DNA from: a virus
Strand: one strand, 5' to 3'
Virus record (IMG/VR): IMGVR_UViG_3300020045_001036
Span: 1 to 64,000 of that record
Length of the DNA: 64,000 nt
How positions within the stretch are numbered: position 1 is the first letter of the stretch; each line of letters opens with the position of its first letter. The notes beneath the pieces are model-generated. The model was not told where the DNA came from, searched no databases, and saw only the letters and a list, made by a program, of their open reading frames with translations. Positions 1 to 64,000 of the stretch are shown here, piece by piece. The translations under genes were made by a program, and so were the position numbers.

Positions 1-584
1 ACTACTCTTAGTTCTCCTGTAGCTGTTTTGTACCAATTATCTACTACAAGTCCTCCTGTAATAGCTGATGCATTATCTGCATATGTAGACAAGGGTGCTT
101 GTATATCGTCTAAAGTGGCTAAAGTGTAAGTTCCACCAGAAGCTTTGGCAGGAAATAAAAGTTCCACATCGTTACCTGTATCAGGTATCATATCAGCTAG
201 TTTTATAATAGTGCCAGAACCTGATATACCTTCCTCTAAAATGAATTTACCATTTTTAACTTCTACTGTACACATACCTCCTACAACTCTACTAGTCATA
301 ACAGCTCCCTCTTTTCTTACATCGATATCTCCATTAGGTCTATCTCCACTTTCTGCATCGGTTATAGAAAAATAAATGTGTTTATTATTTCCCGTTCCTG
401 CCCCTATTTCTACATAAACTTCACCATTATCCAGTGCCGCAGTCCTTCCTTCATTCAATACACTTTGTAAATCCTGAGAACCTCCACTGCCTCCACCAGA
501 TTCTAATTTATTAACTCTAAGTAGTAGTTCTTTTAAATATTGAGAAACTCTACTTCTATTTTTTATTGCACTTTCTAAATTCAT
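1..584 (-). CDS. Virion/tail-associated protein, runs off window (not in ORF track)
   Basis: Open frame from ATG at 584 (MNLESAIKNRSR...YADNASAITGGLVVDNWYKTATGELRVV) to the window edge; lies in the structural operon. Confidence 0.6.
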   Translation of the reverse strand, partial: MNLESAIKNRSRVSQYLKELLLRVNKLESGGGSGGSQDLQSVLNEGRTAALDNGEVYVEIGAGTGNNKHIYFSITDAESGDRPNGDIDVRKEGAVMTSRVVGGMCTVEVKNGKFILEEGISGSGTIIKLADMIPDTGNDVELLFPAKASGGTYTLATLDDIQAPLSTYADNASAITGGLVVDNWYKTATGELRV

Positions 585-651
585 AATTTTATTATTTTAT
601 TGTTTGACTTATTTCATTACATTCTATTATCATTATATGTATTATTTTTAA

Positions 652-957
652 TTAACATTCAGTAGCAAAATGAGGTATTACAGATCCAACAATTGCCGTA
701 AATGATACACATATAGTTGCATCAGGATCTAAGCAAGTAGAATATAAATTTATAGTTTGTGGATTATTATCAGCATCTAAATAATCTACAGAGGGTGGAT
801 GAAATCCTGGATTACATTGCTCATTATTTTCTGGTCCACAATCACAAAAATCTTGACTACCGTCTCTGACATAACTATAAACTTGTGTATCAAAAGGAGG
901 TGGTATAGGTATATCATCTGTAATAGTTCTGTATATATTTCTTTTAAAATTATTCAT
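652..957 (-). CDS. Hypothetical Cys-containing structural-region protein
   Basis: 101-aa ORF coupled to the tail fibre gene. Confidence 0.5.
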   Translation of the reverse strand: MNNFKRNIYRTITDDIPIPPPFDTQVYSYVRDGSQDFCDCGPENNEQCNPGFHPPSVDYLDADNNPQTINLYSTCLDPDATICVSFTAIVGSVIPHFATEC

Positions 958-959
958 AA

Positions 960-2198
960 TTATGCTTTTGTGTTACCAAGTAAATAATAAGATGAGGTTG
1001 CAAGTTTTCTTTCTATAAAAGTTTGATACCCTTGTCCTTTACTCTTAAGTCCTATTGGATTTGTTACACCAGTAAATGTGACATCAGCAGTTCCTTCTTG
1101 AATAAATCCTACACAAAAATTAGGTATAGTAATAGCCCCTAAGGATATAGTTATAGCTGTAGCTCCATTATTTACAAATATGGTGTACCCATTATCTACA
1201 TCTGTTAATGCAAATGAGGCAGCTTCTGTTCTTTGTGGATTTAATTCACTTACACCACCATCAGCCATTAAATACTGTGAAGAAGTTCCACCAGTTTTAA
1301 TAAATGATTTTCCAGTTATATCCCCAAATTTATTTATTCTTGATATAACAATACCGTTATCTAATAGATTAAAAGCATCTCCTCCTGAACCAATATTTCC
1401 TTGATTTACAGTTATTGCAACTCTACCATACCCATTTAATACTTCTAATCCTTTACTATTAACTGCTCCTCCATTTTGTACAGATAATGCAACACCTGTA
1501 CTAAGAGTATTATTGCTAAATTGTCCTCCTATACCTCCAGCATTATTTGTAACCATAAGAGCAGTATCTCCAATACCTTGTATTCCAGAAGAATGTACCC
1601 ATAAGGCACTACTAGCACCATCCGATTCCATATATGCACCTCTAACTGTAGGTGAAGCATATATTAACATTGCAGCATTAGTCTCTGCATGTCCAGTTCC
1701 TTTATTTATTTTTAAAATATTAGTACCACTTGCAGTTCCACCTGTAAAAAATTGTTTAATACCCGCAGTTACTGTCTCATTTCCAGTTAAATGAAAAGAT
1801 GTAGGAGTTGTTGGTAAATCTGCGGTTCCACCTAAATCATTTGTTAATTTTAAAATACCTTTTACAGTAGCTGTCGCATCTGGAATTATAGTGGGAGATA
1901 TTACTACCTTAGCAAAATTATAATGTTTATCTGAGTAATCTACATCATTTACAATTAATCCTGAAGGGTATATAAAATCAGAAGCAAGAAGTTTTATATC
2001 TCCTACTTCAACTTCTTTCCATTCATATTTAGTTCTTTCTTCAAGACAGGTTACTTCTAATCCTTTATGATAGGTATAAGCTAAATTATCGTTTACTCCT
2101 AAATCTTGCAATGAAGCTTCATTAAGACTATACCTTTTTATATCTAAAGGAATTTGAGTGGCTACTCTTAAACCTGTTTGTATATCATTAATATTCAT
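960..2198 (-). CDS. Tail/head fibre protein
   Basis: PDATATVKGILKL fibre repeat, Gly/Asn-rich beta region, SFIKTGGTSSQYLMADG motif. Confidence 0.7.
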   Translation of the reverse strand: MNINDIQTGLRVATQIPLDIKRYSLNEASLQDLGVNDNLAYTYHKGLEVTCLEERTKYEWKEVEVGDIKLLASDFIYPSGLIVNDVDYSDKHYNFAKVVISPTIIPDATATVKGILKLTNDLGGTADLPTTPTSFHLTGNETVTAGIKQFFTGGTASGTNILKINKGTGHAETNAAMLIYASPTVRGAYMESDGASSALWVHSSGIQGIGDTALMVTNNAGGIGGQFSNNTLSTGVALSVQNGGAVNSKGLEVLNGYGRVAITVNQGNIGSGGDAFNLLDNGIVISRINKFGDITGKSFIKTGGTSSQYLMADGGVSELNPQRTEAASFALTDVDNGYTIFVNNGATAITISLGAITIPNFCVGFIQEGTADVTFTGVTNPIGLKSKGQGYQTFIERKLATSSYYLLGNTKA

Positions 2199-3214
2199 TA
2201 AAAATTAGTTTTAAATTTATAATATAAAACACTAGGGGCAATTATGTTAATGGATACAAACACAGCTGTTTTCAAACTAACATCATATTGATAGTCAAAT
2301 TCATCTGTTATATCATTACCCATACTATCAGTGATAGTATAATTAGCATCCGGTGTTTCTTGTATAGCAAAAGCATTTCTACCTGTTACAGCATAAGTGA
2401 CTTTTTTACCTTGTTGAAACTCTGAAATATTTACAAAAGGTTTTGTATCTAAAAAAACTTGTGTTAAATTGGCCATTACATCATCTATATCTGTAGTGAT
2501 ATCTGGTTGTTGCCAATAGAATACATTCATATTTGTATAAGAATCAACTATAGTTTGTACATCTATACCTATTTTCTTAAAGCATTTAGCTATATTATTA
2601 TAGTTATATTTCTCTTTAACATATGTTACTTCATCAGCATCTATTGCTTTATTTACTTCACTTAAATAAAAAGAAGTATAATAACTAGCAATAATTTTAT
2701 TCATTATATCTAAGATTTCTTCATCTCCTGATATTTGAGTTTGTGCAACAAAATCAGCTACAACACTGCTTAAATCACATTGCAAATTAATACTCATATG
2801 TTTTAAATAAACTTCGTAAGATACAAAGTCTAATAGCATATATGCATTAGTTGCTCCTAGTAAGTTTAAGTATGTATCTGATCTGATATTATCACAATCT
2901 TTACAGGATCCACACTCACTACATTTACAGTAGAGAGTATTAATTACATCTACAATATACAATAAGAAGTTCTTATAAAATAAAATATCAGGCAATTTTT
3001 CCGTAGAAATACTGTCTGATACTGTTACTTGATAGATCCCATCTTTGTAATTTATTGGTAATGTAATTGTTTCATTTGGAATTATACTACCTGATGATAC
3101 TTGTGTAGTAGACCCACACCCTCCTAAAGAGAGAGTGTAGGTTAAACTAACTACACCTGTATTTTTTATGGTGTATACATCCTTGTATTTATTTAAGGTG
3201 TATGCTATGGCCAT
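2198..3214 (-). CDS. Structural protein with Cys cluster
   Basis: Position in the virion operon; CKCSECGSCKDC. Confidence 0.5.
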   Translation of the reverse strand: MAIAYTLNKYKDVYTIKNTGVVSLTYTLSLGGCGSTTQVSSGSIIPNETITLPINYKDGIYQVTVSDSISTEKLPDILFYKNFLLYIVDVINTLYCKCSECGSCKDCDNIRSDTYLNLLGATNAYMLLDFVSYEVYLKHMSINLQCDLSSVVADFVAQTQISGDEEILDIMNKIIASYYTSFYLSEVNKAIDADEVTYVKEKYNYNNIAKCFKKIGIDVQTIVDSYTNMNVFYWQQPDITTDIDDVMANLTQVFLDTKPFVNISEFQQGKKVTYAVTGRNAFAIQETPDANYTITDSMGNDITDEFDYQYDVSLKTAVFVSINIIAPSVLYYKFKTNF

Positions 3215-3226
3215 ATATTACAGTTA

Positions 3227-4456
3227 TTAAGATATACCATCAGTATCAGCAACAAAACTAGAAGTTAGTTCCTGATCTGTATCATCAGCTCCAAAAGTAG
3301 CAGCTCCACCAAAGTCATTAGCTAGAGGATTAAAGCCTTTACCAGCTAACATAACATCTAACATAGTTGCAAAAGCAGCTGCTGTTACAGTGTCACCATT
3401 AGGTATTGCAACTATTGTTGCTTCATTGTTGAAAAATTGTTCCCATCCACCTTCTGATTGTTCATCATATGTTAGTATGTATTGAGTATACTTTTCAGTC
3501 TTAACTGCATTGTAATTAATATCATTTGCAACACCATTTAATGTAGACAATCTGTAAGGAGAGTCAATCCAGCCATTAGCTTCATATTCTAATTGTTTGA
3601 TATCATACCCAGAACCTTCCTCAAAAATAGCCTCTTGAATTACAGTAAAAGTACTATTATTTTGGAAACCAATTACTGGAGAAGTTATAACTACAGATTC
3701 TCTAGGATAAAAGTATTTCAAGTTTATAGAATTAAAATCTTTTGCTACTTGGGTGATAGTAGTGATTTGTATATCTGTGTATACATAATCTGCTGTATCT
3801 ACTTGCAATTTATTAAATGCAATAAGTGCATCTACTTCAGCTTCTGTAACTACATCTCCTGCAGTTTTAGCAGCTACTCCTGGAATTGCTAAAGCAGCAA
3901 TGTCAGTTCTTGCTATAGCCTCAGCTTTAACTAGAGCATGTGGTTCACTATTAATTTGAAATACCAAATCTTTAGTAATATAGTTAGCATCACTAGAAGG
4001 ACATTGAGTGCTACAAAGATCTGTTGCAGGAGTTTTAGTAATATACGTTTGTGTATATTGGTTATACCCTTGGCTTCTATAAATCTCTTGATTTCTCATC
4101 TCAAGTTTAACACCATATTCAGTTTCACTTTCAGCTAAATAATCACCTAACTTTACTATCATTGCTTGACCAGGGTTATAAGGTCTAACACTTGCGTATT
4201 TTATATTTTTATTTTGAATGGAACTTCCTGAAGATTTGGCAATATTGTCAATTACAGTATCACCATCTAAATCAAGACCTACACCTATGTAAAAATTTCT
4301 AATATTAGTATCAGCGGCACCTATAGATAAACCCGTATTCCCATCAAAGAAACCTATTTGTCCTACACCTAAAGCGGTAGGTTTTGAACCAGAGGCCAAT
4401 AGCCCTTGATTATCTTTAGAAACGAGTACTTTATATACATCATTATTTCTACTCAT
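3227..4456 (-). CDS. crAss-like conserved virion protein (auxiliary capsid protein-like)
   Basis: Third gene downstream of MCP, as in the crAss-like capsid module; EEGSGYDIKQLEY motif. Confidence 0.6.
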   Translation of the reverse strand: MSRNNDVYKVLVSKDNQGLLASGSKPTALGVGQIGFFDGNTGLSIGAADTNIRNFYIGVGLDLDGDTVIDNIAKSSGSSIQNKNIKYASVRPYNPGQAMIVKLGDYLAESETEYGVKLEMRNQEIYRSQGYNQYTQTYITKTPATDLCSTQCPSSDANYITKDLVFQINSEPHALVKAEAIARTDIAALAIPGVAAKTAGDVVTEAEVDALIAFNKLQVDTADYVYTDIQITTITQVAKDFNSINLKYFYPRESVVITSPVIGFQNNSTFTVIQEAIFEEGSGYDIKQLEYEANGWIDSPYRLSTLNGVANDINYNAVKTEKYTQYILTYDEQSEGGWEQFFNNEATIVAIPNGDTVTAAAFATMLDVMLAGKGFNPLANDFGGAATFGADDTDQELTSSFVADTDGIS

Positions 4457-4467
4457 AATTTTTAATT

Positions 4468-5178
4468 TTAATTATTTAAATTCAATTTTGCTTGCTTTAT
4501 TTGATAATCTGGAATCTGCAAGTTACCAGTAAGTATAAGTACAGCTATATCTACAATTTCTCTGTGTGTGTGTTCAGGAAGTTCACAATCTTGTGTACCA
4601 CTCAATATTGTACCATCAGGTAATTTATAAGATTGAGTAGGTAAGAAGTCTTCAGCATTATGTATATAAGCAGGTTTTCTTATGTAATCTAATATTAGTT
4701 TAGGAGTAGTGAATGTAGTATCATTAAAGATTCTTATTCCAGCACTATAAAATCTAATATTTACTGTTCCCCATTCATATGAGGATTTGTATAAATAATT
4801 ACCTAAAAGATAATCATCATGTTGTTTCAATAAACCTTTAACTTTCCTATCACCACAGGAAGGTTTATTCATTATAATATCACTAGATAAATAGAACATA
4901 TAATCTACAGGAAGAGGAGCATAAGTTAAAGTTGCATTAGTTACTGTGTTAATTTCAACAGCGTCTTCTACTAATACTCTAATATCGTCTATACTTCTTT
5001 GACTTGTTTCAAAGCCTAAGTTATTCTTCTGTCTAGGCTCTGCAATAGATTTTATGTATATCTCATAGGCCTCATTAAGTACCCAATCAATTTCAGGTAC
5101 TCTCAGATTTCTATATTGTTGAGAATCTACTTTATTAAGCTTGTACTTTAAATCATAGTGCATTCCCTTTATATCCAT
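4468..5178 (-). CDS. crAss-like ring/adaptor (tail tubular) protein
   Basis: EIDWVLNEA, YIRKP and CELPEHTHREIVDIAV motifs; synteny. Confidence 0.65.
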   Translation of the reverse strand: MDIKGMHYDLKYKLNKVDSQQYRNLRVPEIDWVLNEAYEIYIKSIAEPRQKNNLGFETSQRSIDDIRVLVEDAVEINTVTNATLTYAPLPVDYMFYLSSDIIMNKPSCGDRKVKGLLKQHDDYLLGNYLYKSSYEWGTVNIRFYSAGIRIFNDTTFTTPKLILDYIRKPAYIHNAEDFLPTQSYKLPDGTILSGTQDCELPEHTHREIVDIAVLILTGNLQIPDYQIKQAKLNLNN

Positions 5179-5179
5179 A

Positions 5180-5977
5180 CTATTTGTTTAGATTTTCTAG
5201 AATTTGGGCTTTTAATGTTTGATTTTTTGGATTGATAAAATAGTCTATAGTAGACTCAACATCAAATCCTAATTGATCATCCATAAAGTAGATAGCAGTA
5301 CCATCTTTTCTTAAAATGTTTTTGTATAAAGCCTCTAATATTAATGAGTTTAGTGACACTCTAGTTTTATCTCTTTGGATAAGTGTAAGAACTTTTTCAG
5401 CTCCTTCACTATCTATAGCATCATCTAATTTAAGATCTACAAAATCTTCTGATTGTTCTCTCACAGAGACACCGGTTAAAATTTGTACTATCTCCGCTTT
5501 TCTAAGTTTAGTTAACTTGGAAGCTTCAATAACTACTTTTCTTTTAATAGATGCTTTGGATGCTCTAATATCTGTATCTTCTTGTTCATCAAATATCACA
5601 AATAAAGCCTCAGGGTATTTACCATCTTCATATTCTTTTTGTGAATTAGCTACTAAATCAGATTCTTTCATTACCTTAACTTTAATTTCCTCTAATGGAT
5701 TATCTGTATTGAAGATATTAGTCTTAAATGCCAATTTAATTAAAGCTGCTGGTGAATTCCAAAATTCGTGAGGTGTTCCTAGTTTATACTCAGGAGACAA
5801 GTTATAACCTGTAATCTTTTCTAATCTATTTTTATCTTCTTCTGTTAGTCCTGTTGCATACTGTCCTGTTCTTGTACTAACTAAAGCTTCAATTGTTGTA
5901 GGTCTAGTAAACACATCTTTACCTTTAACTTTATGCCATCTTTCTTTTTCAATGGGTCTTACTTCTACTATTGCCAT
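5180..5977 (-). CDS. Conserved crAss-like protein downstream of MCP
   Basis: Synteny; 265-aa ORF. Confidence 0.55.
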   Translation of the reverse strand: MAIVEVRPIEKERWHKVKGKDVFTRPTTIEALVSTRTGQYATGLTEEDKNRLEKITGYNLSPEYKLGTPHEFWNSPAALIKLAFKTNIFNTDNPLEEIKVKVMKESDLVANSQKEYEDGKYPEALFVIFDEQEDTDIRASKASIKRKVVIEASKLTKLRKAEIVQILTGVSVREQSEDFVDLKLDDAIDSEGAEKVLTLIQRDKTRVSLNSLILEALYKNILRKDGTAIYFMDDQLGFDVESTIDYFINPKNQTLKAQILENLNK

Positions 5978-6000
5978 TTTCTATTTTTTATTTATTTTTA

Positions 6001-6034
6001 ATAAAAGACCTTCCACTTAAGAGAGGCCTTTATC
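6001..6034 (-). terminator. Intrinsic terminator after MCP
   Basis: Imperfect hairpin AAAGGCCTCTC...GGAAGGTCTTTT on the minus strand, immediately after the MCP stop. Confidence 0.55.
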
Positions 6035-6040
6035 TATTTA

Positions 6041-7507
6041 TTATCCAATTTTTCTTTTCAAGATCAACTCACCACATTTAGTGATATCTTCAATATGTAC
6101 ACCACATATTTTAGATACGTGCATACTGTAGTGTTCACCTGAGTGAGACATTAGACCACCTTTGTTAGCTCCATAAGGATTAACTAATCCACCTACATAT
6201 CCAAATTTGTAACCATCTTTTTTAGATACAAGTTGAACATTTGAATTTCCAGAATCTCCAGAGAAATCTAAGAAAGTAAATCTCATAGATTCTACAGGAT
6301 AACCTGTAATAGGATCAATTTCAAAGTTGATTTGTCTATCATCATACAAAGGATTATGAACTAATTCTAGTTCAGCACCATTATGCATTTTATATTGTAC
6401 GAATTGGTATCCAATAGAATAAGCATTAGAGTGAACTGCAGAAGAAGCTGATTGTACTGGATTGAAGTTTTGATTAGCAATAACCCAACCTCTTTTATCC
6501 ATCAAATCTTGCATAGCTCTGTTGAACAACAACATACCATACTCTCCTGTAAATACTTTAATTTTTCTTCCGGAACCTGGCTTAACTCTAGAGTAGAAGA
6601 TATCTAACAAGAATTCTTCAATAAGTTTAGCTGTTAGTTCTGTGTAATAGTGAACATGAGAATCTTCTAGTTTTTCTTGTATACCTGAGAATGAATCTAC
6701 AGATCTACCAGTTGAACCTTCAATACTTCTAGCTTTTCTATTATACCAATAGGCTCTTTCAAGTTCTCTATACCATTGTTGCCAGTATTCTACCTCAGCG
6801 TATTTGATCCATGAATCATGCATTCCACCTTTAGAATCTTGCATTTTAACTGCCAATACTTCTTCAGAAGCATAATCAGTAACTTCATATTTCTTTCTGA
6901 ATTTACCCATAGAGTCTCTTAAAGTAAGAGGCATACTGTATTGGGTAGATCCATCTTGGTTAGAACCCTCTTCTGCTGTAGAGTACAATTTAGCCCATTG
7001 TTGACCTGGAGTAAGATAAGTTACAGGTAAGAATGCTTGGAAATCATCTGATACCAATCTTACTGTGTAAACCCAACCATTACCATGTCTTTGTGGATCT
7101 TCCATGATTCTACATTGATACTTCTGGCCTGCTGTACCTGGACTAATAACGTCTGTTGCTTGGAACCAATTCTCATCTAGTTTAATCTTAAATGCTGTTT
7201 TACCTTGACCTGGAGTTGTATCTGCAGATGGTAAAACATTTTCAAGAACTACAAGAGGTCTAGTTGTAGCACCTTTCAACTGCCATTCCCATTCCATTGT
7301 TCCAATTACTTTTTCAGATCCTGAAGCCCAAGCAATACTTGAAAGTGGATTATCTGAGTAATAGTTTTGTGCTGAGAAGAGTTGATTCATCTTCCCTTCA
7401 AACACAGTAGGCTTAGCAGACAAGTTAGCTCCTAAGTGGTTAAGCTCTGTCATGTTAGCATGCCATGGCATTTGTTTTGTTTTAAATTTACTTCCTAATG
7501 TTGCCAT
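6041..7507 (-). CDS. Major capsid protein (crAss-like)
   Basis: 488 aa; EWEWQL, KLDENWF, TGEYGM..F and HNPLYDD motifs; downstream of portal and scaffold. Confidence 0.9.
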   Translation of the reverse strand: MATLGSKFKTKQMPWHANMTELNHLGANLSAKPTVFEGKMNQLFSAQNYYSDNPLSSIAWASGSEKVIGTMEWEWQLKGATTRPLVVLENVLPSADTTPGQGKTAFKIKLDENWFQATDVISPGTAGQKYQCRIMEDPQRHGNGWVYTVRLVSDDFQAFLPVTYLTPGQQWAKLYSTAEEGSNQDGSTQYSMPLTLRDSMGKFRKKYEVTDYASEEVLAVKMQDSKGGMHDSWIKYAEVEYWQQWYRELERAYWYNRKARSIEGSTGRSVDSFSGIQEKLEDSHVHYYTELTAKLIEEFLLDIFYSRVKPGSGRKIKVFTGEYGMLLFNRAMQDLMDKRGWVIANQNFNPVQSASSAVHSNAYSIGYQFVQYKMHNGAELELVHNPLYDDRQINFEIDPITGYPVESMRFTFLDFSGDSGNSNVQLVSKKDGYKFGYVGGLVNPYGANKGGLMSHSGEHYSMHVSKICGVHIEDITKCGELILKRKIG

Positions 7508-7529
7508 AATTTAATCTTATTGTTTTTAT

Positions 7530-8657
7530 TTAAATAAAGTATTCAGCTAAGCTTTTTCCCTCTGCTGAACTTCCAGAAGCAGCTGGTCTTAGTGATTTTC
7601 TTTGTTCTAAGTTTGTTTTAATTTTCTTTGTATTCTTAGTAGTTACTTTCTTTTCAAAACTAGACATATCAAAATCACTATTAATTAATTTAGCTAGTAA
7701 TACTAATTTATCTGTGTCTTGAAACACTTCACCTAATTTCTTTTGGAAGCCTGTAATACTTTTATCACTACCAGCTTTATATTCCTTTCTGGTAAGGAAG
7801 TTAATTAAATCAGTTTTTTCTTTAGCATTTATCTTAAATCCTGAAATTTCATCTTTATCCTCTAGTACAGTTTTAACATTGAGTTTAAACTTATCCTCTT
7901 GTGCTTTAGCTGCTAATTTCTGAGCATTTGCTTGAGTAAGTAATTCTTGTTTCTCATCGGCAATTAACTGTTTAGCTCTAGCATCATATTTCTTAGCTAC
8001 TTTTTCTTTTCTATCAGTTTCAGTTAGATATTTAAGTCTATCTTCAATTTCTTCTCTGTCCCATCCATCTTCAGCTAATTGAAATCTAATGATGGCATCT
8101 TGATAATCCTCATCTTCTAAATCTCCTGTAGGTATTTCAGATGCTCCTGCATAAGTATTGAAGAAATCTTCTGTAGAACCACCTTCTCTTTTAAATTTAA
8201 TAAAAGCTTTAGCGTCTGCATCTAAATCCTTAGTGGCCCAAGCTTCTAATCTAGCTGATACTTCAGCTTCATATTCTTCATCTTGTAACTCAGCAAATCT
8301 ATCTGCATCTATTTCTTCATCTTCATTAATTTCAATATGCTTAAATAATCCTGATTCTTTAGAATCTAGAATAAGATCTTTATAGATTGAACCTTCTACT
8401 TTATTAGTATCTTTCTCTTTAGGTTCATCTTCTTCGTCTTCTTCATCTTCATTTGGAATACCTTTATTTTTGATTTCATCAAAGAAAGCATCATCTTCAT
8501 CTTCCTCCTCTTCTTCCTCTTCAGCTTTAGTAGGTTCTACTTTAGCTACAGGTACTTTAGGTTCTGCCTTTTTAGGCTCTACAGGTTCTGCGCCTGGTGT
8601 TGGTACTCCGAAGAAATCTTCGTTTTCTTCCCAATCAAAATCTCCTAGTTTACTCAT
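7530..8657 (-). CDS. Acidic scaffold-like protein
   Basis: Very acidic N-terminus and coiled coil; lies between portal and MCP. Confidence 0.65.
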   Translation of the reverse strand: MSKLGDFDWEENEDFFGVPTPGAEPVEPKKAEPKVPVAKVEPTKAEEEEEEEDEDDAFFDEIKNKGIPNEDEEDEEDEPKEKDTNKVEGSIYKDLILDSKESGLFKHIEINEDEEIDADRFAELQDEEYEAEVSARLEAWATKDLDADAKAFIKFKREGGSTEDFFNTYAGASEIPTGDLEDEDYQDAIIRFQLAEDGWDREEIEDRLKYLTETDRKEKVAKKYDARAKQLIADEKQELLTQANAQKLAAKAQEDKFKLNVKTVLEDKDEISGFKINAKEKTDLINFLTRKEYKAGSDKSITGFQKKLGEVFQDTDKLVLLAKLINSDFDMSSFEKKVTTKNTKKIKTNLEQRKSLRPAASGSSAEGKSLAEYFI

Positions 8658-8673
8658 ATCTTTATTTCTTGTG

Positions 8674-8681
8674 CAAAATTA
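8674..8681 (-). promoter_or_regulatory. Bacteroidota sigma-A -7 element upstream of scaffold/MCP
   Basis: TAATTTTG (TAnnTTTG) followed by CAC, 16 nt before the ATG; terminator-like hairpin at ~8718-8736 after the portal gene. Confidence 0.6.
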
Positions 8682-8743
8682 ACTCTTTTCTTTAAAATAT
8701 TAAAGATTAAAACTTAACCCCTAAAAGTTAGGGGCTAATAGCT

Positions 8744-11179
8744 TTATTTTGGTTTACTTGCTTGTTGTTTCTTTTTTATGTTTATTTCTTCGTCTTTTTG
8801 CTTAGCTTTTATACTGTCAGACTCTATTTGGTGGTCTAACTTTCTATTATCTAAAGCAATTTTCTTAGCTTTTATATCAGCATCTACTCCAAATTTAGCA
8901 ACCTCTAATACATCAGGAGTGCCATCACCATCTGAATCTTTATCTTCATTGAATCCTAAAGATAAGATAGTTTGTTTTTGAATATCAATCTCTCCTTTAA
9001 GTTGAATTTCTTCCATGTTATTACCATGTTCAATATCCATTTTCTCTCTTTCCCAAGCTCTAGCTTTTTCAGCTATTTCTTGTGAAGATTGTATAGCTGC
9101 ATTAGCAGATTGTTGTTCTCTTTCTATTCTATCGTTTTCTGCAACTTGTAATAGTTCTTCAGCTTCTTGAATAGATTCAGATCTCATAATCTTGATAACA
9201 TCAGATAATTCAATTTTTTGATTTTGTAATGCAGCATGAGATAACTGTTGTACCATCTGTAATGCCTCATGAGATTTCATAGAGTTAGATACAAATATAC
9301 CATATTCTGAATTTTCTAGTAAATCATAGTCCAGAGTTAACATCTGTCTTGACATATCATCTAATACATAAGATAAATATCTAGGTTGAAATTCAGAGTA
9401 AGCTACTTTGGCCACCTCTATTAAAGCTTGTAATGCATTCCTTTTTACATTGTTATGTAATTCAAAATAAGGTTCTAAAATGTTAGCAGACTGTACTATC
9501 GCTTGTTGTGTATTAGATACTGCATCATTAGCACCAATTTGTCCTTCAATAGCTTTAGTAATACCTACCGATTCTCCGCATCTCTTTTCTATATACTCAG
9601 CTAACTGTATATACTTTTGTATATCTGAAGCTAGAGACATATCTATTTCTTTGGCCGCTGTAGTAATATCAGAAACTCCTTTATTACCTTCTTCATTAGG
9701 ATCCATCCAACCTATCTTACTAGACTCAAAATAATGCATCCATTTTTCTAAAGTTATACCGGATTTTCTAGGTACTAGATTCATATTCAGTAAAAGTTGT
9801 TTACCTTTATCTGATGCTGTAAGTAGTTCTATTCTGTACATTAAGATATTATAGAAGTACTGATAGTACTTCATTCTATCTACTAAAGAAGTTACTTGTG
9901 AATTTAAATCATCAAATGCAGCTCCAATATAAGATAATCTACAATCATATAAATTTTCTAAATCTCTATGTTGGCCAGGTACTTCTCTCATGAATGCATA
10001 CTTGTCTTTACCTATTTTATAAGTCTCAAACTTAGCTACAATCCATTCTTCTTGTATTGAGATATCTCCAGCTTCTCTATTTAACTGATAACTTTCATCA
10101 ACTATATCTTCTTCTGGTTCACCTGTTTCTGGATCTATATAAGTAAGAAATTTGATAAGTTTTAATGCTTTATATTCTGCATGTATTACTCTAATACCAT
10201 AAGTAACTTCTGAGTATTCATCTTGAAATGTAAAAGCACTATCAGGTATAGATGATGCATGAGTAAAATCTGTATAGATTTCATCAATTTCTTTTAAAGT
10301 AAGTTCTGTACCAAAATGTCTTACTACTTCTGAAGGTGTCATATACATTTCATATATAGCCCACTCTCCTTGTTCTATGTAATCTAGATCAGGAGACTTA
10401 TCATAGTCAAATCTAATAGGGTTAACTACTCTTAAAGTAGGTTCCCCATTTACTACACCAGTCCAGTATATCTCTCTACCTGCTATAAGACCGTGTTTCC
10501 AACCTTTATTAAACTTCATCTTAATATCTTGTCTCTGTATTAAGTACTCTAATATTTGATGTGCTAATGCTTCAGCGGGATCTTGATGTTCTCTAGACAT
10601 ATATCTTTTAACTTCTTCTGGAGTCATAGCTTTTAATTCTTGTTGAATTTGTTCGTCTATTTTTTGTTGCTCCTCAGGTGTTAAAGGTTTACCTTTTTTC
10701 TCTGCTTGATACTTTTTCTCAATCTCCTGTTGAATAGGAGTCATGATACTATTATATACAAAGTCTTTTAATTTTTTAAATTCTTCTTGTTCTCTTCTAG
10801 TTGTAGCTTCTTCATTAGTTGCCACTACTTTCCAAGAAAAGGGTCTTTTCATTTCCATACCTAGTAAAGCTTTTACTTTACCGGATAGTATATCTTTATT
10901 AGTAAAGTCAGCAGGCAATTCTCCTACTTCTTTACCAAATGGTGAGCATACATGTTCAAAATCAGCTTTATTAATCCTATTATTAAACAGATCATAATTC
11001 ACTCTCATTTTTCTATACTCTGAAATACCTGTATTACTATTGTTATTGGAATACAGATTTCCATTCATAAAGGAAAGTCCATCTAGACCATCTACTTTCT
11101 TTTTGTACCATTCATTATCATTAGCTTCTCTTTCAGCTCTAGTTACCCTACTGTCTTGTGGGGTGCTTGATTCTCTCAT
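8744..11179 (-). CDS. Portal protein
   Basis: 811 aa; follows TerL; SLVDRMKYYQY and crAss-type C-terminal DxDGDGTPDVLE. Confidence 0.85.
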   Translation of the reverse strand: MRESSTPQDSRVTRAEREANDNEWYKKKVDGLDGLSFMNGNLYSNNNSNTGISEYRKMRVNYDLFNNRINKADFEHVCSPFGKEVGELPADFTNKDILSGKVKALLGMEMKRPFSWKVVATNEEATTRREQEEFKKLKDFVYNSIMTPIQQEIEKKYQAEKKGKPLTPEEQQKIDEQIQQELKAMTPEEVKRYMSREHQDPAEALAHQILEYLIQRQDIKMKFNKGWKHGLIAGREIYWTGVVNGEPTLRVVNPIRFDYDKSPDLDYIEQGEWAIYEMYMTPSEVVRHFGTELTLKEIDEIYTDFTHASSIPDSAFTFQDEYSEVTYGIRVIHAEYKALKLIKFLTYIDPETGEPEEDIVDESYQLNREAGDISIQEEWIVAKFETYKIGKDKYAFMREVPGQHRDLENLYDCRLSYIGAAFDDLNSQVTSLVDRMKYYQYFYNILMYRIELLTASDKGKQLLLNMNLVPRKSGITLEKWMHYFESSKIGWMDPNEEGNKGVSDITTAAKEIDMSLASDIQKYIQLAEYIEKRCGESVGITKAIEGQIGANDAVSNTQQAIVQSANILEPYFELHNNVKRNALQALIEVAKVAYSEFQPRYLSYVLDDMSRQMLTLDYDLLENSEYGIFVSNSMKSHEALQMVQQLSHAALQNQKIELSDVIKIMRSESIQEAEELLQVAENDRIEREQQSANAAIQSSQEIAEKARAWEREKMDIEHGNNMEEIQLKGEIDIQKQTILSLGFNEDKDSDGDGTPDVLEVAKFGVDADIKAKKIALDNRKLDHQIESDSIKAKQKDEEINIKKKQQASKPK

Positions 11180-11181
11180 AC

Positions 11182-13401
11182 TTAGTTTCTTTTGTAAAAA
11201 TTATCCATCATTCCAATTATCTCTGTAGCCCTACTATTAGTGTTATCAGAGTATTCTTTACCTAAGTCATCTTCTTGTACTGCGAACATACACATCATAA
11301 ATGACATGACCCTGTCAAAGTTACCTTTCTTGTTATACTGTATGAGCTCTTCTAACAACCCTATAGAATAAATAGTTTCTAAATTTAAAATAGCACTGCC
11401 ATTTTCATCATAGTCTCTAATTTCTAATAACCAGTCTTTGATGTATTTCTCTCCATCATCTTTAATCTTATCTGGCATATGTATTCCATATACCCTAGCT
11501 ACTGTAGAATTCTTTACAGATTTAGATATAACAGCATCCGGTTGGATAGCTAATTGATCTAATCTTCTAATTCTTCTAAAGTAATTCTTTACATGAGTTA
11601 CTTCATTCTCATGCATTATCTCTGCATTATATAAATCTGCAAGTTGTGAAGCTATTCTATTTACATCATCTGCTTCTTGTGGTCTACCTACATATTCTGC
11701 TACTATCATATTTCTGTTATAAGAGAACTTATGAGAGCTCTTATAGACGTATATAGAGGCTAAAGATACCCCAGAGGATAAATCCTGTCTGTAAGGGTCA
11801 TATCCTATCTTATATAGCCCCTTAGGGGCATTGTCGATAGGGTATTCATATATGATAGGGCAACCAGATAGATCATCTACTTTAGGTCTATAATTTAGTA
11901 TAGGTTGTAACTTACCTTGTAAGTCAGGTCTTGCTACAACTTTACCATCTGTTCTATCTAAGTATACAGGTGTTCCTTTTGCAAATTGTAATTTTTCATG
12001 TATTACTTTATTTAGTTGGTTTCTCAATTCTACTACAGGAAAGTTATTTGTACTTACTGTTAAGAATGCCTCACTAGGACAAAATGGAAATTCCTGAATA
12101 TGCTTTTGTAATGTAGCACTACTAGATGATTTTTCTAAGATTGCTCTTCTTCTGTTGTCTTCAAAATTAGTAGCAGCTTGTATATCAGAGTTACCATTTT
12201 CATCATAGAACCCTTCCATATTCCAAGTTACAGGATGGAAGAATCCACAATTAGAATTCTCTGCATCTGTGTCCCAAGTGTTAATAAAAGGTAATAAACC
12301 ATATACTTCAGGATTATAGAACATATCAGCAAAATCTACTGTACCAGATTCCATATCTCCACCAGTACCAAATATAATAATTTGTCCGGTAATATAAGAA
12401 CCTGCAGTTAATGCCGGTACTATAGCAGCAAATGAATCTTTTAGATTAGGGAATGCTCCAGCTTCTTCTAGAAGAATAATCTTAGCATCTTTTCCCCTTG
12501 CAGCATCAGGATTATCTTTAAATGATAATGCAAATATCTCAGATTTATAACCTTTCTCAATAATAGTACCATTAACGGTAGTTTTATAAGAAGCTCTTTT
12601 ATGATCTTGTTTATCTACATAGTCTCTAGATTTAGCCCAACCGGTATGTTCATTTAGAAAGTTTAAGTAATCAGATGCCATACCCATAGTACCTTTAGGA
12701 TACAGGAATTTCTTCTCTGTAGCTCCAATAATAATTTGGCAATTCCTAACTGTATTGTATACATTAGCACATATAGCTCCATCCTTATAGGAATAACCCT
12801 TTCTTCTAGATTTACCTACAATCATGTGGTAACCTCCATTTAGATAATCAGGATGTATTTTTACTTTAAGACCTAATCTGTTTAATACTGTTGTAGAAAT
12901 TTTGTTTCTTTTTGCAGCTAGTATACTATATTCTTCAGTGTTTACTGCTTTACCTGTGCCTAATTTCATTTTTAGTTCATCCATCTCCTGATGAACAATT
13001 TCCCAAGCATTCTTTTCTTCTACTAAAGTTATGACTTGTGAATCTTCACTAAATAATCCATTCTTAGCTATCTCTAAACTCCAAAAATAATCATAATCCC
13101 CATCCCAAAAATCCGGTTGTTGTGTTATCTTCTTAGATGCTTTAGAACCTTTAATTTGTTCTACAATTTGAATCTGTGTAAAGTTAAGATAAAAATAATG
13201 ATGTCCAGTAATTTTTTGACCATTAATTTCATATCCTTCTATACATCTTCTCAATTGTTCTTCCCAATATGTATACCAATCAGGAGAGTAATCCGGTGCA
13301 TTACAAAATGCTCCATTCATTTGAAACCTTATGGCCTCTTCTCTAAATACTGCTGAATTTAACCATTTACCATTTTCTGTGTTTCTAATCTTTTGTGACA
13401 T
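11182..13401 (-). CDS. terL: Terminase large subunit (likely start MSQK at 13401)
   Basis: Walker A-like GKSRRKGYSY, Walker B ILLEEAG, FGTGG, nuclease IGYDPY and GNFDRV. Confidence 0.9.
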   Translation of the reverse strand: MSQKIRNTENGKWLNSAVFREEAIRFQMNGAFCNAPDYSPDWYTYWEEQLRRCIEGYEINGQKITGHHYFYLNFTQIQIVEQIKGSKASKKITQQPDFWDGDYDYFWSLEIAKNGLFSEDSQVITLVEEKNAWEIVHQEMDELKMKLGTGKAVNTEEYSILAAKRNKISTTVLNRLGLKVKIHPDYLNGGYHMIVGKSRRKGYSYKDGAICANVYNTVRNCQIIIGATEKKFLYPKGTMGMASDYLNFLNEHTGWAKSRDYVDKQDHKRASYKTTVNGTIIEKGYKSEIFALSFKDNPDAARGKDAKIILLEEAGAFPNLKDSFAAIVPALTAGSYITGQIIIFGTGGDMESGTVDFADMFYNPEVYGLLPFINTWDTDAENSNCGFFHPVTWNMEGFYDENGNSDIQAATNFEDNRRRAILEKSSSSATLQKHIQEFPFCPSEAFLTVSTNNFPVVELRNQLNKVIHEKLQFAKGTPVYLDRTDGKVVARPDLQGKLQPILNYRPKVDDLSGCPIIYEYPIDNAPKGLYKIGYDPYRQDLSSGVSLASIYVYKSSHKFSYNRNMIVAEYVGRPQEADDVNRIASQLADLYNAEIMHENEVTHVKNYFRRIRRLDQLAIQPDAVISKSVKNSTVARVYGIHMPDKIKDDGEKYIKDWLLEIRDYDENGSAILNLETIYSIGLLEELIQYNKKGNFDRVMSFMMCMFAVQEDDLGKEYSDNTNSRATEIIGMMDNFYKRN

Positions 13402-13675
13402 AAAATATACTTGATTCAAAATCTCTAAAATATAAATAGGACTCCCCATTTATTTTCATCTCTTCGGTATCTGCATAGTTAGCTCTAAACTTAACTTTAC
13501 ATAATTGATACTTAGTTACATTATCTCCTGTAAATACAATTGTTCCTGTATTAGGTTTTTCAGGTTTTTTATCTATCTCATCCATAGATAGAATAAGACT
13601 AGAGATTGCTGTTTTTTCTTTTACTATTGCTTCATCTTGTAAGACCATAAAAGCCTCTTTAGGTAATATAATCAT
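13385..13675 (-). CDS. GroES/Cpn10-like co-chaperonin
   Basis: EKTAISSLIL mobile loop, KPNTGTIVFTG and KINGESYLYFR follow the Cpn10 pattern. Confidence 0.6.
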   Translation of the reverse strand: MIILPKEAFMVLQDEAIVKEKTAISSLILSMDEIDKKPEKPNTGTIVFTGDNVTKYQLCKVKFRANYADTEEMKINGESYLYFRDFESSIFYVTKD

Positions 13676-14230
13676 TTATTGTTCAAATGGGTTAATTTGT
13701 TTATTACTTCTTGTTCTTGTTTGATCAAATAGCTCTTGTTCTACTTTCTCTTTAATAGAATGTATATTTTGTAATACTTGATCTGTATCTTTCATAGACC
13801 TGGTGATATCACTTACTTTATGTAAGTACATCCCATTTCTTTCATTTTTTTCTTGTAGATCTACATCTCTTAGATATGTTTTGATTTTTTCAGCAGCTGT
13901 AAGGATATCTATATAATAAGAATATGTAGGAGATCCCTCTGTCATAAACTCTACTATCTTAGCTAAACCTTGTTCTACTAATGGATCTGGAGTCCATTCA
14001 TCTGTGAAATATATCTTCTTTAGAGTTTGTAACCTATTAGCATCTGAATATCCACCATAAGGATTAGTCTTCTTTTTAGAAGTCATAAACTCTATAAAGG
14101 TAAACTCTTTAATTGCTTGTGTTTTAAATTTAGAAGTATCTCTCTCCCATATCTCTTTGAATGGACTTACTAGTAAAGTCTCTGTGTTAGGCTTTACTAC
14201 ACCATTCTCTACTATAAATAAATATGCCAT
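13676..14230 (-). CDS. Conserved crAss-like protein (possible small terminase)
   Basis: Helical 184-aa ORF upstream of TerL. Confidence 0.4.
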   Translation of the reverse strand: MAYLFIVENGVVKPNTETLLVSPFKEIWERDTSKFKTQAIKEFTFIEFMTSKKKTNPYGGYSDANRLQTLKKIYFTDEWTPDPLVEQGLAKIVEFMTEGSPTYSYYIDILTAAEKIKTYLRDVDLQEKNERNGMYLHKVSDITRSMKDTDQVLQNIHSIKEKVEQELFDQTRTRSNKQINPFEQ

Positions 14231-14233
14231 TTT

Positions 14234-14497
14234 TTAAAATATTACTGCTGTATAGGTTTCTAAAAATATTTCTGGTTTACAAGGGTAAAATTCTCCTTTA
14301 ATACCTTTAATAATGTAATCACCTACACTAGCTTCCATAACACCTTCTAATGTTGTTATTAATAGTTTGGGATTTTTTGAATCTTTATAACTAAGATGCA
14401 AATCTTGATCCATATGTTCTTGAAGAATTGTAAGTTGTTCTGCATTATCTGTAAAAACAACAGCTTCAATCTCTACTGGTAATTTTCTATATTTCAT
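14234..14497 (-). CDS. Widespread small phage protein (KYRKxPV...GEFYPCKP family)
   Basis: MKYRKLPVEIEAV, TLEG, GDYIIKGIKGEFYPCKPEIF. Confidence 0.7.
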   Translation of the reverse strand: MKYRKLPVEIEAVVFTDNAEQLTILQEHMDQDLHLSYKDSKNPKLLITTLEGVMEASVGDYIIKGIKGEFYPCKPEIFLETYTAVIF

Positions 14498-14498
14498 A

Positions 14499-15038
14499 TT
14501 ATTTTAAGTTAAAAGTTTTCATATCATTAAGTCTATTATTCCATCCTTTTCTAAAGACTTCTAGTTTAGTATTTTTCTTAATTATATCTTTTATAAATTG
14601 TTCTCTAGCTAGATATAGTTGTTGTATAAATTTCTTTTCATCTTTAGCTATAGTAGCATTCACTGCTTCAATAGTTTTTGGTCCAACTACTCCATCTTCT
14701 ACAAGACCTAGTAATCTTTGAGGTATCTTAATACCCCATGCTCCGGAACACCATGTCCAGTCTACTAGAATATTAGCTACTACTTGAGAATCTATTTGAC
14801 TAGCTTTCCATCTACCCCAATACCCTTTCTCCATGATTTTAGTAGCATCTACTACAGTAATAGCTTTTAAATCTACTACATCAATATCATGGTCTCCATC
14901 TTTATCGTATCCTTGTGTTTGCCATACTTCAAGTGTTACCCCCATATTAGTAGCTCCTCCTGGATCATTCACATTGTTGGAAAATCCACCCTCCCATTTT
15001 AATACAAATGGCATTAACTTACTTACTTCTGCTTTCAT
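14499..15038 (-). CDS. Endolysin, glycoside hydrolase family 108 with PG-binding domain
   Basis: WEGGFSNNVNDPGGATNMGVT, DGVVGPKT, FRKGWNNR. Confidence 0.9.
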   Translation of the reverse strand: MKAEVSKLMPFVLKWEGGFSNNVNDPGGATNMGVTLEVWQTQGYDKDGDHDIDVVDLKAITVVDATKIMEKGYWGRWKASQIDSQVVANILVDWTWCSGAWGIKIPQRLLGLVEDGVVGPKTIEAVNATIAKDEKKFIQQLYLAREQFIKDIIKKNTKLEVFRKGWNNRLNDMKTFNLK

Positions 15039-15337
15039 TATTTTATAATTTTTCCAGAGAAAGATAAAGTATCACTAGTGTCGTCCTCATATTTAATTGT
15101 TATTGTTTTTTTAATGGTAACATGGTAAAATGTTCCTGCTAAGTGTTTAGGTAATTTACCTGGATTATAAATAACTTCTACTTTATTTGTTGCAACTTTA
15201 TAGTTAGCTGTTGTACATCCTGGGCAACTAGGTATAACTTCTGTTATCTTCTTGTCTCCTTTGTAGATGTAATTTATTGTGACACTTGTTCTTTCTTTAA
15301 TAGTTCCTAAATCTATATGATTTTTTTCCCACTTCAT
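15038..15337 (-). CDS. DUF1573-like Ig-fold protein
   Basis: IDLGTIKE...ITEVIPSCPGCT. Confidence 0.55.
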   Translation of the reverse strand: MKWEKNHIDLGTIKERTSVTINYIYKGDKKITEVIPSCPGCTTANYKVATNKVEVIYNPGKLPKHLAGTFYHVTIKKTITIKYEDDTSDTLSFSGKIIK

Positions 15338-15339
15338 AA

Positions 15340-15690
15340 TTATTTAAATTTTAAATTCTCTACATCTAATACCCATATTTTATTAGTTGTTGCATCGTAA
15401 ATAAGTTTAAGATCTTTAGCATATCTCCATGTTTTTTTATTAAACATTTTCGGATAACATGGTTTATCACAAGCTTTATTGGCCATTTGTAATGCAGTAG
15501 TTTTACAACCACACATTATACAAGAACCTCCTGTGTAACATTCCATATTCATAGAATTTATTCTGTAGATAATTTGTTCTCTAATGTGCAAGGGTATTAA
15601 CTTTTTATATTTAGAGTAAAATAACTCATATCTAATATTTCCTTGGGTATAATAGTACATATCTATTACTTCTATTCCTCTAATTTTCAT
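15340..15690 (-). CDS. Conserved Cys-rich (Zn-binding) crAss-like protein
   Basis: GSCIMCGC...ACDKPCYPKM. Confidence 0.55.
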   Translation of the reverse strand: MKIRGIEVIDMYYYTQGNIRYELFYSKYKKLIPLHIREQIIYRINSMNMECYTGGSCIMCGCKTTALQMANKACDKPCYPKMFNKKTWRYAKDLKLIYDATTNKIWVLDVENLKFK

Positions 15691-15976
15691 AGCTATTTAA
15701 TATTTTAAGTCTATCTAGATACCTCTGTTCAGTTATAACACCACTTTCAAAATTTTCTATTAAAGTTTTTTTAGAATATTTAACTCTAGATTGAGATACT
15801 TCAAACACTCCTAGAAATTGTAATCTTATATCTTTTAGTACTCCGGAAGACATTACTCTCTTTACTTGTTTAAAAGGAGCAGTACATATAATCTTAAAGT
15901 GTTCTAAGGTTATATTTGGATACTGCTCTTTTACTTGCTCGTAGTACTGTTCTATATTGCTAGCACTAGATTCCAT
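15680..15976 (-). CDS. IHF/HU-like DNA-binding protein
   Basis: DIRLQFLGVFEV resembles the HU beta-hairpin; typical crAss position. Confidence 0.55.
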   Translation of the reverse strand: MESSASNIEQYYEQVKEQYPNITLEHFKIICTAPFKQVKRVMSSGVLKDIRLQFLGVFEVSQSRVKYSKKTLIENFESGVITEQRYLDRLKILNSYEN

Positions 15977-15985
15977 CGTAGTCCA

Positions 15986-16402
15986 TTATATAATTAATTT
16001 ACCTTTACTATTTTCTAGATCAGATTTAGCTACAGACATTAGATTAATATCCACTGGTTGTCTAGCTTGTTCTACAATAGATTCTGCTTTCATTCTTTCT
16101 ACTACAGCTTTCATTTTCTCATCTATCTCTAGCAACTGCTCTAAGAAGTTTTTCATGAAATGTTCTAACTCTGTAATAGTTGCTTCAAATAAAAGGTATT
16201 CCCAGTTAAGATCTAATACTTCTCTGGAGATTATACTACCATCTACTGCTATATCTTCATCATCAAAATACTTAAAGAAATACTTGTTCTTCTGATACTC
16301 ATTTGCTTTAGCATACATCATATCTTTGTCTAACATTCTCATATATTCTAAAATAAACATTCTAGAGATTAAGGACTGTGGGTGTTGTGTTTTAAAAATC
16401 AT
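15986..16402 (-). CDS. Hypothetical protein
   Basis: 138-aa ORF in operon. Confidence 0.55.
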   Translation of the reverse strand: MIFKTQHPQSLISRMFILEYMRMLDKDMMYAKANEYQKNKYFFKYFDDEDIAVDGSIISREVLDLNWEYLLFEATITELEHFMKNFLEQLLEIDEKMKAVVERMKAESIVEQARQPVDINLMSVAKSDLENSKGKLII

Positions 16403-16404
16403 AA

Positions 16405-17100
16405 TTATTGTTGTCTTGAAATTAAATCTAAATAATCCATTGCGGATATTTCTCCTCTTTGTAATTGTCTTTGTGCTTCATCTAAAAGTCTTCTTTTTAT
16501 AACTTCTAATGAGTCAGATGTTTCATGTTGTCTATCTCTTTCTTCTCCTACTAATTGATCTAATCTAGATCTTACTATATCATAATGTCTTTGATATGGC
16601 ACCATTCTTTCCATTAAGTTAGTTCCTTGAACTATACTATTTTGTATAGATCTAGTTCTATTATCTACAATAGGTGCATCAATGTAACCTATAGTTACAG
16701 TACCATCACTATCATAAGGATCTATACCAGCTATATAAGTTCCATTACTAGTACTAAAAGTGGTTGTAGATGCAAGTGTATCAGTATTTACTCCTATAGT
16801 ACTAGATCCAGTTATTAATTGATCTCTAAAAGAATCTTGCATAGCTCTTTCAAATTGAACCATTCCTGCAGGACCTGTATGGAAAATCATTCTTCTTTCT
16901 GGTGCAAAGACTTCATTAACTACTTCTTCTAATCTTCCTAATGTAAGATTTTCATAAGGAATATGATTACCTTCTCTAACTTGTTCCATTAAACCTGGTC
17001 CAGTAATTTTATTAGTAACACTAGCCTTAGTAGTTATCCCAAATAAACCATTTGTGGTAACTGTATAAAAAGGTTTCTCAAATAGGTCTGTGTTATTCAT
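16405..17100 (-). CDS. Mosaic protein with MCP-like and TerL-like segments
   Basis: aa 31-89 align by eye to the MCP; aa 120-130 GTYIAGIDPYD resemble the TerL nuclease motif. Confidence 0.65.
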   Translation of the reverse strand: MNNTDLFEKPFYTVTTNGLFGITTKASVTNKITGPGLMEQVREGNHIPYENLTLGRLEEVVNEVFAPERRMIFHTGPAGMVQFERAMQDSFRDQLITGSSTIGVNTDTLASTTTFSTSNGTYIAGIDPYDSDGTVTIGYIDAPIVDNRTRSIQNSIVQGTNLMERMVPYQRHYDIVRSRLDQLVGEERDRQHETSDSLEVIKRRLLDEAQRQLQRGEISAMDYLDLISRQQ

Positions 17101-17443
17101 TGCAGATTAGTTTAAATTGATAACCTTGTTCTTTATTATCAGGTATAAGTTTGGGAGCTATATGTAATTTGTTATCCTCTTCATATATAAATCCTTTACT
17201 TTTTAACTGGTCTAGATAATTACCTAGGCCTCCGGCAGATATGTTTACTTTAGTTCTAACTATCTTTCTACCTGAAGTACCAAAAGGATCTTGTTGAATA
17301 TCTCCTGTTAAACTCATAAAGGCAGCTAATACTTCTGCTTCTTTAGTTGTCATTTGTACTGGCAATATGTAATTGATAATTAGTAAATGTTTCTTATAGT
17401 ACTCCTCTCTAGACAGTACTAGTGCTTTTTTAATTATGTTCAT
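17093..17443 (-). CDS. Winged-helix DNA-binding protein
   Basis: MTTKEAEVL...ISAGGLGNYLDQLKSKGFI. Confidence 0.6.
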   Translation of the reverse strand: MNIIKKALVLSREEYYKKHLLIINYILPVQMTTKEAEVLAAFMSLTGDIQQDPFGTSGRKIVRTKVNISAGGLGNYLDQLKSKGFIYEEDNKLHIAPKLIPDNKEQGYQFKLICNE

Positions 17444-17462
17444 GTCATAGATGTTGTTTTAA

Positions 17463-17774
17463 TTATTCTGCTATATAAATATTAGATGGCCTAACTATAT
17501 CTAGTACTACTCCATCATGTACCCTATAGTCTTTAACAGGTTCTGAGCTAGGTTTCTTATCACATTTTACAGAGTAGTGTATTTGACATCCTGCTATAAT
17601 AACATGGTTATCTTTACTTCCTACTTTAGCGTACCAATTAGTGGCTCTAGCATTTGTTTTGATTCCCAGTAAAGAATCTGATAGTATCTCCACTTCTCCC
17701 CAAACTGCTGCATATGTTTTTCCATCTGGAGCATAGAACCAATTATCTGTTGTTATTAAGTATTTACCTTTCAT
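17463..17774 (-). CDS. Conserved hypothetical phage protein (start re-assigned to MKGKY)
   Basis: The upstream ATG at 17810 lies inside the promoter. Confidence 0.6.
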   Translation of the reverse strand: MKGKYLITTDNWFYAPDGKTYAAVWGEVEILSDSLLGIKTNARATNWYAKVGSKDNHVIIAGCQIHYSVKCDKKPSSEPVKDYRVHDGVVLDIVRPSNIYIAE

Positions 17775-17796
17775 ATTCTGTTGTTTTAATTCTTTG

Positions 17797-17827
17797 CAAA
17801 GATAAGACATAATTTTAACTGTGCAAA
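17797..17827 (-). promoter_or_regulatory. Bacteroidota sigma-A promoter for the leftward structural operon
   Basis: TTTG-N19-TATCTTTG consensus on the minus strand. Confidence 0.75.
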
Positions 17828-17942
17828 TAAATCTTTAAAAAAGTTAATAATAATATTAACATATTTTATAGTACTACCTGTTCTAGTGTATTATGAATAT
17901 GTTAAAGTTTCTTAGATAGCACTGTTTTTAATTTAAAAACGT

Positions 17943-17950
17943 TACCTTTG
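17943..17950 (+). promoter_or_regulatory. Sigma-A -7 element (TACCTTTG)
   Basis: TAnnTTTG match followed ~70 nt later by a terminator. Confidence 0.5.
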
Positions 17951-18021
17951 TATGGCCATGCTGATAAGCAGGTAGGTCTCACAAAGGTTAAAAATAGATA
18001 TAATTCGTAATACAATAAGGT

Positions 18022-18049
18022 ACCCGCACAGAAATGTAGCGGGTTTTTT
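18022..18049 (+). terminator. Intrinsic terminator
   Basis: ACCCGCACA-GAAA-TGTAGCGGGT followed by a T-run. Confidence 0.7.
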
Positions 18050-18281
18050 GTGACCTAATCCTTCCAGTCTTGTATCTGCTCTTATAAGGTAATAATACAA
18101 AACTGGAAGGATTTTTTATGTATTATAATTAGTAAACATTACAGTGGGATTACAAGTAAACCTCTACTGAAATTTTTTATAAAATTTTTGAGAGTGTGAA
18201 TGACCCTATAAAGTACCCCCACTTATTTTTGCAATGGGAAATACCCCCGCCAATTCTTGTATAACTTAATCTTTTCTGGCC

Positions 18282-18434
18282 ATGAAATATATTGCTTCTC
18301 TTTATCTAGTTGCTATGCTATGTCTTATCTTAATCAATGTGTACAACATTGTAGACATGTTTAGTTTTGTATGTTTAGTTGTAGCATCTGTTACATCAGT
18401 TGTATATGTATGTAAGTCTAGTATTAACTACTAG
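18282..18434 (+). CDS. Small two-TM membrane protein (50 aa)
   Basis: MKYIASLYLVAMLCLILINV...; follows motif copy 2. Confidence 0.5.
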   Translation: MKYIASLYLVAMLCLILINVYNIVDMFSFVCLVVASVTSVVYVCKSSINY

Positions 18435-18592
18435 ATTTATATTATACATCATTACACTAAATACCCACAATTATTCTTGCATTAATATTAATACATAATA
18501 ACTCAAAATCATGTGGTAGAGCCTGTGCGAGTTAGTATTATTATACGTATAACTATAACTATTAACTAGTATTAACCTTTAAACCAAATGCT

Positions 18593-18667
18593 ATGAGCTA
18601 TTATGTTCTGCCTGATGGATCTGTAACTACAGACCAAACTGAAGCTATTCGTTATGACAACAAATAG
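18593..18667 (+). CDS. 24-aa peptide
   Basis: MSYYVLPDGSVTTDQTEAIRYDNK between motif copy 3 and a terminator. Confidence 0.4.
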   Translation: MSYYVLPDGSVTTDQTEAIRYDNK

Positions 18668-18673
18668 TCTAAT

Positions 18674-18702
18674 AAGCCAATCCTAATAAGATTGGCTTTT
18701 TT
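18674..18702 (+). terminator. Intrinsic terminator
   Basis: AAGCCAATC/GATTGGCTT plus T-run. Confidence 0.7.
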
Positions 18703-18803
18703 ATTTTCCATTTATCCCTACACTAATTACCCTCACTTATTCTTGCACTTATAGGTTATATGTGTAAACAAATCTTTAATAATCCTTAAATAATCTTTTT
18801 ATC

Positions 18804-19214
18804 ATGGTACACTTAAAAGCACACCCAGTTACAAATCTTGTTATTACTCCATCTACAAATAACCCAGAATGGGGTACAGTACGTTTAGAGTCTGAACAAG
18901 TTACATTTGCAAATAATGTAATGAATAAAAACAAAAGAGTAGCCTTCATTAGAGGTGAAATTAAAAACCTTGAACAAGTGTTCAAATCAGCAGAACAACC
19001 TTTTGCTGGTAAAATCATCTACAGAAATAGCTTTACTCCTCTATATGACGGACACAAGCCTAAGATTAACCCAACAACTCAAGAAGCTGTCTTAACAGAC
19101 GGTAAACTTAGTTACATGGAGTCTATCTATACTGAAGACATGAATGCTTTTGATTATTGGGTTGCATTAACTCCTGTTGTTTCTGAAACTCCAGTTGTTG
19201 CACAAACAATCTAA
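18804..19214 (+). CDS. Early hypothetical protein
   Basis: 136 aa; follows motif copy 4; hairpin terminator ~19228-19260. Confidence 0.65.
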   Translation: MVHLKAHPVTNLVITPSTNNPEWGTVRLESEQVTFANNVMNKNKRVAFIRGEIKNLEQVFKSAEQPFAGKIIYRNSFTPLYDGHKPKINPTTQEAVLTDGKLSYMESIYTEDMNAFDYWVALTPVVSETPVVAQTI

Positions 19215-19931
19215 TAACTAGACTTGACACTCTTACTTAATTGTAGGAGTGTCTATTCTTTGTGGTTACGTTATGGTTACTGTATGTCCCTTTTTTGTGG
19301 TTACTACATGTTTACAGTGTCATAATATGACGCCAAGCTGTTTACAATGTGGTTACTATGTGCAGATTTTAATATGCCCAATGGGCTCACTACGGATTGC
19401 TCTAGGATACAAACTATTATTACGTGTAATGTTGATACAATAAAACAGTTTAGTGAAGTCTTCTGTATTCTTGACATAAATTTGATGTGTACGTGCTGCT
19501 GAGATGCAATAGAGTCATTTTATCTACATTTGATAAATCATCAAAATCAACATTACATAGTAATATAGCGTTATTGTGTTTAGTATAAAAGAATACAGAG
19601 ATAGATTAAAGATCTTAGAGGTTTAACTATTGACACTTTTATACGATACACAAATAACAAAGTAACAAAACTAGTAAACTAAATCAAATACAATACCAAT
19701 ACCCAGAATATTTAATAGAATAGTGGTGCTAATACAGCACACATTTTGGACATACTGCATTAAATTGCGCTTGTACTATTCTAATAAAAATTAAACTCTC
19801 ATCCAATTGACGGTTTGTACTATAGTACATATCAAGGATAAGACAGCAGGTAGCCTTGTGAGAGTTTATTTTTAAATCATTGACAAATCACATTTAAAAT
19901 CATTTATTAATCGTTAATACACTAATACGCC

Positions 19932-20093
19932 ATGAATATAGATCTTAATACTTGTACACTAATTACATCAAAACAATATTGTGAATTAGATAACCCTAAA
20001 TTTGAAGGACAGACTAGAATGGATGAAAATGATCAGTATTATATGGTATTCTCTTGTAATGGTGTAATGTATAAAACATTAAATACATTATGA
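19932..20093 (+). CDS. Hypothetical 53-aa protein
   Basis: ATGA overlap with the next ORF. Confidence 0.5.
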   Translation: MNIDLNTCTLITSKQYCELDNPKFEGQTRMDENDQYYMVFSCNGVMYKTLNTL

Positions 20094-20272
20094 CAATAAT
20101 AGGTCAAAGATTAACTGATAAGAATAGAATAGTATTCTATTGTCTAAGTAAGAATGGTTGGTATTCATCAATGATAGTAATGAATATCTTTGGAGCCTTA
20201 GATGTAGCTAATAGTTTACCTACTATGTCTGAAGAAACATTTAAAGAAATAGCTGGTGATATGCTAGCTTAA
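20090..20272 (+). CDS. Hypothetical protein
   Basis: 60-aa ORF. Confidence 0.5.
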   Translation: MTIIGQRLTDKNRIVFYCLSKNGWYSSMIVMNIFGALDVANSLPTMSEETFKEIAGDMLA

Positions 20273-20307
20273 CTAATAAAATTGTTAAACATTAATAAAT
20301 ATAGATC

Positions 20308-20790
20308 ATGCCTGAAACAACAACAACAACAGAATCAACAACAGCAGTATCAACAGCTGTTCAATTCACACAAAATGATATTCCTGCTCTATTAGAGACA
20401 GTGAATGAGAAAATACGGCTATTAAGCAGAGCAGATAAAACTGAAGCTGCTATTACTGTAGCATTACCAGGATTTGGTGATCTATCTAAAATAGATGACT
20501 TATCAGTATTAATACAAGCTTGTGCTAATATTGATGGTAAAGTAGAAGCTTTTAAAACATCAGCTACTAAACATTTACCTGAAAGTGTTAAAGCACCAGA
20601 ATTCAAAATTGCAGGACATTCCCCAAAAGTATGGATTAGTTTTATCGAGTCTAAGATAGCTAAAGTAGCACATGCTAAAGAGCTAACTAAACTTAAAACA
20701 GTTAAAGACACATTAGAATCTAATTTATCCCGAGAGATGAAGTTAGCTAATGATCTTAAGAAGATTAGTGAACTTTTAAATGAAGATTAA
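20308..20790 (+). CDS. Coiled-coil hypothetical protein
   Basis: 160-aa ORF with a helical C-terminus. Confidence 0.6.
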   Translation: MPETTTTTESTTAVSTAVQFTQNDIPALLETVNEKIRLLSRADKTEAAITVALPGFGDLSKIDDLSVLIQACANIDGKVEAFKTSATKHLPESVKAPEFKIAGHSPKVWISFIESKIAKVAHAKELTKLKTVKDTLESNLSREMKLANDLKKISELLNED

Positions 20791-21059
20791 TGGCAGCTCC
20801 CAAATTTAAGAATGGAGATTTAATTAGACCCATTCCAGGAAAAAAGACTAGTCGTGAAATTAAGTTATCTAAACTTATTAAACTTGAAGTTCTTAGAGTT
20901 GATCCAGAATCATATGGTAAAAGAGAACTACATGTTAAAATAAGAGAAGGCTCTACATCTACAACTTATAGAAATTATAAGCCTGGAGATACTATTTCAA
21001 TCTATGAAGATGCTTTTGAGTTATGTGATCCTGCAGAACCGGAATATGAAATCTTTTAA
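20790..21059 (+). CDS. SH3/KOW-like protein ending EPEYEIF
   Basis: KFKNGDLIR start. Confidence 0.6.
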   Translation: MAAPKFKNGDLIRPIPGKKTSREIKLSKLIKLEVLRVDPESYGKRELHVKIREGSTSTTYRNYKPGDTISIYEDAFELCDPAEPEYEIF

Positions 21060-21061
21060 TT

Positions 21062-21310
21062 ATGTCAAAACTTAAAGTAGGAGATAGAGTAGAGAGTAAA
21101 ACTACTGTGGGTAATAAACACATAAAAAGAGCTATAGGAACAATTATTAATATTCCAACTATAGGTTACGTATGTGTTGAATTTGATATAAATATTGATG
21201 GACATGATGGAAGTGGAATAGGTAGAGATAAACATTGTTGGAATGTTACTATACCAGACTTAATCTTATTAGATCCTATCAGTATAGAACCAGAATACGA
21301 AGTATTCTAA
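21062..21310 (+). CDS. SH3/KOW-like protein ending EPEYEVF
   Basis: KLKVGDRV, VEFD...GHDG...CW. Confidence 0.6.
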   Translation: MSKLKVGDRVESKTTVGNKHIKRAIGTIINIPTIGYVCVEFDINIDGHDGSGIGRDKHCWNVTIPDLILLDPISIEPEYEVF

Positions 21311-21740
21311 ATTAATAGTAATATAAGCGTAGGGATTATTCAGAGTTTAGAAAACTCATTATATTATTATAACTAAACTTCTAATACAGGTGTCACATTC
21401 CAGCCCTGAAGATAAGATTATAGTACACCTATTAATACATATTAAATTGTAACTAGTGATAGTATTAGGTCAAGACTAATAGAATATAACAGCCATTTGA
21501 AAATTACAATGGTTATAAGTTATATTATAGAGCTATTAGAAGTTTTAAACTACATACACCTAGTGAATATTGTATGTAGTTGCAATGATGCCTGATATAT
21601 TGCTCAGATCCTGAAATATATCACAATAAGTGATTAGTACATTGACTTCAAAAATGTGTTTGAAACTAATTTAAATGGTAAATCCAATACATTCAGCTTA
21701 TTATATTTTAATCTATTAATAATCTTTAAAAATCCTTATA

Positions 21741-21860
21741 ATGAGAGAATTATATTTCCCAATATTTATTAAATGGGCCATTGTAATACTATGGATCATT
21801 TTAATTATACTATGTGCATGGGCATGTAGTTATGTACATGGACATGTAGCTAATAAATAG
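21741..21860 (+). CDS. 39-aa membrane peptide
   Basis: MRELYFPIFIKWAIVILWIILIILCAW... Confidence 0.45.
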   Translation: MRELYFPIFIKWAIVILWIILIILCAWACSYVHGHVANK

Positions 21861-21867
21861 CTTTATT

Positions 21868-21954
21868 ATGAAAATATCAATATTTGATTGGATATCTCTT
21901 ATACTATGTATAGTAGGTGTAATAATGTTATTGTATTTAATAGCAATAGTTTAG
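21868..21954 (+). CDS. 28-aa membrane peptide
   Basis: MKISIFDWISLILCIVGVIMLLYLIAIV. Confidence 0.4.
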   Translation: MKISIFDWISLILCIVGVIMLLYLIAIV

Positions 21955-21956
21955 TT

Positions 21957-22175
21957 ATGGATTACACCAATTTAGAGATCAGGTTAGCACTATACTCATT
22001 AATGGGTATCAGTGGCTACATATATTCATTAGAAATAATGAATACGAGAGGATTATGTCATGACAGTTATACTGCAGTAATGAACGGTATAAGAGACATC
22101 AAGTCTAATCAAAACTTACCACATATTAAAATGTTACAGTATTATTACTGGACAGATGAACCAATAAACAGATAG
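21957..22175 (+). CDS. Hypothetical protein (start MDYTNL)
   Basis: ATG 2 nt after the previous stop. Confidence 0.5.
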   Translation: MDYTNLEIRLALYSLMGISGYIYSLEIMNTRGLCHDSYTAVMNGIRDIKSNQNLPHIKMLQYYYWTDEPINR

Positions 22176-22253
22176 CTTTATGAATGAAGAATTAGAACAA
22201 GAGCCAATCATAGCTCATGATTACAACGGTAATCTAATATTAATACACTGTTA

Positions 22254-22511
22254 ATGGATACTCAAACTCTATCTATGTTCATTATAAATGGACTCAGCGC
22301 TTTAGTATGTATTATACAAGGTGTATACTTTATAATATTAGGTAAAGCAGAAGATGCTAAAGAAGCATTTGGATTTGCATTCATTATGGCTATAATAGGA
22401 TTTGTTTTATGGACTATAGCTATTATAGCTGGAATTATCATCTTTATGTTATTTCTTTGCGACAGATCAGTAGAGTGGCTATGTAGTTTTTCTAAGAATA
22501 ATAAAAGATGA
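22254..22511 (+). CDS. Membrane protein
   Basis: Two or three hydrophobic helices. Confidence 0.55.
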   Translation: MDTQTLSMFIINGLSALVCIIQGVYFIILGKAEDAKEAFGFAFIMAIIGFVLWTIAIIAGIIIFMLFLCDRSVEWLCSFSKNNKR

Positions 22512-23059
22512 TAACACATGTGAAAATATTTAAGTATAAGATACTGAAAGTATTACCACTCAGTGATCTTGAAAAACATAAAAAGCATAGAAGACTACAA
22601 GTCTTTTATCATAAAGGATGTAAATGTGTATCTTGTCCAAGAGAAGGTACACAACTAATTAAAGGTTTAGCAAAAAATAGTGGAATACATTTAGATGTAT
22701 ATACATTCGATTTACATCCAATGACAGTTGACCATATAATACCAAAAAGTAAAGGTGGTTCTGACACATTAGATAATCTACAACCAATGTATTCTGAATG
22801 CAATACACGTAAAGGTAATGGGGAGAATACACATAAACACATAATAATACCTATTAAATTCTTATTTACTAATGTAAATATATCAGTAGGGGATATTGTA
22901 TATGTTAAAAGTGGAAAAAGGAGAAAAGGACATAGACTACTAGGAATAGTTAGTAATATCCTAATTAATCCATATACTGATAAACAATCAGTAATGATAA
23001 AAGGTAATCTAATATCAATGTATAACATTAAATCAGTTTATAAACTAAAAAACAACTAA
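22508..23059 (+). CDS. HNH endonuclease-domain protein
   Basis: CVSC...MTVDHIIPKSKGGSDTLDNLQPMYSECNTRKG (one Zn-ligand Cys replaced by Tyr). Confidence 0.8.
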   Translation: MITHVKIFKYKILKVLPLSDLEKHKKHRRLQVFYHKGCKCVSCPREGTQLIKGLAKNSGIHLDVYTFDLHPMTVDHIIPKSKGGSDTLDNLQPMYSECNTRKGNGENTHKHIIIPIKFLFTNVNISVGDIVYVKSGKRRKGHRLLGIVSNILINPYTDKQSVMIKGNLISMYNIKSVYKLKNN

Positions 23060-23060
23060 A

Positions 23061-23252
23061 ATGGCGCACCGTAAAGTATTACAAATAATAATGTCAGCTC
23101 CTAAAAGAGTTAAAGTAGGTACAAGAACTACCAAATCAGGAAATGTAGTAGGAATATGGATGAATAATCCAGCTGGTTCAGTACCTTTTATCACCAGTAT
23201 TAATGGTGTACAAAGAGTGAAAACTATTACACACCAAAGAGCATTTAATTAA
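23061..23252 (+). CDS. Small basic hypothetical protein
   Basis: 63-aa ORF in operon. Confidence 0.5.
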   Translation: MAHRKVLQIIMSAPKRVKVGTRTTKSGNVVGIWMNNPAGSVPFITSINGVQRVKTITHQRAFN

Positions 23253-23281
23253 TCAACAATAACCTTTTAAAATCTAGAGAG

Positions 23282-23617
23282 ATGAAAGCATTACAAATAT
23301 TGGAGAAAAACCAATCAACAAAAGAAAGAGCTTCAGAGTATTTAAAATCAATCAAACGAAATCTTCAAAAGAAAGTAGTTGATGTTCTTGAAGAGAAAAT
23401 CGAAGCTATTGAAGACAAAATCTATGGCTTATTAGATATGTCTTTAAACACAGACCTTAATAAGGGTGTGAAAACTGTTACTAGAGATCAAGCTGAAGCT
23501 AGATTCTCTGAAGTGATAGAGCTAGAGTACGAACTTGAATTACTTAACAAAGAATTAGATGTTAAAAGAAAATCTTTTGACAACTATTTCGGAGGAGTAG
23601 AAGAAGCTGTACAATAA
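23282..23617 (+). CDS. Coiled-coil protein
   Basis: Heptad pattern. Confidence 0.6.
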   Translation: MKALQILEKNQSTKERASEYLKSIKRNLQKKVVDVLEEKIEAIEDKIYGLLDMSLNTDLNKGVKTVTRDQAEARFSEVIELEYELELLNKELDVKRKSFDNYFGGVEEAVQ

Positions 23618-24231
23618 TGTGTAGAATTTATTTATCTATCCCTGTTACAATAGATAACAGGGATAAAGTTATAGATACTATGATAAGTAATATTGTAGGC
23701 CTTAAAGTTGGTCCTACATTAATACTTGATCATTGGAAACCGGGATGGATATATGACAAACAATCTGTTAGTAAAGCAGATATATTTATATTCGCACATC
23801 CTAGCAATAGCTTTAAATTCAATTTAATGACATTACCAAGTGGTGTATTACGTGAATTTGAACAAGCTCGTATGTTAGGTAAACAAATATTTCTAGCTTA
23901 TAAAAATACAGCTAATGAAATTAACTTCTACAAGATAACTGCAAATGGTTCTACTATATCAGGAATGGCTGGTACTACAAATGGTCTAGCTATAAGATTA
24001 GAACAAGAAATCTTCTTAAAAACTTCTAATAAAGTACAAGAACCTAAAGGATATGTTGCACCAAATACATACAAAGCGACTAATCCATGTGCTGAAATAC
24101 CATTAGATTATAATCTAGGTGTATTTGAACCTTCAAAAATGGATGTAACATCAATACCAGTAAAAGAACACTCAATAGAACTACATAAAACTGTACAAGG
24201 TACAGCTTATGATAGAAGACTTCTATTGTAA
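23617..24231 (+). CDS. Nucleoside 2-deoxyribosyltransferase/TIR-like fold protein with C-terminal extension
   Basis: IYLS, ADIFIF, SGVLREFEQARMLGKQIF. Confidence 0.55.
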   Translation: MCRIYLSIPVTIDNRDKVIDTMISNIVGLKVGPTLILDHWKPGWIYDKQSVSKADIFIFAHPSNSFKFNLMTLPSGVLREFEQARMLGKQIFLAYKNTANEINFYKITANGSTISGMAGTTNGLAIRLEQEIFLKTSNKVQEPKGYVAPNTYKATNPCAEIPLDYNLGVFEPSKMDVTSIPVKEHSIELHKTVQGTAYDRRLLL

Positions 24232-24266
24232 TTAAAACGAATTATTAACAACAAATACAAGACGTT

Positions 24267-24422
24267 ATGGAAAGAGATCCTCAACAAGAAAAGTATAATC
24301 GTGGTACTTACCTTTTATTGCTATGTATAGTCTTAGCAATAGTAGGTACAATGGTTATTAAGAGAAATCTTAGTAAAGTACCTGTAAAAATAACACCTCA
24401 ACATGAGCTTACCGTTAAGTGA
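24267..24422 (+). CDS. 51-aa membrane peptide
   Basis: YLLLLCIVLAIVGTMVI. Confidence 0.45.
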   Translation: MERDPQQEKYNRGTYLLLLCIVLAIVGTMVIKRNLSKVPVKITPQHELTVK

Positions 24423-26388
24423 TCTTAGAAAAGGAGATAGAGTCGTAATATCTAGATCTTCTCACTATTATGGTATAAGTAACTCTAATCCAAAAGATGA
24501 TGTAATAGGTACTGTTCAAGCAGATCGTTCAGGTAGTGTTAAGTGGGATAATGGTACTACTAATGGTTATAGTAGTGGAGATTTAGTTAGAGTTTCTGCT
24601 AATAAAGCAAGAAGTCTTAAAGAGGGAGATAATGTTTTAATAGATAAATCCTCTAGGCATTATGATCTTAGTAATTCAAAAACAGGCTCCAACCCACCAG
24701 ATACAATAGGTAGAATTAAAACTATTACAGCAAGTACAAGTTATAACATATCTGTTGAATGGAATAATGGTACATTTAATACTTATTCAGCAGAAGATTT
24801 AATACTAAGTACAAGTACAAGTACAGTTACTTCTAGTTCAAGTGAACTAACTAAATCTCCTATTGTAGGTAAATGGTACATTAATCCAGGATGGTCCAGA
24901 GGTTCTATGGCTAAATTTAGAAATATAATTAGTGGTGAATTTGGTTATTCTGATAGAATATATTTAGGGGATAGTTCATCTACTAAAACTATAGGTAGTT
25001 GGGGATTAGGTTCTGGTGTTAGACTAGCAACAGAGGAAGAATTAAGAAAATTACCTAAAAACCATTGTGATCATCCTGATTATGATACTTCTTCTTCTCC
25101 ATATGAGAAAGGTGTATGGTATACTGCTTCAGGTTGGAGACGTGGTTCTGTAGCTAAAGCTACTGGTCCTTACAGTACTACTTATTTTCATTTTGAACAA
25201 GCTTTTATAGAAGGTTCAAGTAAATCTTCAGCTAGTCGTTGGAGTACAACTCCCGGAATAAGAAAAGCTACTATTAGTGAATTGAGTAATTGGTTACCTA
25301 AGGATCATCCTGATAACCCATCAAAAGTAATTTATACTCCTAAAACAGGAGATAAAGTTAAAGTTGTAGCTAATAGATCTGGTTCTTGTAACCAAATCGG
25401 TGATATTGGTATAGTTGGGATGATTTATGGGAGTAACTGTGAAGTTAAAGTAGGTACTAGATCTGGGGGTAATTGTCATTACTTTGATGATCTTGAACTT
25501 GTATCTACATTTGCTGTTCCTACATATAAACCTCAAAAAGGTGATAAAGTTAAACTTATTGCTAATAGAGCTAAATCTGGTATGACTATAGGAGCTATTG
25601 GTATTGTTAGTACTATGTATAGTGATCATTGTTGTATCCAAGTAGAAGGTAGAGGAAGTTATTATAACTATTTTGATGATTTAGAATTTGTTTCAGGACC
25701 AACTAAAAGTACTCCTAGTACATCTAAATTTAAAGTGGGAGATACAGTAAAAATTACTGCTAATACAAATAGTTCTGTTAACAGAGTAGGAGATATAGGT
25801 ATCACTAAAAAGTATGAAACTAGTAGTGATACTTGGAAAGTACTAGTACCTGGAAGACCTGATCTCAGTAATTGGACTAGAGCAGATGAAATGGTACTCC
25901 ATACTGATTCTAAAACTCCTTCTATCACATCAGCTTTTTGGAGAATTAAAACTCAAAAAGAAATGATCAATGATGGCACTATACCTCCTGGATGTAAAAG
26001 ACCTATTACTTGGGGTAGTCAAATGGATAAACATTTTGGTGAAACAATACCTTCTAAATTTTATCCAGCTATTGAAAGAATGGGAGAAGGTGGAAGTGTA
26101 GATTTATGGGATGATTTCTGTTATAGGAAATTCCATTTTACTACTAATCTTACACCTGTAAGCATACCATGGGAAACAGATGACGACGATGATGAAGAAG
26201 ATGAAACATCTTCTTGGGATTCTGATGTCAAAGATGGCTCTTATGATTCAGATCTAGATAGATTAGATGCCATATCAGGAGAATCGGCAAGATTTATAGG
26301 GATGGATTTTGGTGCAAAAGAAACAAGTTCCAAAAGACCAAAAAAAGAGGTTGAAATTATACCTCAAAAAAAAAGAATGATTTATTAA
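24403..26388 (+). CDS. Multi-repeat beta-barrel (SH3-like) protein
   Basis: Three repeat families (2x, 2x, 3x) and an acidic tail. Confidence 0.7.
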   Translation: MSLPLSDLRKGDRVVISRSSHYYGISNSNPKDDVIGTVQADRSGSVKWDNGTTNGYSSGDLVRVSANKARSLKEGDNVLIDKSSRHYDLSNSKTGSNPPDTIGRIKTITASTSYNISVEWNNGTFNTYSAEDLILSTSTSTVTSSSSELTKSPIVGKWYINPGWSRGSMAKFRNIISGEFGYSDRIYLGDSSSTKTIGSWGLGSGVRLATEEELRKLPKNHCDHPDYDTSSSPYEKGVWYTASGWRRGSVAKATGPYSTTYFHFEQAFIEGSSKSSASRWSTTPGIRKATISELSNWLPKDHPDNPSKVIYTPKTGDKVKVVANRSGSCNQIGDIGIVGMIYGSNCEVKVGTRSGGNCHYFDDLELVSTFAVPTYKPQKGDKVKLIANRAKSGMTIGAIGIVSTMYSDHCCIQVEGRGSYYNYFDDLEFVSGPTKSTPSTSKFKVGDTVKITANTNSSVNRVGDIGITKKYETSSDTWKVLVPGRPDLSNWTRADEMVLHTDSKTPSITSAFWRIKTQKEMINDGTIPPGCKRPITWGSQMDKHFGETIPSKFYPAIERMGEGGSVDLWDDFCYRKFHFTTNLTPVSIPWETDDDDDEEDETSSWDSDVKDGSYDSDLDRLDAISGESARFIGMDFGAKETSSKRPKKEVEIIPQKKRMIY

Positions 26389-26463
26389 GCATACAATAAG
26401 GGGTTAAAGACAGCACCTCATCAAAGCTGTCACAAACAATTTTTATATTTAAATACATTTATT

Positions 26464-26943
26464 ATGTCAAATTCAGGAAAACAAGCAACTCCAGCAACAA
26501 TCGTAACTCCAACTTCTAAATTCTCAATCGTGAGATCAATTTGTGCACTTTTAAACCTAGGTGAAGAAGGTAAATTGGAAAGCTTTTTAGATAAAGTTGT
26601 AAAACAATTGAAAAAAGAGATTACTGTTGTTAAAAAGAATCAAGATACTGCTGTATTCTTGCACGAACAAGAACTTGAAGAGTTAAATGATAAACTTGTA
26701 GATGCACAAGATGCATTGAAAGATTCTTATCTATCAGTGAATGTAGATGCTATTCAAACTAAAGAACAACAAAACAGCTACATCGATACTTATTTGAGTA
26801 AAATTGATGCTAAGAAAGCTGCCGTTATTGCAATTGAAGCTAGAATCGAGGATGCTGTTGAGAAATACAACAAGAAATTTGAAGCTTCTACAGCTGAAGT
26901 TGCATCTCTTACTGAGAGATTAGATACTATTGCAAAAGGATAA
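26464..26943 (+). CDS. Coiled-coil protein
   Basis: Heptads; hairpin terminator ~26957-26986. Confidence 0.65.
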   Translation: MSNSGKQATPATIVTPTSKFSIVRSICALLNLGEEGKLESFLDKVVKQLKKEITVVKKNQDTAVFLHEQELEELNDKLVDAQDALKDSYLSVNVDAIQTKEQQNSYIDTYLSKIDAKKAAVIAIEARIEDAVEKYNKKFEASTAEVASLTERLDTIAKG

Positions 26944-27026
26944 TTAGTTCCTTGTAACCAACCCTCATTCGTGAGGGTAGGTTTCTTAAACTAATAAACC
27001 ATTTTATAATCTATTAAAGACAACAC

Positions 27027-27422
27027 ATGATTACAGTTGACAAAACACAAGAATCTATATCATTAGCTATAGGTATGACTCAAGAAGAGTTTGATACTTT
27101 TGGAGATAAAATTACTAAACTTTGCACAGAGTATGCAGACATTATACTGTCAGGTAAAGGAGCTACAATTACGAGATTAGATTTTTTAGAAACTTTAACT
27201 TCTCAATTAAATGAGAAAGAATTGTTACTATTAGCTTTAACTACATTTGAAGGAACTATTCAGCAAACTATTACGTTTGTTGAAACAGAAAAACCTGGCT
27301 CAACTAATGCTATAACTGTTGATGATTTAATAGAAGATCCTGTTATTGCTGATAAAGATGAATTGACTACTGAAACAATAGTAGCTGAAGTCATTGCACC
27401 AGATTCAACAACAGAATCATAG
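27027..27422 (+). CDS. Acidic hypothetical protein
   Basis: 131-aa ORF. Confidence 0.55.
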   Translation: MITVDKTQESISLAIGMTQEEFDTFGDKITKLCTEYADIILSGKGATITRLDFLETLTSQLNEKELLLLALTTFEGTIQQTITFVETEKPGSTNAITVDDLIEDPVIADKDELTTETIVAEVIAPDSTTES

Positions 27423-27789
27423 ATTACAAAAACCCTATGAAAATAGGGTTTTATTAAAAATGAAAAACAAAAACATACAAGGTAACAAACTGAAGGATAG
27501 TAAGTTTCAACCAAGCTCAGAGATGCTACAATCTCTACAAGCAGTGGATCCAAATGTAGGTACAACAGTTACTTATACATTCCAAACCCCTAGGAGCAAG
27601 TTCAATAGAACTACTCAAGAAGTTACAGATTATGTGCATGAATCAAGAATGATTCAATCACTTAATCCTAGTGCTTTATTAAGTGTTGGATCTACCGGTA
27701 AAAAGTTAAAAAGAAATGATGTAGAAGTTTGTAGAATGTTAGAAGACATTCGTAACGATCTTGGTGCTACGTTCTTTACAATTAACTAA
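27394..27789 (+). CDS. Hypothetical protein (start uncertain, possibly 27460)
   Basis: ORF followed by hairpin ATAAGGGGAT/ATCCCCTTAT. Confidence 0.5.
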   Translation: MHQIQQQNHRLQKPYENRVLLKMKNKNIQGNKLKDSKFQPSSEMLQSLQAVDPNVGTTVTYTFQTPRSKFNRTTQEVTDYVHESRMIQSLNPSALLSVGSTGKKLKRNDVEVCRMLEDIRNDLGATFFTIN

Positions 27790-27850
27790 ACTGAATAAGG
27801 GGATGAAATAAAATCCCCTTATATTATTGTCAATAAATAATTGAACTGAA

Positions 27851-29488
27851 ATGAGTAAATCAAATACAAAACTCGCAAGTACCATAGGTACACTAAAGCC
27901 TAAACCTGCACTAGTTGCATCTAAGGCTATTCCAAAACCCGATACTACAAATATATCGGGCCATTCTGCTTATACTCAAGATAAATGGAGGAGATTATTG
28001 ACAATATTGAATACATCAAAGTTACAATCCCAATACTATAGAAGTGAATCTGCTACATTGAAAGATTTACACACTTTAATTGCTGATTGTGCTCAAGAAA
28101 ATTTATATTTAACTTGTCAATGCATTGTCTATTCTAGATGTGTAGGAGAAGGTCTTAGGACTATATCCCATGCTGCATCTGTATTTATATCCTCATATTT
28201 AGCTGGCGCTGAATTCTCAAAGAGATTTTACTCTCAATGGGATAAAGGTAAAAAGCAAGGTGGCGTTATATTTAGACCAGATGATATGTCTGAAATTATG
28301 CAAGGTTTTATTGCTTTGAATACTTCAACAGAATCCAGTCCTAAACTAACTAATGCAATGAAAAAAGGTTTTGCTAACGCTATTGAATCTTATGATTCCT
28401 ATCCGTTATTAAAATACAAATCTTCACTGATTGACGTTATAAATCTAGTTAGACCGAGTTCAGCTAGATCTAAAGCTACTGTTGAGGTGAATAATGAATC
28501 TATTAAAACAATAGATGCTATTATGAGAGGCCTTAAAGTGTCTGCTGACACATGGGAAGTAAATCAAGTAAAAGCTGGCCAAATTGTTGCTGAAGCTGTT
28601 AAAGAAGGTAAAGTTGATATTATTGAAGCTAAAACTATTTTAACAGATGCTAAAGCAGAAAATTGGGATGAACTGTTATCTAATGATAAATTAGGGATTC
28701 TAGCCGCTATTAGGAATATTAGAAATATTCTATTAAACAATCCTAAAAAATCTACAATAGCTACATTAGATACTCTATTATCTAATCCGGATAGAATTAG
28801 AGCTGGTAAAATATTCCCGTATCAATTAGATATGGCAAATGAACTTATCATGCAAGAATTTCCACATAATCCAGATGCTAGACAGTTACAAGTAGCATTA
28901 CTTAAAGGCTACATGCATGCTATACCTAATCTTGCTGCTATTCTACCGGGTAGGAATGTCGTATTTTTAGACCAATCTGGTTCTATGGATAAAGTAATTA
29001 GATATGGTACTAAAAATGGTTCACAAAGCTGTTCTAAAAAAGCATCAATGCTAGCTGCTACCATAGCGTTAGCTACTAATGCTGACATTATTAGATTTGG
29101 TTCCAATGCAATGTACACTAATTACAGTTCTGTTGTAGATGTGTTTACACTAGCAGGACAATTAGATAACCCAAGAATGGGTGGTACTAGCTTATCGAGT
29201 GCTTGGAAGTTAGCTTCAAAGAAAGAAATTGGATATGATAGAGTTTTTATCTTATCTGATAATGAATGTAATATAGGATCTTCTTATGATAGATACAAAC
29301 AGTATGTAGAAAAAGTTGGTGATCCTTATATATATTCAGTAGATCTTGCAGGATATGGCACTGATTGTATGGCGGGAGACAAAGTAAAGTATTTTTATGG
29401 TTATGGTATGGCTATGTTTGAAGATATTGCTAAATTAGAGTATAATCCTGATCACCATATGGATAAAGTTAAACAAATAATAATCTAA
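27851..29488 (+). CDS. rsr: Ro60/Rsr-like TROVE + vWA domain RNA-binding protein
   Basis: TTN.SG..AY N-terminus, RPDDM, LLKY, DTWE, LAAIRNIRNI, KIFPYQ, MIDAS DQSGSM, GGT, ILSDNE. Confidence 0.9.
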   Translation: MSKSNTKLASTIGTLKPKPALVASKAIPKPDTTNISGHSAYTQDKWRRLLTILNTSKLQSQYYRSESATLKDLHTLIADCAQENLYLTCQCIVYSRCVGEGLRTISHAASVFISSYLAGAEFSKRFYSQWDKGKKQGGVIFRPDDMSEIMQGFIALNTSTESSPKLTNAMKKGFANAIESYDSYPLLKYKSSLIDVINLVRPSSARSKATVEVNNESIKTIDAIMRGLKVSADTWEVNQVKAGQIVAEAVKEGKVDIIEAKTILTDAKAENWDELLSNDKLGILAAIRNIRNILLNNPKKSTIATLDTLLSNPDRIRAGKIFPYQLDMANELIMQEFPHNPDARQLQVALLKGYMHAIPNLAAILPGRNVVFLDQSGSMDKVIRYGTKNGSQSCSKKASMLAATIALATNADIIRFGSNAMYTNYSSVVDVFTLAGQLDNPRMGGTSLSSAWKLASKKEIGYDRVFILSDNECNIGSSYDRYKQYVEKVGDPYIYSVDLAGYGTDCMAGDKVKYFYGYGMAMFEDIAKLEYNPDHHMDKVKQIII

Positions 29489-29490
29489 TC

Positions 29491-29721
29491 ATGAGTGTAT
29501 TCAAAATAACTCCAAAATCTCTTCAAAAAAAGAGTACATCTATACTTAACGTATTTAAAAATACTGTAAACGATCTTAATAAGATCAATACAGCAATTTT
29601 TGCAGAAACTCTCAGAAAATCTGAAGAAATAGTTAAACTAGAAGCTGAAACTGAAGAATTAACAACTCTACACAAAGCCAATAGCAAAATTGTAGATAAA
29701 ATTAATCAATTCCTTAGTTAG
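29491..29721 (+). CDS. Small coiled-coil protein
   Basis: Directly after Ro60. Confidence 0.55.
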   Translation: MSVFKITPKSLQKKSTSILNVFKNTVNDLNKINTAIFAETLRKSEEIVKLEAETEELTTLHKANSKIVDKINQFLS

Positions 29722-29723
29722 GT

Positions 29724-30044
29724 ATGTTTGTAAAAGTAGGAATGCAAGAATACCTAGTGTCATTTAATCATAACACAGAAGGTACTCCTATCTTTAACAA
29801 AAAAGGTAAAATTATTCAAAAAGAGAATAGACACACTAGGTGTATTATTAAGGAAGTGAATAATAGAATCAAAGGTGATGTCATAGGGGTTGGTTATTCA
29901 AAATGCCACCCTGAAGACTTCTTTGTTAAAGAAGAAGGAAGAATGCTATCTCTAATAGCAGCATTAAATGATGCTGAGTTTAGTAGAGAAGCAAAACAAA
30001 CGGTGTGCAATGCATACAAAAACAGAAAATCAATTAAATCATAA
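29724..30044 (+). CDS. Conserved phage hypothetical protein
   Basis: GYSKCHPEDFFVKEEGR motif. Confidence 0.6.
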   Translation: MFVKVGMQEYLVSFNHNTEGTPIFNKKGKIIQKENRHTRCIIKEVNNRIKGDVIGVGYSKCHPEDFFVKEEGRMLSLIAALNDAEFSREAKQTVCNAYKNRKSIKS

Positions 30045-30046
30045 GT

Positions 30047-30355
30047 ATGAAAAAAATATTATCATTATTAGTGCTTATTCTTATCTTTAGCTCTTGTACA
30101 GATGCTAATAAAGCTAAGTTATATGGCTATGGAAAAGATTTTAAAATTGAAATGCTTAGTTCTGCTACAGGACAAGTAATAAAAATTTATCATAGTTCTG
30201 GTAAAGTGAGTTCAGAGGGTCAATCTGATGGATATTATTTTATGGATCAAGAAACTGGTAAGCTGACAGAAATAGCAGGAGGTATAATTGTTATAACTCC
30301 TGAAGAATATGTTGCAACAGGAACCTTAATTCAGAAAGTAGATTCAATACAGTAA
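30047..30355 (+). CDS. Lipoprotein
   Basis: MKKILSLLVLILIFSSC lipobox. Confidence 0.75.
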   Translation: MKKILSLLVLILIFSSCTDANKAKLYGYGKDFKIEMLSSATGQVIKIYHSSGKVSSEGQSDGYYFMDQETGKLTEIAGGIIVITPEEYVATGTLIQKVDSIQ

Positions 30356-30712
30356 ACCAGTAAACATCAAACCTAAACATGATTCTAGTTGCGAGAGTGG
30401 AACAGATAAAAAGAGAGACCTACGTGTTAATGCCACACTAGTTAGGATGATTACAAAGAATACAACTAAGGGACCAAGCCTGCTTATATTTTTGGTGTGA
30501 GTTGCTAGTAAGTAGTTGTAATGTGTTGCCTCGTAAGAGGGAAGTATGAAGGAGATAGTTGAAATCTACCCAACACAATAATCTAATAACCCCAAGCACC
30601 ATAACTGATAACTTGGTATGCTGGGGTTAGAAGGTTATAAATAAGTTAAACAAGTCTTGTAGCTTCTCAGAGAGAGGGAAGGTTAGATTTTATAACTAAA
30701 TATAATACATAA

Positions 30713-31080
30713 GGGCCCGACTGGTTTTGAGGTGGGATTAGTAAGTACAAAAGGACAGCCAGAGAGACAACTGTAAACTAAGGTGAATTTATTTAAACGG
30801 AAAAGCACAAATCAAAGCCAATATGGCTAAAGTTATGACATTACTTAATGGTGGAACCTCTGTAGAGAGTGATACTGAAATGTTAATGGCAGCATAATTT
30901 AATACGCATGAGTTTCCTTGAACTATAAACAAGGTGGTGGAATCCAACTAAATCAGTTGGCTCTAATCTTCCACATTTAGTAGTGTTTAAAGGAAGTAAA
31001 AGATTAAATACTACAATAAGCTGTAATATCCTTAGTAATGAACGTTGCTATCGACCGGAGTTCGAATCTCCGCGGGTCCA
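30713..31080 (+). ncRNA. ssrA: tmRNA
   Basis: Acceptor GGGCCCG/CGGGTCC-A with G3-U70; GGTTTTGA; GAC-CGGAG-TTCGAAT-CTCCG T arm; tag ORF 30799-30897 ending AA-stop. Confidence 0.9.
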
Positions 31081-31096
31081 CTAAAACAATAGAGAT

Positions 31097-31303
31097 ATGA
31101 AAATATTTGAAATTCGTGAATACTCTAATGGAGGATTTCATGACCAAGGAGAAGCTATAGGTTATGCTAAAGAAAACTCTTTAGAAGAAGCTGAGGCAAA
31201 GCATAAACCAAATAATTGGTTTAGAGTTAGAGAAATCACTCAACAGAGATATGATTTTCTAAAGAAACAAGCTGAGGAAAACATGAAAAGGTTTACCTTA
31301 TAA
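31097..31303 (+). CDS. Hypothetical protein
   Basis: 68-aa ORF. Confidence 0.55.
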   Translation: MKIFEIREYSNGGFHDQGEAIGYAKENSLEEAEAKHKPNNWFRVREITQQRYDFLKKQAEENMKRFTL

Positions 31304-31321
31304 AATAAAAAGATTAAAATG

Positions 31322-31353
31322 TTTGTTTGTAAAGATTAGTATTTATATCTTTG
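31322..31353 (+). promoter_or_regulatory. Bacteroidota sigma-A promoter for the ncRNA/tRNA cluster
   Basis: TTTG-N20-TATCTTTG, 7 nt before Y-like copy 1. Confidence 0.8.
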
Positions 31354-31360
31354 CACAACA

Positions 31361-31439
31361 AAATAGAGTAGTTAAAGTTAAGTTACTTCAAAAAATATGG
31401 ATTTTTAAACAACAAACTTAACTCCTGTTCTCTCTATTT
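31361..31439 (+). ncRNA. Y-RNA-like element, copy 1
   Basis: AAATAGAG/CTCTATTT and AGTTAAGTT/AACTTAACT stems with TAGTTA, ACTTC and TTCT core. Confidence 0.7.
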
Positions 31440-31443
31440 AAAT

Positions 31444-31517
31444 TCCTCTCTAGCTCAATTGGTTAGAGCTCCGCACTGTTAATGCGGAGGTTCCTGGTTC
31501 GAGCCCAGGGAGAGGAG
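31444..31517 (+). tRNA. tRNA-Asn(GTT)
   Basis: Full cloverleaf, loop CTGTTAA. Confidence 0.95.
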
Positions 31518-31527
31518 CAATAAAAAC

Positions 31528-31602
31528 TGGGGGAAACGATAGTTCGAACCTATCTGGGGCCACAATAGTGTGGTTCTATCGTCTAGGGGATAGGACGCCC
31601 TA
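31528..31602 (+). ncRNA. Circularly permuted tRNA-like RNA (T arm - closed acceptor stem - D arm)
   Basis: The 3' half precedes the 5' half and all stems pair. Confidence 0.8.
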
Positions 31603-31610
31603 AAATTACA

Positions 31611-31733
31611 AATACAAGGTAGTTATAACTAAGTTACTTCAACTTTAGCTCATAGAGCAAATAACTTTTAATTATTCGGAACCAGTTAAATCTGGTATTT
31701 TGCAAACACCTTAGTTAGCATTCTCCTTGTATT
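31611..31733 (+). ncRNA. Y-RNA-like element, copy 2, with degenerate tRNA-Lys(TTT) insert
   Basis: AATACAAGG/CCTTGTATT and TAACTAAG/CTTAGTTA stems; internal D-, anticodon- and T-like arms. Confidence 0.75.
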
Positions 31734-31789
31734 ATTATTTCTTTATGTGAATTATATGTTGTACCTTTGTACATATTAATTCACATGTT

Positions 31790-32254
31790 ATGAACACAGA
31801 ACAATTTATACCTTGGTTTACAGGGTTATTTGAAGGAGAAGGATCCTTCTACATTACAAAAGGTATAGCAAAAGGCTTATCCTTGACATCTACAGATTTA
31901 GATGTGTTAGAGAGAATACAAGAGCATTTAGGTGGCAATATCTGTGCAAGTACAACAAAGAGAGAGCATTGGAAACAAGCCTATATTTGGACTATACACG
32001 GTATAAATGCTAAAAGGGTTGTAGAAAATATGCAACCATACCTTTTAAATAGAAGATTAAATAGATCCCAGGAATGGATATCTTTATATGATGCTAATGT
32101 AGAAATACAAGCAACTAAGAAATTAGAACAAGAACAAAAAATTCAACAAATTTTAATTTTAAGTGAAACAGGTTTAACACATTCTCAAATAGCTTCACAA
32201 ATGGGTTATGAAAGAAGTAGTGTAACTAAGATCATTAACAAGATTAGACCTTAG
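31790..32254 (+). CDS. Free-standing LAGLIDADG homing endonuclease with C-terminal HTH
   Basis: WFTGLFEGEGSF motif; TACCTTTG at 31762-31769. Confidence 0.85.
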   Translation: MNTEQFIPWFTGLFEGEGSFYITKGIAKGLSLTSTDLDVLERIQEHLGGNICASTTKREHWKQAYIWTIHGINAKRVVENMQPYLLNRRLNRSQEWISLYDANVEIQATKKLEQEQKIQQILILSETGLTHSQIASQMGYERSSVTKIINKIRP

Positions 32255-32283
32255 TCTCACCTTTCACACTAATCTTTATTATT

Positions 32284-32469
32284 ATGAGCAGAACTTTAAG
32301 AAGATCAAAAAAAGATAATAAAATATATCCAGAAGGACAATTTCCTAAAGTCTTTAGATATGTATGTAGATGTTCTTATTGTACAGGAGTAGATAAACAG
32401 ACTCTAGTTAATAAGATTCAAAAAAAAGAGTTAAAACAATTAATAAACTACAATGCAACATGGATTTAA
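32284..32469 (+). CDS. Small basic Cys-containing protein
   Basis: MSRTLRR...CRCSYC. Confidence 0.5.
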   Translation: MSRTLRRSKKDNKIYPEGQFPKVFRYVCRCSYCTGVDKQTLVNKIQKKELKQLINYNATWI

Positions 32470-32554
32470 ATAAATATCTAGTATTAGGAATATTAGGTTT
32501 AAATATTGCATTATATCTTTATATCTATATCGTAGATATAAAGAAAAATAAGAT

Positions 32555-32635
32555 AACACAATAGTAATGAGAAAGTTACTTCAACAAAATCTGTAACATT
32601 TTATAAAACCAACTTTCTTAAATGTTCTTTGTGTT
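32555..32635 (+). ncRNA. Y-RNA-like element, copy 3
   Basis: AACACAA/TTGTGTT and TGAGAAAGTT/AACTTTCTTA stems, same core. Confidence 0.7.
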
Positions 32636-32638
32636 TAT

Positions 32639-32712
32639 GGCCCTTTAGCTCAGCTTGGTAGAGCAGTTGACTCATAATCAAAAGGTCTCAGGTTCAAATC
32701 CTGGAGGGGCCA
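32639..32712 (+). tRNA. tRNA(CAT), likely Ile2
   Basis: GGCCCTT acceptor and GA-CTCATAA-TC, typical of Ile2. Confidence 0.85.
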
Positions 32713-32743
32713 CAACTAATTAATTAACTAAACAATTAAAATC

Positions 32744-32887
32744 ATGCCTAAAGTAAAAATAAAACAACAGACTCCACAAGAACGCGCTGATGCGTTCCAT
32801 AATTGGATGCAAAATAAAGTCAAATCTGTACATCTAGCTGATAATGCTAAAATGTCGGAAGCTTATGTAAAAGTATATAAAGCATAG
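32744..32887 (+). CDS. 47-aa hypothetical protein
   Basis: MPKVKIKQQTPQERADAFHNWM... Confidence 0.45.
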   Translation: MPKVKIKQQTPQERADAFHNWMQNKVKSVHLADNAKMSEAYVKVYKA

Positions 32888-32992
32888 CCCTATACTTGAT
32901 GGCTATAGGGTTTAAGTAAGCACATACATTCAGATAACATTACACACTAAGAACAATTGAATGTTCATTCTGACGTATGTGCTTTAAAATAT

Positions 32993-33063
32993 AGGATATA
33001 GTTATAAGTAAGTTACTTCAAAAACGCTATTTTTAAAAAAAACTTACTTAGCTTTCTTATCCT
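32993..33063 (+). ncRNA. Y-RNA-like element, copy 4
   Basis: AGGATA/TATCCT and TAAGTAAGTT/AACTTACTTA stems, same core. Confidence 0.7.
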
Positions 33064-33187
33064 TAAACTTAATGAGAGAACCGTGATATGCACCTTTAGG
33101 TAGTATAGAGCAAACGTCATACTCATTACAATACTAGTCCATACGGGTAGATGGTTAACTTGCTAATACCATGCAAGCTAGTAAAAT

Positions 33188-33258
33188 TGGGATATGGTGT
33201 AATGGTAACACAACTGTTTTTGGTGCAGTCTTTCAAGGTTCGAGTCCTTGTATCCCTA
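33188..33258 (+). tRNA. tRNA-Gln(TTG)
   Basis: Cloverleaf, loop TTTTGGT. Confidence 0.9.
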
Positions 33259-33442
33259 CTACTCTGTTTACACCTTTGTCATACAAAGTGGGGAGCCATG
33301 CCCAGAACACTGGTGAGTTTTGTATGTTATGTAGAAATTTAAACATTCAGGTCTTAGTTACTTGCAAATAACTAAGATAACAGTTAAGAAGTATATATCA
33401 GTATGTGCGAGTACACAGAACTATAGAGAGCTTAACTTTAAT

Positions 33443-33524
33443 GGCTATGTGGCGGAATTGGTAGACGCACTAGATTTAGGATCTAGCACCGTAAGGTTTG
33501 TGGGTTCGAGTCCCACCTAGGCCA
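33443..33524 (+). tRNA. tRNA-Leu(TAG)
   Basis: Cloverleaf with variable arm; two acceptor-stem mismatches. Confidence 0.85.
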
Positions 33525-33649
33525 CAGCAGTTACTTGATTCTCGTATAGTACAGTAACAATTATCAGGATATGAGATGTCCATGGATAGTCCTTTAGTGA
33601 TGTGGAATTCCATCCTAACATGCCTGAGTAGGAAAGCTTAGGCACCAAT

Positions 33650-33720
33650 GCGTGGGTGATGTAATGGTAACATGGTGGTCTCCAAAACCATTCTTAGAGG
33701 TTCGAGTCCTTTCCTGCGCG
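33650..33720 (+). tRNA. tRNA-Trp(CCA)
   Basis: Cloverleaf, loop CTCCAAA, G73. Confidence 0.9.
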
Positions 33721-33837
33721 CAAAGAGATAGTATATTTAAGTATATAGTAACTAGTATAACTGTTAGAGTAATTAATAATGTATGCGAAATAGTTATTCA
33801 ATTCTGAAAGCAATTTCTCTTTTTAAATGAAAAGTAT

Positions 33838-33999
33838 ATGGGATACAAAGATGAAAATACAAAGCACAGAGTAGGAGTGTTAACACCTAAAAAAGGTTTT
33901 AAATGTCCTAAATGTGGCGATGATAAAATTAAAGTTAAAGCTACACTTGTAGTATGTCCTTCTTGTAAGAAGATAGTAGACGGTAAATATTTAAAATAA
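33838..33999 (+). CDS. 53-aa zinc-ribbon protein
   Basis: CPKC...CPSC. Confidence 0.55.
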   Translation: MGYKDENTKHRVGVLTPKKGFKCPKCGDDKIKVKATLVVCPSCKKIVDGKYLK

Positions 34000-34066
34000 A
34001 GATTAAGGGTCTTGTAATGTATACACATCTAAGATTGTCACTTATCCATGTGGGTATCTTTATTAT

Positions 34067-34139
34067 GGTCCTGTAGCTCAGTTGGTAGAGCACCTGCCTG
34101 AAGAGCGGGGTGTCAGAAGTTCGAGTCTTCTTGGGACCA
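34067..34139 (+). tRNA. tRNA-Phe(GAA)
   Basis: Cloverleaf, loop CTGAAGA. Confidence 0.9.
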
Positions 34140-34200
34140 CAAATGTGATTAAACTTTTTCTATGGGGTCACAAAGAGATATATCTCTACATAGAAGCAAT

Positions 34201-34272
34201 GGCCTATTCGTCTATTGGTTAGGACCCCAGGTTTTCAGCCTGGTAAGAACAGTTCGACTCTGTTATAGGCTA
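34201..34272 (+). tRNA. tRNA-Glu(TTC)
   Basis: Cloverleaf, loop TTTTCAG. Confidence 0.9.
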
Positions 34273-34277
34273 CAAAT

Positions 34278-34351
34278 CGTGAGGTAGAGCAGATGGTTAG
34301 CTTGCTGGGCTCATAACCCAGAGGTCGGTGGTTCGAATCCACCCCTCGCAA
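34278..34351 (+). tRNA. Initiator tRNA-fMet(CAT)
   Basis: C1:A72 mismatch and three G-C pairs in the anticodon stem. Confidence 0.92.
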
Positions 34352-34407
34352 CTAAAGTGGAGTATACGTGTAGTAACCACAAGATTGATATCATCTACTA
34401 CACTCTA

Positions 34408-34486
34408 GGGTTTATGGCAGAGCGGTCGAATGCGGCAGACTGTAAATCTGTTATCCCACACCGTGGTTCGAATCCACGTGGACCCA
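34408..34486 (+). tRNA. tRNA-Tyr(GTA)
   Basis: Cloverleaf, loop CTGTAAA; unpaired 10-nt variable region. Confidence 0.88.
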
Positions 34487-34534
34487 CAACAAGTCCCTCT
34501 AGACATGGATTGTTAAGTTTGTTATTAGTTAATT

Positions 34535-34564
34535 AACCCTGCATAGCAATATGTGGGGTTTTTT
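34535..34564 (+). terminator. Terminator ending the tRNA cluster
   Basis: AACCCTGCATA-GCAA-TATGTGGGGTT followed by a T-run. Confidence 0.75.
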
Positions 34565-34597
34565 GTGTCTAGTAGGTCAAGATTAAATTTGAGAATT

Positions 34598-35263
34598 ATG
34601 TTGAAGAAGAATAAAAAAAGTAGAGTACTAATAATAGGAGATCTACATGAACCTTTTAGTTTAAAAGGGTATATGAAACATTGTAAAGATGTTTACAAAA
34701 AACACAATTGTGATACAGTAGTATTTATAGGCGATATCATTGACAATCATGCTAGTTCTTATCATGAGTCTGACCCTGATGGGCATAGTGCGGGGAGTGA
34801 GTTAGATTTAGCAATTAATAAAATTAAATGTTGGTATAGAGCTTTTCCTAAAGCCACTGTGATTATAGGTAATCATGATAGACTAATATTCAGAAAAGCA
34901 TTTAGTTCCGGCATTCCAAAAAGATGGATTAAGAACTATTCAGAAATATTAAAAACTCCAGGATGGGATTTTAGGGAATCTGTTGAGATAGATGGTATAT
35001 CTTATATTCACGGAGAAGGTGGTACAGCTAGAAATAGAGTTAGAAAAGATCTTTGTTCTATAGTGCAAGGTCACTTACATACACAATCTTATACAGAATG
35101 GGTAGTAGGTAAAAACTTCAAAATATTTGCTATGCAAGTAGGTTGTGGTATTGATGCTAAGGCCTATGCTATGGCTTATGCTAAAAACTTTCCAAAACCT
35201 GCAATTAGTTGTGGAGTAGTCTTAGAAGGAGACACAGCATTAAATGAAATGATGAATTTATAA
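34598..35263 (+). CDS. Calcineurin-like metallophosphoesterase
   Basis: GDLH, GDIID, GNHD, HG, GHLH; GTG at 34553 lies within the terminator, so ATG 34598 is preferred. Confidence 0.85.
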   Translation: MLKKNKKSRVLIIGDLHEPFSLKGYMKHCKDVYKKHNCDTVVFIGDIIDNHASSYHESDPDGHSAGSELDLAINKIKCWYRAFPKATVIIGNHDRLIFRKAFSSGIPKRWIKNYSEILKTPGWDFRESVEIDGISYIHGEGGTARNRVRKDLCSIVQGHLHTQSYTEWVVGKNFKIFAMQVGCGIDAKAYAMAYAKNFPKPAISCGVVLEGDTALNEMMNL

Positions 35264-35709
35264 TTTTCATAAAAAGTTAAAAACAAGTTGGTGATACTAC
35301 ACACCTAAGCTCTATGCATCTCAACAAATAGTATAAATTATAGTACAAACTTGTCTGAAAGGACTTGGCTTTTATCTATTAGATAGAAGCTGAGTCCTTT
35401 ACAGAAGAAGGTATTGGTGTCTTTTGTATTAGACAGATGGTTGAACATGATCCAACTTGGTTTTATTTATTTTGAGTATTTCTTCCCAGTTATATTTACC
35501 CCGTTAGAAACTGTATGCACTTGTGCTACACTAACAAAAATTTAGTTTCTAACAGTATTCTTTGGAAACCCTCTATTTACAATATCTTATTTATTGATAA
35601 CACTCTCTGCTTAGAGTGTTTACCAATGATCAGATAACGTAGATTTAGGGTTTCCTTTTTTCTTTTTCTCAAGGGATACTAGAAGGAATGTAAATTAAAT
35701 TGAGGAAAT

Positions 35710-37578
35710 ATGAGATATTGTGTATTTGACCTTGAGTCAGACGGTCTTATAGATACTGTAACTAAAATACATTGTCTTAGTTATGCTATTTATGTAGACA
35801 ACATACTTATAAGCAAAGGTTCACTAAGAAACTATATTGAAATTGGTAACTTCATATTAGGTCAAACCATATTAGTGGGCCATAATATTATTAGGTATGA
35901 TGTACCGGTATTAGAAAAAATACTAGGTATTAAGATTACAGCCAGGCTTATAGATACATTGGCATTGTCATGGTATTTATATCCTAACAGAATTAAACAT
36001 GGATTAGAAGGATTTGGTGAAGAGTTTGGCATACTAAAACCAACTATTAACGATTGGACTAATTTAAGTGTAGAAGAGTATATACATAGATGTAATAGAG
36101 ACGTTGAGATTAATTCAAAACTTTTTATTAATCAGATGCATTATCTAATGAGAATTTATATTGGTGATACAATTAAAGTTAATCAATTATTAGATTATTT
36201 AACATTTAAGTTGGATTGTGCTAGAGAGCAAGAAGAAATAGGGTGTAGAATAGATCTAGAATTGATTAACAAATCATTAGATGAGTTATATGTACTTCAA
36301 AATGAAAAAACTCTAGCTCTTATAGAAGCAATGCCAAAAAACATTACTTATAAAGAGTATAGAAAACCTAGTAAAATGTATAAGAAAGATTTAAGTCTAT
36401 CTAGTACAGGTTATAAATGGTTAACTTTATTAGAACAAAATAATTTATCTGAAGATTTTAATGATGTGCTAACTTTACCTATACTTGAAGAAGATGGTAA
36501 TCCTAGTTCTACACAACAATTGAAAAGCTGGCTAGATTCATTAGGTTGGGAACCTTGTACATTTGTCTTTAATAAAGATAAAGATGGGAATCCTAAATCA
36601 GTACCACAAATTTATGTGAGTGATGAAGTATGTATATCTATTAAAAGATTATATAGTATAGAACCGGCATTAGAGAATCTAGATATGCTATCCTTGATTA
36701 AGCATAGAATAGGAATCTTTAAAGGTTTATTAGAAGCTCAATATAAACCAGGTTGGGTAAGAGCTGAAATAGCTGGGCTAACCAATACATTAAGGTTTAA
36801 ACATAAGAAGCCTATAGTAAATCTTCCTAAAGTTTTTAAATTCTATGGGGAACAAATTAGAGGTAGTATAGTAGCACCTAGTGATAGTTATGTACTGTGC
36901 GGTAGTGATATGAGCTCATTAGAAGATAGTACTAAGCAGCACTATATGTACTTCTATGATCCAGATTATGTGATTCAAATGAGGACACCAGGTTTTGATC
37001 CTCACTTAGATATTGGAATCTTAGCTAATATGTTAACTGTTGAACAAGCAGATAGACATAAGGCTAAAGAAGAAGATTTCTCACAGATAAGAAACCTAGC
37101 TAAAGTAGTAAACTTTAGTGCAGTATATGGAGCAGGACCACCTAAAATTGCCCAATCTACTGGCATGTCTCTACAGGAGGCTCAGGCTCTACATAGAACT
37201 TATTGGAATAGAAATAAATCAGTAAAGTTTATAGCTAGAGATGCTGTAACTAAGACAGTAGATGGCCAGATGTGGCAGTTCAATCCAGTATCAGGATTTT
37301 GGTATACTCTAAGATTTGAAAAAGATAAATTCAGTACATTAAATCAAGGTACGGGAGTATTTTGTTTTGATATGTGGGTTAGACAACTTAGAGCTAGAGG
37401 TATTAAAATTATGATCCAATACCATGATGAAGTAGTTATACCACTAGAGAAAGGTAGAGAAGAAGAGATTAAAGAAAAAATTGAAGAGTCTATTCAAACT
37501 GTTAATAGTATAGTCAAATTGAATGTACCATTAGGAGTATCCGTAGACTTAGGTATTAATTATGCAAAAATTCACTAG
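35710..37578 (+). CDS. polA: DNA polymerase family A with 3'-5' exonuclease (T7-like)
   Basis: FDLESDG, GHNI..YD, DMSSLE, R..AK..NF...YG, HDE. Confidence 0.92.
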   Translation: MRYCVFDLESDGLIDTVTKIHCLSYAIYVDNILISKGSLRNYIEIGNFILGQTILVGHNIIRYDVPVLEKILGIKITARLIDTLALSWYLYPNRIKHGLEGFGEEFGILKPTINDWTNLSVEEYIHRCNRDVEINSKLFINQMHYLMRIYIGDTIKVNQLLDYLTFKLDCAREQEEIGCRIDLELINKSLDELYVLQNEKTLALIEAMPKNITYKEYRKPSKMYKKDLSLSSTGYKWLTLLEQNNLSEDFNDVLTLPILEEDGNPSSTQQLKSWLDSLGWEPCTFVFNKDKDGNPKSVPQIYVSDEVCISIKRLYSIEPALENLDMLSLIKHRIGIFKGLLEAQYKPGWVRAEIAGLTNTLRFKHKKPIVNLPKVFKFYGEQIRGSIVAPSDSYVLCGSDMSSLEDSTKQHYMYFYDPDYVIQMRTPGFDPHLDIGILANMLTVEQADRHKAKEEDFSQIRNLAKVVNFSAVYGAGPPKIAQSTGMSLQEAQALHRTYWNRNKSVKFIARDAVTKTVDGQMWQFNPVSGFWYTLRFEKDKFSTLNQGTGVFCFDMWVRQLRARGIKIMIQYHDEVVIPLEKGREEEIKEKIEESIQTVNSIVKLNVPLGVSVDLGINYAKIH

Positions 37579-38684
37579 TGAGTACAGAGAATGCCCAAAT
37601 AACTATTTTAAATAGTTTAGCTGTGAATCCGCATGGCATTCTTAATCTAAGTCCCAGATTTGGTAAGACTAAGCTTGTCTTAGATCTCATCAAAAGAGAT
37701 AAACCAAAGAAGATACTTTGGGTAACTCCTAATGCTCAGTTAAGAGATGTGGACATACCAGCAGAGTATAAAAAGTGGAAAGCATTGTTATATCTAAAAA
37801 AAACAGATATAGTGTGTTGGGGAAGTTTACATAGAGTTAGAGGTAGTTATGATTTAGTAGTTCTAGATGAAATACAATTTATAACTATCAACAATTCTAT
37901 TGGATTGCTAAATAAGATTAAGATTAAATATAAGAATATTATAGGACTCACAGGTACAATGCCTAAACATAAAGAGAAACTTAAGTTGTATCAAACATTA
38001 AGACTTGAAGTGTTAAATAGTGTATCAATAGAGGAAGCTGTAGATCAAGGTCTAATAGCAGACTATAATATTACAATTGTAGAATGTATGCTTGACAATA
38101 AAGACAAGTATATATCTGCAGGCTCAGCAGCAGTAAAGTTTAAACAAACCGAACAAGGCCAATATGACTATTATTCTAAAACTATATCTAAGTTTAAGGA
38201 TGCAGACAGATTAGTTCCTACATGGTTACTTTTACAAAGAATGAGATTCATGTATACATTGAAGTCTAAATATCTAATAGCTAAAAGGCTGATTAGTAAA
38301 TTAGAAGGTAGAACTTTAATATTTACAGGTGGAATACCTCAAGCTGAGTTCATGTGTCCACATTATTATCATTCCAAAACTGATACAACTAGTTTAGATA
38401 AATTCTTAGCAGGAACTATAAATATACTAGCTTGTGTTAATGCCGGAGGAGTAGGGTTTACCTACAGAGGAGTTGATAATTTTGTTATTGTACAAGTGGA
38501 CAGTAATAAAAGTGGGAACTCAATTCAAAAGATTGCAAGATCACTAGTTCTTCAAGATGACTATAAAGCTAATATCTACATTTTAGTAGTAAAAAATACG
38601 GTTGATGAACAGTGGAAAGATTTAGCATTAGAAGAATTGAATCCTGATAAGATAACATACATAAGTTATAAAAATTATGAGTAA
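37578..38684 (+). CDS. Superfamily 2 helicase
   Basis: RFGKT, LDEIQ, GLTGT, QKIAR. Confidence 0.8.
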   Translation: MSTENAQITILNSLAVNPHGILNLSPRFGKTKLVLDLIKRDKPKKILWVTPNAQLRDVDIPAEYKKWKALLYLKKTDIVCWGSLHRVRGSYDLVVLDEIQFITINNSIGLLNKIKIKYKNIIGLTGTMPKHKEKLKLYQTLRLEVLNSVSIEEAVDQGLIADYNITIVECMLDNKDKYISAGSAAVKFKQTEQGQYDYYSKTISKFKDADRLVPTWLLLQRMRFMYTLKSKYLIAKRLISKLEGRTLIFTGGIPQAEFMCPHYYHSKTDTTSLDKFLAGTINILACVNAGGVGFTYRGVDNFVIVQVDSNKSGNSIQKIARSLVLQDDYKANIYILVVKNTVDEQWKDLALEELNPDKITYISYKNYE

Positions 38685-39210
38685 AGAAGTAATGCTAAAA
38701 CCTAATTCTAGGATTAAGGTTTTACTTGATACACACAACATACCCTATTCAGATGGTTTAGCATATTTAATATGCTTACATTATGGTATAAGACCTTCAT
38801 ATTTACCAGAAGGACTCGAAAGGAAGGTACTGGCTACTGGAATAATTTCTATAGATTATAGCAATAGTGTGATAAAATGGAATGAATCTCTTTTTGAAGA
38901 GACAGAAATAGGATTTGAATGGGTAACTGAATGGATGGATTTATTCAAAAGAGTTGGTGGCCCAGATAGAAGAGGTACAAAAGCAGATGTGATTAGAAGA
39001 ATGAAAAAATTCTTTATTAATCATCCAGCTGTTAGAAAAGATGATGTATTTGCTGCAACTAACAAGTATTTGTTAACTGTTAGCAACCCTATTTACTGTA
39101 AAAAGTCACACAAGTTTATCTATGAAATGGATGGTAGTTCAATGTTATTGGATTATGTAGAACAAACAAAAGAAGCTAGCTCAAGCGACTATAATGATGA
39201 TGTAATATGA
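38677..39210 (+). CDS. Replication-module protein upstream of helicase
   Basis: Synteny; 177 aa. Confidence 0.55.
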   Translation: MSKEVMLKPNSRIKVLLDTHNIPYSDGLAYLICLHYGIRPSYLPEGLERKVLATGIISIDYSNSVIKWNESLFEETEIGFEWVTEWMDLFKRVGGPDRRGTKADVIRRMKKFFINHPAVRKDDVFAATNKYLLTVSNPIYCKKSHKFIYEMDGSSMLLDYVEQTKEASSSDYNDDVI

Positions 39211-40361
39211 ATTTTCAAGACATCATAGGAGAAATCCAACAGAATAGTGCTAACCATGCTACCGGTTATTACAATTGTATTCCATTCGTAGGAATGGACA
39301 GATTAGAAAGGTATATACCCGGTATTGAAAACAGTACTTATTATGCAATAATAGCAGGTACTGGAGTTGGTAAAAGTAAGTTAGCTAGATATTTGTTCAT
39401 GCATAACCCAATGATGTATATGGAAGAACATCCAGATTCAGGAGTTGAAGTAACAATTAAATACTTCTCATTAGAAGAATCTAAGAAAAAGATTATTCTA
39501 GCTGAAATAAGTAAATATTTGTTTACTAAGTATGAGATGGTAATTAGTGTAAAACAATTACAATCTATTGGTAGGTACAATACACTTACTGCGGAACAAC
39601 TAGAAAAGATTAGAGAGGCTGAACAACATATAAATTCTTTTTTAAGTAAAGTAGATATTATAGATACAATAAAGAATCCTACAGGTATATTTAAATATAT
39701 CAGAGATTTTGCATTGACTATTGGTAAATACTACACTAAAGAAGGTAGAGCATTAACTCCACAAGAACATGAAAATGTTAGGAATGGTAAAGAAGATGCA
39801 TATAAGTTGGTAGCGTATTATAAGAAGGATAATCCTAAGCACTTTGTTATTGTGCTTATAGATCATATTTCTTTAATACAACCAGAATTATCAGATGGTA
39901 AAATGTTAACTCAGCATCAAGCTATGAGTAAACTATCTTCTGATTATTGTCTAACTTTCAGAGACAAATTTGGATTTACCCCTGTAGTAGTTCAACAACT
40001 AGCTATGGATAAAGAAAATGTAGAAACAAATTTTCAAGGTAAAACCATAGAACAAAAACTAGAACCTAGCTTAAATGCCCTAGGAGACAATAAGACCATA
40101 GGAAGAGATTACAATGTAGTGTTAGGTCTGTTTAATCCAGAAAGGTATGGTATCAACAGTCATAATGGATATGATTTAAGCTTACTGAAAAGTAGGTATA
40201 GATCTCTTAGTATCTTAAAGGATAGAGAAGGTGTAGCTGATAAAAAAGTTCCCTTATTCTTTAATGGTGCAGTAGATTTCTTTAAAGAGTTACCAAAATC
40301 TGATGATGCCCCAAGACTAGCTATAGTCCACGCACATGTAGCAGAATTAAACAGAATATAA
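39207..40361 (+). CDS. DnaB-like replicative helicase
   Basis: AGTGVGKS, FSLEES, IDHISL, VQQL, KDREG. Confidence 0.85.
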   Translation: MNFQDIIGEIQQNSANHATGYYNCIPFVGMDRLERYIPGIENSTYYAIIAGTGVGKSKLARYLFMHNPMMYMEEHPDSGVEVTIKYFSLEESKKKIILAEISKYLFTKYEMVISVKQLQSIGRYNTLTAEQLEKIREAEQHINSFLSKVDIIDTIKNPTGIFKYIRDFALTIGKYYTKEGRALTPQEHENVRNGKEDAYKLVAYYKKDNPKHFVIVLIDHISLIQPELSDGKMLTQHQAMSKLSSDYCLTFRDKFGFTPVVVQQLAMDKENVETNFQGKTIEQKLEPSLNALGDNKTIGRDYNVVLGLFNPERYGINSHNGYDLSLLKSRYRSLSILKDREGVADKKVPLFFNGAVDFFKELPKSDDAPRLAIVHAHVAELNRI

Positions 40362-40372
40362 ATAAAAAGATT

Positions 40373-41086
40373 ATGGCAAATGCAATTGCAATTGTTGGGG
40401 AAAGTGGCTCTGGGAAGAGTTCTAGTATAATGCCCGACGAAACTTTAGGACTGATAGGTTTAAACCCTACAGAAACATTTATTATCAATGTGAAAGATAA
40501 ACCTCTTCCAATGAGAGGATATAAGAAGATGTACACTCCAATTCCAGTTGGTGCACCACCTACAACAGGTAATTATTTTGCATCTACAGATTCACAAGCT
40601 ATCATTAAAGTGATAGGGTATCTGGGAGCAAATAGACCTGATATTAAGAATGTTGTATTAGATGATGGACAGTATATTATGTCAGAAGAATTCATGGCTA
40701 ATGCATTAAAAGCAGGTTATGATAAGTTTAATAAGATGGCTAAGAACATGTATGATGTAATCAATGCAGGTTTATCATTGCCAGTTAATAAAAACTTTAT
40801 CTTATTGACTCACTCAGAAGAAAATGATGGTAAAACAGAGATTAAGACTTTAGGTAAGATGTTATCTGATAAAGTGAATCTATCTGGTCTATTTACTTTA
40901 GTGTTATACACTAATGTTAAGACAAATATGCAAGGTTCCACTTATAGTTTTATTACCAATCAACATATTGATGATAGAGGAATTTACATTATGGCTAAAT
41001 CTCCTAGAGGAATGTTTGAAGAAAAACTAATCCCTAATGATATGGGAGTAGTATTAAAACAAATTGAAGATTACAATAACGGTTAA
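40373..41086 (+). CDS. P-loop ATPase (AAA_24/Sak4-like)
   Basis: GESGSGKS, VLDD, AKSPRGMF. Confidence 0.8.
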   Translation: MANAIAIVGESGSGKSSSIMPDETLGLIGLNPTETFIINVKDKPLPMRGYKKMYTPIPVGAPPTTGNYFASTDSQAIIKVIGYLGANRPDIKNVVLDDGQYIMSEEFMANALKAGYDKFNKMAKNMYDVINAGLSLPVNKNFILLTHSEENDGKTEIKTLGKMLSDKVNLSGLFTLVLYTNVKTNMQGSTYSFITNQHIDDRGIYIMAKSPRGMFEEKLIPNDMGVVLKQIEDYNNG

Positions 41087-41096
41087 AATAAATAAA

Positions 41097-41447
41097 ATGG
41101 CAAGAGAAATCACAATTAGTGACCTTAAATCTAAGGTAGATGAAGGATGGAAAAAAATAGCTTTGGCAGATCATTATGGTCTACCTATGGCCCAAATGAC
41201 TAGATTGTTACAAGAAGCAGGACTTAAAATTAGAAAGTTTCATGCACCATTATACACATTAGTGGATGATACTACAACAGTAGTTGAGAATACAAGTGTT
41301 ACTGCTCAAGAATCACAAGATATGTCTGTAGGACAAGAAGTAGACATTATTCCTGTAATAACACCTGAACATCAAACAATACCTATCCAAGAAGAAGAAC
41401 AAGTATTGGAGACAGTAGATTCAGCAGTAGCTAATCAAACATGGTAG
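41097..41447 (+). CDS. HTH-like protein with acidic tail
   Basis: LADHYGLPMAQMTRLL. Confidence 0.55.
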   Translation: MAREITISDLKSKVDEGWKKIALADHYGLPMAQMTRLLQEAGLKIRKFHAPLYTLVDDTTTVVENTSVTAQESQDMSVGQEVDIIPVITPEHQTIPIQEEEQVLETVDSAVANQTW

Positions 41448-41671
41448 TCAGTAGTAAAAAAAAAGAAGAAACTTTTAAACCTTTTACAATAGAGCTCTTA
41501 ATAGAGACAGAAGAGGAAAGAGCAGCTCTTGAAAATATCGTAGGTAGAACTTCAGTAATAGCATTATTAAAGTGTAGTGCCACTGAGGCAGTTCCTTATC
41601 ACGGTATAAGAACTAGAGTTAGTACTACATTTTTAGATGGTATATATAAAGCTCTAAAAGACAATAAATAA
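41441..41671 (+). CDS. Hypothetical protein
   Basis: FKPFTIELLIETEEE. Confidence 0.5.
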   Translation: MVVSSKKKEETFKPFTIELLIETEEERAALENIVGRTSVIALLKCSATEAVPYHGIRTRVSTTFLDGIYKALKDNK

Positions 41672-41701
41672 AAGAACAAAACAACAATTAAATATATAAA
41701 T

Positions 41702-42430
41702 ATGTACGGATTTCAAGAAAGCGCAGAAGTAGGACCAGGAAAAGAAGGTGGAAAATTTGGTTTAAACCAAGGAGTAGTTACCAAATTTGAATATAATCCT
41801 CTATCTGGAGCGGGTAAAACAGCAGGTGATGCTATTGATATTACTGTTCAAATAGGAGAAAAAGAATTTATGAAAAGATTCTTTCCAGTAGGTAAAGTAT
41901 ATGCTAAAAAAGGTGGAGGAGAATTAACTGATGTTACTAGTGATGCTTATAAAGCAGCACATAAAGAAGCAATGGATTTATTTAATGCTACATTGACTGA
42001 TATTGTATTAACCTTTGTTGAGAAAGCTGACTTAATGGCAGCATTAGCTCATCCAATAGCTGACTTTAAAGCTTACGCTTCATTGCTACAAAGACTAGTA
42101 CAATCTAGTCCAGCATTTATTGCTAAAGCACCGGTGGATATCTTCTTAGAATATCAATCTAAACCATCTGGAGAAAATACAAGGACATTTTTACAACTAC
42201 CTAAAGATGTAAAACATGGTCAATGGATTTGTAGACATCAAGGACCTGGATTTGTAGAGGATAAAGCTACAACTCACATAAGATATAATTTAGGTGAAGT
42301 TGTACACCCTTTCAAAAGAGGTGAATGGTATATGGGTTCTACATTTGCTAAAGTAATTAACTTAGGTAATGATGGAGAAGCAGCACCAGCAGGTGCACCA
42401 GCAGCAACTACCGGAGGAACAGGTTGGTAA
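41702..42430 (+). CDS. Putative single-stranded DNA-binding protein
   Basis: Lies between ATPase and primase; flexible tail ending in W. Confidence 0.5.
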   Translation: MYGFQESAEVGPGKEGGKFGLNQGVVTKFEYNPLSGAGKTAGDAIDITVQIGEKEFMKRFFPVGKVYAKKGGGELTDVTSDAYKAAHKEAMDLFNATLTDIVLTFVEKADLMAALAHPIADFKAYASLLQRLVQSSPAFIAKAPVDIFLEYQSKPSGENTRTFLQLPKDVKHGQWICRHQGPGFVEDKATTHIRYNLGEVVHPFKRGEWYMGSTFAKVINLGNDGEAAPAGAPAATTGGTGW

Positions 42431-42443
42431 AATAATATAGAGT

Positions 42444-43511
42444 ATGTATGGTTATAAAGAGTTATCACCTCTAACAAATGAGGATATCTTAAATGAAGTA
42501 TCTGAAGAAGATATTTTCAAAATAATCATTAAGGAACCTATATTAAAAGATAAAGGGGCCCTTTATAGAGCCCCTTATAGAGAAGATAGTAACCCAGAAT
42601 GTTACTTTGAAAATTATAATGGTGTACTTACATTTGTAGATTTTGCAGATTATCAAAGTAGTAAAAACTGCTTTATGTTTCTGCAAAGAGTGTTAAAACT
42701 AACACATAATGAAGTACTACAATACATATATAGTCATTTTAATCTTGGTACAGGTGATAGCAAGTTTAGATTAAAAGATAAACAAGAAAATGACTATGTA
42801 GAAGAAGAGAAATTAGTAAAATCCTTTAAGGAAAGAACCATCACCATCTTACCAAGAGAGTTTGGGCACAAAGATAAGCAATTCTGGTCACAATATGGTA
42901 TAAGTAAAGAAAATTTAATTCAAGATGGAGTTATAGCTATACAAATGTATAGATCAACTTCTAAATATGGTAAGTATTTTACCATATCTTGTATGGACGA
43001 ATCTTATGCTTATACTAAATTTGTTACTCTTAAGGGTAAAATAAAACCAGGGAAGGTTAAGATCTATAGACCACATGCAGGTAAGGATGCCAAATGGTTT
43101 ACTAACTGTAATCAAAATGATATAGGGTCTTTAGAGAAATTACCTACTGAAGGAGATTTACTTCTTATTACTAAAGCTTATAAAGATTGTAGAATTGCTG
43201 CAAACTTTGGTATAATATCTTGTTGGTTTCAAGCAGAAGGTATATTTCCGAGTAAAGAAATTCTCTTAGAATTATGTATTAGATTTAAAAAAATCATAGT
43301 ATGGTTTGATAATGATAGTACAGGTATAGCTCATAGTGCTAGGTTAGTATCTATTATTAATAATATTGTCCCTGATAAGGCAAGTTTAATGATGGTGCCA
43401 CCAAAACTATTAAAAGAATCTGTGAAAGACCTATCAGATTTTTATGCAAAGAAAGGCAGAGAAAAAACAATTAAATTCCTCTTAGATAGAGGTATAACAA
43501 TAAATATATAA
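42444..43511 (+). CDS. DNA primase (TOPRIM, crAss-type)
   Basis: PYREDSNP, ITKAYKD, FDNDSTG, KDLSD. Confidence 0.85.
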   Translation: MYGYKELSPLTNEDILNEVSEEDIFKIIIKEPILKDKGALYRAPYREDSNPECYFENYNGVLTFVDFADYQSSKNCFMFLQRVLKLTHNEVLQYIYSHFNLGTGDSKFRLKDKQENDYVEEEKLVKSFKERTITILPREFGHKDKQFWSQYGISKENLIQDGVIAIQMYRSTSKYGKYFTISCMDESYAYTKFVTLKGKIKPGKVKIYRPHAGKDAKWFTNCNQNDIGSLEKLPTEGDLLLITKAYKDCRIAANFGIISCWFQAEGIFPSKEILLELCIRFKKIIVWFDNDSTGIAHSARLVSIINNIVPDKASLMMVPPKLLKESVKDLSDFYAKKGREKTIKFLLDRGITINI

Positions 43512-43514
43512 ATT

Positions 43515-43829
43515 ATGTCAAATACAAGACCAGCTACTGCTGTAGCAAAACCAACTTACTTAGAGTTAATTTCACAAGATGAAAAAGAAGTAAAAATTGA
43601 AGGATTGAAAATTGAAGCTCAAAGAGCATCTATTGGGGTACAAACAGTTGTTTTGGAACTAAATGGTAAAATCTCATTAGCTAAAATTGCACTTTCTGCA
43701 GCTCAAAAAAGAGTTCCTTATAGTGTACAAGCAGAATTTGATGCAGTTCAAGCTTTAGAGAGCTTAGAATCTAAATTAGAGTTTGCTAAAACTATCAAAG
43801 ATGAAAGATTCTCAGATGTAACAATCTAA
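43515..43829 (+). CDS. Coiled-coil protein
   Basis: Heptads; directly upstream of the Ubl gene. Confidence 0.6.
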   Translation: MSNTRPATAVAKPTYLELISQDEKEVKIEGLKIEAQRASIGVQTVVLELNGKISLAKIALSAAQKRVPYSVQAEFDAVQALESLESKLEFAKTIKDERFSDVTI

Positions 43830-43875
43830 GAATAAAAAGTTAAGTTAAGTATTAAATAAATTAAATAAGAATAAG

Positions 43876-44295
43876 ATGAGAGTTATTAAAGTATATTCAA
43901 CAGTAGGTGCATCAGGAGAAGTTGTAACAAATGTAGAAACATTAAGAGAATTGAAGCCAATTCTAACAAGTAAAGGTATTGATATTACTGGTATGAAACT
44001 AGTGGTAGGGGAAACAAGAAATGAGTTATCTATTGATGAAGCAGTTCTTCCAACGGGGGATTTCAAATTATATTTGATGCCTCAAAAGACTAAATCTGGT
44101 AGCCTTGAGGATCAAGTAGAAGAAGTTGAAAGTATTGTGTATAGAATTGAAGGTAAGTTAGATACTGTTTTATCTATATTACAAAAAGGAGTAGGAGCTT
44201 CTAGCAGCCCATCTTTAAAAGTTCTAAGAAGTGCAGAAGATGAAGCAGCTATGAGAGATATGGCAGCATTATCTGGTGAAAACAGAGAATGGTAA
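43876..44295 (+). CDS. Ubiquitin-like (beta-grasp) protein precursor
   Basis: 75-aa domain ending KTKSG, plus a 64-aa extension; first gene of the E2/JAB/E1 cluster. Confidence 0.7.
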   Translation: MRVIKVYSTVGASGEVVTNVETLRELKPILTSKGIDITGMKLVVGETRNELSIDEAVLPTGDFKLYLMPQKTKSGSLEDQVEEVESIVYRIEGKLDTVLSILQKGVGASSSPSLKVLRSAEDEAAMRDMAALSGENREW

Positions 44296-44303
44296 TAATA
44301 ACT

Positions 44304-44345
44304 AAGAGAGAGGCTATCCATTAGGGTGGTCTCTTTCTTTTTTTT
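44304..44345 (+). terminator. Intrinsic terminator between Ubl and E2
   Basis: AAGAGAGAGGCTATCC-ATTA-GGGTGGTCTCTTTCTT followed by a T-run. Confidence 0.7.
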
Positions 44346-44354
44346 AACTACAAC

Positions 44355-45557
44355 ATGAATATAGAAATATTAGAAAGAAAGTTAAGAACTGGGTCTAGAT
44401 CTAGAGATTTTCAATGGTATAGAAAATTGTTTGTAAAAGATCGATTGTATATAGGAGCTGATCCTATGACTGCGGCAGTTTTTGAACATTTTAGACTAGC
44501 AGTAAAAACTGTAGAAGAAATATACCCGGGAGCTTGGGATATAGAATTTGGTGTGGATAGTTATCAATACCTAGATAATAAAGTTATAATAAATCTTAGA
44601 GGTATAAATATAAAATTTCCAGAAGTTACAATAAGAAATTCTGTAAGAAAAAGTCATTTAATTAAAGATCTATTTATATTGACTAGATTTAGAATCTATG
44701 ATAATAAATTAAGAATAGAAGGTGTGTATGGTACCAGAACTACTTTAACCTATGCAGAATATAATAGTAGATACCTACATAGTCACCTAAATAAAAATAG
44801 AATAGATCCTTCGTATGAACATTTTTATTTCCAAAAATTCTGTACAGGATCTGGTTCTATTAATATTGCTATGGCGGATTTGAATGCCCAAGGATTTAAT
44901 GCTGAAAGATTTATAAGTTATCTTTTAAATTTAGATACATTAGCTTCATGGGAATCTTTAGAGGGAGTACCTTATGTAAAGATAGCTAGTATTAATTCTT
45001 TAGAAGAAGGTACACAAATGTATAACTCAGCTAGAAGTGATGTTGCAAAAATGTTTATTACTGCTTTAAAAAGATTTGCAACTAGTGTTTATAAACCGGA
45101 AATTGATTTTATGTTAGAACACTCTGGAGTATCTCTTGCAGATAATGATAGGTATAAAGAATTTTTACACAGAGTGCCTTTAACAGACACAGATAAGAAA
45201 TACTTATTATGCTTTAAGAGTGAAGAGGGTGTATATTACTCTTATGGACAAACTCCAAGAGCTGCACCATTACTTTTATATCCTAATAAATATCTATTTC
45301 AAGGAGAAGAAATAGAAATTAAAATAACAAATCCTCCAGAAAATGCAACTACTGAAATACAGTATGAGTTTCATCCAAAAATTAAATTAGAAATTAAAAA
45401 ACAATTAGAATATGCAGCCAATAAAGCAATCCTTAGAAAGACTACAGTTGACAGATACAAAAATTCAACTAGTGATATCAGAGAGAATCCTCAACCAGAT
45501 CCAGTACCTGTGCCAACAGATAGCGAAAGTGGAGTGGAGTGGGATATTGTATTATAG
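44355..45557 (+). CDS. E2-like (UBC fold) conjugating enzyme candidate
   Basis: YLHSHL...FC163TGSG resembles the E2 HPN...C motif; operon context. Confidence 0.6.
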   Translation: MNIEILERKLRTGSRSRDFQWYRKLFVKDRLYIGADPMTAAVFEHFRLAVKTVEEIYPGAWDIEFGVDSYQYLDNKVIINLRGINIKFPEVTIRNSVRKSHLIKDLFILTRFRIYDNKLRIEGVYGTRTTLTYAEYNSRYLHSHLNKNRIDPSYEHFYFQKFCTGSGSINIAMADLNAQGFNAERFISYLLNLDTLASWESLEGVPYVKIASINSLEEGTQMYNSARSDVAKMFITALKRFATSVYKPEIDFMLEHSGVSLADNDRYKEFLHRVPLTDTDKKYLLCFKSEEGVYYSYGQTPRAAPLLLYPNKYLFQGEEIEIKITNPPENATTEIQYEFHPKIKLEIKKQLEYAANKAILRKTTVDRYKNSTSDIRENPQPDPVPVPTDSESGVEWDIVL

Positions 45558-46626
45558 TATAAATGGGTCAATTAAAGATCCTGGTGCTATGATATTAACA
45601 GTAGAAGATATTCTACCAATGAATAAAGGTACACAAGCTTACACAGAATATAATTTAGATGAAAGAGTTATCGATTATATGATGGATAATGAAACTATGG
45701 AAAAAGGTTGGAAAATGGGGCACATACATAGCCATAATACCATGGGAGTATTCTTTAGTGGTACAGATTGGTCTGAACTAGAAGATAATGCACCACATCA
45801 TAATTTCTATTTATCTCTTATTGTAAACAACTTTATGGACTTTTGTGCTAAAGTATGTTTCATATCTGAAGTAAAAGGTACTAAAGATTTTGAGTTCATG
45901 GCTAAAGATGAGGAAGGTAATGAATATGTGTATATGGCCAAACCTTATGAAGTTAAACAAAAGAAACTAATAGTATTTGACTGTGATATTAAATCACCAG
46001 TATCAGCTATAGCAATAGAAGAAAGTTTCAGAACTAAAGTAACAGGTATTATTACAGATGCAGAAAAGAAAGCTGCAGCACTTGTAGCAGCTAGAGCTGC
46101 TAATCCATCTACTACATCTTATGCTGGATGGGATGGAGGACAAAGAGGTGTTATTCAAGACCCTAAGAAACATATGGGTAAAGTTATTCCAATGACTCCT
46201 GCACATGGCTCAGAGATTAAAAGATGGACACAAGCAGATTTTAGTTCTTCTGTAAAAACATCTGTGGGAGATGCACAAGATTTAGAAGATACAATAGAAG
46301 ATTTTGCTCAACATATACTATTATTAGGTAAAGATTTGGAAACTTTTGTAGACTTAGAAGATGTATGTGAACATTATGCTAAATATAAAGTGTCCCATGA
46401 TTTTGTAGCGGGAGAAGTTGTAAAACAATATTTTGAGTTGTATAGTAGTTTCTTTAAAGATTCTAAAGAAGAAGATGAGATGACTGCATTTATAGTTAAC
46501 ACTGAACTAGTAATAGATGAGTATAGACATGAAGTTAAAATGGCAGATTCTGACGATGTATCCGGATTACTTACTAAAGTAGCTGATAGTTTAGATATTA
46601 TGCTATCTGCATTTAAAACAATTTAG
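45412..46626 (+). CDS. JAB/MPN+ metalloprotease
   Basis: JAMM motif E41...H106-S-H108-x7-S116-x2-D119. Confidence 0.88.
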   Translation: MQPIKQSLERLQLTDTKIQLVISERILNQIQYLCQQIAKVEWSGILYYSINGSIKDPGAMILTVEDILPMNKGTQAYTEYNLDERVIDYMMDNETMEKGWKMGHIHSHNTMGVFFSGTDWSELEDNAPHHNFYLSLIVNNFMDFCAKVCFISEVKGTKDFEFMAKDEEGNEYVYMAKPYEVKQKKLIVFDCDIKSPVSAIAIEESFRTKVTGIITDAEKKAAALVAARAANPSTTSYAGWDGGQRGVIQDPKKHMGKVIPMTPAHGSEIKRWTQADFSSSVKTSVGDAQDLEDTIEDFAQHILLLGKDLETFVDLEDVCEHYAKYKVSHDFVAGEVVKQYFELYSSFFKDSKEEDEMTAFIVNTELVIDEYRHEVKMADSDDVSGLLTKVADSLDIMLSAFKTI

Positions 46627-46627
46627 T

Positions 46628-46741
46628 ATGAAATGTGAACATTGTAAAAAAGAAAAAGAGACAGTAGAAACAAGACCTACCAGAAATGGAGATTGTAACT
46701 ATTGTGAAGAATGTTATGAGGTACAAATATTAATGAGTTAA
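46628..46741 (+). CDS. 37-aa zinc-finger microprotein (not in ORF track)
   Basis: MKCEHCKKEKETVETRPTRNGDCNYCEECYEVQILMS fills the JAB-E1 gap exactly. Confidence 0.55.
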   Translation: MKCEHCKKEKETVETRPTRNGDCNYCEECYEVQILMS

Positions 46742-46744
46742 AAT

Positions 46745-47470
46745 ATGAATTTAGAACAAGCAGGTAGATTTAAAGATGCACCATGGTTCCCTCTAGATGA
46801 GGTAAATGTAATTGTAGGTGGTGTAGGTGGTATAGGTTCATGGTTAACATTAATGTTATCTAGAGCCGGATTTATACCAATGGTGTATGATTTTGACACA
46901 TTTGAGATACATAATATGTCAGGTCAGTTAGTACCGGAAAGATTAATAGGTACAATTAAAGTAGATGCAGTAGCAGAAGTAGTAAAAGAATTTACTGGAA
47001 CTACGATACATACCTTCAATGAGAAGTATACAGCTGAGTCAATGTCTCATCACTATGTATTCTCTGGGTTTGATAATATGCAAGCTAGAAAGGATATGTT
47101 TAAAGCTTGGTGTGATTATGTAGTAGATTGGCAAGCTGAAGGGCATAAAGCTAAAATGTTAGACACTACATATCTTCAAGACATACCAATCTTTATAGAT
47201 GGTAGACTCTTAATGGAGCAAATGCAGATATTCTGTGTTACTCCAGATAGAATTGAAGACTATAAGAAACATTTGTTTGATGATGCTGAGGTAGCAGAAG
47301 CTCCTTGTACATTGAAACAAACATCACATTCAGCAGCTATGATAGCTTCTCATATGGTAGGCTTCTTTACTAACCACATGACTAATGTATATGCTAAGGA
47401 TGTGATTAGAAATGTTCCATTTCAATGGGAATACTTTATTCCTCTTGATTTAATAACAGTAGAAGAATGA
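46745..47470 (+). CDS. ThiF/E1-like adenylating enzyme
   Basis: GVGGIGS, DFD..E.HN, K, FDN..AR, DGR, APC188T. Confidence 0.9.
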   Translation: MNLEQAGRFKDAPWFPLDEVNVIVGGVGGIGSWLTLMLSRAGFIPMVYDFDTFEIHNMSGQLVPERLIGTIKVDAVAEVVKEFTGTTIHTFNEKYTAESMSHHYVFSGFDNMQARKDMFKAWCDYVVDWQAEGHKAKMLDTTYLQDIPIFIDGRLLMEQMQIFCVTPDRIEDYKKHLFDDAEVAEAPCTLKQTSHSAAMIASHMVGFFTNHMTNVYAKDVIRNVPFQWEYFIPLDLITVEE

Positions 47471-48147
47471 CAGCATCACAAATAATTTACATTCCAGATC
47501 TTTCCAGTTATGTATATACCAACTCTACTTACTTAACTCATTTTAGAGGTTCTAAAACAGGAACCTCTGATTGTAACTTTTATGTGCCACTACATGCTAT
47601 AATGGCACATGAATTACTTACATTTGATGTTGGTATTAGAGTGATGGAATATAAAACTTGTAGTATACCTATAGACTATCAAAGGTCATGTTTTAGTAGA
47701 TATGATGCATTTTTAAGTATACTACTAAATGGTACTTATGCAGGAAGTTTTAAGTACTCTGTAGCAGGAGAGATCTGCTATGTTATAGTACAAAGAGGTA
47801 TTATTTTAAATACTGAAGGAGAGATTCTTATGTGCTTAGCACTAGATAGGGATTATGTGATGAATACAGATACAAATACAATTAGGAATAACCCTGATGC
47901 AAAGAAAGGTGCTGTATTTATTAGTAATGACTATGTAAACAATCCTAAATATAAGAATTTAAAAAAGAAAATAGACGCAATATATGTAGCTGAATGTTTA
48001 GCTTTAGGTATGGATGTTATCCAAACTGAGAAGATAGATAAATGGCTATATAAGAACAACTTTAGTGCAATGAAATTTAAAACAGTTGCTGCACAGCAAA
48101 AGTTTTTAAAAGAAGATGTGCCTAAAGAAATGATAAAAGAATTATAA
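47467..48147 (+). CDS. Hypothetical protein coupled to E1
   Basis: ATGA overlap with the E1 gene. Confidence 0.6.
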   Translation: MTASQIIYIPDLSSYVYTNSTYLTHFRGSKTGTSDCNFYVPLHAIMAHELLTFDVGIRVMEYKTCSIPIDYQRSCFSRYDAFLSILLNGTYAGSFKYSVAGEICYVIVQRGIILNTEGEILMCLALDRDYVMNTDTNTIRNNPDAKKGAVFISNDYVNNPKYKNLKKKIDAIYVAECLALGMDVIQTEKIDKWLYKNNFSAMKFKTVAAQQKFLKEDVPKEMIKEL

Positions 48148-48581
48148 TGGCAGAAGAAGTAAAATTAACTCCAAACAAGGAGGTTAATAGAGCAAAATTG
48201 GGTAAAACTAACAAAAGAAAAGGTTCTAATGCTGAAAGGCATTATGCTATTATCTTTAGAGATGATTTAGGATTTAAGCACTGCAAAACTGCAAGAATGG
48301 GTTCTAAGCTACATGATGATGCTGGGATAGATTTAATATTTATCCCATACAATATTCAAATTAAAGCTGGAAAACAAGTTGGCTTAAACTTTGGAAGAGA
48401 ATTGACTTATATGAAGACTAGGATGATTGAATTATTCCCAGAAACTTCATTAGAGCATGGATATCCAAGACTAGTTATTCATAAAAAAGAGGTAGGAGCA
48501 GGTAAAAGAAGAACCGATGAAGATGAGTTAGTTTGTATGACCTTTGTTGATTTCTGTAGAATAATTAAAGCACAAGGATAA
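48147..48581 (+). CDS. PD-(D/E)XK nuclease, Holliday junction resolvase-like
   Basis: KRKGSNAER, GIDL, IQIK. Confidence 0.75.
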   Translation: MAEEVKLTPNKEVNRAKLGKTNKRKGSNAERHYAIIFRDDLGFKHCKTARMGSKLHDDAGIDLIFIPYNIQIKAGKQVGLNFGRELTYMKTRMIELFPETSLEHGYPRLVIHKKEVGAGKRRTDEDELVCMTFVDFCRIIKAQG

Positions 48582-49210
48582 TGGAGGTAAGTAATGGGAA
48601 GTTATACGCCAATAGGACTTGGAAATATCTAGTACCTTGTTTAAAGGATTATGAAGCAGATTTAGTATTGAATTTAGCTTCATTCTTTAAATTAGGAGTA
48701 GGTATAGCAGATTTTAATTTCAAGACAGAAGAAGAGAATTGTATTTATATATTAATAGATACAAAAACTTTAGTTTCTAGTGACAGAACTCTTCAAGAAT
48801 ATCAGGAGAGATTTGCTAGATTTTTAGATTGGTTGACACATAAATATTATTTTGTAGCAGAGTATCCTTATGATACTAGTGGCAAACATATGGTAGTCCT
48901 AAGAATACCTCTAAAACATAGAGATATATTAGGTAAATTCATAGAAGGTAAGTACAGTGAATTATACACAAGTACAGATATGAATGCATATTTTAAATTT
49001 TGTGTGATAGCTAATAAGAAAACTGAAGAAGAAAAAAATAAATCTATTACACATACTAGAAATATTTTAACTAAAGATAAGAAATATATTTCTATCTTTG
49101 TAGATATTGTGAAAGAAAAATATGTATGTGATGCATATGTAGAAGACTTTCAAGAATGTGAATTAGATTTTCCACCTAAATTAGAAGAAGAAATTTTTAA
49201 TTATGAGTGA
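48581..49210 (+). CDS. Hypothetical protein
   Basis: 209-aa coupled ORF. Confidence 0.6.
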   Translation: MEVSNGKLYANRTWKYLVPCLKDYEADLVLNLASFFKLGVGIADFNFKTEEENCIYILIDTKTLVSSDRTLQEYQERFARFLDWLTHKYYFVAEYPYDTSGKHMVVLRIPLKHRDILGKFIEGKYSELYTSTDMNAYFKFCVIANKKTEEEKNKSITHTRNILTKDKKYISIFVDIVKEKYVCDAYVEDFQECELDFPPKLEEEIFNYE

Positions 49211-49397
49211 ATTTAAACCAGGTCAAGTAGTAACAGTACTAAATACTGATAATTACAAAGCAAGTTATGCTGAACCTGTACCATTTCAAGCAAGGATAAG
49301 TGAGGTTACTCCTCATCCTTGTGTTTGGGTGGTAAGTTTAGTAACTGAGAAGCTTTATGAATTGTATTTAGATCAAGTAGAAGAAAACAATGAGTAG
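49203..49397 (+). CDS. Small SH3-like hypothetical protein
   Basis: FKPGQVV. Confidence 0.5.
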   Translation: MSEFKPGQVVTVLNTDNYKASYAEPVPFQARISEVTPHPCVWVVSLVTEKLYELYLDQVEENNE

Positions 49398-49758
49398 TAA
49401 AAAAGAAATGGGTGCAAGAGCCAATATAGGTAAACCAAAATGGTCTTTATTACCACAGTCTACCTTAATACCTATGATTAGAGTGTTAGAGTTTGGGGCT
49501 GTAAAATATGGAGCACTTAATTGGCAAAAAGGATTAAGTGTCACAGAGATATGTGAGAGTCTTAAAAGACACTTAGATTCCTTTATGGAAGGAGAAGATT
49601 TTGATAAAGAATCTTTAATTCATCATGTTGGGCATATACAGTGTAATGCTATGTTTTTAGCATGGATGTTACAACATAGAACAGATTTAGATGATAGAGT
49701 TTTTTCTATGGAAGATACTATTTCTATAGAATATAAAATACCAACACATGAAGAATAA
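49390..49758 (+). CDS. dATP/dGTP diphosphohydrolase (DUF5664)
   Basis: GKPKWSLLP, FGAVKYG..NW.KG, SLKRH, D.ES..HH. Confidence 0.8.
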   Translation: MSSKKEMGARANIGKPKWSLLPQSTLIPMIRVLEFGAVKYGALNWQKGLSVTEICESLKRHLDSFMEGEDFDKESLIHHVGHIQCNAMFLAWMLQHRTDLDDRVFSMEDTISIEYKIPTHEE

Positions 49759-50470
49759 AATAGAATTATTAGGTTATTATGGTTCAGATGAAATCATAGC
49801 TTGTTCAGCTTGGACAAGTACCTCTAGAGATTTATCAGAAGATAAGAAAGCCAGAGTACCGGCTTTAATCAATATGTTATGGAGTGATGGACATGAAACT
49901 CCTTTTGAAAAAGGTATAGTTCATTTTTTAGTAGATACAGATATAGCTAGTCACATTCATTTATTGAAGCACAGGATTAGTTCTATGAATGCCGAATCAG
50001 CTAGGTATAAAGAACTTAAAGAGGATAAAACATATCTTCCAGAAGATTGGATAGGTATTACATTGTCTGAACCTTTATTTATACACGATGATGCTCCGGA
50101 TGGAGCTGAATTGTCTTGGAATGCAGGTTCTGAATGGATAGGTGTATTAGAGGAATATACTGCAATAGGAAATTATTTATATCATAACGCTTTAAAAGAC
50201 TTGACACCAGTATTAGGTAGAAAGAGAGCTAAAGAATCAGCTAGATATTTTAAAACTTATAACAGTATGATTCAAGCAGATGTTAGTTTTAATATGAGAA
50301 GTTTTGCTAATTTCTTAAAATTAAGAAATAGTGAGCATGCACAAGTTGAAATTAGAGAGATAGCTGCTGCAATGCTTAAAATAGTACAAGAAATTCCAGG
50401 AAATCCTTTTGAGTATACCTTAAAAGCATTTGAAACAAAAAATAAAAAACATACACTATGTGGGAAATAA
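49748..50470 (+). CDS. thyX: Flavin-dependent thymidylate synthase
   Basis: GHETPFE, KHRISSMNAESARY, ESARY, LR...HAQ.EIR. Confidence 0.9.
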   Translation: MKNKIELLGYYGSDEIIACSAWTSTSRDLSEDKKARVPALINMLWSDGHETPFEKGIVHFLVDTDIASHIHLLKHRISSMNAESARYKELKEDKTYLPEDWIGITLSEPLFIHDDAPDGAELSWNAGSEWIGVLEEYTAIGNYLYHNALKDLTPVLGRKRAKESARYFKTYNSMIQADVSFNMRSFANFLKLRNSEHAQVEIREIAAAMLKIVQEIPGNPFEYTLKAFETKNKKHTLCGK

Positions 50471-50631
50471 TTATAACAATACTTATACTGTATATTTTAC
50501 TCTATTTAACTACTGGATCAGTGTTTACTATAGATAGTGAAGGCTTTTCTTTGTGGTATTGGAAAAAGGATGCAATAGGTATTTGGAGGCCAAAACAAAT
50601 CCTCCTATGGAAAAGGAATAATAAAAAGTAA
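50458..50631 (+). CDS. 57-aa membrane protein
   Basis: MWEIIITILILYILLYL... Confidence 0.45.
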   Translation: MWEIIITILILYILLYLTTGSVFTIDSEGFSLWYWKKDAIGIWRPKQILLWKRNNKK

Positions 50632-50636
50632 ATAGA

Positions 50637-52814
50637 ATGAACAAAGGGAAGAATTTATTAGGGAATCTTAAATTTTATGATTCATATAGCAAGTATTTAG
50701 AGGATAAAGGTAGAAAAGAAACTTGGAAAGAGTCTGCTGTAGATGTAATGTCTATGCACTATAACAAATTTGGCCACATAAAAGAGGTAGTACCTTATCT
50801 AGATCTTGCAACAGAGGCTTATATAAATAAGCAGGTATTAGCCTCACAAAGAAATTTACAATATAGAGAAACACAGATCTTAAAACATAACACAAGATTA
50901 TTTAACTGTAGTTCAACTTTCATAGATAGACCTGAAGTATTTAAGCAGATACTTTATATCTTATTGACTGGTTGTGGTGCCGGATATTCTGTAGAACAAA
51001 GATTTATTGACAAATTACCTTCTATTCAAAAGAGAATGGATCATACCGTAACTCATGTAATAGAAGATACTATAGAAGGATGGGCACTAGCACTAGATGC
51101 ATTAATGAACTCATTCTTTTATGGTACAGAACAAATTAGATTTGATGGTTCTCTTGTTAGAGCCGAAGGTTCATTCATATCAGGAGGATTTAAAGCTCCT
51201 GGATATGCTCCTTTGAAATTAGCTTTAGAAAAGATTGAGAGTTTATTACAATCTAAAGTACATGCTGGTGAAACTAGATTAACATCATTAGATGCACATA
51301 GAATTATTTGTTTCTCTGCAGATTCAGTACTTAGTGCTGGAGTGAGAAGATCCGCATTGATTTGTTTGTTTGACAAAGATGATTTGTTAATGAGAAACTG
51401 TAAGACTGGTAATTGGTTTGATACCAATCCAGAATTATCTAGAGCTAATAATACTATCAAATTAATTGAAGGAGAGTTTACTAAAGAAGAATTTGATGGA
51501 TTAAAAGAATCTGTTAAACAATTTGGTGAACCGGGTATAGCTTTGGTTAAAGATAGAGATTTTACAACTAATCCGTGTTTTGAAATAGGATTTATTCCTA
51601 TTAATCCAAATAATGGTAAGTCTTGTATTAGTTTCTGTAATCTTAATGAAGTTAATGGAGGTCATTGTGATACTGAAGAAAAGTTTTATGCGGCATGTAA
51701 AGCAGCTGCTATTATTGGAACTTTACAGGCATCATATACTGATATGCCATTCTTAGGACAAGATACTAAAGAGCTTATAGAGCATGAGGCTTTATTGGGT
51801 ATATCTATTACAGGTATAATGGATAATCCACATATCTTACTTAACCCTACTATCTTACAAGAAGGCGCTAGAATTGTTAAAGAAACAAATGCTTTTATAG
51901 CTGAATTGATTGGCATTAATCCAGCAGCTAGAACTACTTGTGTTAAACCATCTGGTAATGCGTCTGTATTATTAGGTACTTCATCAGGTATTCATCCAGC
52001 TCACTCTAAAAGATATTTTAGAGTTATGCAAATGAACAGACATACAGAGATGGCTAAGTTCTTAAAAGACTTTAATCCTGTATTATTAGAAGATTCAGCA
52101 TATGGCCCAGAAGACTACGCAACTTATATTCCTACTATAGAGCCAGAAGGTTCCATTACTAAAGATGAATTAAGAGATGTAGAATTTACTGCGCATGTTA
52201 AAACAGTGTATCAAAACTGGGTTCTTCCAGGCACTAATTGGGAGAGAGGATATTCTAACAGAGTAACTCACAATGTATCTAATACTATCACTGTATCTGA
52301 CTGGGATAAAGTCTTTGACTATATCTATGAGAACAAAGAATCATTCTGTGGTTTATCTTTTATAGGTGCTTCAGGTGGTAGACAATACAGACAAGCTCCT
52401 ATGACTGAAGTAGCAACCTTTGAAGAGATAGTATCTAAATATGGTAAAGGAGTTTTATTTGCTTCTGGATTGATTGTAGATGCTATACATGCATTTAGAG
52501 GAGATTTGTGGGGAGCTTGTGAAGCTGTAGAAGATAAAACTATAGAATTTACAGGTGATAGAGTTACTGTATTAGTGAAGAAGGATATTGTAAAAAGAAT
52601 TAAAAAGTTTGCTAAAAATAACTTTAAAGGAAATTTAAGTAAAACTGTATTATGCCTTAAAGATGTGCATCTACTTCATAAGTGGGAGTTAGTAGATAGA
52701 GAATTCAAGGAAATTGATTTCACTAAACTAGATATGAAACCATCTTATAAAGATGCTAATAGTTTTGCTGGAGCAGCTTGTGCTGGTGGAGCATGTGAAT
52801 TAGAAGTATTATAA
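50637..52814 (+). CDS. Ribonucleotide reductase, class II RTPR/NrdJ-like
   Basis: FNCS, TNPCFEI, FCNL, CVKPSG, C-terminal ACAGGACE; no beta subunit in the window. Confidence 0.85.
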   Translation: MNKGKNLLGNLKFYDSYSKYLEDKGRKETWKESAVDVMSMHYNKFGHIKEVVPYLDLATEAYINKQVLASQRNLQYRETQILKHNTRLFNCSSTFIDRPEVFKQILYILLTGCGAGYSVEQRFIDKLPSIQKRMDHTVTHVIEDTIEGWALALDALMNSFFYGTEQIRFDGSLVRAEGSFISGGFKAPGYAPLKLALEKIESLLQSKVHAGETRLTSLDAHRIICFSADSVLSAGVRRSALICLFDKDDLLMRNCKTGNWFDTNPELSRANNTIKLIEGEFTKEEFDGLKESVKQFGEPGIALVKDRDFTTNPCFEIGFIPINPNNGKSCISFCNLNEVNGGHCDTEEKFYAACKAAAIIGTLQASYTDMPFLGQDTKELIEHEALLGISITGIMDNPHILLNPTILQEGARIVKETNAFIAELIGINPAARTTCVKPSGNASVLLGTSSGIHPAHSKRYFRVMQMNRHTEMAKFLKDFNPVLLEDSAYGPEDYATYIPTIEPEGSITKDELRDVEFTAHVKTVYQNWVLPGTNWERGYSNRVTHNVSNTITVSDWDKVFDYIYENKESFCGLSFIGASGGRQYRQAPMTEVATFEEIVSKYGKGVLFASGLIVDAIHAFRGDLWGACEAVEDKTIEFTGDRVTVLVKKDIVKRIKKFAKNNFKGNLSKTVLCLKDVHLLHKWELVDREFKEIDFTKLDMKPSYKDANSFAGAACAGGACELEVL

Positions 52815-52885
52815 TGAGTTGGGTAGTAGATTTATACCATAAAGAACAAAGAGCCTTGAAAGAGGCTCTTTTAAAAAAAGAAAAG

Positions 52886-53110
52886 ATGAAAACAATTAAA
52901 GTATTTACAAAAGAGGGTTGCCCTCCATGTGCAGCATTAAAACCTATAATTAGTGAGTTTAAGAATGTAACATTTCATGATGCTATAGAGAATATGTCAT
53001 TGTATGGTCTAAGACAAGCACCAACTACTATTGTATATGAAGGTGGTGTAGAAGTCTGTAGATTTACTGGATTTAGAACTAAAGAAGAAATAGAATTATT
53101 AATAGCTTAA
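52886..53110 (+). CDS. Thioredoxin/glutaredoxin-like protein (start MKTIKV)
   Basis: CPPC motif; terminator-like hairpin 52849-52872 upstream argues against the 52814 start. Confidence 0.75.
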   Translation: MKTIKVFTKEGCPPCAALKPIISEFKNVTFHDAIENMSLYGLRQAPTTIVYEGGVEVCRFTGFRTKEEIELLIA

Positions 53111-53111
53111 G

Positions 53112-53357
53112 ATGACTAAAGAACAGTATATAAGTTTTAGGCAAACAAATGATTTCTTAAGTATTGCATTTGAATCCTATAAGGAAAGATTAAAAGAGAA
53201 AGGAATACAAACAGGAATGGGTAAAGATTTATTTAGTACCACATTCAGTATATGGCCTTTCAATCAACAAGCTATTAATGACGTCATTGCTTATTATGAT
53301 GCACAATTTAGTGTAACTACAATAGATAAAGACGGTAAAACAATTAAAATATCATGA
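53112..53357 (+). CDS. Hypothetical protein
   Basis: 81-aa ORF. Confidence 0.5.
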   Translation: MTKEQYISFRQTNDFLSIAFESYKERLKEKGIQTGMGKDLFSTTFSIWPFNQQAINDVIAYYDAQFSVTTIDKDGKTIKIS

Positions 53358-54067
53358 CAGAAATACAAAAATTTAAAGTAAAAGCTATATCAGTAATGTT
53401 ACTTGTAATATTTGGAATTGTGTACTTATTATTACAGGTACCTTCAAATCCTAAAACTAATGGTACAGAACATGTAGCTGTAGCTCCCAAAGTATGGAAA
53501 GATAAGGATAGTGCCATTCATCATGTGAGTGCTCCTATTATGGCTAGCAATCCTAAAGAATTTCTTAAGATTCAAGCACAAGATAAAATCATTCAAGATC
53601 TACAAAAAGAAGTAACTAAGTATAAGAGACAACTAGGTAAGAAAGGATCTGCTACTGTAGTGCAAGGTACTAACAGTATAGATACTGTATATGTAAAAGT
53701 AATGACACCTAGTCCTAATTTTATATGGAGTGATAGTATACATAATAAGTACATTGATTGGACTTATACAGTAAATAAAGATTCCACTAAAGCTCAAATA
53801 GGATTTAAGCTTAAAACTGTTGATGACTTAGTTATTATTAACAAAGTACAATCTAATGGTTGGTTTAAAGCTAAAACAGTAGTTACAGAAGTGATTAATA
53901 AGAACCCTTATTCTAAGACAGTTAATTCTGCTACTTTTAATATAGATACTAAGGTCCCTAAAAGACCTTGGAGTGTAGGTCCATACGTAGGATATGGATT
54001 TAGTGATGAATTAACACCTAAAGTTAATTTTGGTGTAAGTTTACAATATGGATTTATAAGATTCTAA
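53354..54067 (+). CDS. Membrane-anchored protein (spanin-like candidate)
   Basis: N-terminal TM, coiled coil, C-terminal beta strands ending YGFIRF. Confidence 0.5.
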   Translation: MTEIQKFKVKAISVMLLVIFGIVYLLLQVPSNPKTNGTEHVAVAPKVWKDKDSAIHHVSAPIMASNPKEFLKIQAQDKIIQDLQKEVTKYKRQLGKKGSATVVQGTNSIDTVYVKVMTPSPNFIWSDSIHNKYIDWTYTVNKDSTKAQIGFKLKTVDDLVIINKVQSNGWFKAKTVVTEVINKNPYSKTVNSATFNIDTKVPKRPWSVGPYVGYGFSDELTPKVNFGVSLQYGFIRF

Positions 54068-54576
54068 TGAGCACTTTTTATATTTCAGACCTTCATCTTG
54101 GCCATTTAAATATGGCCATTAAAAGAGGTTTTGCAACAGTGGAAGAACATGATAATCATATTATTAAATGTTGGAATAAGGTAGTACATAAAAAGGATAC
54201 TGTTTATATTCTAGGAGATCTTACAATGGAAAGAGATACTTATAGTATCTATTTACCTAAATTACTAGGGTATAAGAAAGTTATACTTGGTAATCACGAT
54301 AAACCTCAACATATACCTTCATTACTTAGATATGTGAATAGTGTATGTTCTTGTCTTTATGTTAAAAATAAAGAGTTTGGTAAATTTGTGTTATCACACA
54401 TACCAATACATCCTACAGAGTTATCTTATAGATATGGTACTAATATACATGGCCATGTTCATGAGAAAACATTAGAAGACAGTAGGTATATTAATGTATC
54501 TTGTGAAGTAGTGGATTTTACTCCACAAACATTAGAACAATTAATAGATAGACAATTTAAAAAAGAATTAATATGA
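54067..54576 (+). CDS. Metallophosphoesterase
   Basis: SDLHLGH, LGD, GNHD, SHIP, HGHVH. Confidence 0.85.
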   Translation: MSTFYISDLHLGHLNMAIKRGFATVEEHDNHIIKCWNKVVHKKDTVYILGDLTMERDTYSIYLPKLLGYKKVILGNHDKPQHIPSLLRYVNSVCSCLYVKNKEFGKFVLSHIPIHPTELSYRYGTNIHGHVHEKTLEDSRYINVSCEVVDFTPQTLEQLIDRQFKKELI

Positions 54577-54776
54577 GATATTTAGTAACAGAAGAATTAA
54601 AAACTTCTTTCCTTTTGAAGGTAAAGAGGTTTTTTAGATTAGCAAAACCTCGAATGGAATTTTTTGCAAATTCTTATGCTACAGGATTTTATCCTGAAGA
54701 CAAGTCCTACTATATGTGTAGGAATACAGTAAAAATAATTAAAAGAGCAAAACAAAGATTAGTATGGAAGCAGTAA
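54573..54776 (+). CDS. Hypothetical protein
   Basis: Coupled 67-aa ORF. Confidence 0.45.
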   Translation: MRYLVTEELKTSFLLKVKRFFRLAKPRMEFFANSYATGFYPEDKSYYMCRNTVKIIKRAKQRLVWKQ

Positions 54777-55933
54777 TTTTAGTGACAATAAAAAATAAAA
54801 TTCCTTTATTTAAGGGGAAAGATAAGGCAACTTCAATTGAGTTAATTGAATTAGAAGAAGTAGGTTATGAACTAGTTTCTCAAAAAGATTTATATGCGGT
54901 AGGAGATAAAGCTATATTAGTACAGCCAGATTATTGTGTAAGTGATACAGAATTGTTTGAATCGTTTATTAGACCAGATGGTAATGAGTCCAAATCTATG
55001 TTGGGTAAAGTAGGAGGATTACCAAGAAGAATTAGAGCTAAGAAATTTACTCTATCTAAAGAACCTGAAGGAGCTCCCGTATATTCTAATGGTATCTTAC
55101 TGAGATACAAAGATGTAGTTAGATATATTGGTAAAGAAATGGATAGCACTACTATTACAGCAGACTTAGGAATCACTAAATATGAAGAACCAGAAGCTGG
55201 TACTCCAGGGTTAGCTGGTAGAGGTGGTAGAGATTTTCCAACATGGTTGTATAAAACAGATGAAACTAACATCAATAACTTGTGGAATCATTTAGAGAAA
55301 GTTGTTAAGTGGCCTGTATTCCTTGTGGGTACAGAAAAAGAAGATGGTTCTAGTATTACTATAGGTAGAAAGGATATGGATGAATACGTATGTTCTAGAA
55401 ACTTAATTAAACCTTTTGTAGAGACTAGATTTAGTCATATGAGAGATCTTACACTTAAGGAAAGATTTAATAAGTTCTTTACTGGTTTAACACCTAACTT
55501 AGCTACTTATAAAAAGGTACCTACTACAGACACATTTGTATTGCAAGGTAAGCCTTACTTAGAACAATTAGAAGGTTATGATAATTTCTTCTTAAGAGGA
55601 GAGTTAAATGGTTCTAGTGCTAAAGGATCCGGAAATAAAAACAATCCCGCAGCTAAAAGAGAATTAAACATCAAATTCTTTGGATTAGATTATATCAATG
55701 AAGTTGGTATAGCTGTTAAAGCTAGTAAAGAACAATTTGATAAGTTCTGTGTAATCAATGAACTACCTCAAGTTAAAACAGTGTTTAGAAAGAAATTCAA
55801 AAACAAAGCAGCTCTTGTAAAAGAATGTGAAGCTTATTTCAAAAAGAATCTTATTGAAGGTATTGTTGTTAGAACTTTGGATAGCTCTTTTAGTGCTAAA
55901 TACATGAATCTAGAGTATGATTCTAAAAAATAA
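54764..55933 (+). CDS. RNA ligase, Rnl2/DRB0094 family
   Basis: N-terminal OB-like domain, LGITKYE, FP.W..KTDE, TEKEDGSS, RGELNG, EGIVVR, SAK. Confidence 0.85.
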   Translation: MEAVILVTIKNKIPLFKGKDKATSIELIELEEVGYELVSQKDLYAVGDKAILVQPDYCVSDTELFESFIRPDGNESKSMLGKVGGLPRRIRAKKFTLSKEPEGAPVYSNGILLRYKDVVRYIGKEMDSTTITADLGITKYEEPEAGTPGLAGRGGRDFPTWLYKTDETNINNLWNHLEKVVKWPVFLVGTEKEDGSSITIGRKDMDEYVCSRNLIKPFVETRFSHMRDLTLKERFNKFFTGLTPNLATYKKVPTTDTFVLQGKPYLEQLEGYDNFFLRGELNGSSAKGSGNKNNPAAKRELNIKFFGLDYINEVGIAVKASKEQFDKFCVINELPQVKTVFRKKFKNKAALVKECEAYFKKNLIEGIVVRTLDSSFSAKYMNLEYDSKK

Positions 55934-55938
55934 AAATT

Positions 55939-56385
55939 ATGTCAGGAAGAGCACCACATAAAGTGTATGAGTATGACTTTGAGGGTAATTACCTTCAAAG
56001 TTATGCTAACATACAATTAGTAAGAGTAAAGTATTATTCAGAAGATCAAGGTTCTAGACCTATTTTTGTTAAACAGGAAATGGGGGAAGATTACCATATT
56101 ACATTTAATAATACAATACTAATTAAAAATAGAATAGGTAGAGAAAATATTGTATTTCTATTAAGAAGGATACAATCTCAATATTCATATCTATCAGAAT
56201 GGGAGGATAGGCCAGTAGAAGTTTACAATATTAGAGGTGAACTTTTAGCTGAATTTCCTAATGCATTAACGGCATCTAGATTGATGCCACAAATATCTTA
56301 TAACTTAATAATGAAACATCTTAGATCTCCTAGAAGAGCTAGATATCATAAGAGTTTAGATTTAACCTTTAAATACAAAGAGTAA
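55939..56385 (+). CDS. NUMOD1-type DNA-binding repeat protein
   Basis: KVYEYDFEGNYLQSY and PVEVYNIRGELLAEFPN..A. Confidence 0.6.
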   Translation: MSGRAPHKVYEYDFEGNYLQSYANIQLVRVKYYSEDQGSRPIFVKQEMGEDYHITFNNTILIKNRIGRENIVFLLRRIQSQYSYLSEWEDRPVEVYNIRGELLAEFPNALTASRLMPQISYNLIMKHLRSPRRARYHKSLDLTFKYKE

Positions 56386-56600
56386 TGGTAGGTATACAAA
56401 AACACGAATACTTATTAAAAGAGGAATTTTATGAGTTTCAACATGTAGGTACTAGAGCTAGATCAGATAAACAGTGTGGTCATTGTGGAAAAATTATACC
56501 TAAAGGTGAACCACACTTAAGGGCTAAATTCTATCCTGAGTTTGAAGGTCCTGCAATACATGAAGAGTGTGAAAAAGATTTTTTAAAAAGTTTAAACTAA
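56385..56600 (+). CDS. Small Zn-finger protein
   Basis: CGHC...HEEC. Confidence 0.55.
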   Translation: MVGIQKHEYLLKEEFYEFQHVGTRARSDKQCGHCGKIIPKGEPHLRAKFYPEFEGPAIHEECEKDFLKSLN

Positions 56601-56605
56601 AAGAT

Positions 56606-57433
56606 ATGCTAATAGATTTAACACAAGGTTATGGTGAGTTTAGTACTCACAAGCTATTCCAATTTCCTGATGGTTCAATTAAATTTGAATTATCAGTGTA
56701 CATAGATCCTTCTGACAGTTTTAGAGGAGATACTATTGTAAAAACTAGGTTAAGAAATCATGAGGATATTTTCACTCTAGCATTAGTAAAAGATGTATTA
56801 GACAGAAGATTACCTACACAAACACATAGAGTTAAGATAGATTATATGATGTATCAACAAGATGATAGATTATTTGATATTAAAGAATCTTTTGGTCTTA
56901 AAGTTGTATGTAAATTCATTAATGATATGAAGTGGGATGAAGTAATTATATTTGCTCCACATTCTGATAAAGTAGAATTTATTGACAAGGTAAGAATTGT
57001 AGATAACGAATTATTTGTAGCTCAGGCTTTAAGAGAAATAGAATTTGGGCATGGAGCTGTATGGGTAATACCTGATGCTGGAGCTTTTAAAACTCAAATG
57101 AAGATGATTCAAAAAATGCATCATAAAAGATTTATTTCTTGTTCTAAGTCTAGAGATTCTAAAACAGGTGTCATAACTACTAGTATACCAGATGGGGATT
57201 TAGGTGGACAAGATTGTTTTATAGTAGATGATATTTGTTTAGGTGGAGCTACATTTGTAGCTATAGCTGAGAAATTAAAAGCGCAGAACTGTGGTAAAAT
57301 ATATCTTGTAATATCTCATGGTATATTTAATAGAGGTTTAACACATTTATTTGATGAATTTGAATATATCTATACTACAAATTCTATCTGTGATTATGAA
57401 GGATCTGGTAACTTAAAAGTATTCAAGATATGA
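56606..57433 (+). CDS. Ribose-phosphate pyrophosphokinase-like protein (NARP1 Adps candidate)
   Basis: FPDG, QQDDR, PHS, PDAGA, K.RD..TG, IVDDICLGGATF, SHGIF. Confidence 0.85.
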   Translation: MLIDLTQGYGEFSTHKLFQFPDGSIKFELSVYIDPSDSFRGDTIVKTRLRNHEDIFTLALVKDVLDRRLPTQTHRVKIDYMMYQQDDRLFDIKESFGLKVVCKFINDMKWDEVIIFAPHSDKVEFIDKVRIVDNELFVAQALREIEFGHGAVWVIPDAGAFKTQMKMIQKMHHKRFISCSKSRDSKTGVITTSIPDGDLGGQDCFIVDDICLGGATFVAIAEKLKAQNCGKIYLVISHGIFNRGLTHLFDEFEYIYTTNSICDYEGSGNLKVFKI

Positions 57434-57579
57434 AAAAACAATTAGAAAGAGAGTATTTAGAATGCCCTAGATGTAAACTAAACAACTTCGATGAGTCTGA
57501 ATTTTGGGGTTGTCCTAGAGGTTCTTGTGAAGTAGAGTGTAAAGGAACTTTAGTAACTACAGTAGAAGTTATAGAATGA
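57430..57579 (+). CDS. 49-aa Cys-rich protein
   Basis: CPRC...CPRGSCE; overlaps both neighbours by ATGA. Confidence 0.5.
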   Translation: MKKQLEREYLECPRCKLNNFDESEFWGCPRGSCEVECKGTLVTTVEVIE

Positions 57580-57767
57580 TGAAAGACTATAATAAGCTGG
57601 TTAGAGAAATAGAAAAAGATCCTGCTTATGTCCTTAATAAATCTGGAAGAAGGAATACGATGAAGTTAACTCATATTGAGACTAATCAAATGTATTCCAT
57701 TCATCCGGGTAATAACGCAGTAATGCCATTAAAAAGATGGATGGCTAAAATAAAAAACAATGAGTAA
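57576..57767 (+). CDS. Small basic protein, HicA-like fold candidate
   Basis: Helix-3 strands-helix pattern, KLTH...SIHP. Confidence 0.4.
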   Translation: MMKDYNKLVREIEKDPAYVLNKSGRRNTMKLTHIETNQMYSIHPGNNAVMPLKRWMAKIKNNE

Positions 57768-58548
57768 AAGATTTGTAATGGGAGACATTCATGGGAATTA
57801 TAAAGCTCTTATGCAATGTCTAGAAAGATCTGGTTTTGATTATGAAAAAGATACACTAATCCAATTAGGAGATGTAGTAGATGGTCATTCAGAATCTTTT
57901 GAAGTAGTAGAGGAACTACTTAAAATAAAAAACCTCATAAGTATTAAAGGTAATCATGATGATTGGTTCTTTAAGTGGATACAAACTGGAATTAATCCTT
58001 CGGGATGGGCACAAGGTCAAAAGGCCACGGGATTAAGTTACTTAACTCAAGCTAAACCAGCTTGGCCTTGGATGGTTTCTAATGAAGATTTATCAGGATT
58101 TACAGAAGCTATAGTAGTAACAGATATACCTTACAGACATAAAGAATTCTTTAAAAATCAGTTATCTTATTATAGAGATGAAGAGAATAATCTCTTTATC
58201 CACGGTGGATTTAATAGACATTTCTATCTTAAAGAACAAATTCAAGAAACTTTTTGGTGGGATAGAGACTTATGGAATGCGGCTCTATCTTTTGGGCACA
58301 TGTCAGAAATGGAAGGTACACCCAAGTATAAGTTTAAGATGATAGAGAACTTTAAAGAAGTTTTTATTGGTCATACAACTACAGAATGTTGGAAGAAAAC
58401 AGTACCTATGCATGCAGCTAATATCTGGAATTTAGATACTGGTGCTGGAATGTTTGGTAAGTTATCTATCATGAATGTAGACACTAAAGAATATTTCCAA
58501 AGTGATACAGGAAAAGAGTTGTATCCAGAATATACAGGAAGAAACTAG
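57760..58548 (+). CDS. Ser/Thr protein phosphatase-like metallophosphoesterase
   Basis: GDIHG, LGDVVD, GNHD, HGG, GHT, LDTGAG. Confidence 0.88.
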   Translation: MSKRFVMGDIHGNYKALMQCLERSGFDYEKDTLIQLGDVVDGHSESFEVVEELLKIKNLISIKGNHDDWFFKWIQTGINPSGWAQGQKATGLSYLTQAKPAWPWMVSNEDLSGFTEAIVVTDIPYRHKEFFKNQLSYYRDEENNLFIHGGFNRHFYLKEQIQETFWWDRDLWNAALSFGHMSEMEGTPKYKFKMIENFKEVFIGHTTTECWKKTVPMHAANIWNLDTGAGMFGKLSIMNVDTKEYFQSDTGKELYPEYTGRN

Positions 58549-59600
58549 TGGAACAAACAGTTTATAAAATAGATAGTAAAGGTAAATTAAGATTTATTAC
58601 TATTTCAGCAGTAGATGATACTATAGTACAAATAAGTGGATTACTGGGTGGTAACCCAGTTTCCAATATAAGTAAGTGTGAAGGAAAAAATATAGGAAAA
58701 ACTAATTCTACAACACCTCAAGAACAAGCTATAGTAGAAACTGCAGCTAAGATTAAGAAAAAACTTGATGAAGGTTACTATATAACTACAGAAGAAGCTA
58801 TTCAAGGTACTCTTATCTTACCAATGTTAGCTAAGGAATTTCAAGATGATAAAGTAATTTATCCTTGTTATGTACAACCTAAACTAGATGGTATGAGATG
58901 CTTAAAGGAGAGAGCTTCTATGAGATCCAGAAAAAATAAAGAGATAGAAACTGTAGGCCATATAGCCAAAGAAGATAGTGGAGATATTATTCTAGATGGA
59001 GAATTATATTCTCATGGATTAAGTTTTCAAGAAAATATGAAGCTTATTAAGAAGTATAGAAAGAATGTGACTGAAGCCATAAGATATCATGTGTATGATG
59101 TAGTTCTAGATAAACCTTTTAGAGAAAGAATGATAATCTTACAAGAATTACTACTTACTTTAAAATCTAATGTTATACTACTTGTACCTACATATACGGT
59201 GAATAATAAGAAGGAGTTAGAAGCATATCATATTCAGTTTATACAAGAAGGATATGAAGGTACTATAGTAAGACATACAGAGGCTTCTTATGAAATTAAT
59301 AAAAGAAGTTCACAATTGCTTAAGTATAAAGATTTCTTAGATGAAACTTTTACTATTGTAGATATATTACCTTCTGAAAGTAGACCGGAGCAAGGTGTTA
59401 TACATTGCGTAGGAATAGGTAATCAAAACCAAGCTTTTACTTTTGGTTGTGGTATGAAATTTTCTCATGCTGAAAGAGAAGAATTTTTAATTAATAAAAT
59501 AGACTACATAGGAAAGACTGCTGAGGTAAGATTCTTTGAACTTACTGATAATGGTATACCAAGATTTCCTGTATGTGTAGGTATAAGGTTAGATAAATAA
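58548..59600 (+). CDS. ATP-dependent DNA ligase
   Basis: PMLA, QPKLDGMR, LDGELY, YEGTIVR, LLKYK, PRFP. Confidence 0.92.
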   Translation: MEQTVYKIDSKGKLRFITISAVDDTIVQISGLLGGNPVSNISKCEGKNIGKTNSTTPQEQAIVETAAKIKKKLDEGYYITTEEAIQGTLILPMLAKEFQDDKVIYPCYVQPKLDGMRCLKERASMRSRKNKEIETVGHIAKEDSGDIILDGELYSHGLSFQENMKLIKKYRKNVTEAIRYHVYDVVLDKPFRERMIILQELLLTLKSNVILLVPTYTVNNKKELEAYHIQFIQEGYEGTIVRHTEASYEINKRSSQLLKYKDFLDETFTIVDILPSESRPEQGVIHCVGIGNQNQAFTFGCGMKFSHAEREEFLINKIDYIGKTAEVRFFELTDNGIPRFPVCVGIRLDK

Positions 59601-59612
59601 TAAAGATAAAAA

Positions 59613-59909
59613 ATGCAAACTAGTAAAGAGTATAAGGCAATTAAAAATTTCTTTCACAATGATCTTGGATTAAGTAGAGAAGAAATTAGAAAAATAGCTG
59701 TTGAAGCTATTAAAGAAGAAGCTCAATCTGTAGTTCATAGATTTGTACAAACAAAAGAAATTAGTGTAAGCACTATTTTAGAGGATCAACTTAAAAAAGA
59801 AATCAATAGACTTTTAAATGGATCTACGTACAACTCTCAATCTAGAGAATTAATGGGTATGATTGGTACACAGATAGCTAAACAAATTGAAATAAAAGTT
59901 AAGGTATGA
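59613..59909 (+). CDS. Hypothetical protein
   Basis: 98-aa helical ORF. Confidence 0.55.
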   Translation: MQTSKEYKAIKNFFHNDLGLSREEIRKIAVEAIKEEAQSVVHRFVQTKEISVSTILEDQLKKEINRLLNGSTYNSQSRELMGMIGTQIAKQIEIKVKV

Positions 59910-60199
59910 CAGCAACAGAATTTAATACTAAATACGATAAGTTCATAGAGAGAAGAACTTACTTGAATAAGTACAGTGAACTTATAGAACAAAAATTTGA
60001 TGGATTAGAGTTTGATATTCCTGAAGTAACAGAGTATTTAGATGTGGCATTCACACCTTTAGTTCTAATGCCAGGATTTACATTTACTCAAATTAAGTTA
60101 AAATTTGGAAGTGCTAGAGTTTATACTACAGCCCCTGGGGATATTAATCTTACAATAGAAAGAACAATCGATAAAATAATCAAAGAATTAAAAGTATGA
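59906..60199 (+). CDS. Conserved phage hypothetical protein
   Basis: QIKLKFGSARVY motif. Confidence 0.55.
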   Translation: MTATEFNTKYDKFIERRTYLNKYSELIEQKFDGLEFDIPEVTEYLDVAFTPLVLMPGFTFTQIKLKFGSARVYTTAPGDINLTIERTIDKIIKELKV

Positions 60200-61755
60200 T
60201 AGCAATGATAGCAGCCTTCCTTGCAGATGGCTACAAATTTGGCCATGCGCCAATGTTTCCTGTTGGAACAGAATATGCATATAGTAACTTTACTCCTAGA
60301 AGTAATAAATACGCACCTAAAGGATGTGATGAAGTAGTAGTATTTGGTACTACTTATGCAATGAAACAAATTCATAATGCATTTAAACATAGTTTCTTTG
60401 ATATTCCTAAGAGTCTTGTATTAGATCAAATTGAAGAAGTGTTAACTCCATACTTTGGTATGCCGTATGATTCAACTCCATTTGCTAAATTACATGATTT
60501 AGGTTATTTACCTATCAGGGTTAAAGCTTTACCGGAAGGTAGCTTATGCCCTATGAAAGTACCTATGTTGACTATAATAAATACTCATAAAGAGTTTTAT
60601 TGGTTACCTAACTTCTTAGAAACTATTCTTAGTAATTCTATGTGGAAACCAATGACATCTGCTACTATAGCATTTGGTTACAAGAAACTGTTAACTAAAT
60701 GGGCTTTAGCTACAGATAAGGATAATGTCGGATTTGTAGACTTTCAAGCACATGATTTCTCTATGAGAGGACTTGATAGTGTAGATGCTACTATTGCTTC
60801 AGGATTGGGCCATTTAACTTCATTTAAAGGAACAGATAGTCTACCTGCTATTATAGGAGCTAGACAATATTACAATGCTACTGGATTTGTAGCTGGTAGT
60901 GTACCTGCTTCTGAGCATTCAGTAATGTGTGCAGGAGGTAAAGAATCTGAGATTGAAACATTCAGAAGACTACTTAGAACTTTTGCTAAAGCTCCTGTAT
61001 TATCTGTAGTTTCAGATACATGGGACTTATGGAAAGTAGTAGGACCTGGTGGATATGTAGAGCAACTTAAAGAAGAGATACTAGCTGGTAATACTAAGTT
61101 AGTTATTAGGCCTGATAGTGGTGATCCAGTAGATATTATCTGTGGAGAACAAGTATTTGAGCATAAAGGTAAACTTTGTGTCGAAAGAGAAGTTAATCAT
61201 TTTCCAGGTTTAGAAACAATACCATTAACTGATGAAAGAGTTTCTACTAATCAAGTAAAAGGAGTAATTGAACTTCTATGGGATACTTTTGGAGGTACCG
61301 TTAATGAACAAGGTTATAAAGTATTACACCCTAAGATTGGAGCTATCTATGGTGATAGTATTACTCTTGATAGAGCTGAAGCTATATGTTCTAGATTAGC
61401 AGCTAAAGGATTTGCTAGTACTAATATTGTATTAGGAGTAGGTTCTTATACCTATCAAATGAATACTAGAGATACTTTTGGATTTGCTATGAAAGCTACT
61501 TGGGTTCAAGTAAATGGATTAGGTATTAGTATCTTTAAAGATCCTATTACTGATGATGGTATGAAGAAATCTGCTAGAGGTTTAATTCAAATTATCAAAC
61601 AAGATGGAAAACTTAAACTTAGAGATGGTATTGGTTGGAAAGAAGAGAGAGAAGGAGAATTAAAAGATCTTTATGTAGATGGAGTATTTTCTAATAAAGT
61701 AACTCTAGATCAAATTAGAGAGAAACTAAGTGATAAAGTATTAGGATGGACATAA
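60196..61755 (+). CDS. Nicotinamide phosphoribosyltransferase-like protein (NARP1 Namat candidate)
   Basis: DGYKFGH, HDFSMRG, SVPASEHS, VSDTWD, IRPDSG, IYGDSIT, GVGSY, RDT..FAMKAT, KKSARG. Confidence 0.92.
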   Translation: MIAMIAAFLADGYKFGHAPMFPVGTEYAYSNFTPRSNKYAPKGCDEVVVFGTTYAMKQIHNAFKHSFFDIPKSLVLDQIEEVLTPYFGMPYDSTPFAKLHDLGYLPIRVKALPEGSLCPMKVPMLTIINTHKEFYWLPNFLETILSNSMWKPMTSATIAFGYKKLLTKWALATDKDNVGFVDFQAHDFSMRGLDSVDATIASGLGHLTSFKGTDSLPAIIGARQYYNATGFVAGSVPASEHSVMCAGGKESEIETFRRLLRTFAKAPVLSVVSDTWDLWKVVGPGGYVEQLKEEILAGNTKLVIRPDSGDPVDIICGEQVFEHKGKLCVEREVNHFPGLETIPLTDERVSTNQVKGVIELLWDTFGGTVNEQGYKVLHPKIGAIYGDSITLDRAEAICSRLAAKGFASTNIVLGVGSYTYQMNTRDTFGFAMKATWVQVNGLGISIFKDPITDDGMKKSARGLIQIIKQDGKLKLRDGIGWKEEREGELKDLYVDGVFSNKVTLDQIREKLSDKVLGWT

Positions 61756-61964
61756 GAACGGATATAATTGGTAGAATAATAGAAATAGGTTGCAGGGTAG
61801 TTTATAATCCTCCTTATTATAAAGGTATAAAGGTTGCTATAGTTGTGGGCTTTGCTAAATCAGGCTTACCTATAATTGTGCCACAAGATCAGTATGAAGA
61901 GTATTTAGAAGATAATCACGGTTATAATGATACACCTAAAACAGGATTTGCAAGAATAGATTAA
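61746..61964 (+). CDS. Hypothetical protein
   Basis: 72-aa ORF. Confidence 0.5.
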   Translation: MDIRTDIIGRIIEIGCRVVYNPPYYKGIKVAIVVGFAKSGLPIIVPQDQYEEYLEDNHGYNDTPKTGFARID

Positions 61965-61968
61965 AACA

Positions 61969-62012
61969 AAAAAGAGAGATGTACCTTACGGTATGTCTCT
62001 CTTTATTTTTTT
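61969..62012. terminator. Bidirectional terminator between convergent gene blocks
   Basis: AAAGAGAGATGTACC-TTAC-GGTATGTCTCTCTTT flanked by A- and T-runs. Confidence 0.8.
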
Positions 62013-62013
62013 T

Positions 62014-64000
62014 CTAATATGAACTTTTTCTTTTCTTATGTCCAACTGAACCTTGTTGTCCTGATTCTATTCTTTCCATTATAGAAATATTAGACTCATC
62101 TTTTTTCTTTCTTGGGAATTTCTTTCTCATAGCTTTCTTAACAGCTTTATCTTTTTCTTCTTGAGGTAAGTTTGAATATTCTTCTTCAAATACAGTTCTA
62201 GCATCTTCTCTAAGAGCTTCATATCTCTTAGTAGCAATATATTCATCACCACCTTCACCATGTGTCTTAGCATAAGTATCAGTCCATTGAGTTTGATTAA
62301 ACTCATAAGAATCATGCCAAGGTAATTCTCCTTTAGTTAAAATACTAGGTAATGGAGATATTTTAGCTAAATCTTTCATAAATTTACCCTTCTCATTACC
62401 TGTCATTATATCTCCCATAACCTTCTTAGTATTTACTAGATATTCAAAGAAAGCTAATCTTTGAGCTGTAGTATATAATGCAGTAGGATCTGACCAAAGA
62501 TTAAATGAATCCACCATTCTAGATACTTGATTATCAAAGAAGGTGGCTAATTTTTTATCCTCATCGTCATCATCCGGACCAGTTAATAATGACTTACCTG
62601 CCCATAATAGAGCTACAAAAGTTAACTTAATAGCTACTTCTTTAGAGATAGCTTGTAGATTATTAATATCTGTTTGATTTAAATTAGTTCTTTCATCTAA
62701 AGGAACTTGTTCCTCAAGGCCTACCATTTTCTTTAAAGATACATTAGCATTGACAAATTCTAATGGATAATTTAAAGTATTGAATACCACATCAATAGCA
62801 AAATCAGTTAGACTATATAAAGTTTGAGCTTCAGCTACTAAATTTTTCTTATTATAATATTTTTTAGCCTGATCATAGCCTACACCTATAGCAATAGAAC
62901 TTGCAGCTATACTCACTGGGATAGCACCTATACCAAAACCAGCAATAGCACTTAATCCTAATACAGGAAACATGATATTCTTATTAGCCCATAAAGATCT
63001 ATATCTACCTTTTAATTTAGCCTCTCCTGTAGTTAAATCAAATCCTTCCCCAGAAGCATATCTTTGCATAAAATGCTCAGGCATCCATCTCATAAACATA
63101 GTAGACATTTTACCTAATAGATTGTTGGTAGCTTGAGTTACATCTAAGTTATCATAATTACCTTGTGATCTAGAGATAGCATTCTTAATCTTCATCCTAG
63201 TTAGGAAGTAAGAGTTATTTGAGGCATCTTGTTCATCTATATTAAAGTACTCCCAAGTAGTTAAATTCTTCTCTGTGGCAAATTCAGATTTAAGAACTAA
63301 GTTACCCTCTTTTACCTCATGTGCTGGGAATCCTTTTCCATCAAATATGGAAACTTCATTACCATCTTTATCTGTAATTTTAGTATCTTTTAAAATACTT
63401 AATAGGATAGCTCCTTGATTTTTCATTTCAGGATTATCTACAGCAAATTGAAAAGGATTTAACTTCTCTTCTATAATACCTGTTATACCAGATCCTGTAC
63501 TTTTTTCTAAATCACTTTTTCTATCTTGTATAAGACCCATACCATTAACAAGCATTTGAAACTTCTTTAATTCCTGTATGTGTTTATTTTTTAAACTATC
63601 TAAACCTGTAACTTTCATAAAATTACTACCAGCCATAAATTGATTAGCTTCTTGTAAATTACCTTTAGTCCAATACTTACCGGAAGCATCCATTATAAGT
63701 CCGGAATTCATACCTTCAATTCTATTAAAGACACCTGAAATAGGATTTAAGGCCATAGACTTTAACATTATTATTTTCATAATACCTTGAGCTATACCTG
63801 CAGCACTTGTATGTAATCCTAAAGATTCTATATGAGCATCAATTGTAGCTTTATCTAAACCTTCTATATCTCTACCTTTTAAATCTTGTAAATGTTTAAG
63901 CAATTCCTTCTCATTATCTGAAAGTAAGGCAGTACTTTTTGTATTTAGATAGTCTTTAAGCCAAGGTATAGTACCTGTTTTATCTAGTATCATATCTAAT
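62014..64000 (-). CDS. C-terminal part of a large virion (ejected/internal) protein, partial
   Basis: Frame open to the window edge; G.Y...D and F.RW.P....RY helical pattern; crAss-like position. Confidence 0.6.
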   Translation of the reverse strand, partial: LDMILDKTGTIPWLKDYLNTKSTALLSDNEKELLKHLQDLKGRDIEGLDKATIDAHIESLGLHTSAAGIAQGIMKIIMLKSMALNPISGVFNRIEGMNSGLIMDASGKYWTKGNLQEANQFMAGSNFMKVTGLDSLKNKHIQELKKFQMLVNGMGLIQDRKSDLEKSTGSGITGIIEEKLNPFQFAVDNPEMKNQGAILLSILKDTKITDKDGNEVSIFDGKGFPAHEVKEGNLVLKSEFATEKNLTTWEYFNIDEQDASNNSYFLTRMKIKNAISRSQGNYDNLDVTQATNNLLGKMSTMFMRWMPEHFMQRYASGEGFDLTTGEAKLKGRYRSLWANKNIMFPVLGLSAIAGFGIGAIPVSIAASSIAIGVGYDQAKKYYNKKNLVAEAQTLYSLTDFAIDVVFNTLNYPLEFVNANVSLKKMVGLEEQVPLDERTNLNQTDINNLQAISKEVAIKLTFVALLWAGKSLLTGPDDDDEDKKLATFFDNQVSRMVDSFNLWSDPTALYTTAQRLAFFEYLVNTKKVMGDIMTGNEKGKFMKDLAKISPLPSILTKGELPWHDSYEFNQTQWTDTYAKTHGEGGDEYIATKRYEALREDARTVFEEEYSNLPQEEKDKAVKKAMRKKFPRKKKDESNISIMERIESGQQGSVGHKKRKSSY

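Follow-up and report, generated by a model that had tools for sequence, protein, structure and literature searches.

A ubiquitin-like cassette beside the DNA primase gene of a crAss-like phage that probably encodes a Bil/Bub-type conjugation pathway

The Bil (bacterial ISG15-like) anti-phage operons carry the genes BilA-BilB-BilC-BilD (PMC11601596; Chambers et al., PMC10557695), with the E2 thought to select the target and an E3 being absent (PMC11601596). In the Bub systems, the JAB protease BubCD has been shown to cleave the BubAB ubiquitin-like (Ubl) fusion directly after a conserved Gly (Ye et al. 2024, PMC11601596), while the Bub E1 and E2 use Tyr and Ser oxyesters, without Cys of the type described below (type I Bub being 6E.1; PMC11601596). 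In phages, Ubl and JAB proteins are described from the tail assembly in lambdoid as well as T1-like phages, where TAPK (JAB and NlpC/P60) adjoins the Ub-like TAPI and its JAB is predicted to cut at the conserved Gly of TAPI (Iyer et al. 2006, PMC1779556).

The window analyzed here is a stretch of 64,000 nucleotides from a crAss-like phage genome of 95,350 bp, in which a Ubl cassette was found beside the DNA primase gene, with the following features:

43876..44295, plus strand: Ubl precursor, 139 aa; beta-grasp residues 1-75 (43876-44100) and a 64-aa helical C-terminal extension
44098-44100, plus strand: Ubl G75 codon (...LMPQKTKSG75, then 64 more residues)
44304..44349, plus strand: terminator-like hairpin between the Ubl and E2-like genes (16-bp stem, 4-nt loop, then a T run; pattern scan)
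44355..45557, plus strand: E2-like protein (E2L), 400 aa; UBC/UEV-like domain at about residues 13-216 (AF2 model)
44784-44786, plus strand: codon of invariant H144 in E2L H142-S143-H144
44841-44843, plus strand: codon of invariant C163 in E2L F162-C163-T164-G165
45412..46626, plus strand: JAB/JAMM metalloprotease, 404 aa; shares 146 nt, read in another frame, with the end of the E2-like gene
45532-45534, plus strand: codon of JAB E41, an invariant JAMM residue
45727-45768, plus strand: JAMM motif HSHx7SxxD (H106-S-H108-x7-S116-x2-D119)
46628..46741, plus strand: zinc-ribbon-like ORF (CxxC...CxxCxxC), 37 aa, between JAB and E1 (ORF listing)
46745..47470, plus strand: minimal single-domain E1-like adenylating enzyme, 241 aa (Pfam ThiF)
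46817-46840, plus strand: E1 nucleotide-binding motif GGVGGIGS, residues 25-32
47306-47308, plus strand: codon of invariant E1 C188
47467..48147, plus strand: fifth gene of the p226 family (including crAss001 gp75), 226 aa; start and E1 stop overlap

The ORFs and motifs listed in a preliminary description of this DNA were each located where it had placed them. That description proposed an operon of Ubl, E2, JAB, zinc finger and E1; this make-up stands for Ubl, JAB and E1 and in part for the E2, while the zinc finger falls outside the conserved set. Bacteroides phage crAss001 (gp79-gp76) and 46 viral contigs all retain the order primase-Ubl-E2L-JAB-E1. Ubl, E2L, JAB and E1 occur together, their order fixed, in each of the 46 viral loci, the single absent Ubl corresponding to a contig end. 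The occurrence anticipated in related crAss-like phages was thus found, the relatives including the cultured phages crAss001 and DAC15/17 and the Flavobacterium FpV4-type phages, and uncultured relatives with the same cassette number in the thousands. Hosts and habitats are diverse (marine and freshwater Flavobacteriia, gut Bacteroides) and the phages very divergent. The surroundings of the cassette are replication and nucleotide-metabolism genes, in agreement with the replication-module setting first suggested. No paper describing a phage Ubl conjugation cassette was found in the searched literature, and the earlier remark that no functional description was known held there as well.

The AF2 model of the Ubl precursor has an overall pLDDT of 85, rising above 93 within residues 1-70, and shows a beta-beta-alpha-beta-beta topology. 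Foldseek against the PDB returned ubiquitin, NEDD8 and ISG15 with a probability of 1.0 (TM 0.6-0.7, rmsd 2.6-3.0, 74-76 columns), and the best matches were without exception ubiquitin, NEDD8, ISG15 or SUMO, which bears out the beta-grasp domain first proposed from the letters. K73 and G75 were invariant among 32 homologs, and the tail following G75 ranged from one residue (locus L029, 79 aa in total) to more than 260. The hairpin 3' of this gene has a folding energy of -23.1 kcal/mol, which corresponds to a z of -6.19 relative to 200 shuffles. Of 34 relatives, 32 have a hairpin at the equivalent site (-13 to -24 kcal/mol, in most cases followed by a U run), its structure being conserved and its stem sequences variable. 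Because of this terminator-like hairpin, Ubl is probably transcribed in excess of the cassette enzymes.

The JAMM motif of the JAB protein is intact, as first reported, with E41, H106, S107, H108, S116 and D119 invariant in 31 homologs. Pfam Prok-JAB was touched by 30 of these 31 members, each below the cut-off, and the best defence-library match was the CBASS-type JAB model of PADLOC (E 5e-5, residues 13-130). The 3' part of the gene encodes a variable linker followed by a conserved C-terminal helical domain. Group I introns of phages typically lie in conserved, functionally critical stretches of expressed genes, and one is located within the JAMM codons of the JAB gene of phage Fpv1.

The reading of the next enzyme as a ThiF/E1 with its nucleotide-binding motifs and Cys188 was upheld by a Pfam ThiF match above the cut-off (E 2.2e-13, 50.4 bits, cut-off 28.1) and by residues invariant in 28 homologs (R8, G25/26/28/29, D49, D51, N57, Q61, K72, D110, N111, R115 and C188). 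Cys188 occupies the position equivalent to ThiF Cys184 and MoeB Cys187. The enzyme has no CxxC zinc site, is equidistant from ThiF, Cap2 E1-E2, BilD and PRTRC ThiF, and passed none of the family-specific cut-offs of PADLOC and NCBIfam. Public records call it a 'thiamine biosynthesis protein', in all likelihood wrongly. No sulfurtransferase or downstream synthase is present in the genome.

E2L is the weak link of the cassette and a probable carrier enzyme. Its AF2 model (pLDDT 80.5, pTM 0.70) continues beyond the UBC/UEV-like domain with an unassigned alpha/beta domain and a long helix (about 220-373), and its tail is disordered. UBC, UEV and RWD proteins made up more than 40 of the best 50 VIA-align rows, the alignment with the Tsg101 UEV giving a Z of 6.3 (rmsd 3.8, 128 of 142 residues aligned) and those with BubB and Cap2 Z values of 5.1 and 4.6; the Z range of 5-6.3 lies below 8, the value from which matches are to be trusted according to the notes of the aligner itself. 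UEV and RWD domains have a UBC-type fold and are non-catalytic. In the ESM Atlas features of residues 30-220, Prok-E2_D was on 28 of 30 named matches (score 0.91). H144, C163, E200, S201 and P206 were invariant in all 174 family members. In the model, the loop that follows strand 4, which in E2s carries HPN and the Cys, holds H144 and C163; C163 is taken as a candidate nucleophile because Bub E2s rely on a Ser/His pair and the S143-H144 pair of E2L is invariant too. No E2 family match was obtained in Pfam with 32 members searched, nor any match to the PADLOC (Bil and Cap2 models included) or NCBIfam HMMs; a comparison by hhalign with 11 Prok-E2_D proteins gave a probability of 0.3%. The UBC fold suggested for 44355-45557 is thus favored by the model and by language-model look-alikes and found no counterpart in these profile searches.

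The zinc-finger ORF, first counted as a component of the operon, is real but specific to this phage and outside the conserved cassette: in nearly all relatives JAB and E1 abut or overlap at stop and start, which leaves no space for it, no homolog was found by tblastn in 46 loci, and no family match was obtained in PADLOC or NCBIfam. The span of the preliminary description, ending at 48147, also covers the p226 ORF, a conserved fifth gene which that description overlooked. The p226 homolog profile matched the ORF directly downstream of E1 in 29 of 30 loci holding downstream sequence, and crAss001 gp75 with an E of 6e-29. Members of the family share few invariant residues, many having long acidic tails ending in IDDTE, EDLPF or LPF, and Pfam, PDB and Atlas gave no assignment for the ORF.

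Like Bil, the cassette consists of four separate genes arranged as Ubl, E2, JAB peptidase and E1, with a C-terminal Gly on the Ubl and no E3, and the invariant Cys residues of both E1 and E2L point to thioester chemistry of the Bil kind. It differs in lying in the replication module of lytic-type phages instead of a host defence island, in its E1 of one 241-aa adenylation domain versus an IAD-AAD-CYS architecture, in its Ubl of a single beta-grasp domain with a predicted removable extension, in its 400-aa E2L, which has an additional C-terminal domain and matches neither BilB nor any E2 model in sequence, and in the fifth conserved gene after E1. With type I Bub (BubAB, BubCD, BubE) it shares a C-terminal appendage on the Ubl with a JAB cut at a conserved Gly, here predicted, a minimal E1 of the homodimer, ThiF/UBA5-like type, adjacent JAB and E1 genes whose usually abutting stop and start mirror the BubCD fusion, and an E2L with BubB among its structural matches and an invariant Ser-His pair. 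However, the Ubl-E2 and JAB-E1 pairs fused in Bub are separate proteins here, an invariant Cys is present in both E1 and E2L where Bub uses Tyr/Ser oxyesters, and the cassette is phage-borne and has no DUF6527/BubE protease. The TAPI/TAPK pair is likewise phage-encoded, with a beta-grasp domain, a conserved C-terminal Gly ahead of a further domain, and an adjacent JAB, but it belongs to the tail module and is without E1 and E2, whereas the cassette has an E1 and a candidate carrier.

It is conceivable, though unlikely, that Ubl is conjugated without an E2, the E1 alone activating it and handing it on as in the E1-only systems known from archaeal SAMPylation and Thermus TtuB. Under this reading the 400-aa Cys/His protein would act as the main substrate or as an adaptor, or be another enzyme with no more than a resemblance to a UBC/UEV/RWD fold, which would agree with its lack of an HMM or profile link to any E2 family, with structural scores at which non-catalytic UEV and RWD domains stand level with true E2s, and with the invariant E200 and S201, which canonical E2s do not explain. 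Against this, an invariant Cys with an upstream invariant His in the loop after a four-strand meander is the E2 arrangement, the protein strictly co-occurs with E1, JAB and Ubl in the position of BilB, and its language-model look-alikes are of E2 family D. A sulfur-carrier pathway of the ThiS/MoaD/QbsE/CysO type is very improbable. JAB would there trim the carrier, E1 adenylate it and a host sulfurtransferase make the thiocarboxylate, with sulfur passing to a cofactor, tRNA or DNA base. In the Qbs and CysO/Mec systems, sulfur carriers are indeed trimmed or released by JAMM proteases, E1 shares the Pfam ThiF superfamily with ThiF and MoeB, whose partners ThiS and MoaD are beta-grasp proteins with a C-terminal Gly, its best NCBIfam matches are ThiF models (8e-11, far below cut-offs), the public-record name points the same way, and TtuB is also among the Ubl fold matches. 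However, the absence of sulfur-transfer genes first noted nearby extends to the whole 95,350-bp genome, in which Rhodanese, ThiG, MoaE, PP-loop ATP_bind_3 and Aminotran_5 gave no match, and rhodanese, cysteine desulfurase, ThiG, MoaE and PP-loop thiolase are missing; the zinc site is lacking from E1, the carrier ends in KSG rather than GG with an extension of up to more than 260 residues, the neighbors are replication genes, and such a pathway has no place for a conserved UBC-like Cys protein.

Counter-defence against host Ubl immunity (type II CBASS, Bil, Bub), instead of general tagging by the phage itself, also appears improbable. The phage JAB would strip host conjugates, with Ubl, E1 and E2 acting as decoys or re-targeting host components. 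The known bacterial Ubl systems are anti-phage (PMC11601596), the best defence-library match of the JAB is the CBASS-type model, and E1 touches the Cap2 E1-E2 and BilD models (the latter at 1.2e-5 in PADLOC). The cassette is nevertheless a fixed component of the replication module in phages and hosts that are very divergent, resembling a core function more than a sporadic anti-defence gene, and the sites of E1 and E2L, complete and invariant, speak for active conjugation.

It is therefore suggested, with a probability of about 0.6, that the cassette encodes a phage-run Bil/Bub-type Ubl protein conjugation pathway, its biochemical steps being drawn from sequence and structure models. This reading is supported by the gene order Ubl-E2-JAB-E1, which corresponds to BilA-B-C-D, and by the very variable length of the Ubl tails, the natural one-residue form included. 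Ubl would be made as a precursor, probably transcribed above the level of its enzymes, and JAB would cut past the invariant Gly75 (K-T-K-S-G) to remove the variable extension. The small, probably homodimeric ThiF-type E1 would adenylate the exposed Gly75 carboxylate and probably then accept Ubl on Cys188, from which it would be handed on to Cys163 of the UBC-like protein. As no E3 is conserved, the extra C-terminal domain of E2L probably picks the target, and Ubl would finally be joined to a lysine on a protein of the host or of the phage, a tagging that JAB could also reverse. That the targets are host defence proteins or the replisome, as in the preliminary description, is speculation. A comparable Ubl kit has so far been studied in cells only; here it would be run by a phage.

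The IMG/VR record is 95,350 bp long with direct terminal repeats, and the window represents its first 64 kb. Between roughly 19 and 62 kb every long gene lies on the + strand. PHROG matches show a replication and nucleotide-metabolism module here, encoding a DNA polymerase, helicases, a DnaB-like helicase, a Sak4-like annealing protein and a primase, with a RusA-like resolvase, a MazG-like pyrophosphohydrolase, ThyX, ribonucleotide reductase, RNA and DNA ligases, PRPP synthetase and NAMPT further downstream. Within this module, directly 3′ of the primase gene (42444–43511) and a 104-aa ORF, lies the cassette which the preliminary description read as a phage operon for a ubiquitin-like protein (Ubl), an E2, a JAB protease, a Zn finger and an E1. 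All of its ORFs and motifs were located exactly where it had placed them (ORF listing, sequence):

43876–44295, + strand: Ubl candidate, 139 aa, with ...KTKSG75 followed by 64 residues
44355–45557, + strand: E2-like protein, 400 aa, with H142-S143-H144 and F162-C163-T164-G165
45412–46626, + strand: JAB, 404 aa, with E41 and HSHx7SxxD at 106–119
46628–46741, + strand: Zn-ribbon ORF, 37 aa, with CxxC...CxxCxxC
46745–47470, + strand: E1, ThiF-type, 241 aa, with GGVGGIGS and C188
47467–48147, + strand: fifth gene, 226 aa, its start overlapping the E1 stop; not mentioned in the preliminary description

The E2-like gene and the JAB gene share 146 nt, read in different frames (45412–45557), and this stretch encodes the disordered tail of the E2-like protein and the conserved N-terminus of JAB; the overlap is shorter in relatives, where the E2-like frame closes earlier. 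Elsewhere in the window, ORFs at 56606–57433 and 60196–61755 match ribose-phosphate pyrophosphokinase (PHROG, E 5e-57) and nicotinamide phosphoribosyltransferase (4e-182), and on these matches are taken to be a phage NAD-salvage pair. Pairs of this kind have been discussed as a counter to NAD-depleting defences. The same module holds genes for a phosphoesterase, an RNA ligase, a NinI-like phosphatase and an ATP-dependent DNA ligase (54067–55933 and 57760–59600). Together with a gene for a Ro60-like RNA-binding protein at 27851–29488, these suggest an RNA-repair tool kit.

A pattern scan with the E1 yielded 46 IMG/VR loci. The order primase-Ubl-E2-like-JAB-E1 was the same in all of them (tblastn with the window proteins), the one Ubl missing being from a locus cut by the contig end. 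The nearest cultured phages are the FpV4/Fpv1 group, infecting Flavobacterium psychrophilum, and matches to the E1 at protein level were obtained in Bacteroides phages crAss001, DAC15, DAC17 and the PhiCrAssBcn series and in several 'uncultured phage cr' genomes. In crAss001 the genes run primase gp80, gp79, gp78, gp77 ('metalloprotease domain'), gp76 (ThiF), gp75 and UDG; gp79 has a Ubl-like N-terminus followed by KIKSG, gp78 has the motifs YMHSH...PCTG...VESINGVP, gp77 carries the JAMM motif and gp76 the conserved Cys. The earlier guess that related crAss-like phages would hold the same genes was thus correct, both for these loci and for crAss001.

Among 1.84 billion representative proteins searched with a profile, the E2-like family accounts for 3,251 clusters at 50% identity (E up to 0.001), whose members are 'hypothetical' in named sources and lie on contigs of phage size. 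Among prokaryotes, represented by one genome for each of 185,579 species, this type of E1 was present on only 13 contigs, all from MAGs, and every one of these that reaches the upstream genes shows the phage synteny. On this scarcity and synteny the cassette belongs to phages and not to host defence islands. No match to the E1 was detected in 72,556 plasmids (tblastn, E 0.01), which gave no connection with plasmid PRTRC or Cap2 cassettes. One locus (L051), from a Puia sp. MAG, holds the full primase-Ubl-E2-like-JAB-E1 set at 283276–295956 of the 373,651-bp contig DASYBV010000020.1, deep within this contig, whose bin is that of a Chitinophagaceae bacterium; either a crAss-like prophage has integrated there or the assembly is chimeric. 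Public records name the E1 gene 'thiamine biosynthesis protein (ThiF)' throughout the FpV4-type and crAss001-type phages, which is very probably a misannotation spread by similarity, since a ThiS, ThiG and ThiH context is absent. The full-text literature on crAss-like phages, within a coverage that leaves out most subscription journals, contained no relevant treatment of the cassette.

The first gene product was aligned with 32 homologues, which match over about the first 75 residues. L51, L58, P59, F63, K73 and G75 are invariant, and the tail conforms to K-[TV]-K-[SA]-G. Beyond this Gly the homologues diverge in both sequence and length, with a single residue following it in one relative (phage L029, 79 aa in total) and more than 260 in others. 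G75 and the variable extension fit a processed precursor, in which the Gly would be the candidate reactive end. No Pfam model matches the family and the extension contains no Pfam domain. The AlphaFold2 model has a pLDDT above 93 over residues 1–70, arranged beta-beta-alpha-beta-beta, with lower confidence at the KTKSG tail, followed by two long helices in the extension. All of the top 50 Foldseek rows against the PDB were ubiquitin, NEDD8, ISG15, SUMO or UBX proteins (probability 1.0, TM 0.6–0.7, rmsd 2.6–3.0 over 74–76 columns), and the number of aligned columns means that the Gly falls at the end of ubiquitin. Model and matches agree on a ubiquitin-like beta-grasp fold of ubiquitin length, and on these structural grounds the beta-grasp claim made for 43876–44295, and with it the earlier reading of this component, is supported.

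Between the Ubl and E2-like genes a pattern scan detected a hairpin of 16 bp with a T run after it (−23.1 kcal/mol, z −6.19). In 32 of 34 relatives this spacer likewise forms a hairpin, with energies of −13 to −24 kcal/mol and, in most cases, U's behind it; as the stem sequences differ, the structure is conserved and the sequence is not. In the two exceptions the called ORF start probably ran into the spacer. Such a hairpin is consistent with a partial terminator that would yield more mRNA for the Ubl than for the enzymes, as expected where a modifier is consumed and its enzymes are catalytic.

The JAB protein has an intact JAMM motif, as previously described, with E41, H106, S107, H108, S116 and D119 invariant in 31 homologues. 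The PADLOC JAB model matches residues 13–130 (118 residues, E 5e-5). Pfam Prok-JAB matches 30 of 31 members, all under its cut-off (best E 2.9e-4), the window protein scoring 13.5 bits with a gathering cut-off of 25. C-terminal to the protease domain there is a variable linker and then a conserved helical domain. In Flavobacterium phage Fpv1 (KU599877, reverse complement) the JAB gene is interrupted by an insertion of 1,056 bp (L001, the Fpv1 locus, 4025–5094) which Fpv3, at 99.8% identity, lacks. The insertion falls exactly within the JAMM codons, the upstream piece ending ...WYVGH and the downstream piece beginning IHSHNTMQVFFSGTD. Rfam Intron_gpI matches it at 4025–4270 with 43.4 bits (E 2e-9), under the gathering score of 50, and the insertion carries an antisense 250-aa ORF with two LAGLIDADG-type motifs. 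In the public annotation the Fpv1 JAB gene appears as two 'hypothetical proteins'.

The E1 belongs to the Pfam ThiF family (PF00899) with 50.4 bits against a curated cut-off of 28.1. Retained in its 28 homologues are R8, the GGxGGIGS loop (G25/26/28/29), D49/D51, N57, Q61, K72, the FDNMxAR motif (D110, N111, R115) and C188 within APC[TS]xKQ[TS]SH. The family score, together with the nucleotide-binding GxGxxG, the Asp that binds Mg and the Arg/Lys ligands of phosphate, bears out the assignment as a ThiF/E1 protein. It is a single domain of 225–245 aa without the paired CxxC zinc site, equidistant from ThiF, MoeB, Cap2, BilD, PRTRC ThiF and UbaA and below every family-specific cut-off (PADLOC, NCBIfam). 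In relatives which lack an insert of roughly 23 residues present in the window protein, the Cys lies about 55 residues past the DN motif, a spacing which we take to be that of ThiF C184 and MoeB C187. By this spacing C188 is a candidate catalytic Cys of the crossover loop.

The E2-like protein is the component for which the methods disagree. Its family had no match in Pfam (32 members, E up to 1), PADLOC (E up to 1) or NCBIfam, and a family profile had none among PDB sequences. A search of the phage genome with PF14460 (Prok-E2_D), up to E 10, found nothing, and hhalign against 11 Prok-E2_D proteins from 401 Bacteroidota genomes gave a probability of 0.3%; in the sole local alignment, of 11 columns and not significant, FCxGS happened to pair with VCMG of Prok-E2_D. 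Foldseek of the predicted model against the PDB returned no significant match, and a search for shorter stand-alone relatives found none.

The AlphaFold2 model (pLDDT 80.5, pTM 0.70; 94–97 across residues 30–130) consists of a helix at 40–56, a four-strand antiparallel meander at 61–132, a loop with HSH and C163, and helices, which is the order of a UBC domain. In this model HSH 142–144 and C163 follow strand 4 (118–132) and precede helix 168–179. VIA-align was run against 48,161 PDB representatives and, a second time, on the 1,000 best Foldseek entries; more than 40 of its top 50 rows were UBC, UEV or RWD domains, at Z 5–6.3, below the level of 8 trusted in the notes to the tool. These matches represent one superfold, covering about 90% of the target domains, and include Tsg101 UEV (Z 6.3, rmsd 3.8, 128/142 residues aligned), UBE2D2, E2S, UbcH10 and the bacterial BubB (Z 5.1) and Cap2 (Z 4.6). 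Language-model features for residues 30–220 (ESM Atlas) named Prok-E2_D in 28 of 30 named matches (score 0.91), with 182–185 of 256 features in common. Across the family H144, C163, E200, S201 and P206 are invariant (174/174), with one variant each at S143 and N95.

Membership in Prok-E2_D was rejected: the HMM and profile-profile comparisons gave no support and only the language-model features agreed. The claim of an E2 stood in part, as the predicted model, VIA-align and the ESM features are UBC-like, whereas sequence and HMM methods and Foldseek find no E2. With moderate confidence, the predicted structure points to a UBC-like domain whose Cys/His site occupies the E2 position and which is joined, at the same confidence, to a further domain of some 150 residues and to a long helix. 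As far as sequence can tell, the protein is outside every described E2 sequence family.

The Zn finger is the claimed component that did not hold as a member of the conserved cassette. The JAB stop codon adjoins or overlaps the start of the E1 gene in nearly every relative, leaving no such ORF at the junction, and tblastn found no homologue in the 46 loci. A conserved E3-like or zinc module was rejected on this absence from all relatives; the tightly packed 37-aa ORF of the window may well be a real gene. Of the 30 loci with sequence beyond the E1, all but one have the fifth gene directly 3′ of it by a homologue profile, which also finds crAss001 gp75 at E 6e-29. The family has few invariant residues and so is not enzyme-like. 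Many members in the alignment of its homologues (A5) carry long, probably disordered acidic tails ending IDDTE, EDLPF or LPF, which resemble SSB C-terminal tips; the window copy has no such tail. No Pfam family, and nothing usable from PDB profiles or ESM Atlas, was obtained. The gene may encode a target or an adaptor, or may simply come next among the replication genes.

Sets of E1, JAB and beta-grasp proteins are also known in sulfur transfer, and a sulfur-carrier pathway is a rival reading. We consider it improbable, as no Rhodanese, Aminotran_5 (cysteine desulfurase), ThiG, MoaE or ATP_bind_3 (PP-loop thiolase) was found in the 95-kb genome, with the same searches positive in 11–14 of 14 control genomes; the lack of sulfur-transfer genes, previously remarked on near the cassette, extends to the entire genome. 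The Ubl carrier, moreover, ends KSG, and the cassette includes a conserved Cys protein of UBC shape.

Among described conjugation systems, the cassette equals Bil in its gene order, BilA-BilB-BilC-BilD (PMC11601596). However, the phage E1 is a minimal single domain of 241 aa and BilD a three-part enzyme, the PADLOC BilD model matching the former over only 83 residues (E 1.2e-5), and no PADLOC Bil model detects the E2-like protein as a BilB-type E2 (E up to 1). In type I Bub the JAB domain was shown experimentally to cut the C-terminal appendage of the Ubl after a conserved Gly (PMC11601596). The cassette has in common with Bub a Ubl made with a C-terminal appendage, a JAB and the conserved Gly, as well as JAB-E1 adjacency and a minimal E1, which is homodimeric in Bub. 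Bub differs in its Ubl-E2 and JAB-E1 fusions, the phage genes being separate, in its Tyr/Ser oxyesters, with E1 and E2 lacking the catalytic Cys where C188 and C163 are invariant in the phages, and in its DUF6527 protease, whereas the phage fifth gene falls in no Pfam family. Membership in either Bil or type I Bub was rejected, since domain layout, E2 models, fusions and Cys status all disagree. The lambdoid TAPI/TAPK genes are a phage Ubl and JAB pair without E1 or E2 (PMC1779556), unlike the present cassette with its E1 and E2-like protein. By analogy, the cassette would work like a Bil/Bub-type pathway while being a member of neither family.

The earlier interpretation is supported for the Ubl, JAB and E1 and moderately so for the E2, and its chemistry and targets stand as proposals. 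We put at roughly 0.55 the probability that crAss-like phages run their own complete Ubl conjugation cascade in infection, covalently tagging host or phage proteins. The proposed cascade would comprise a precursor Ubl, a JAB maturase, a minimal Cys-bearing E1 and an E2 that is an orphan by sequence and carries its own target-binding domain. The phage group carrying the cassette is biologically important; crAss-like phages are among the most abundant human gut viruses and are common in aquatic Bacteroidota. Cultured carriers include crAss001 (Bacteroides intestinalis), DAC15/17 (B. thetaiotaomicron) and FpV4-type phages (Flavobacterium psychrophilum), so that the question is directly testable.

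To our knowledge, the Ubl conjugation systems characterised in prokaryotes to date are all anti-phage host defences (type II CBASS, Bil, Bub). If the reading of a phage conjugation cascade is true, it would be the first ubiquitin-type tagging pathway shown for a virus of bacteria and a mirror image of the host Bil, Bub and CBASS defences, and a conserved, phage-owned version would reverse that picture. The E2-like protein would represent a new sequence family of UBC-fold enzymes, and the minimal Cys-bearing E1 would stand between ThiF/MoeB and the conjugating E1s. For the crAss-like phages themselves, it would assign a function to four or five core genes now 'hypothetical' or misnamed, such as the 'thiamine biosynthesis protein ThiF'.
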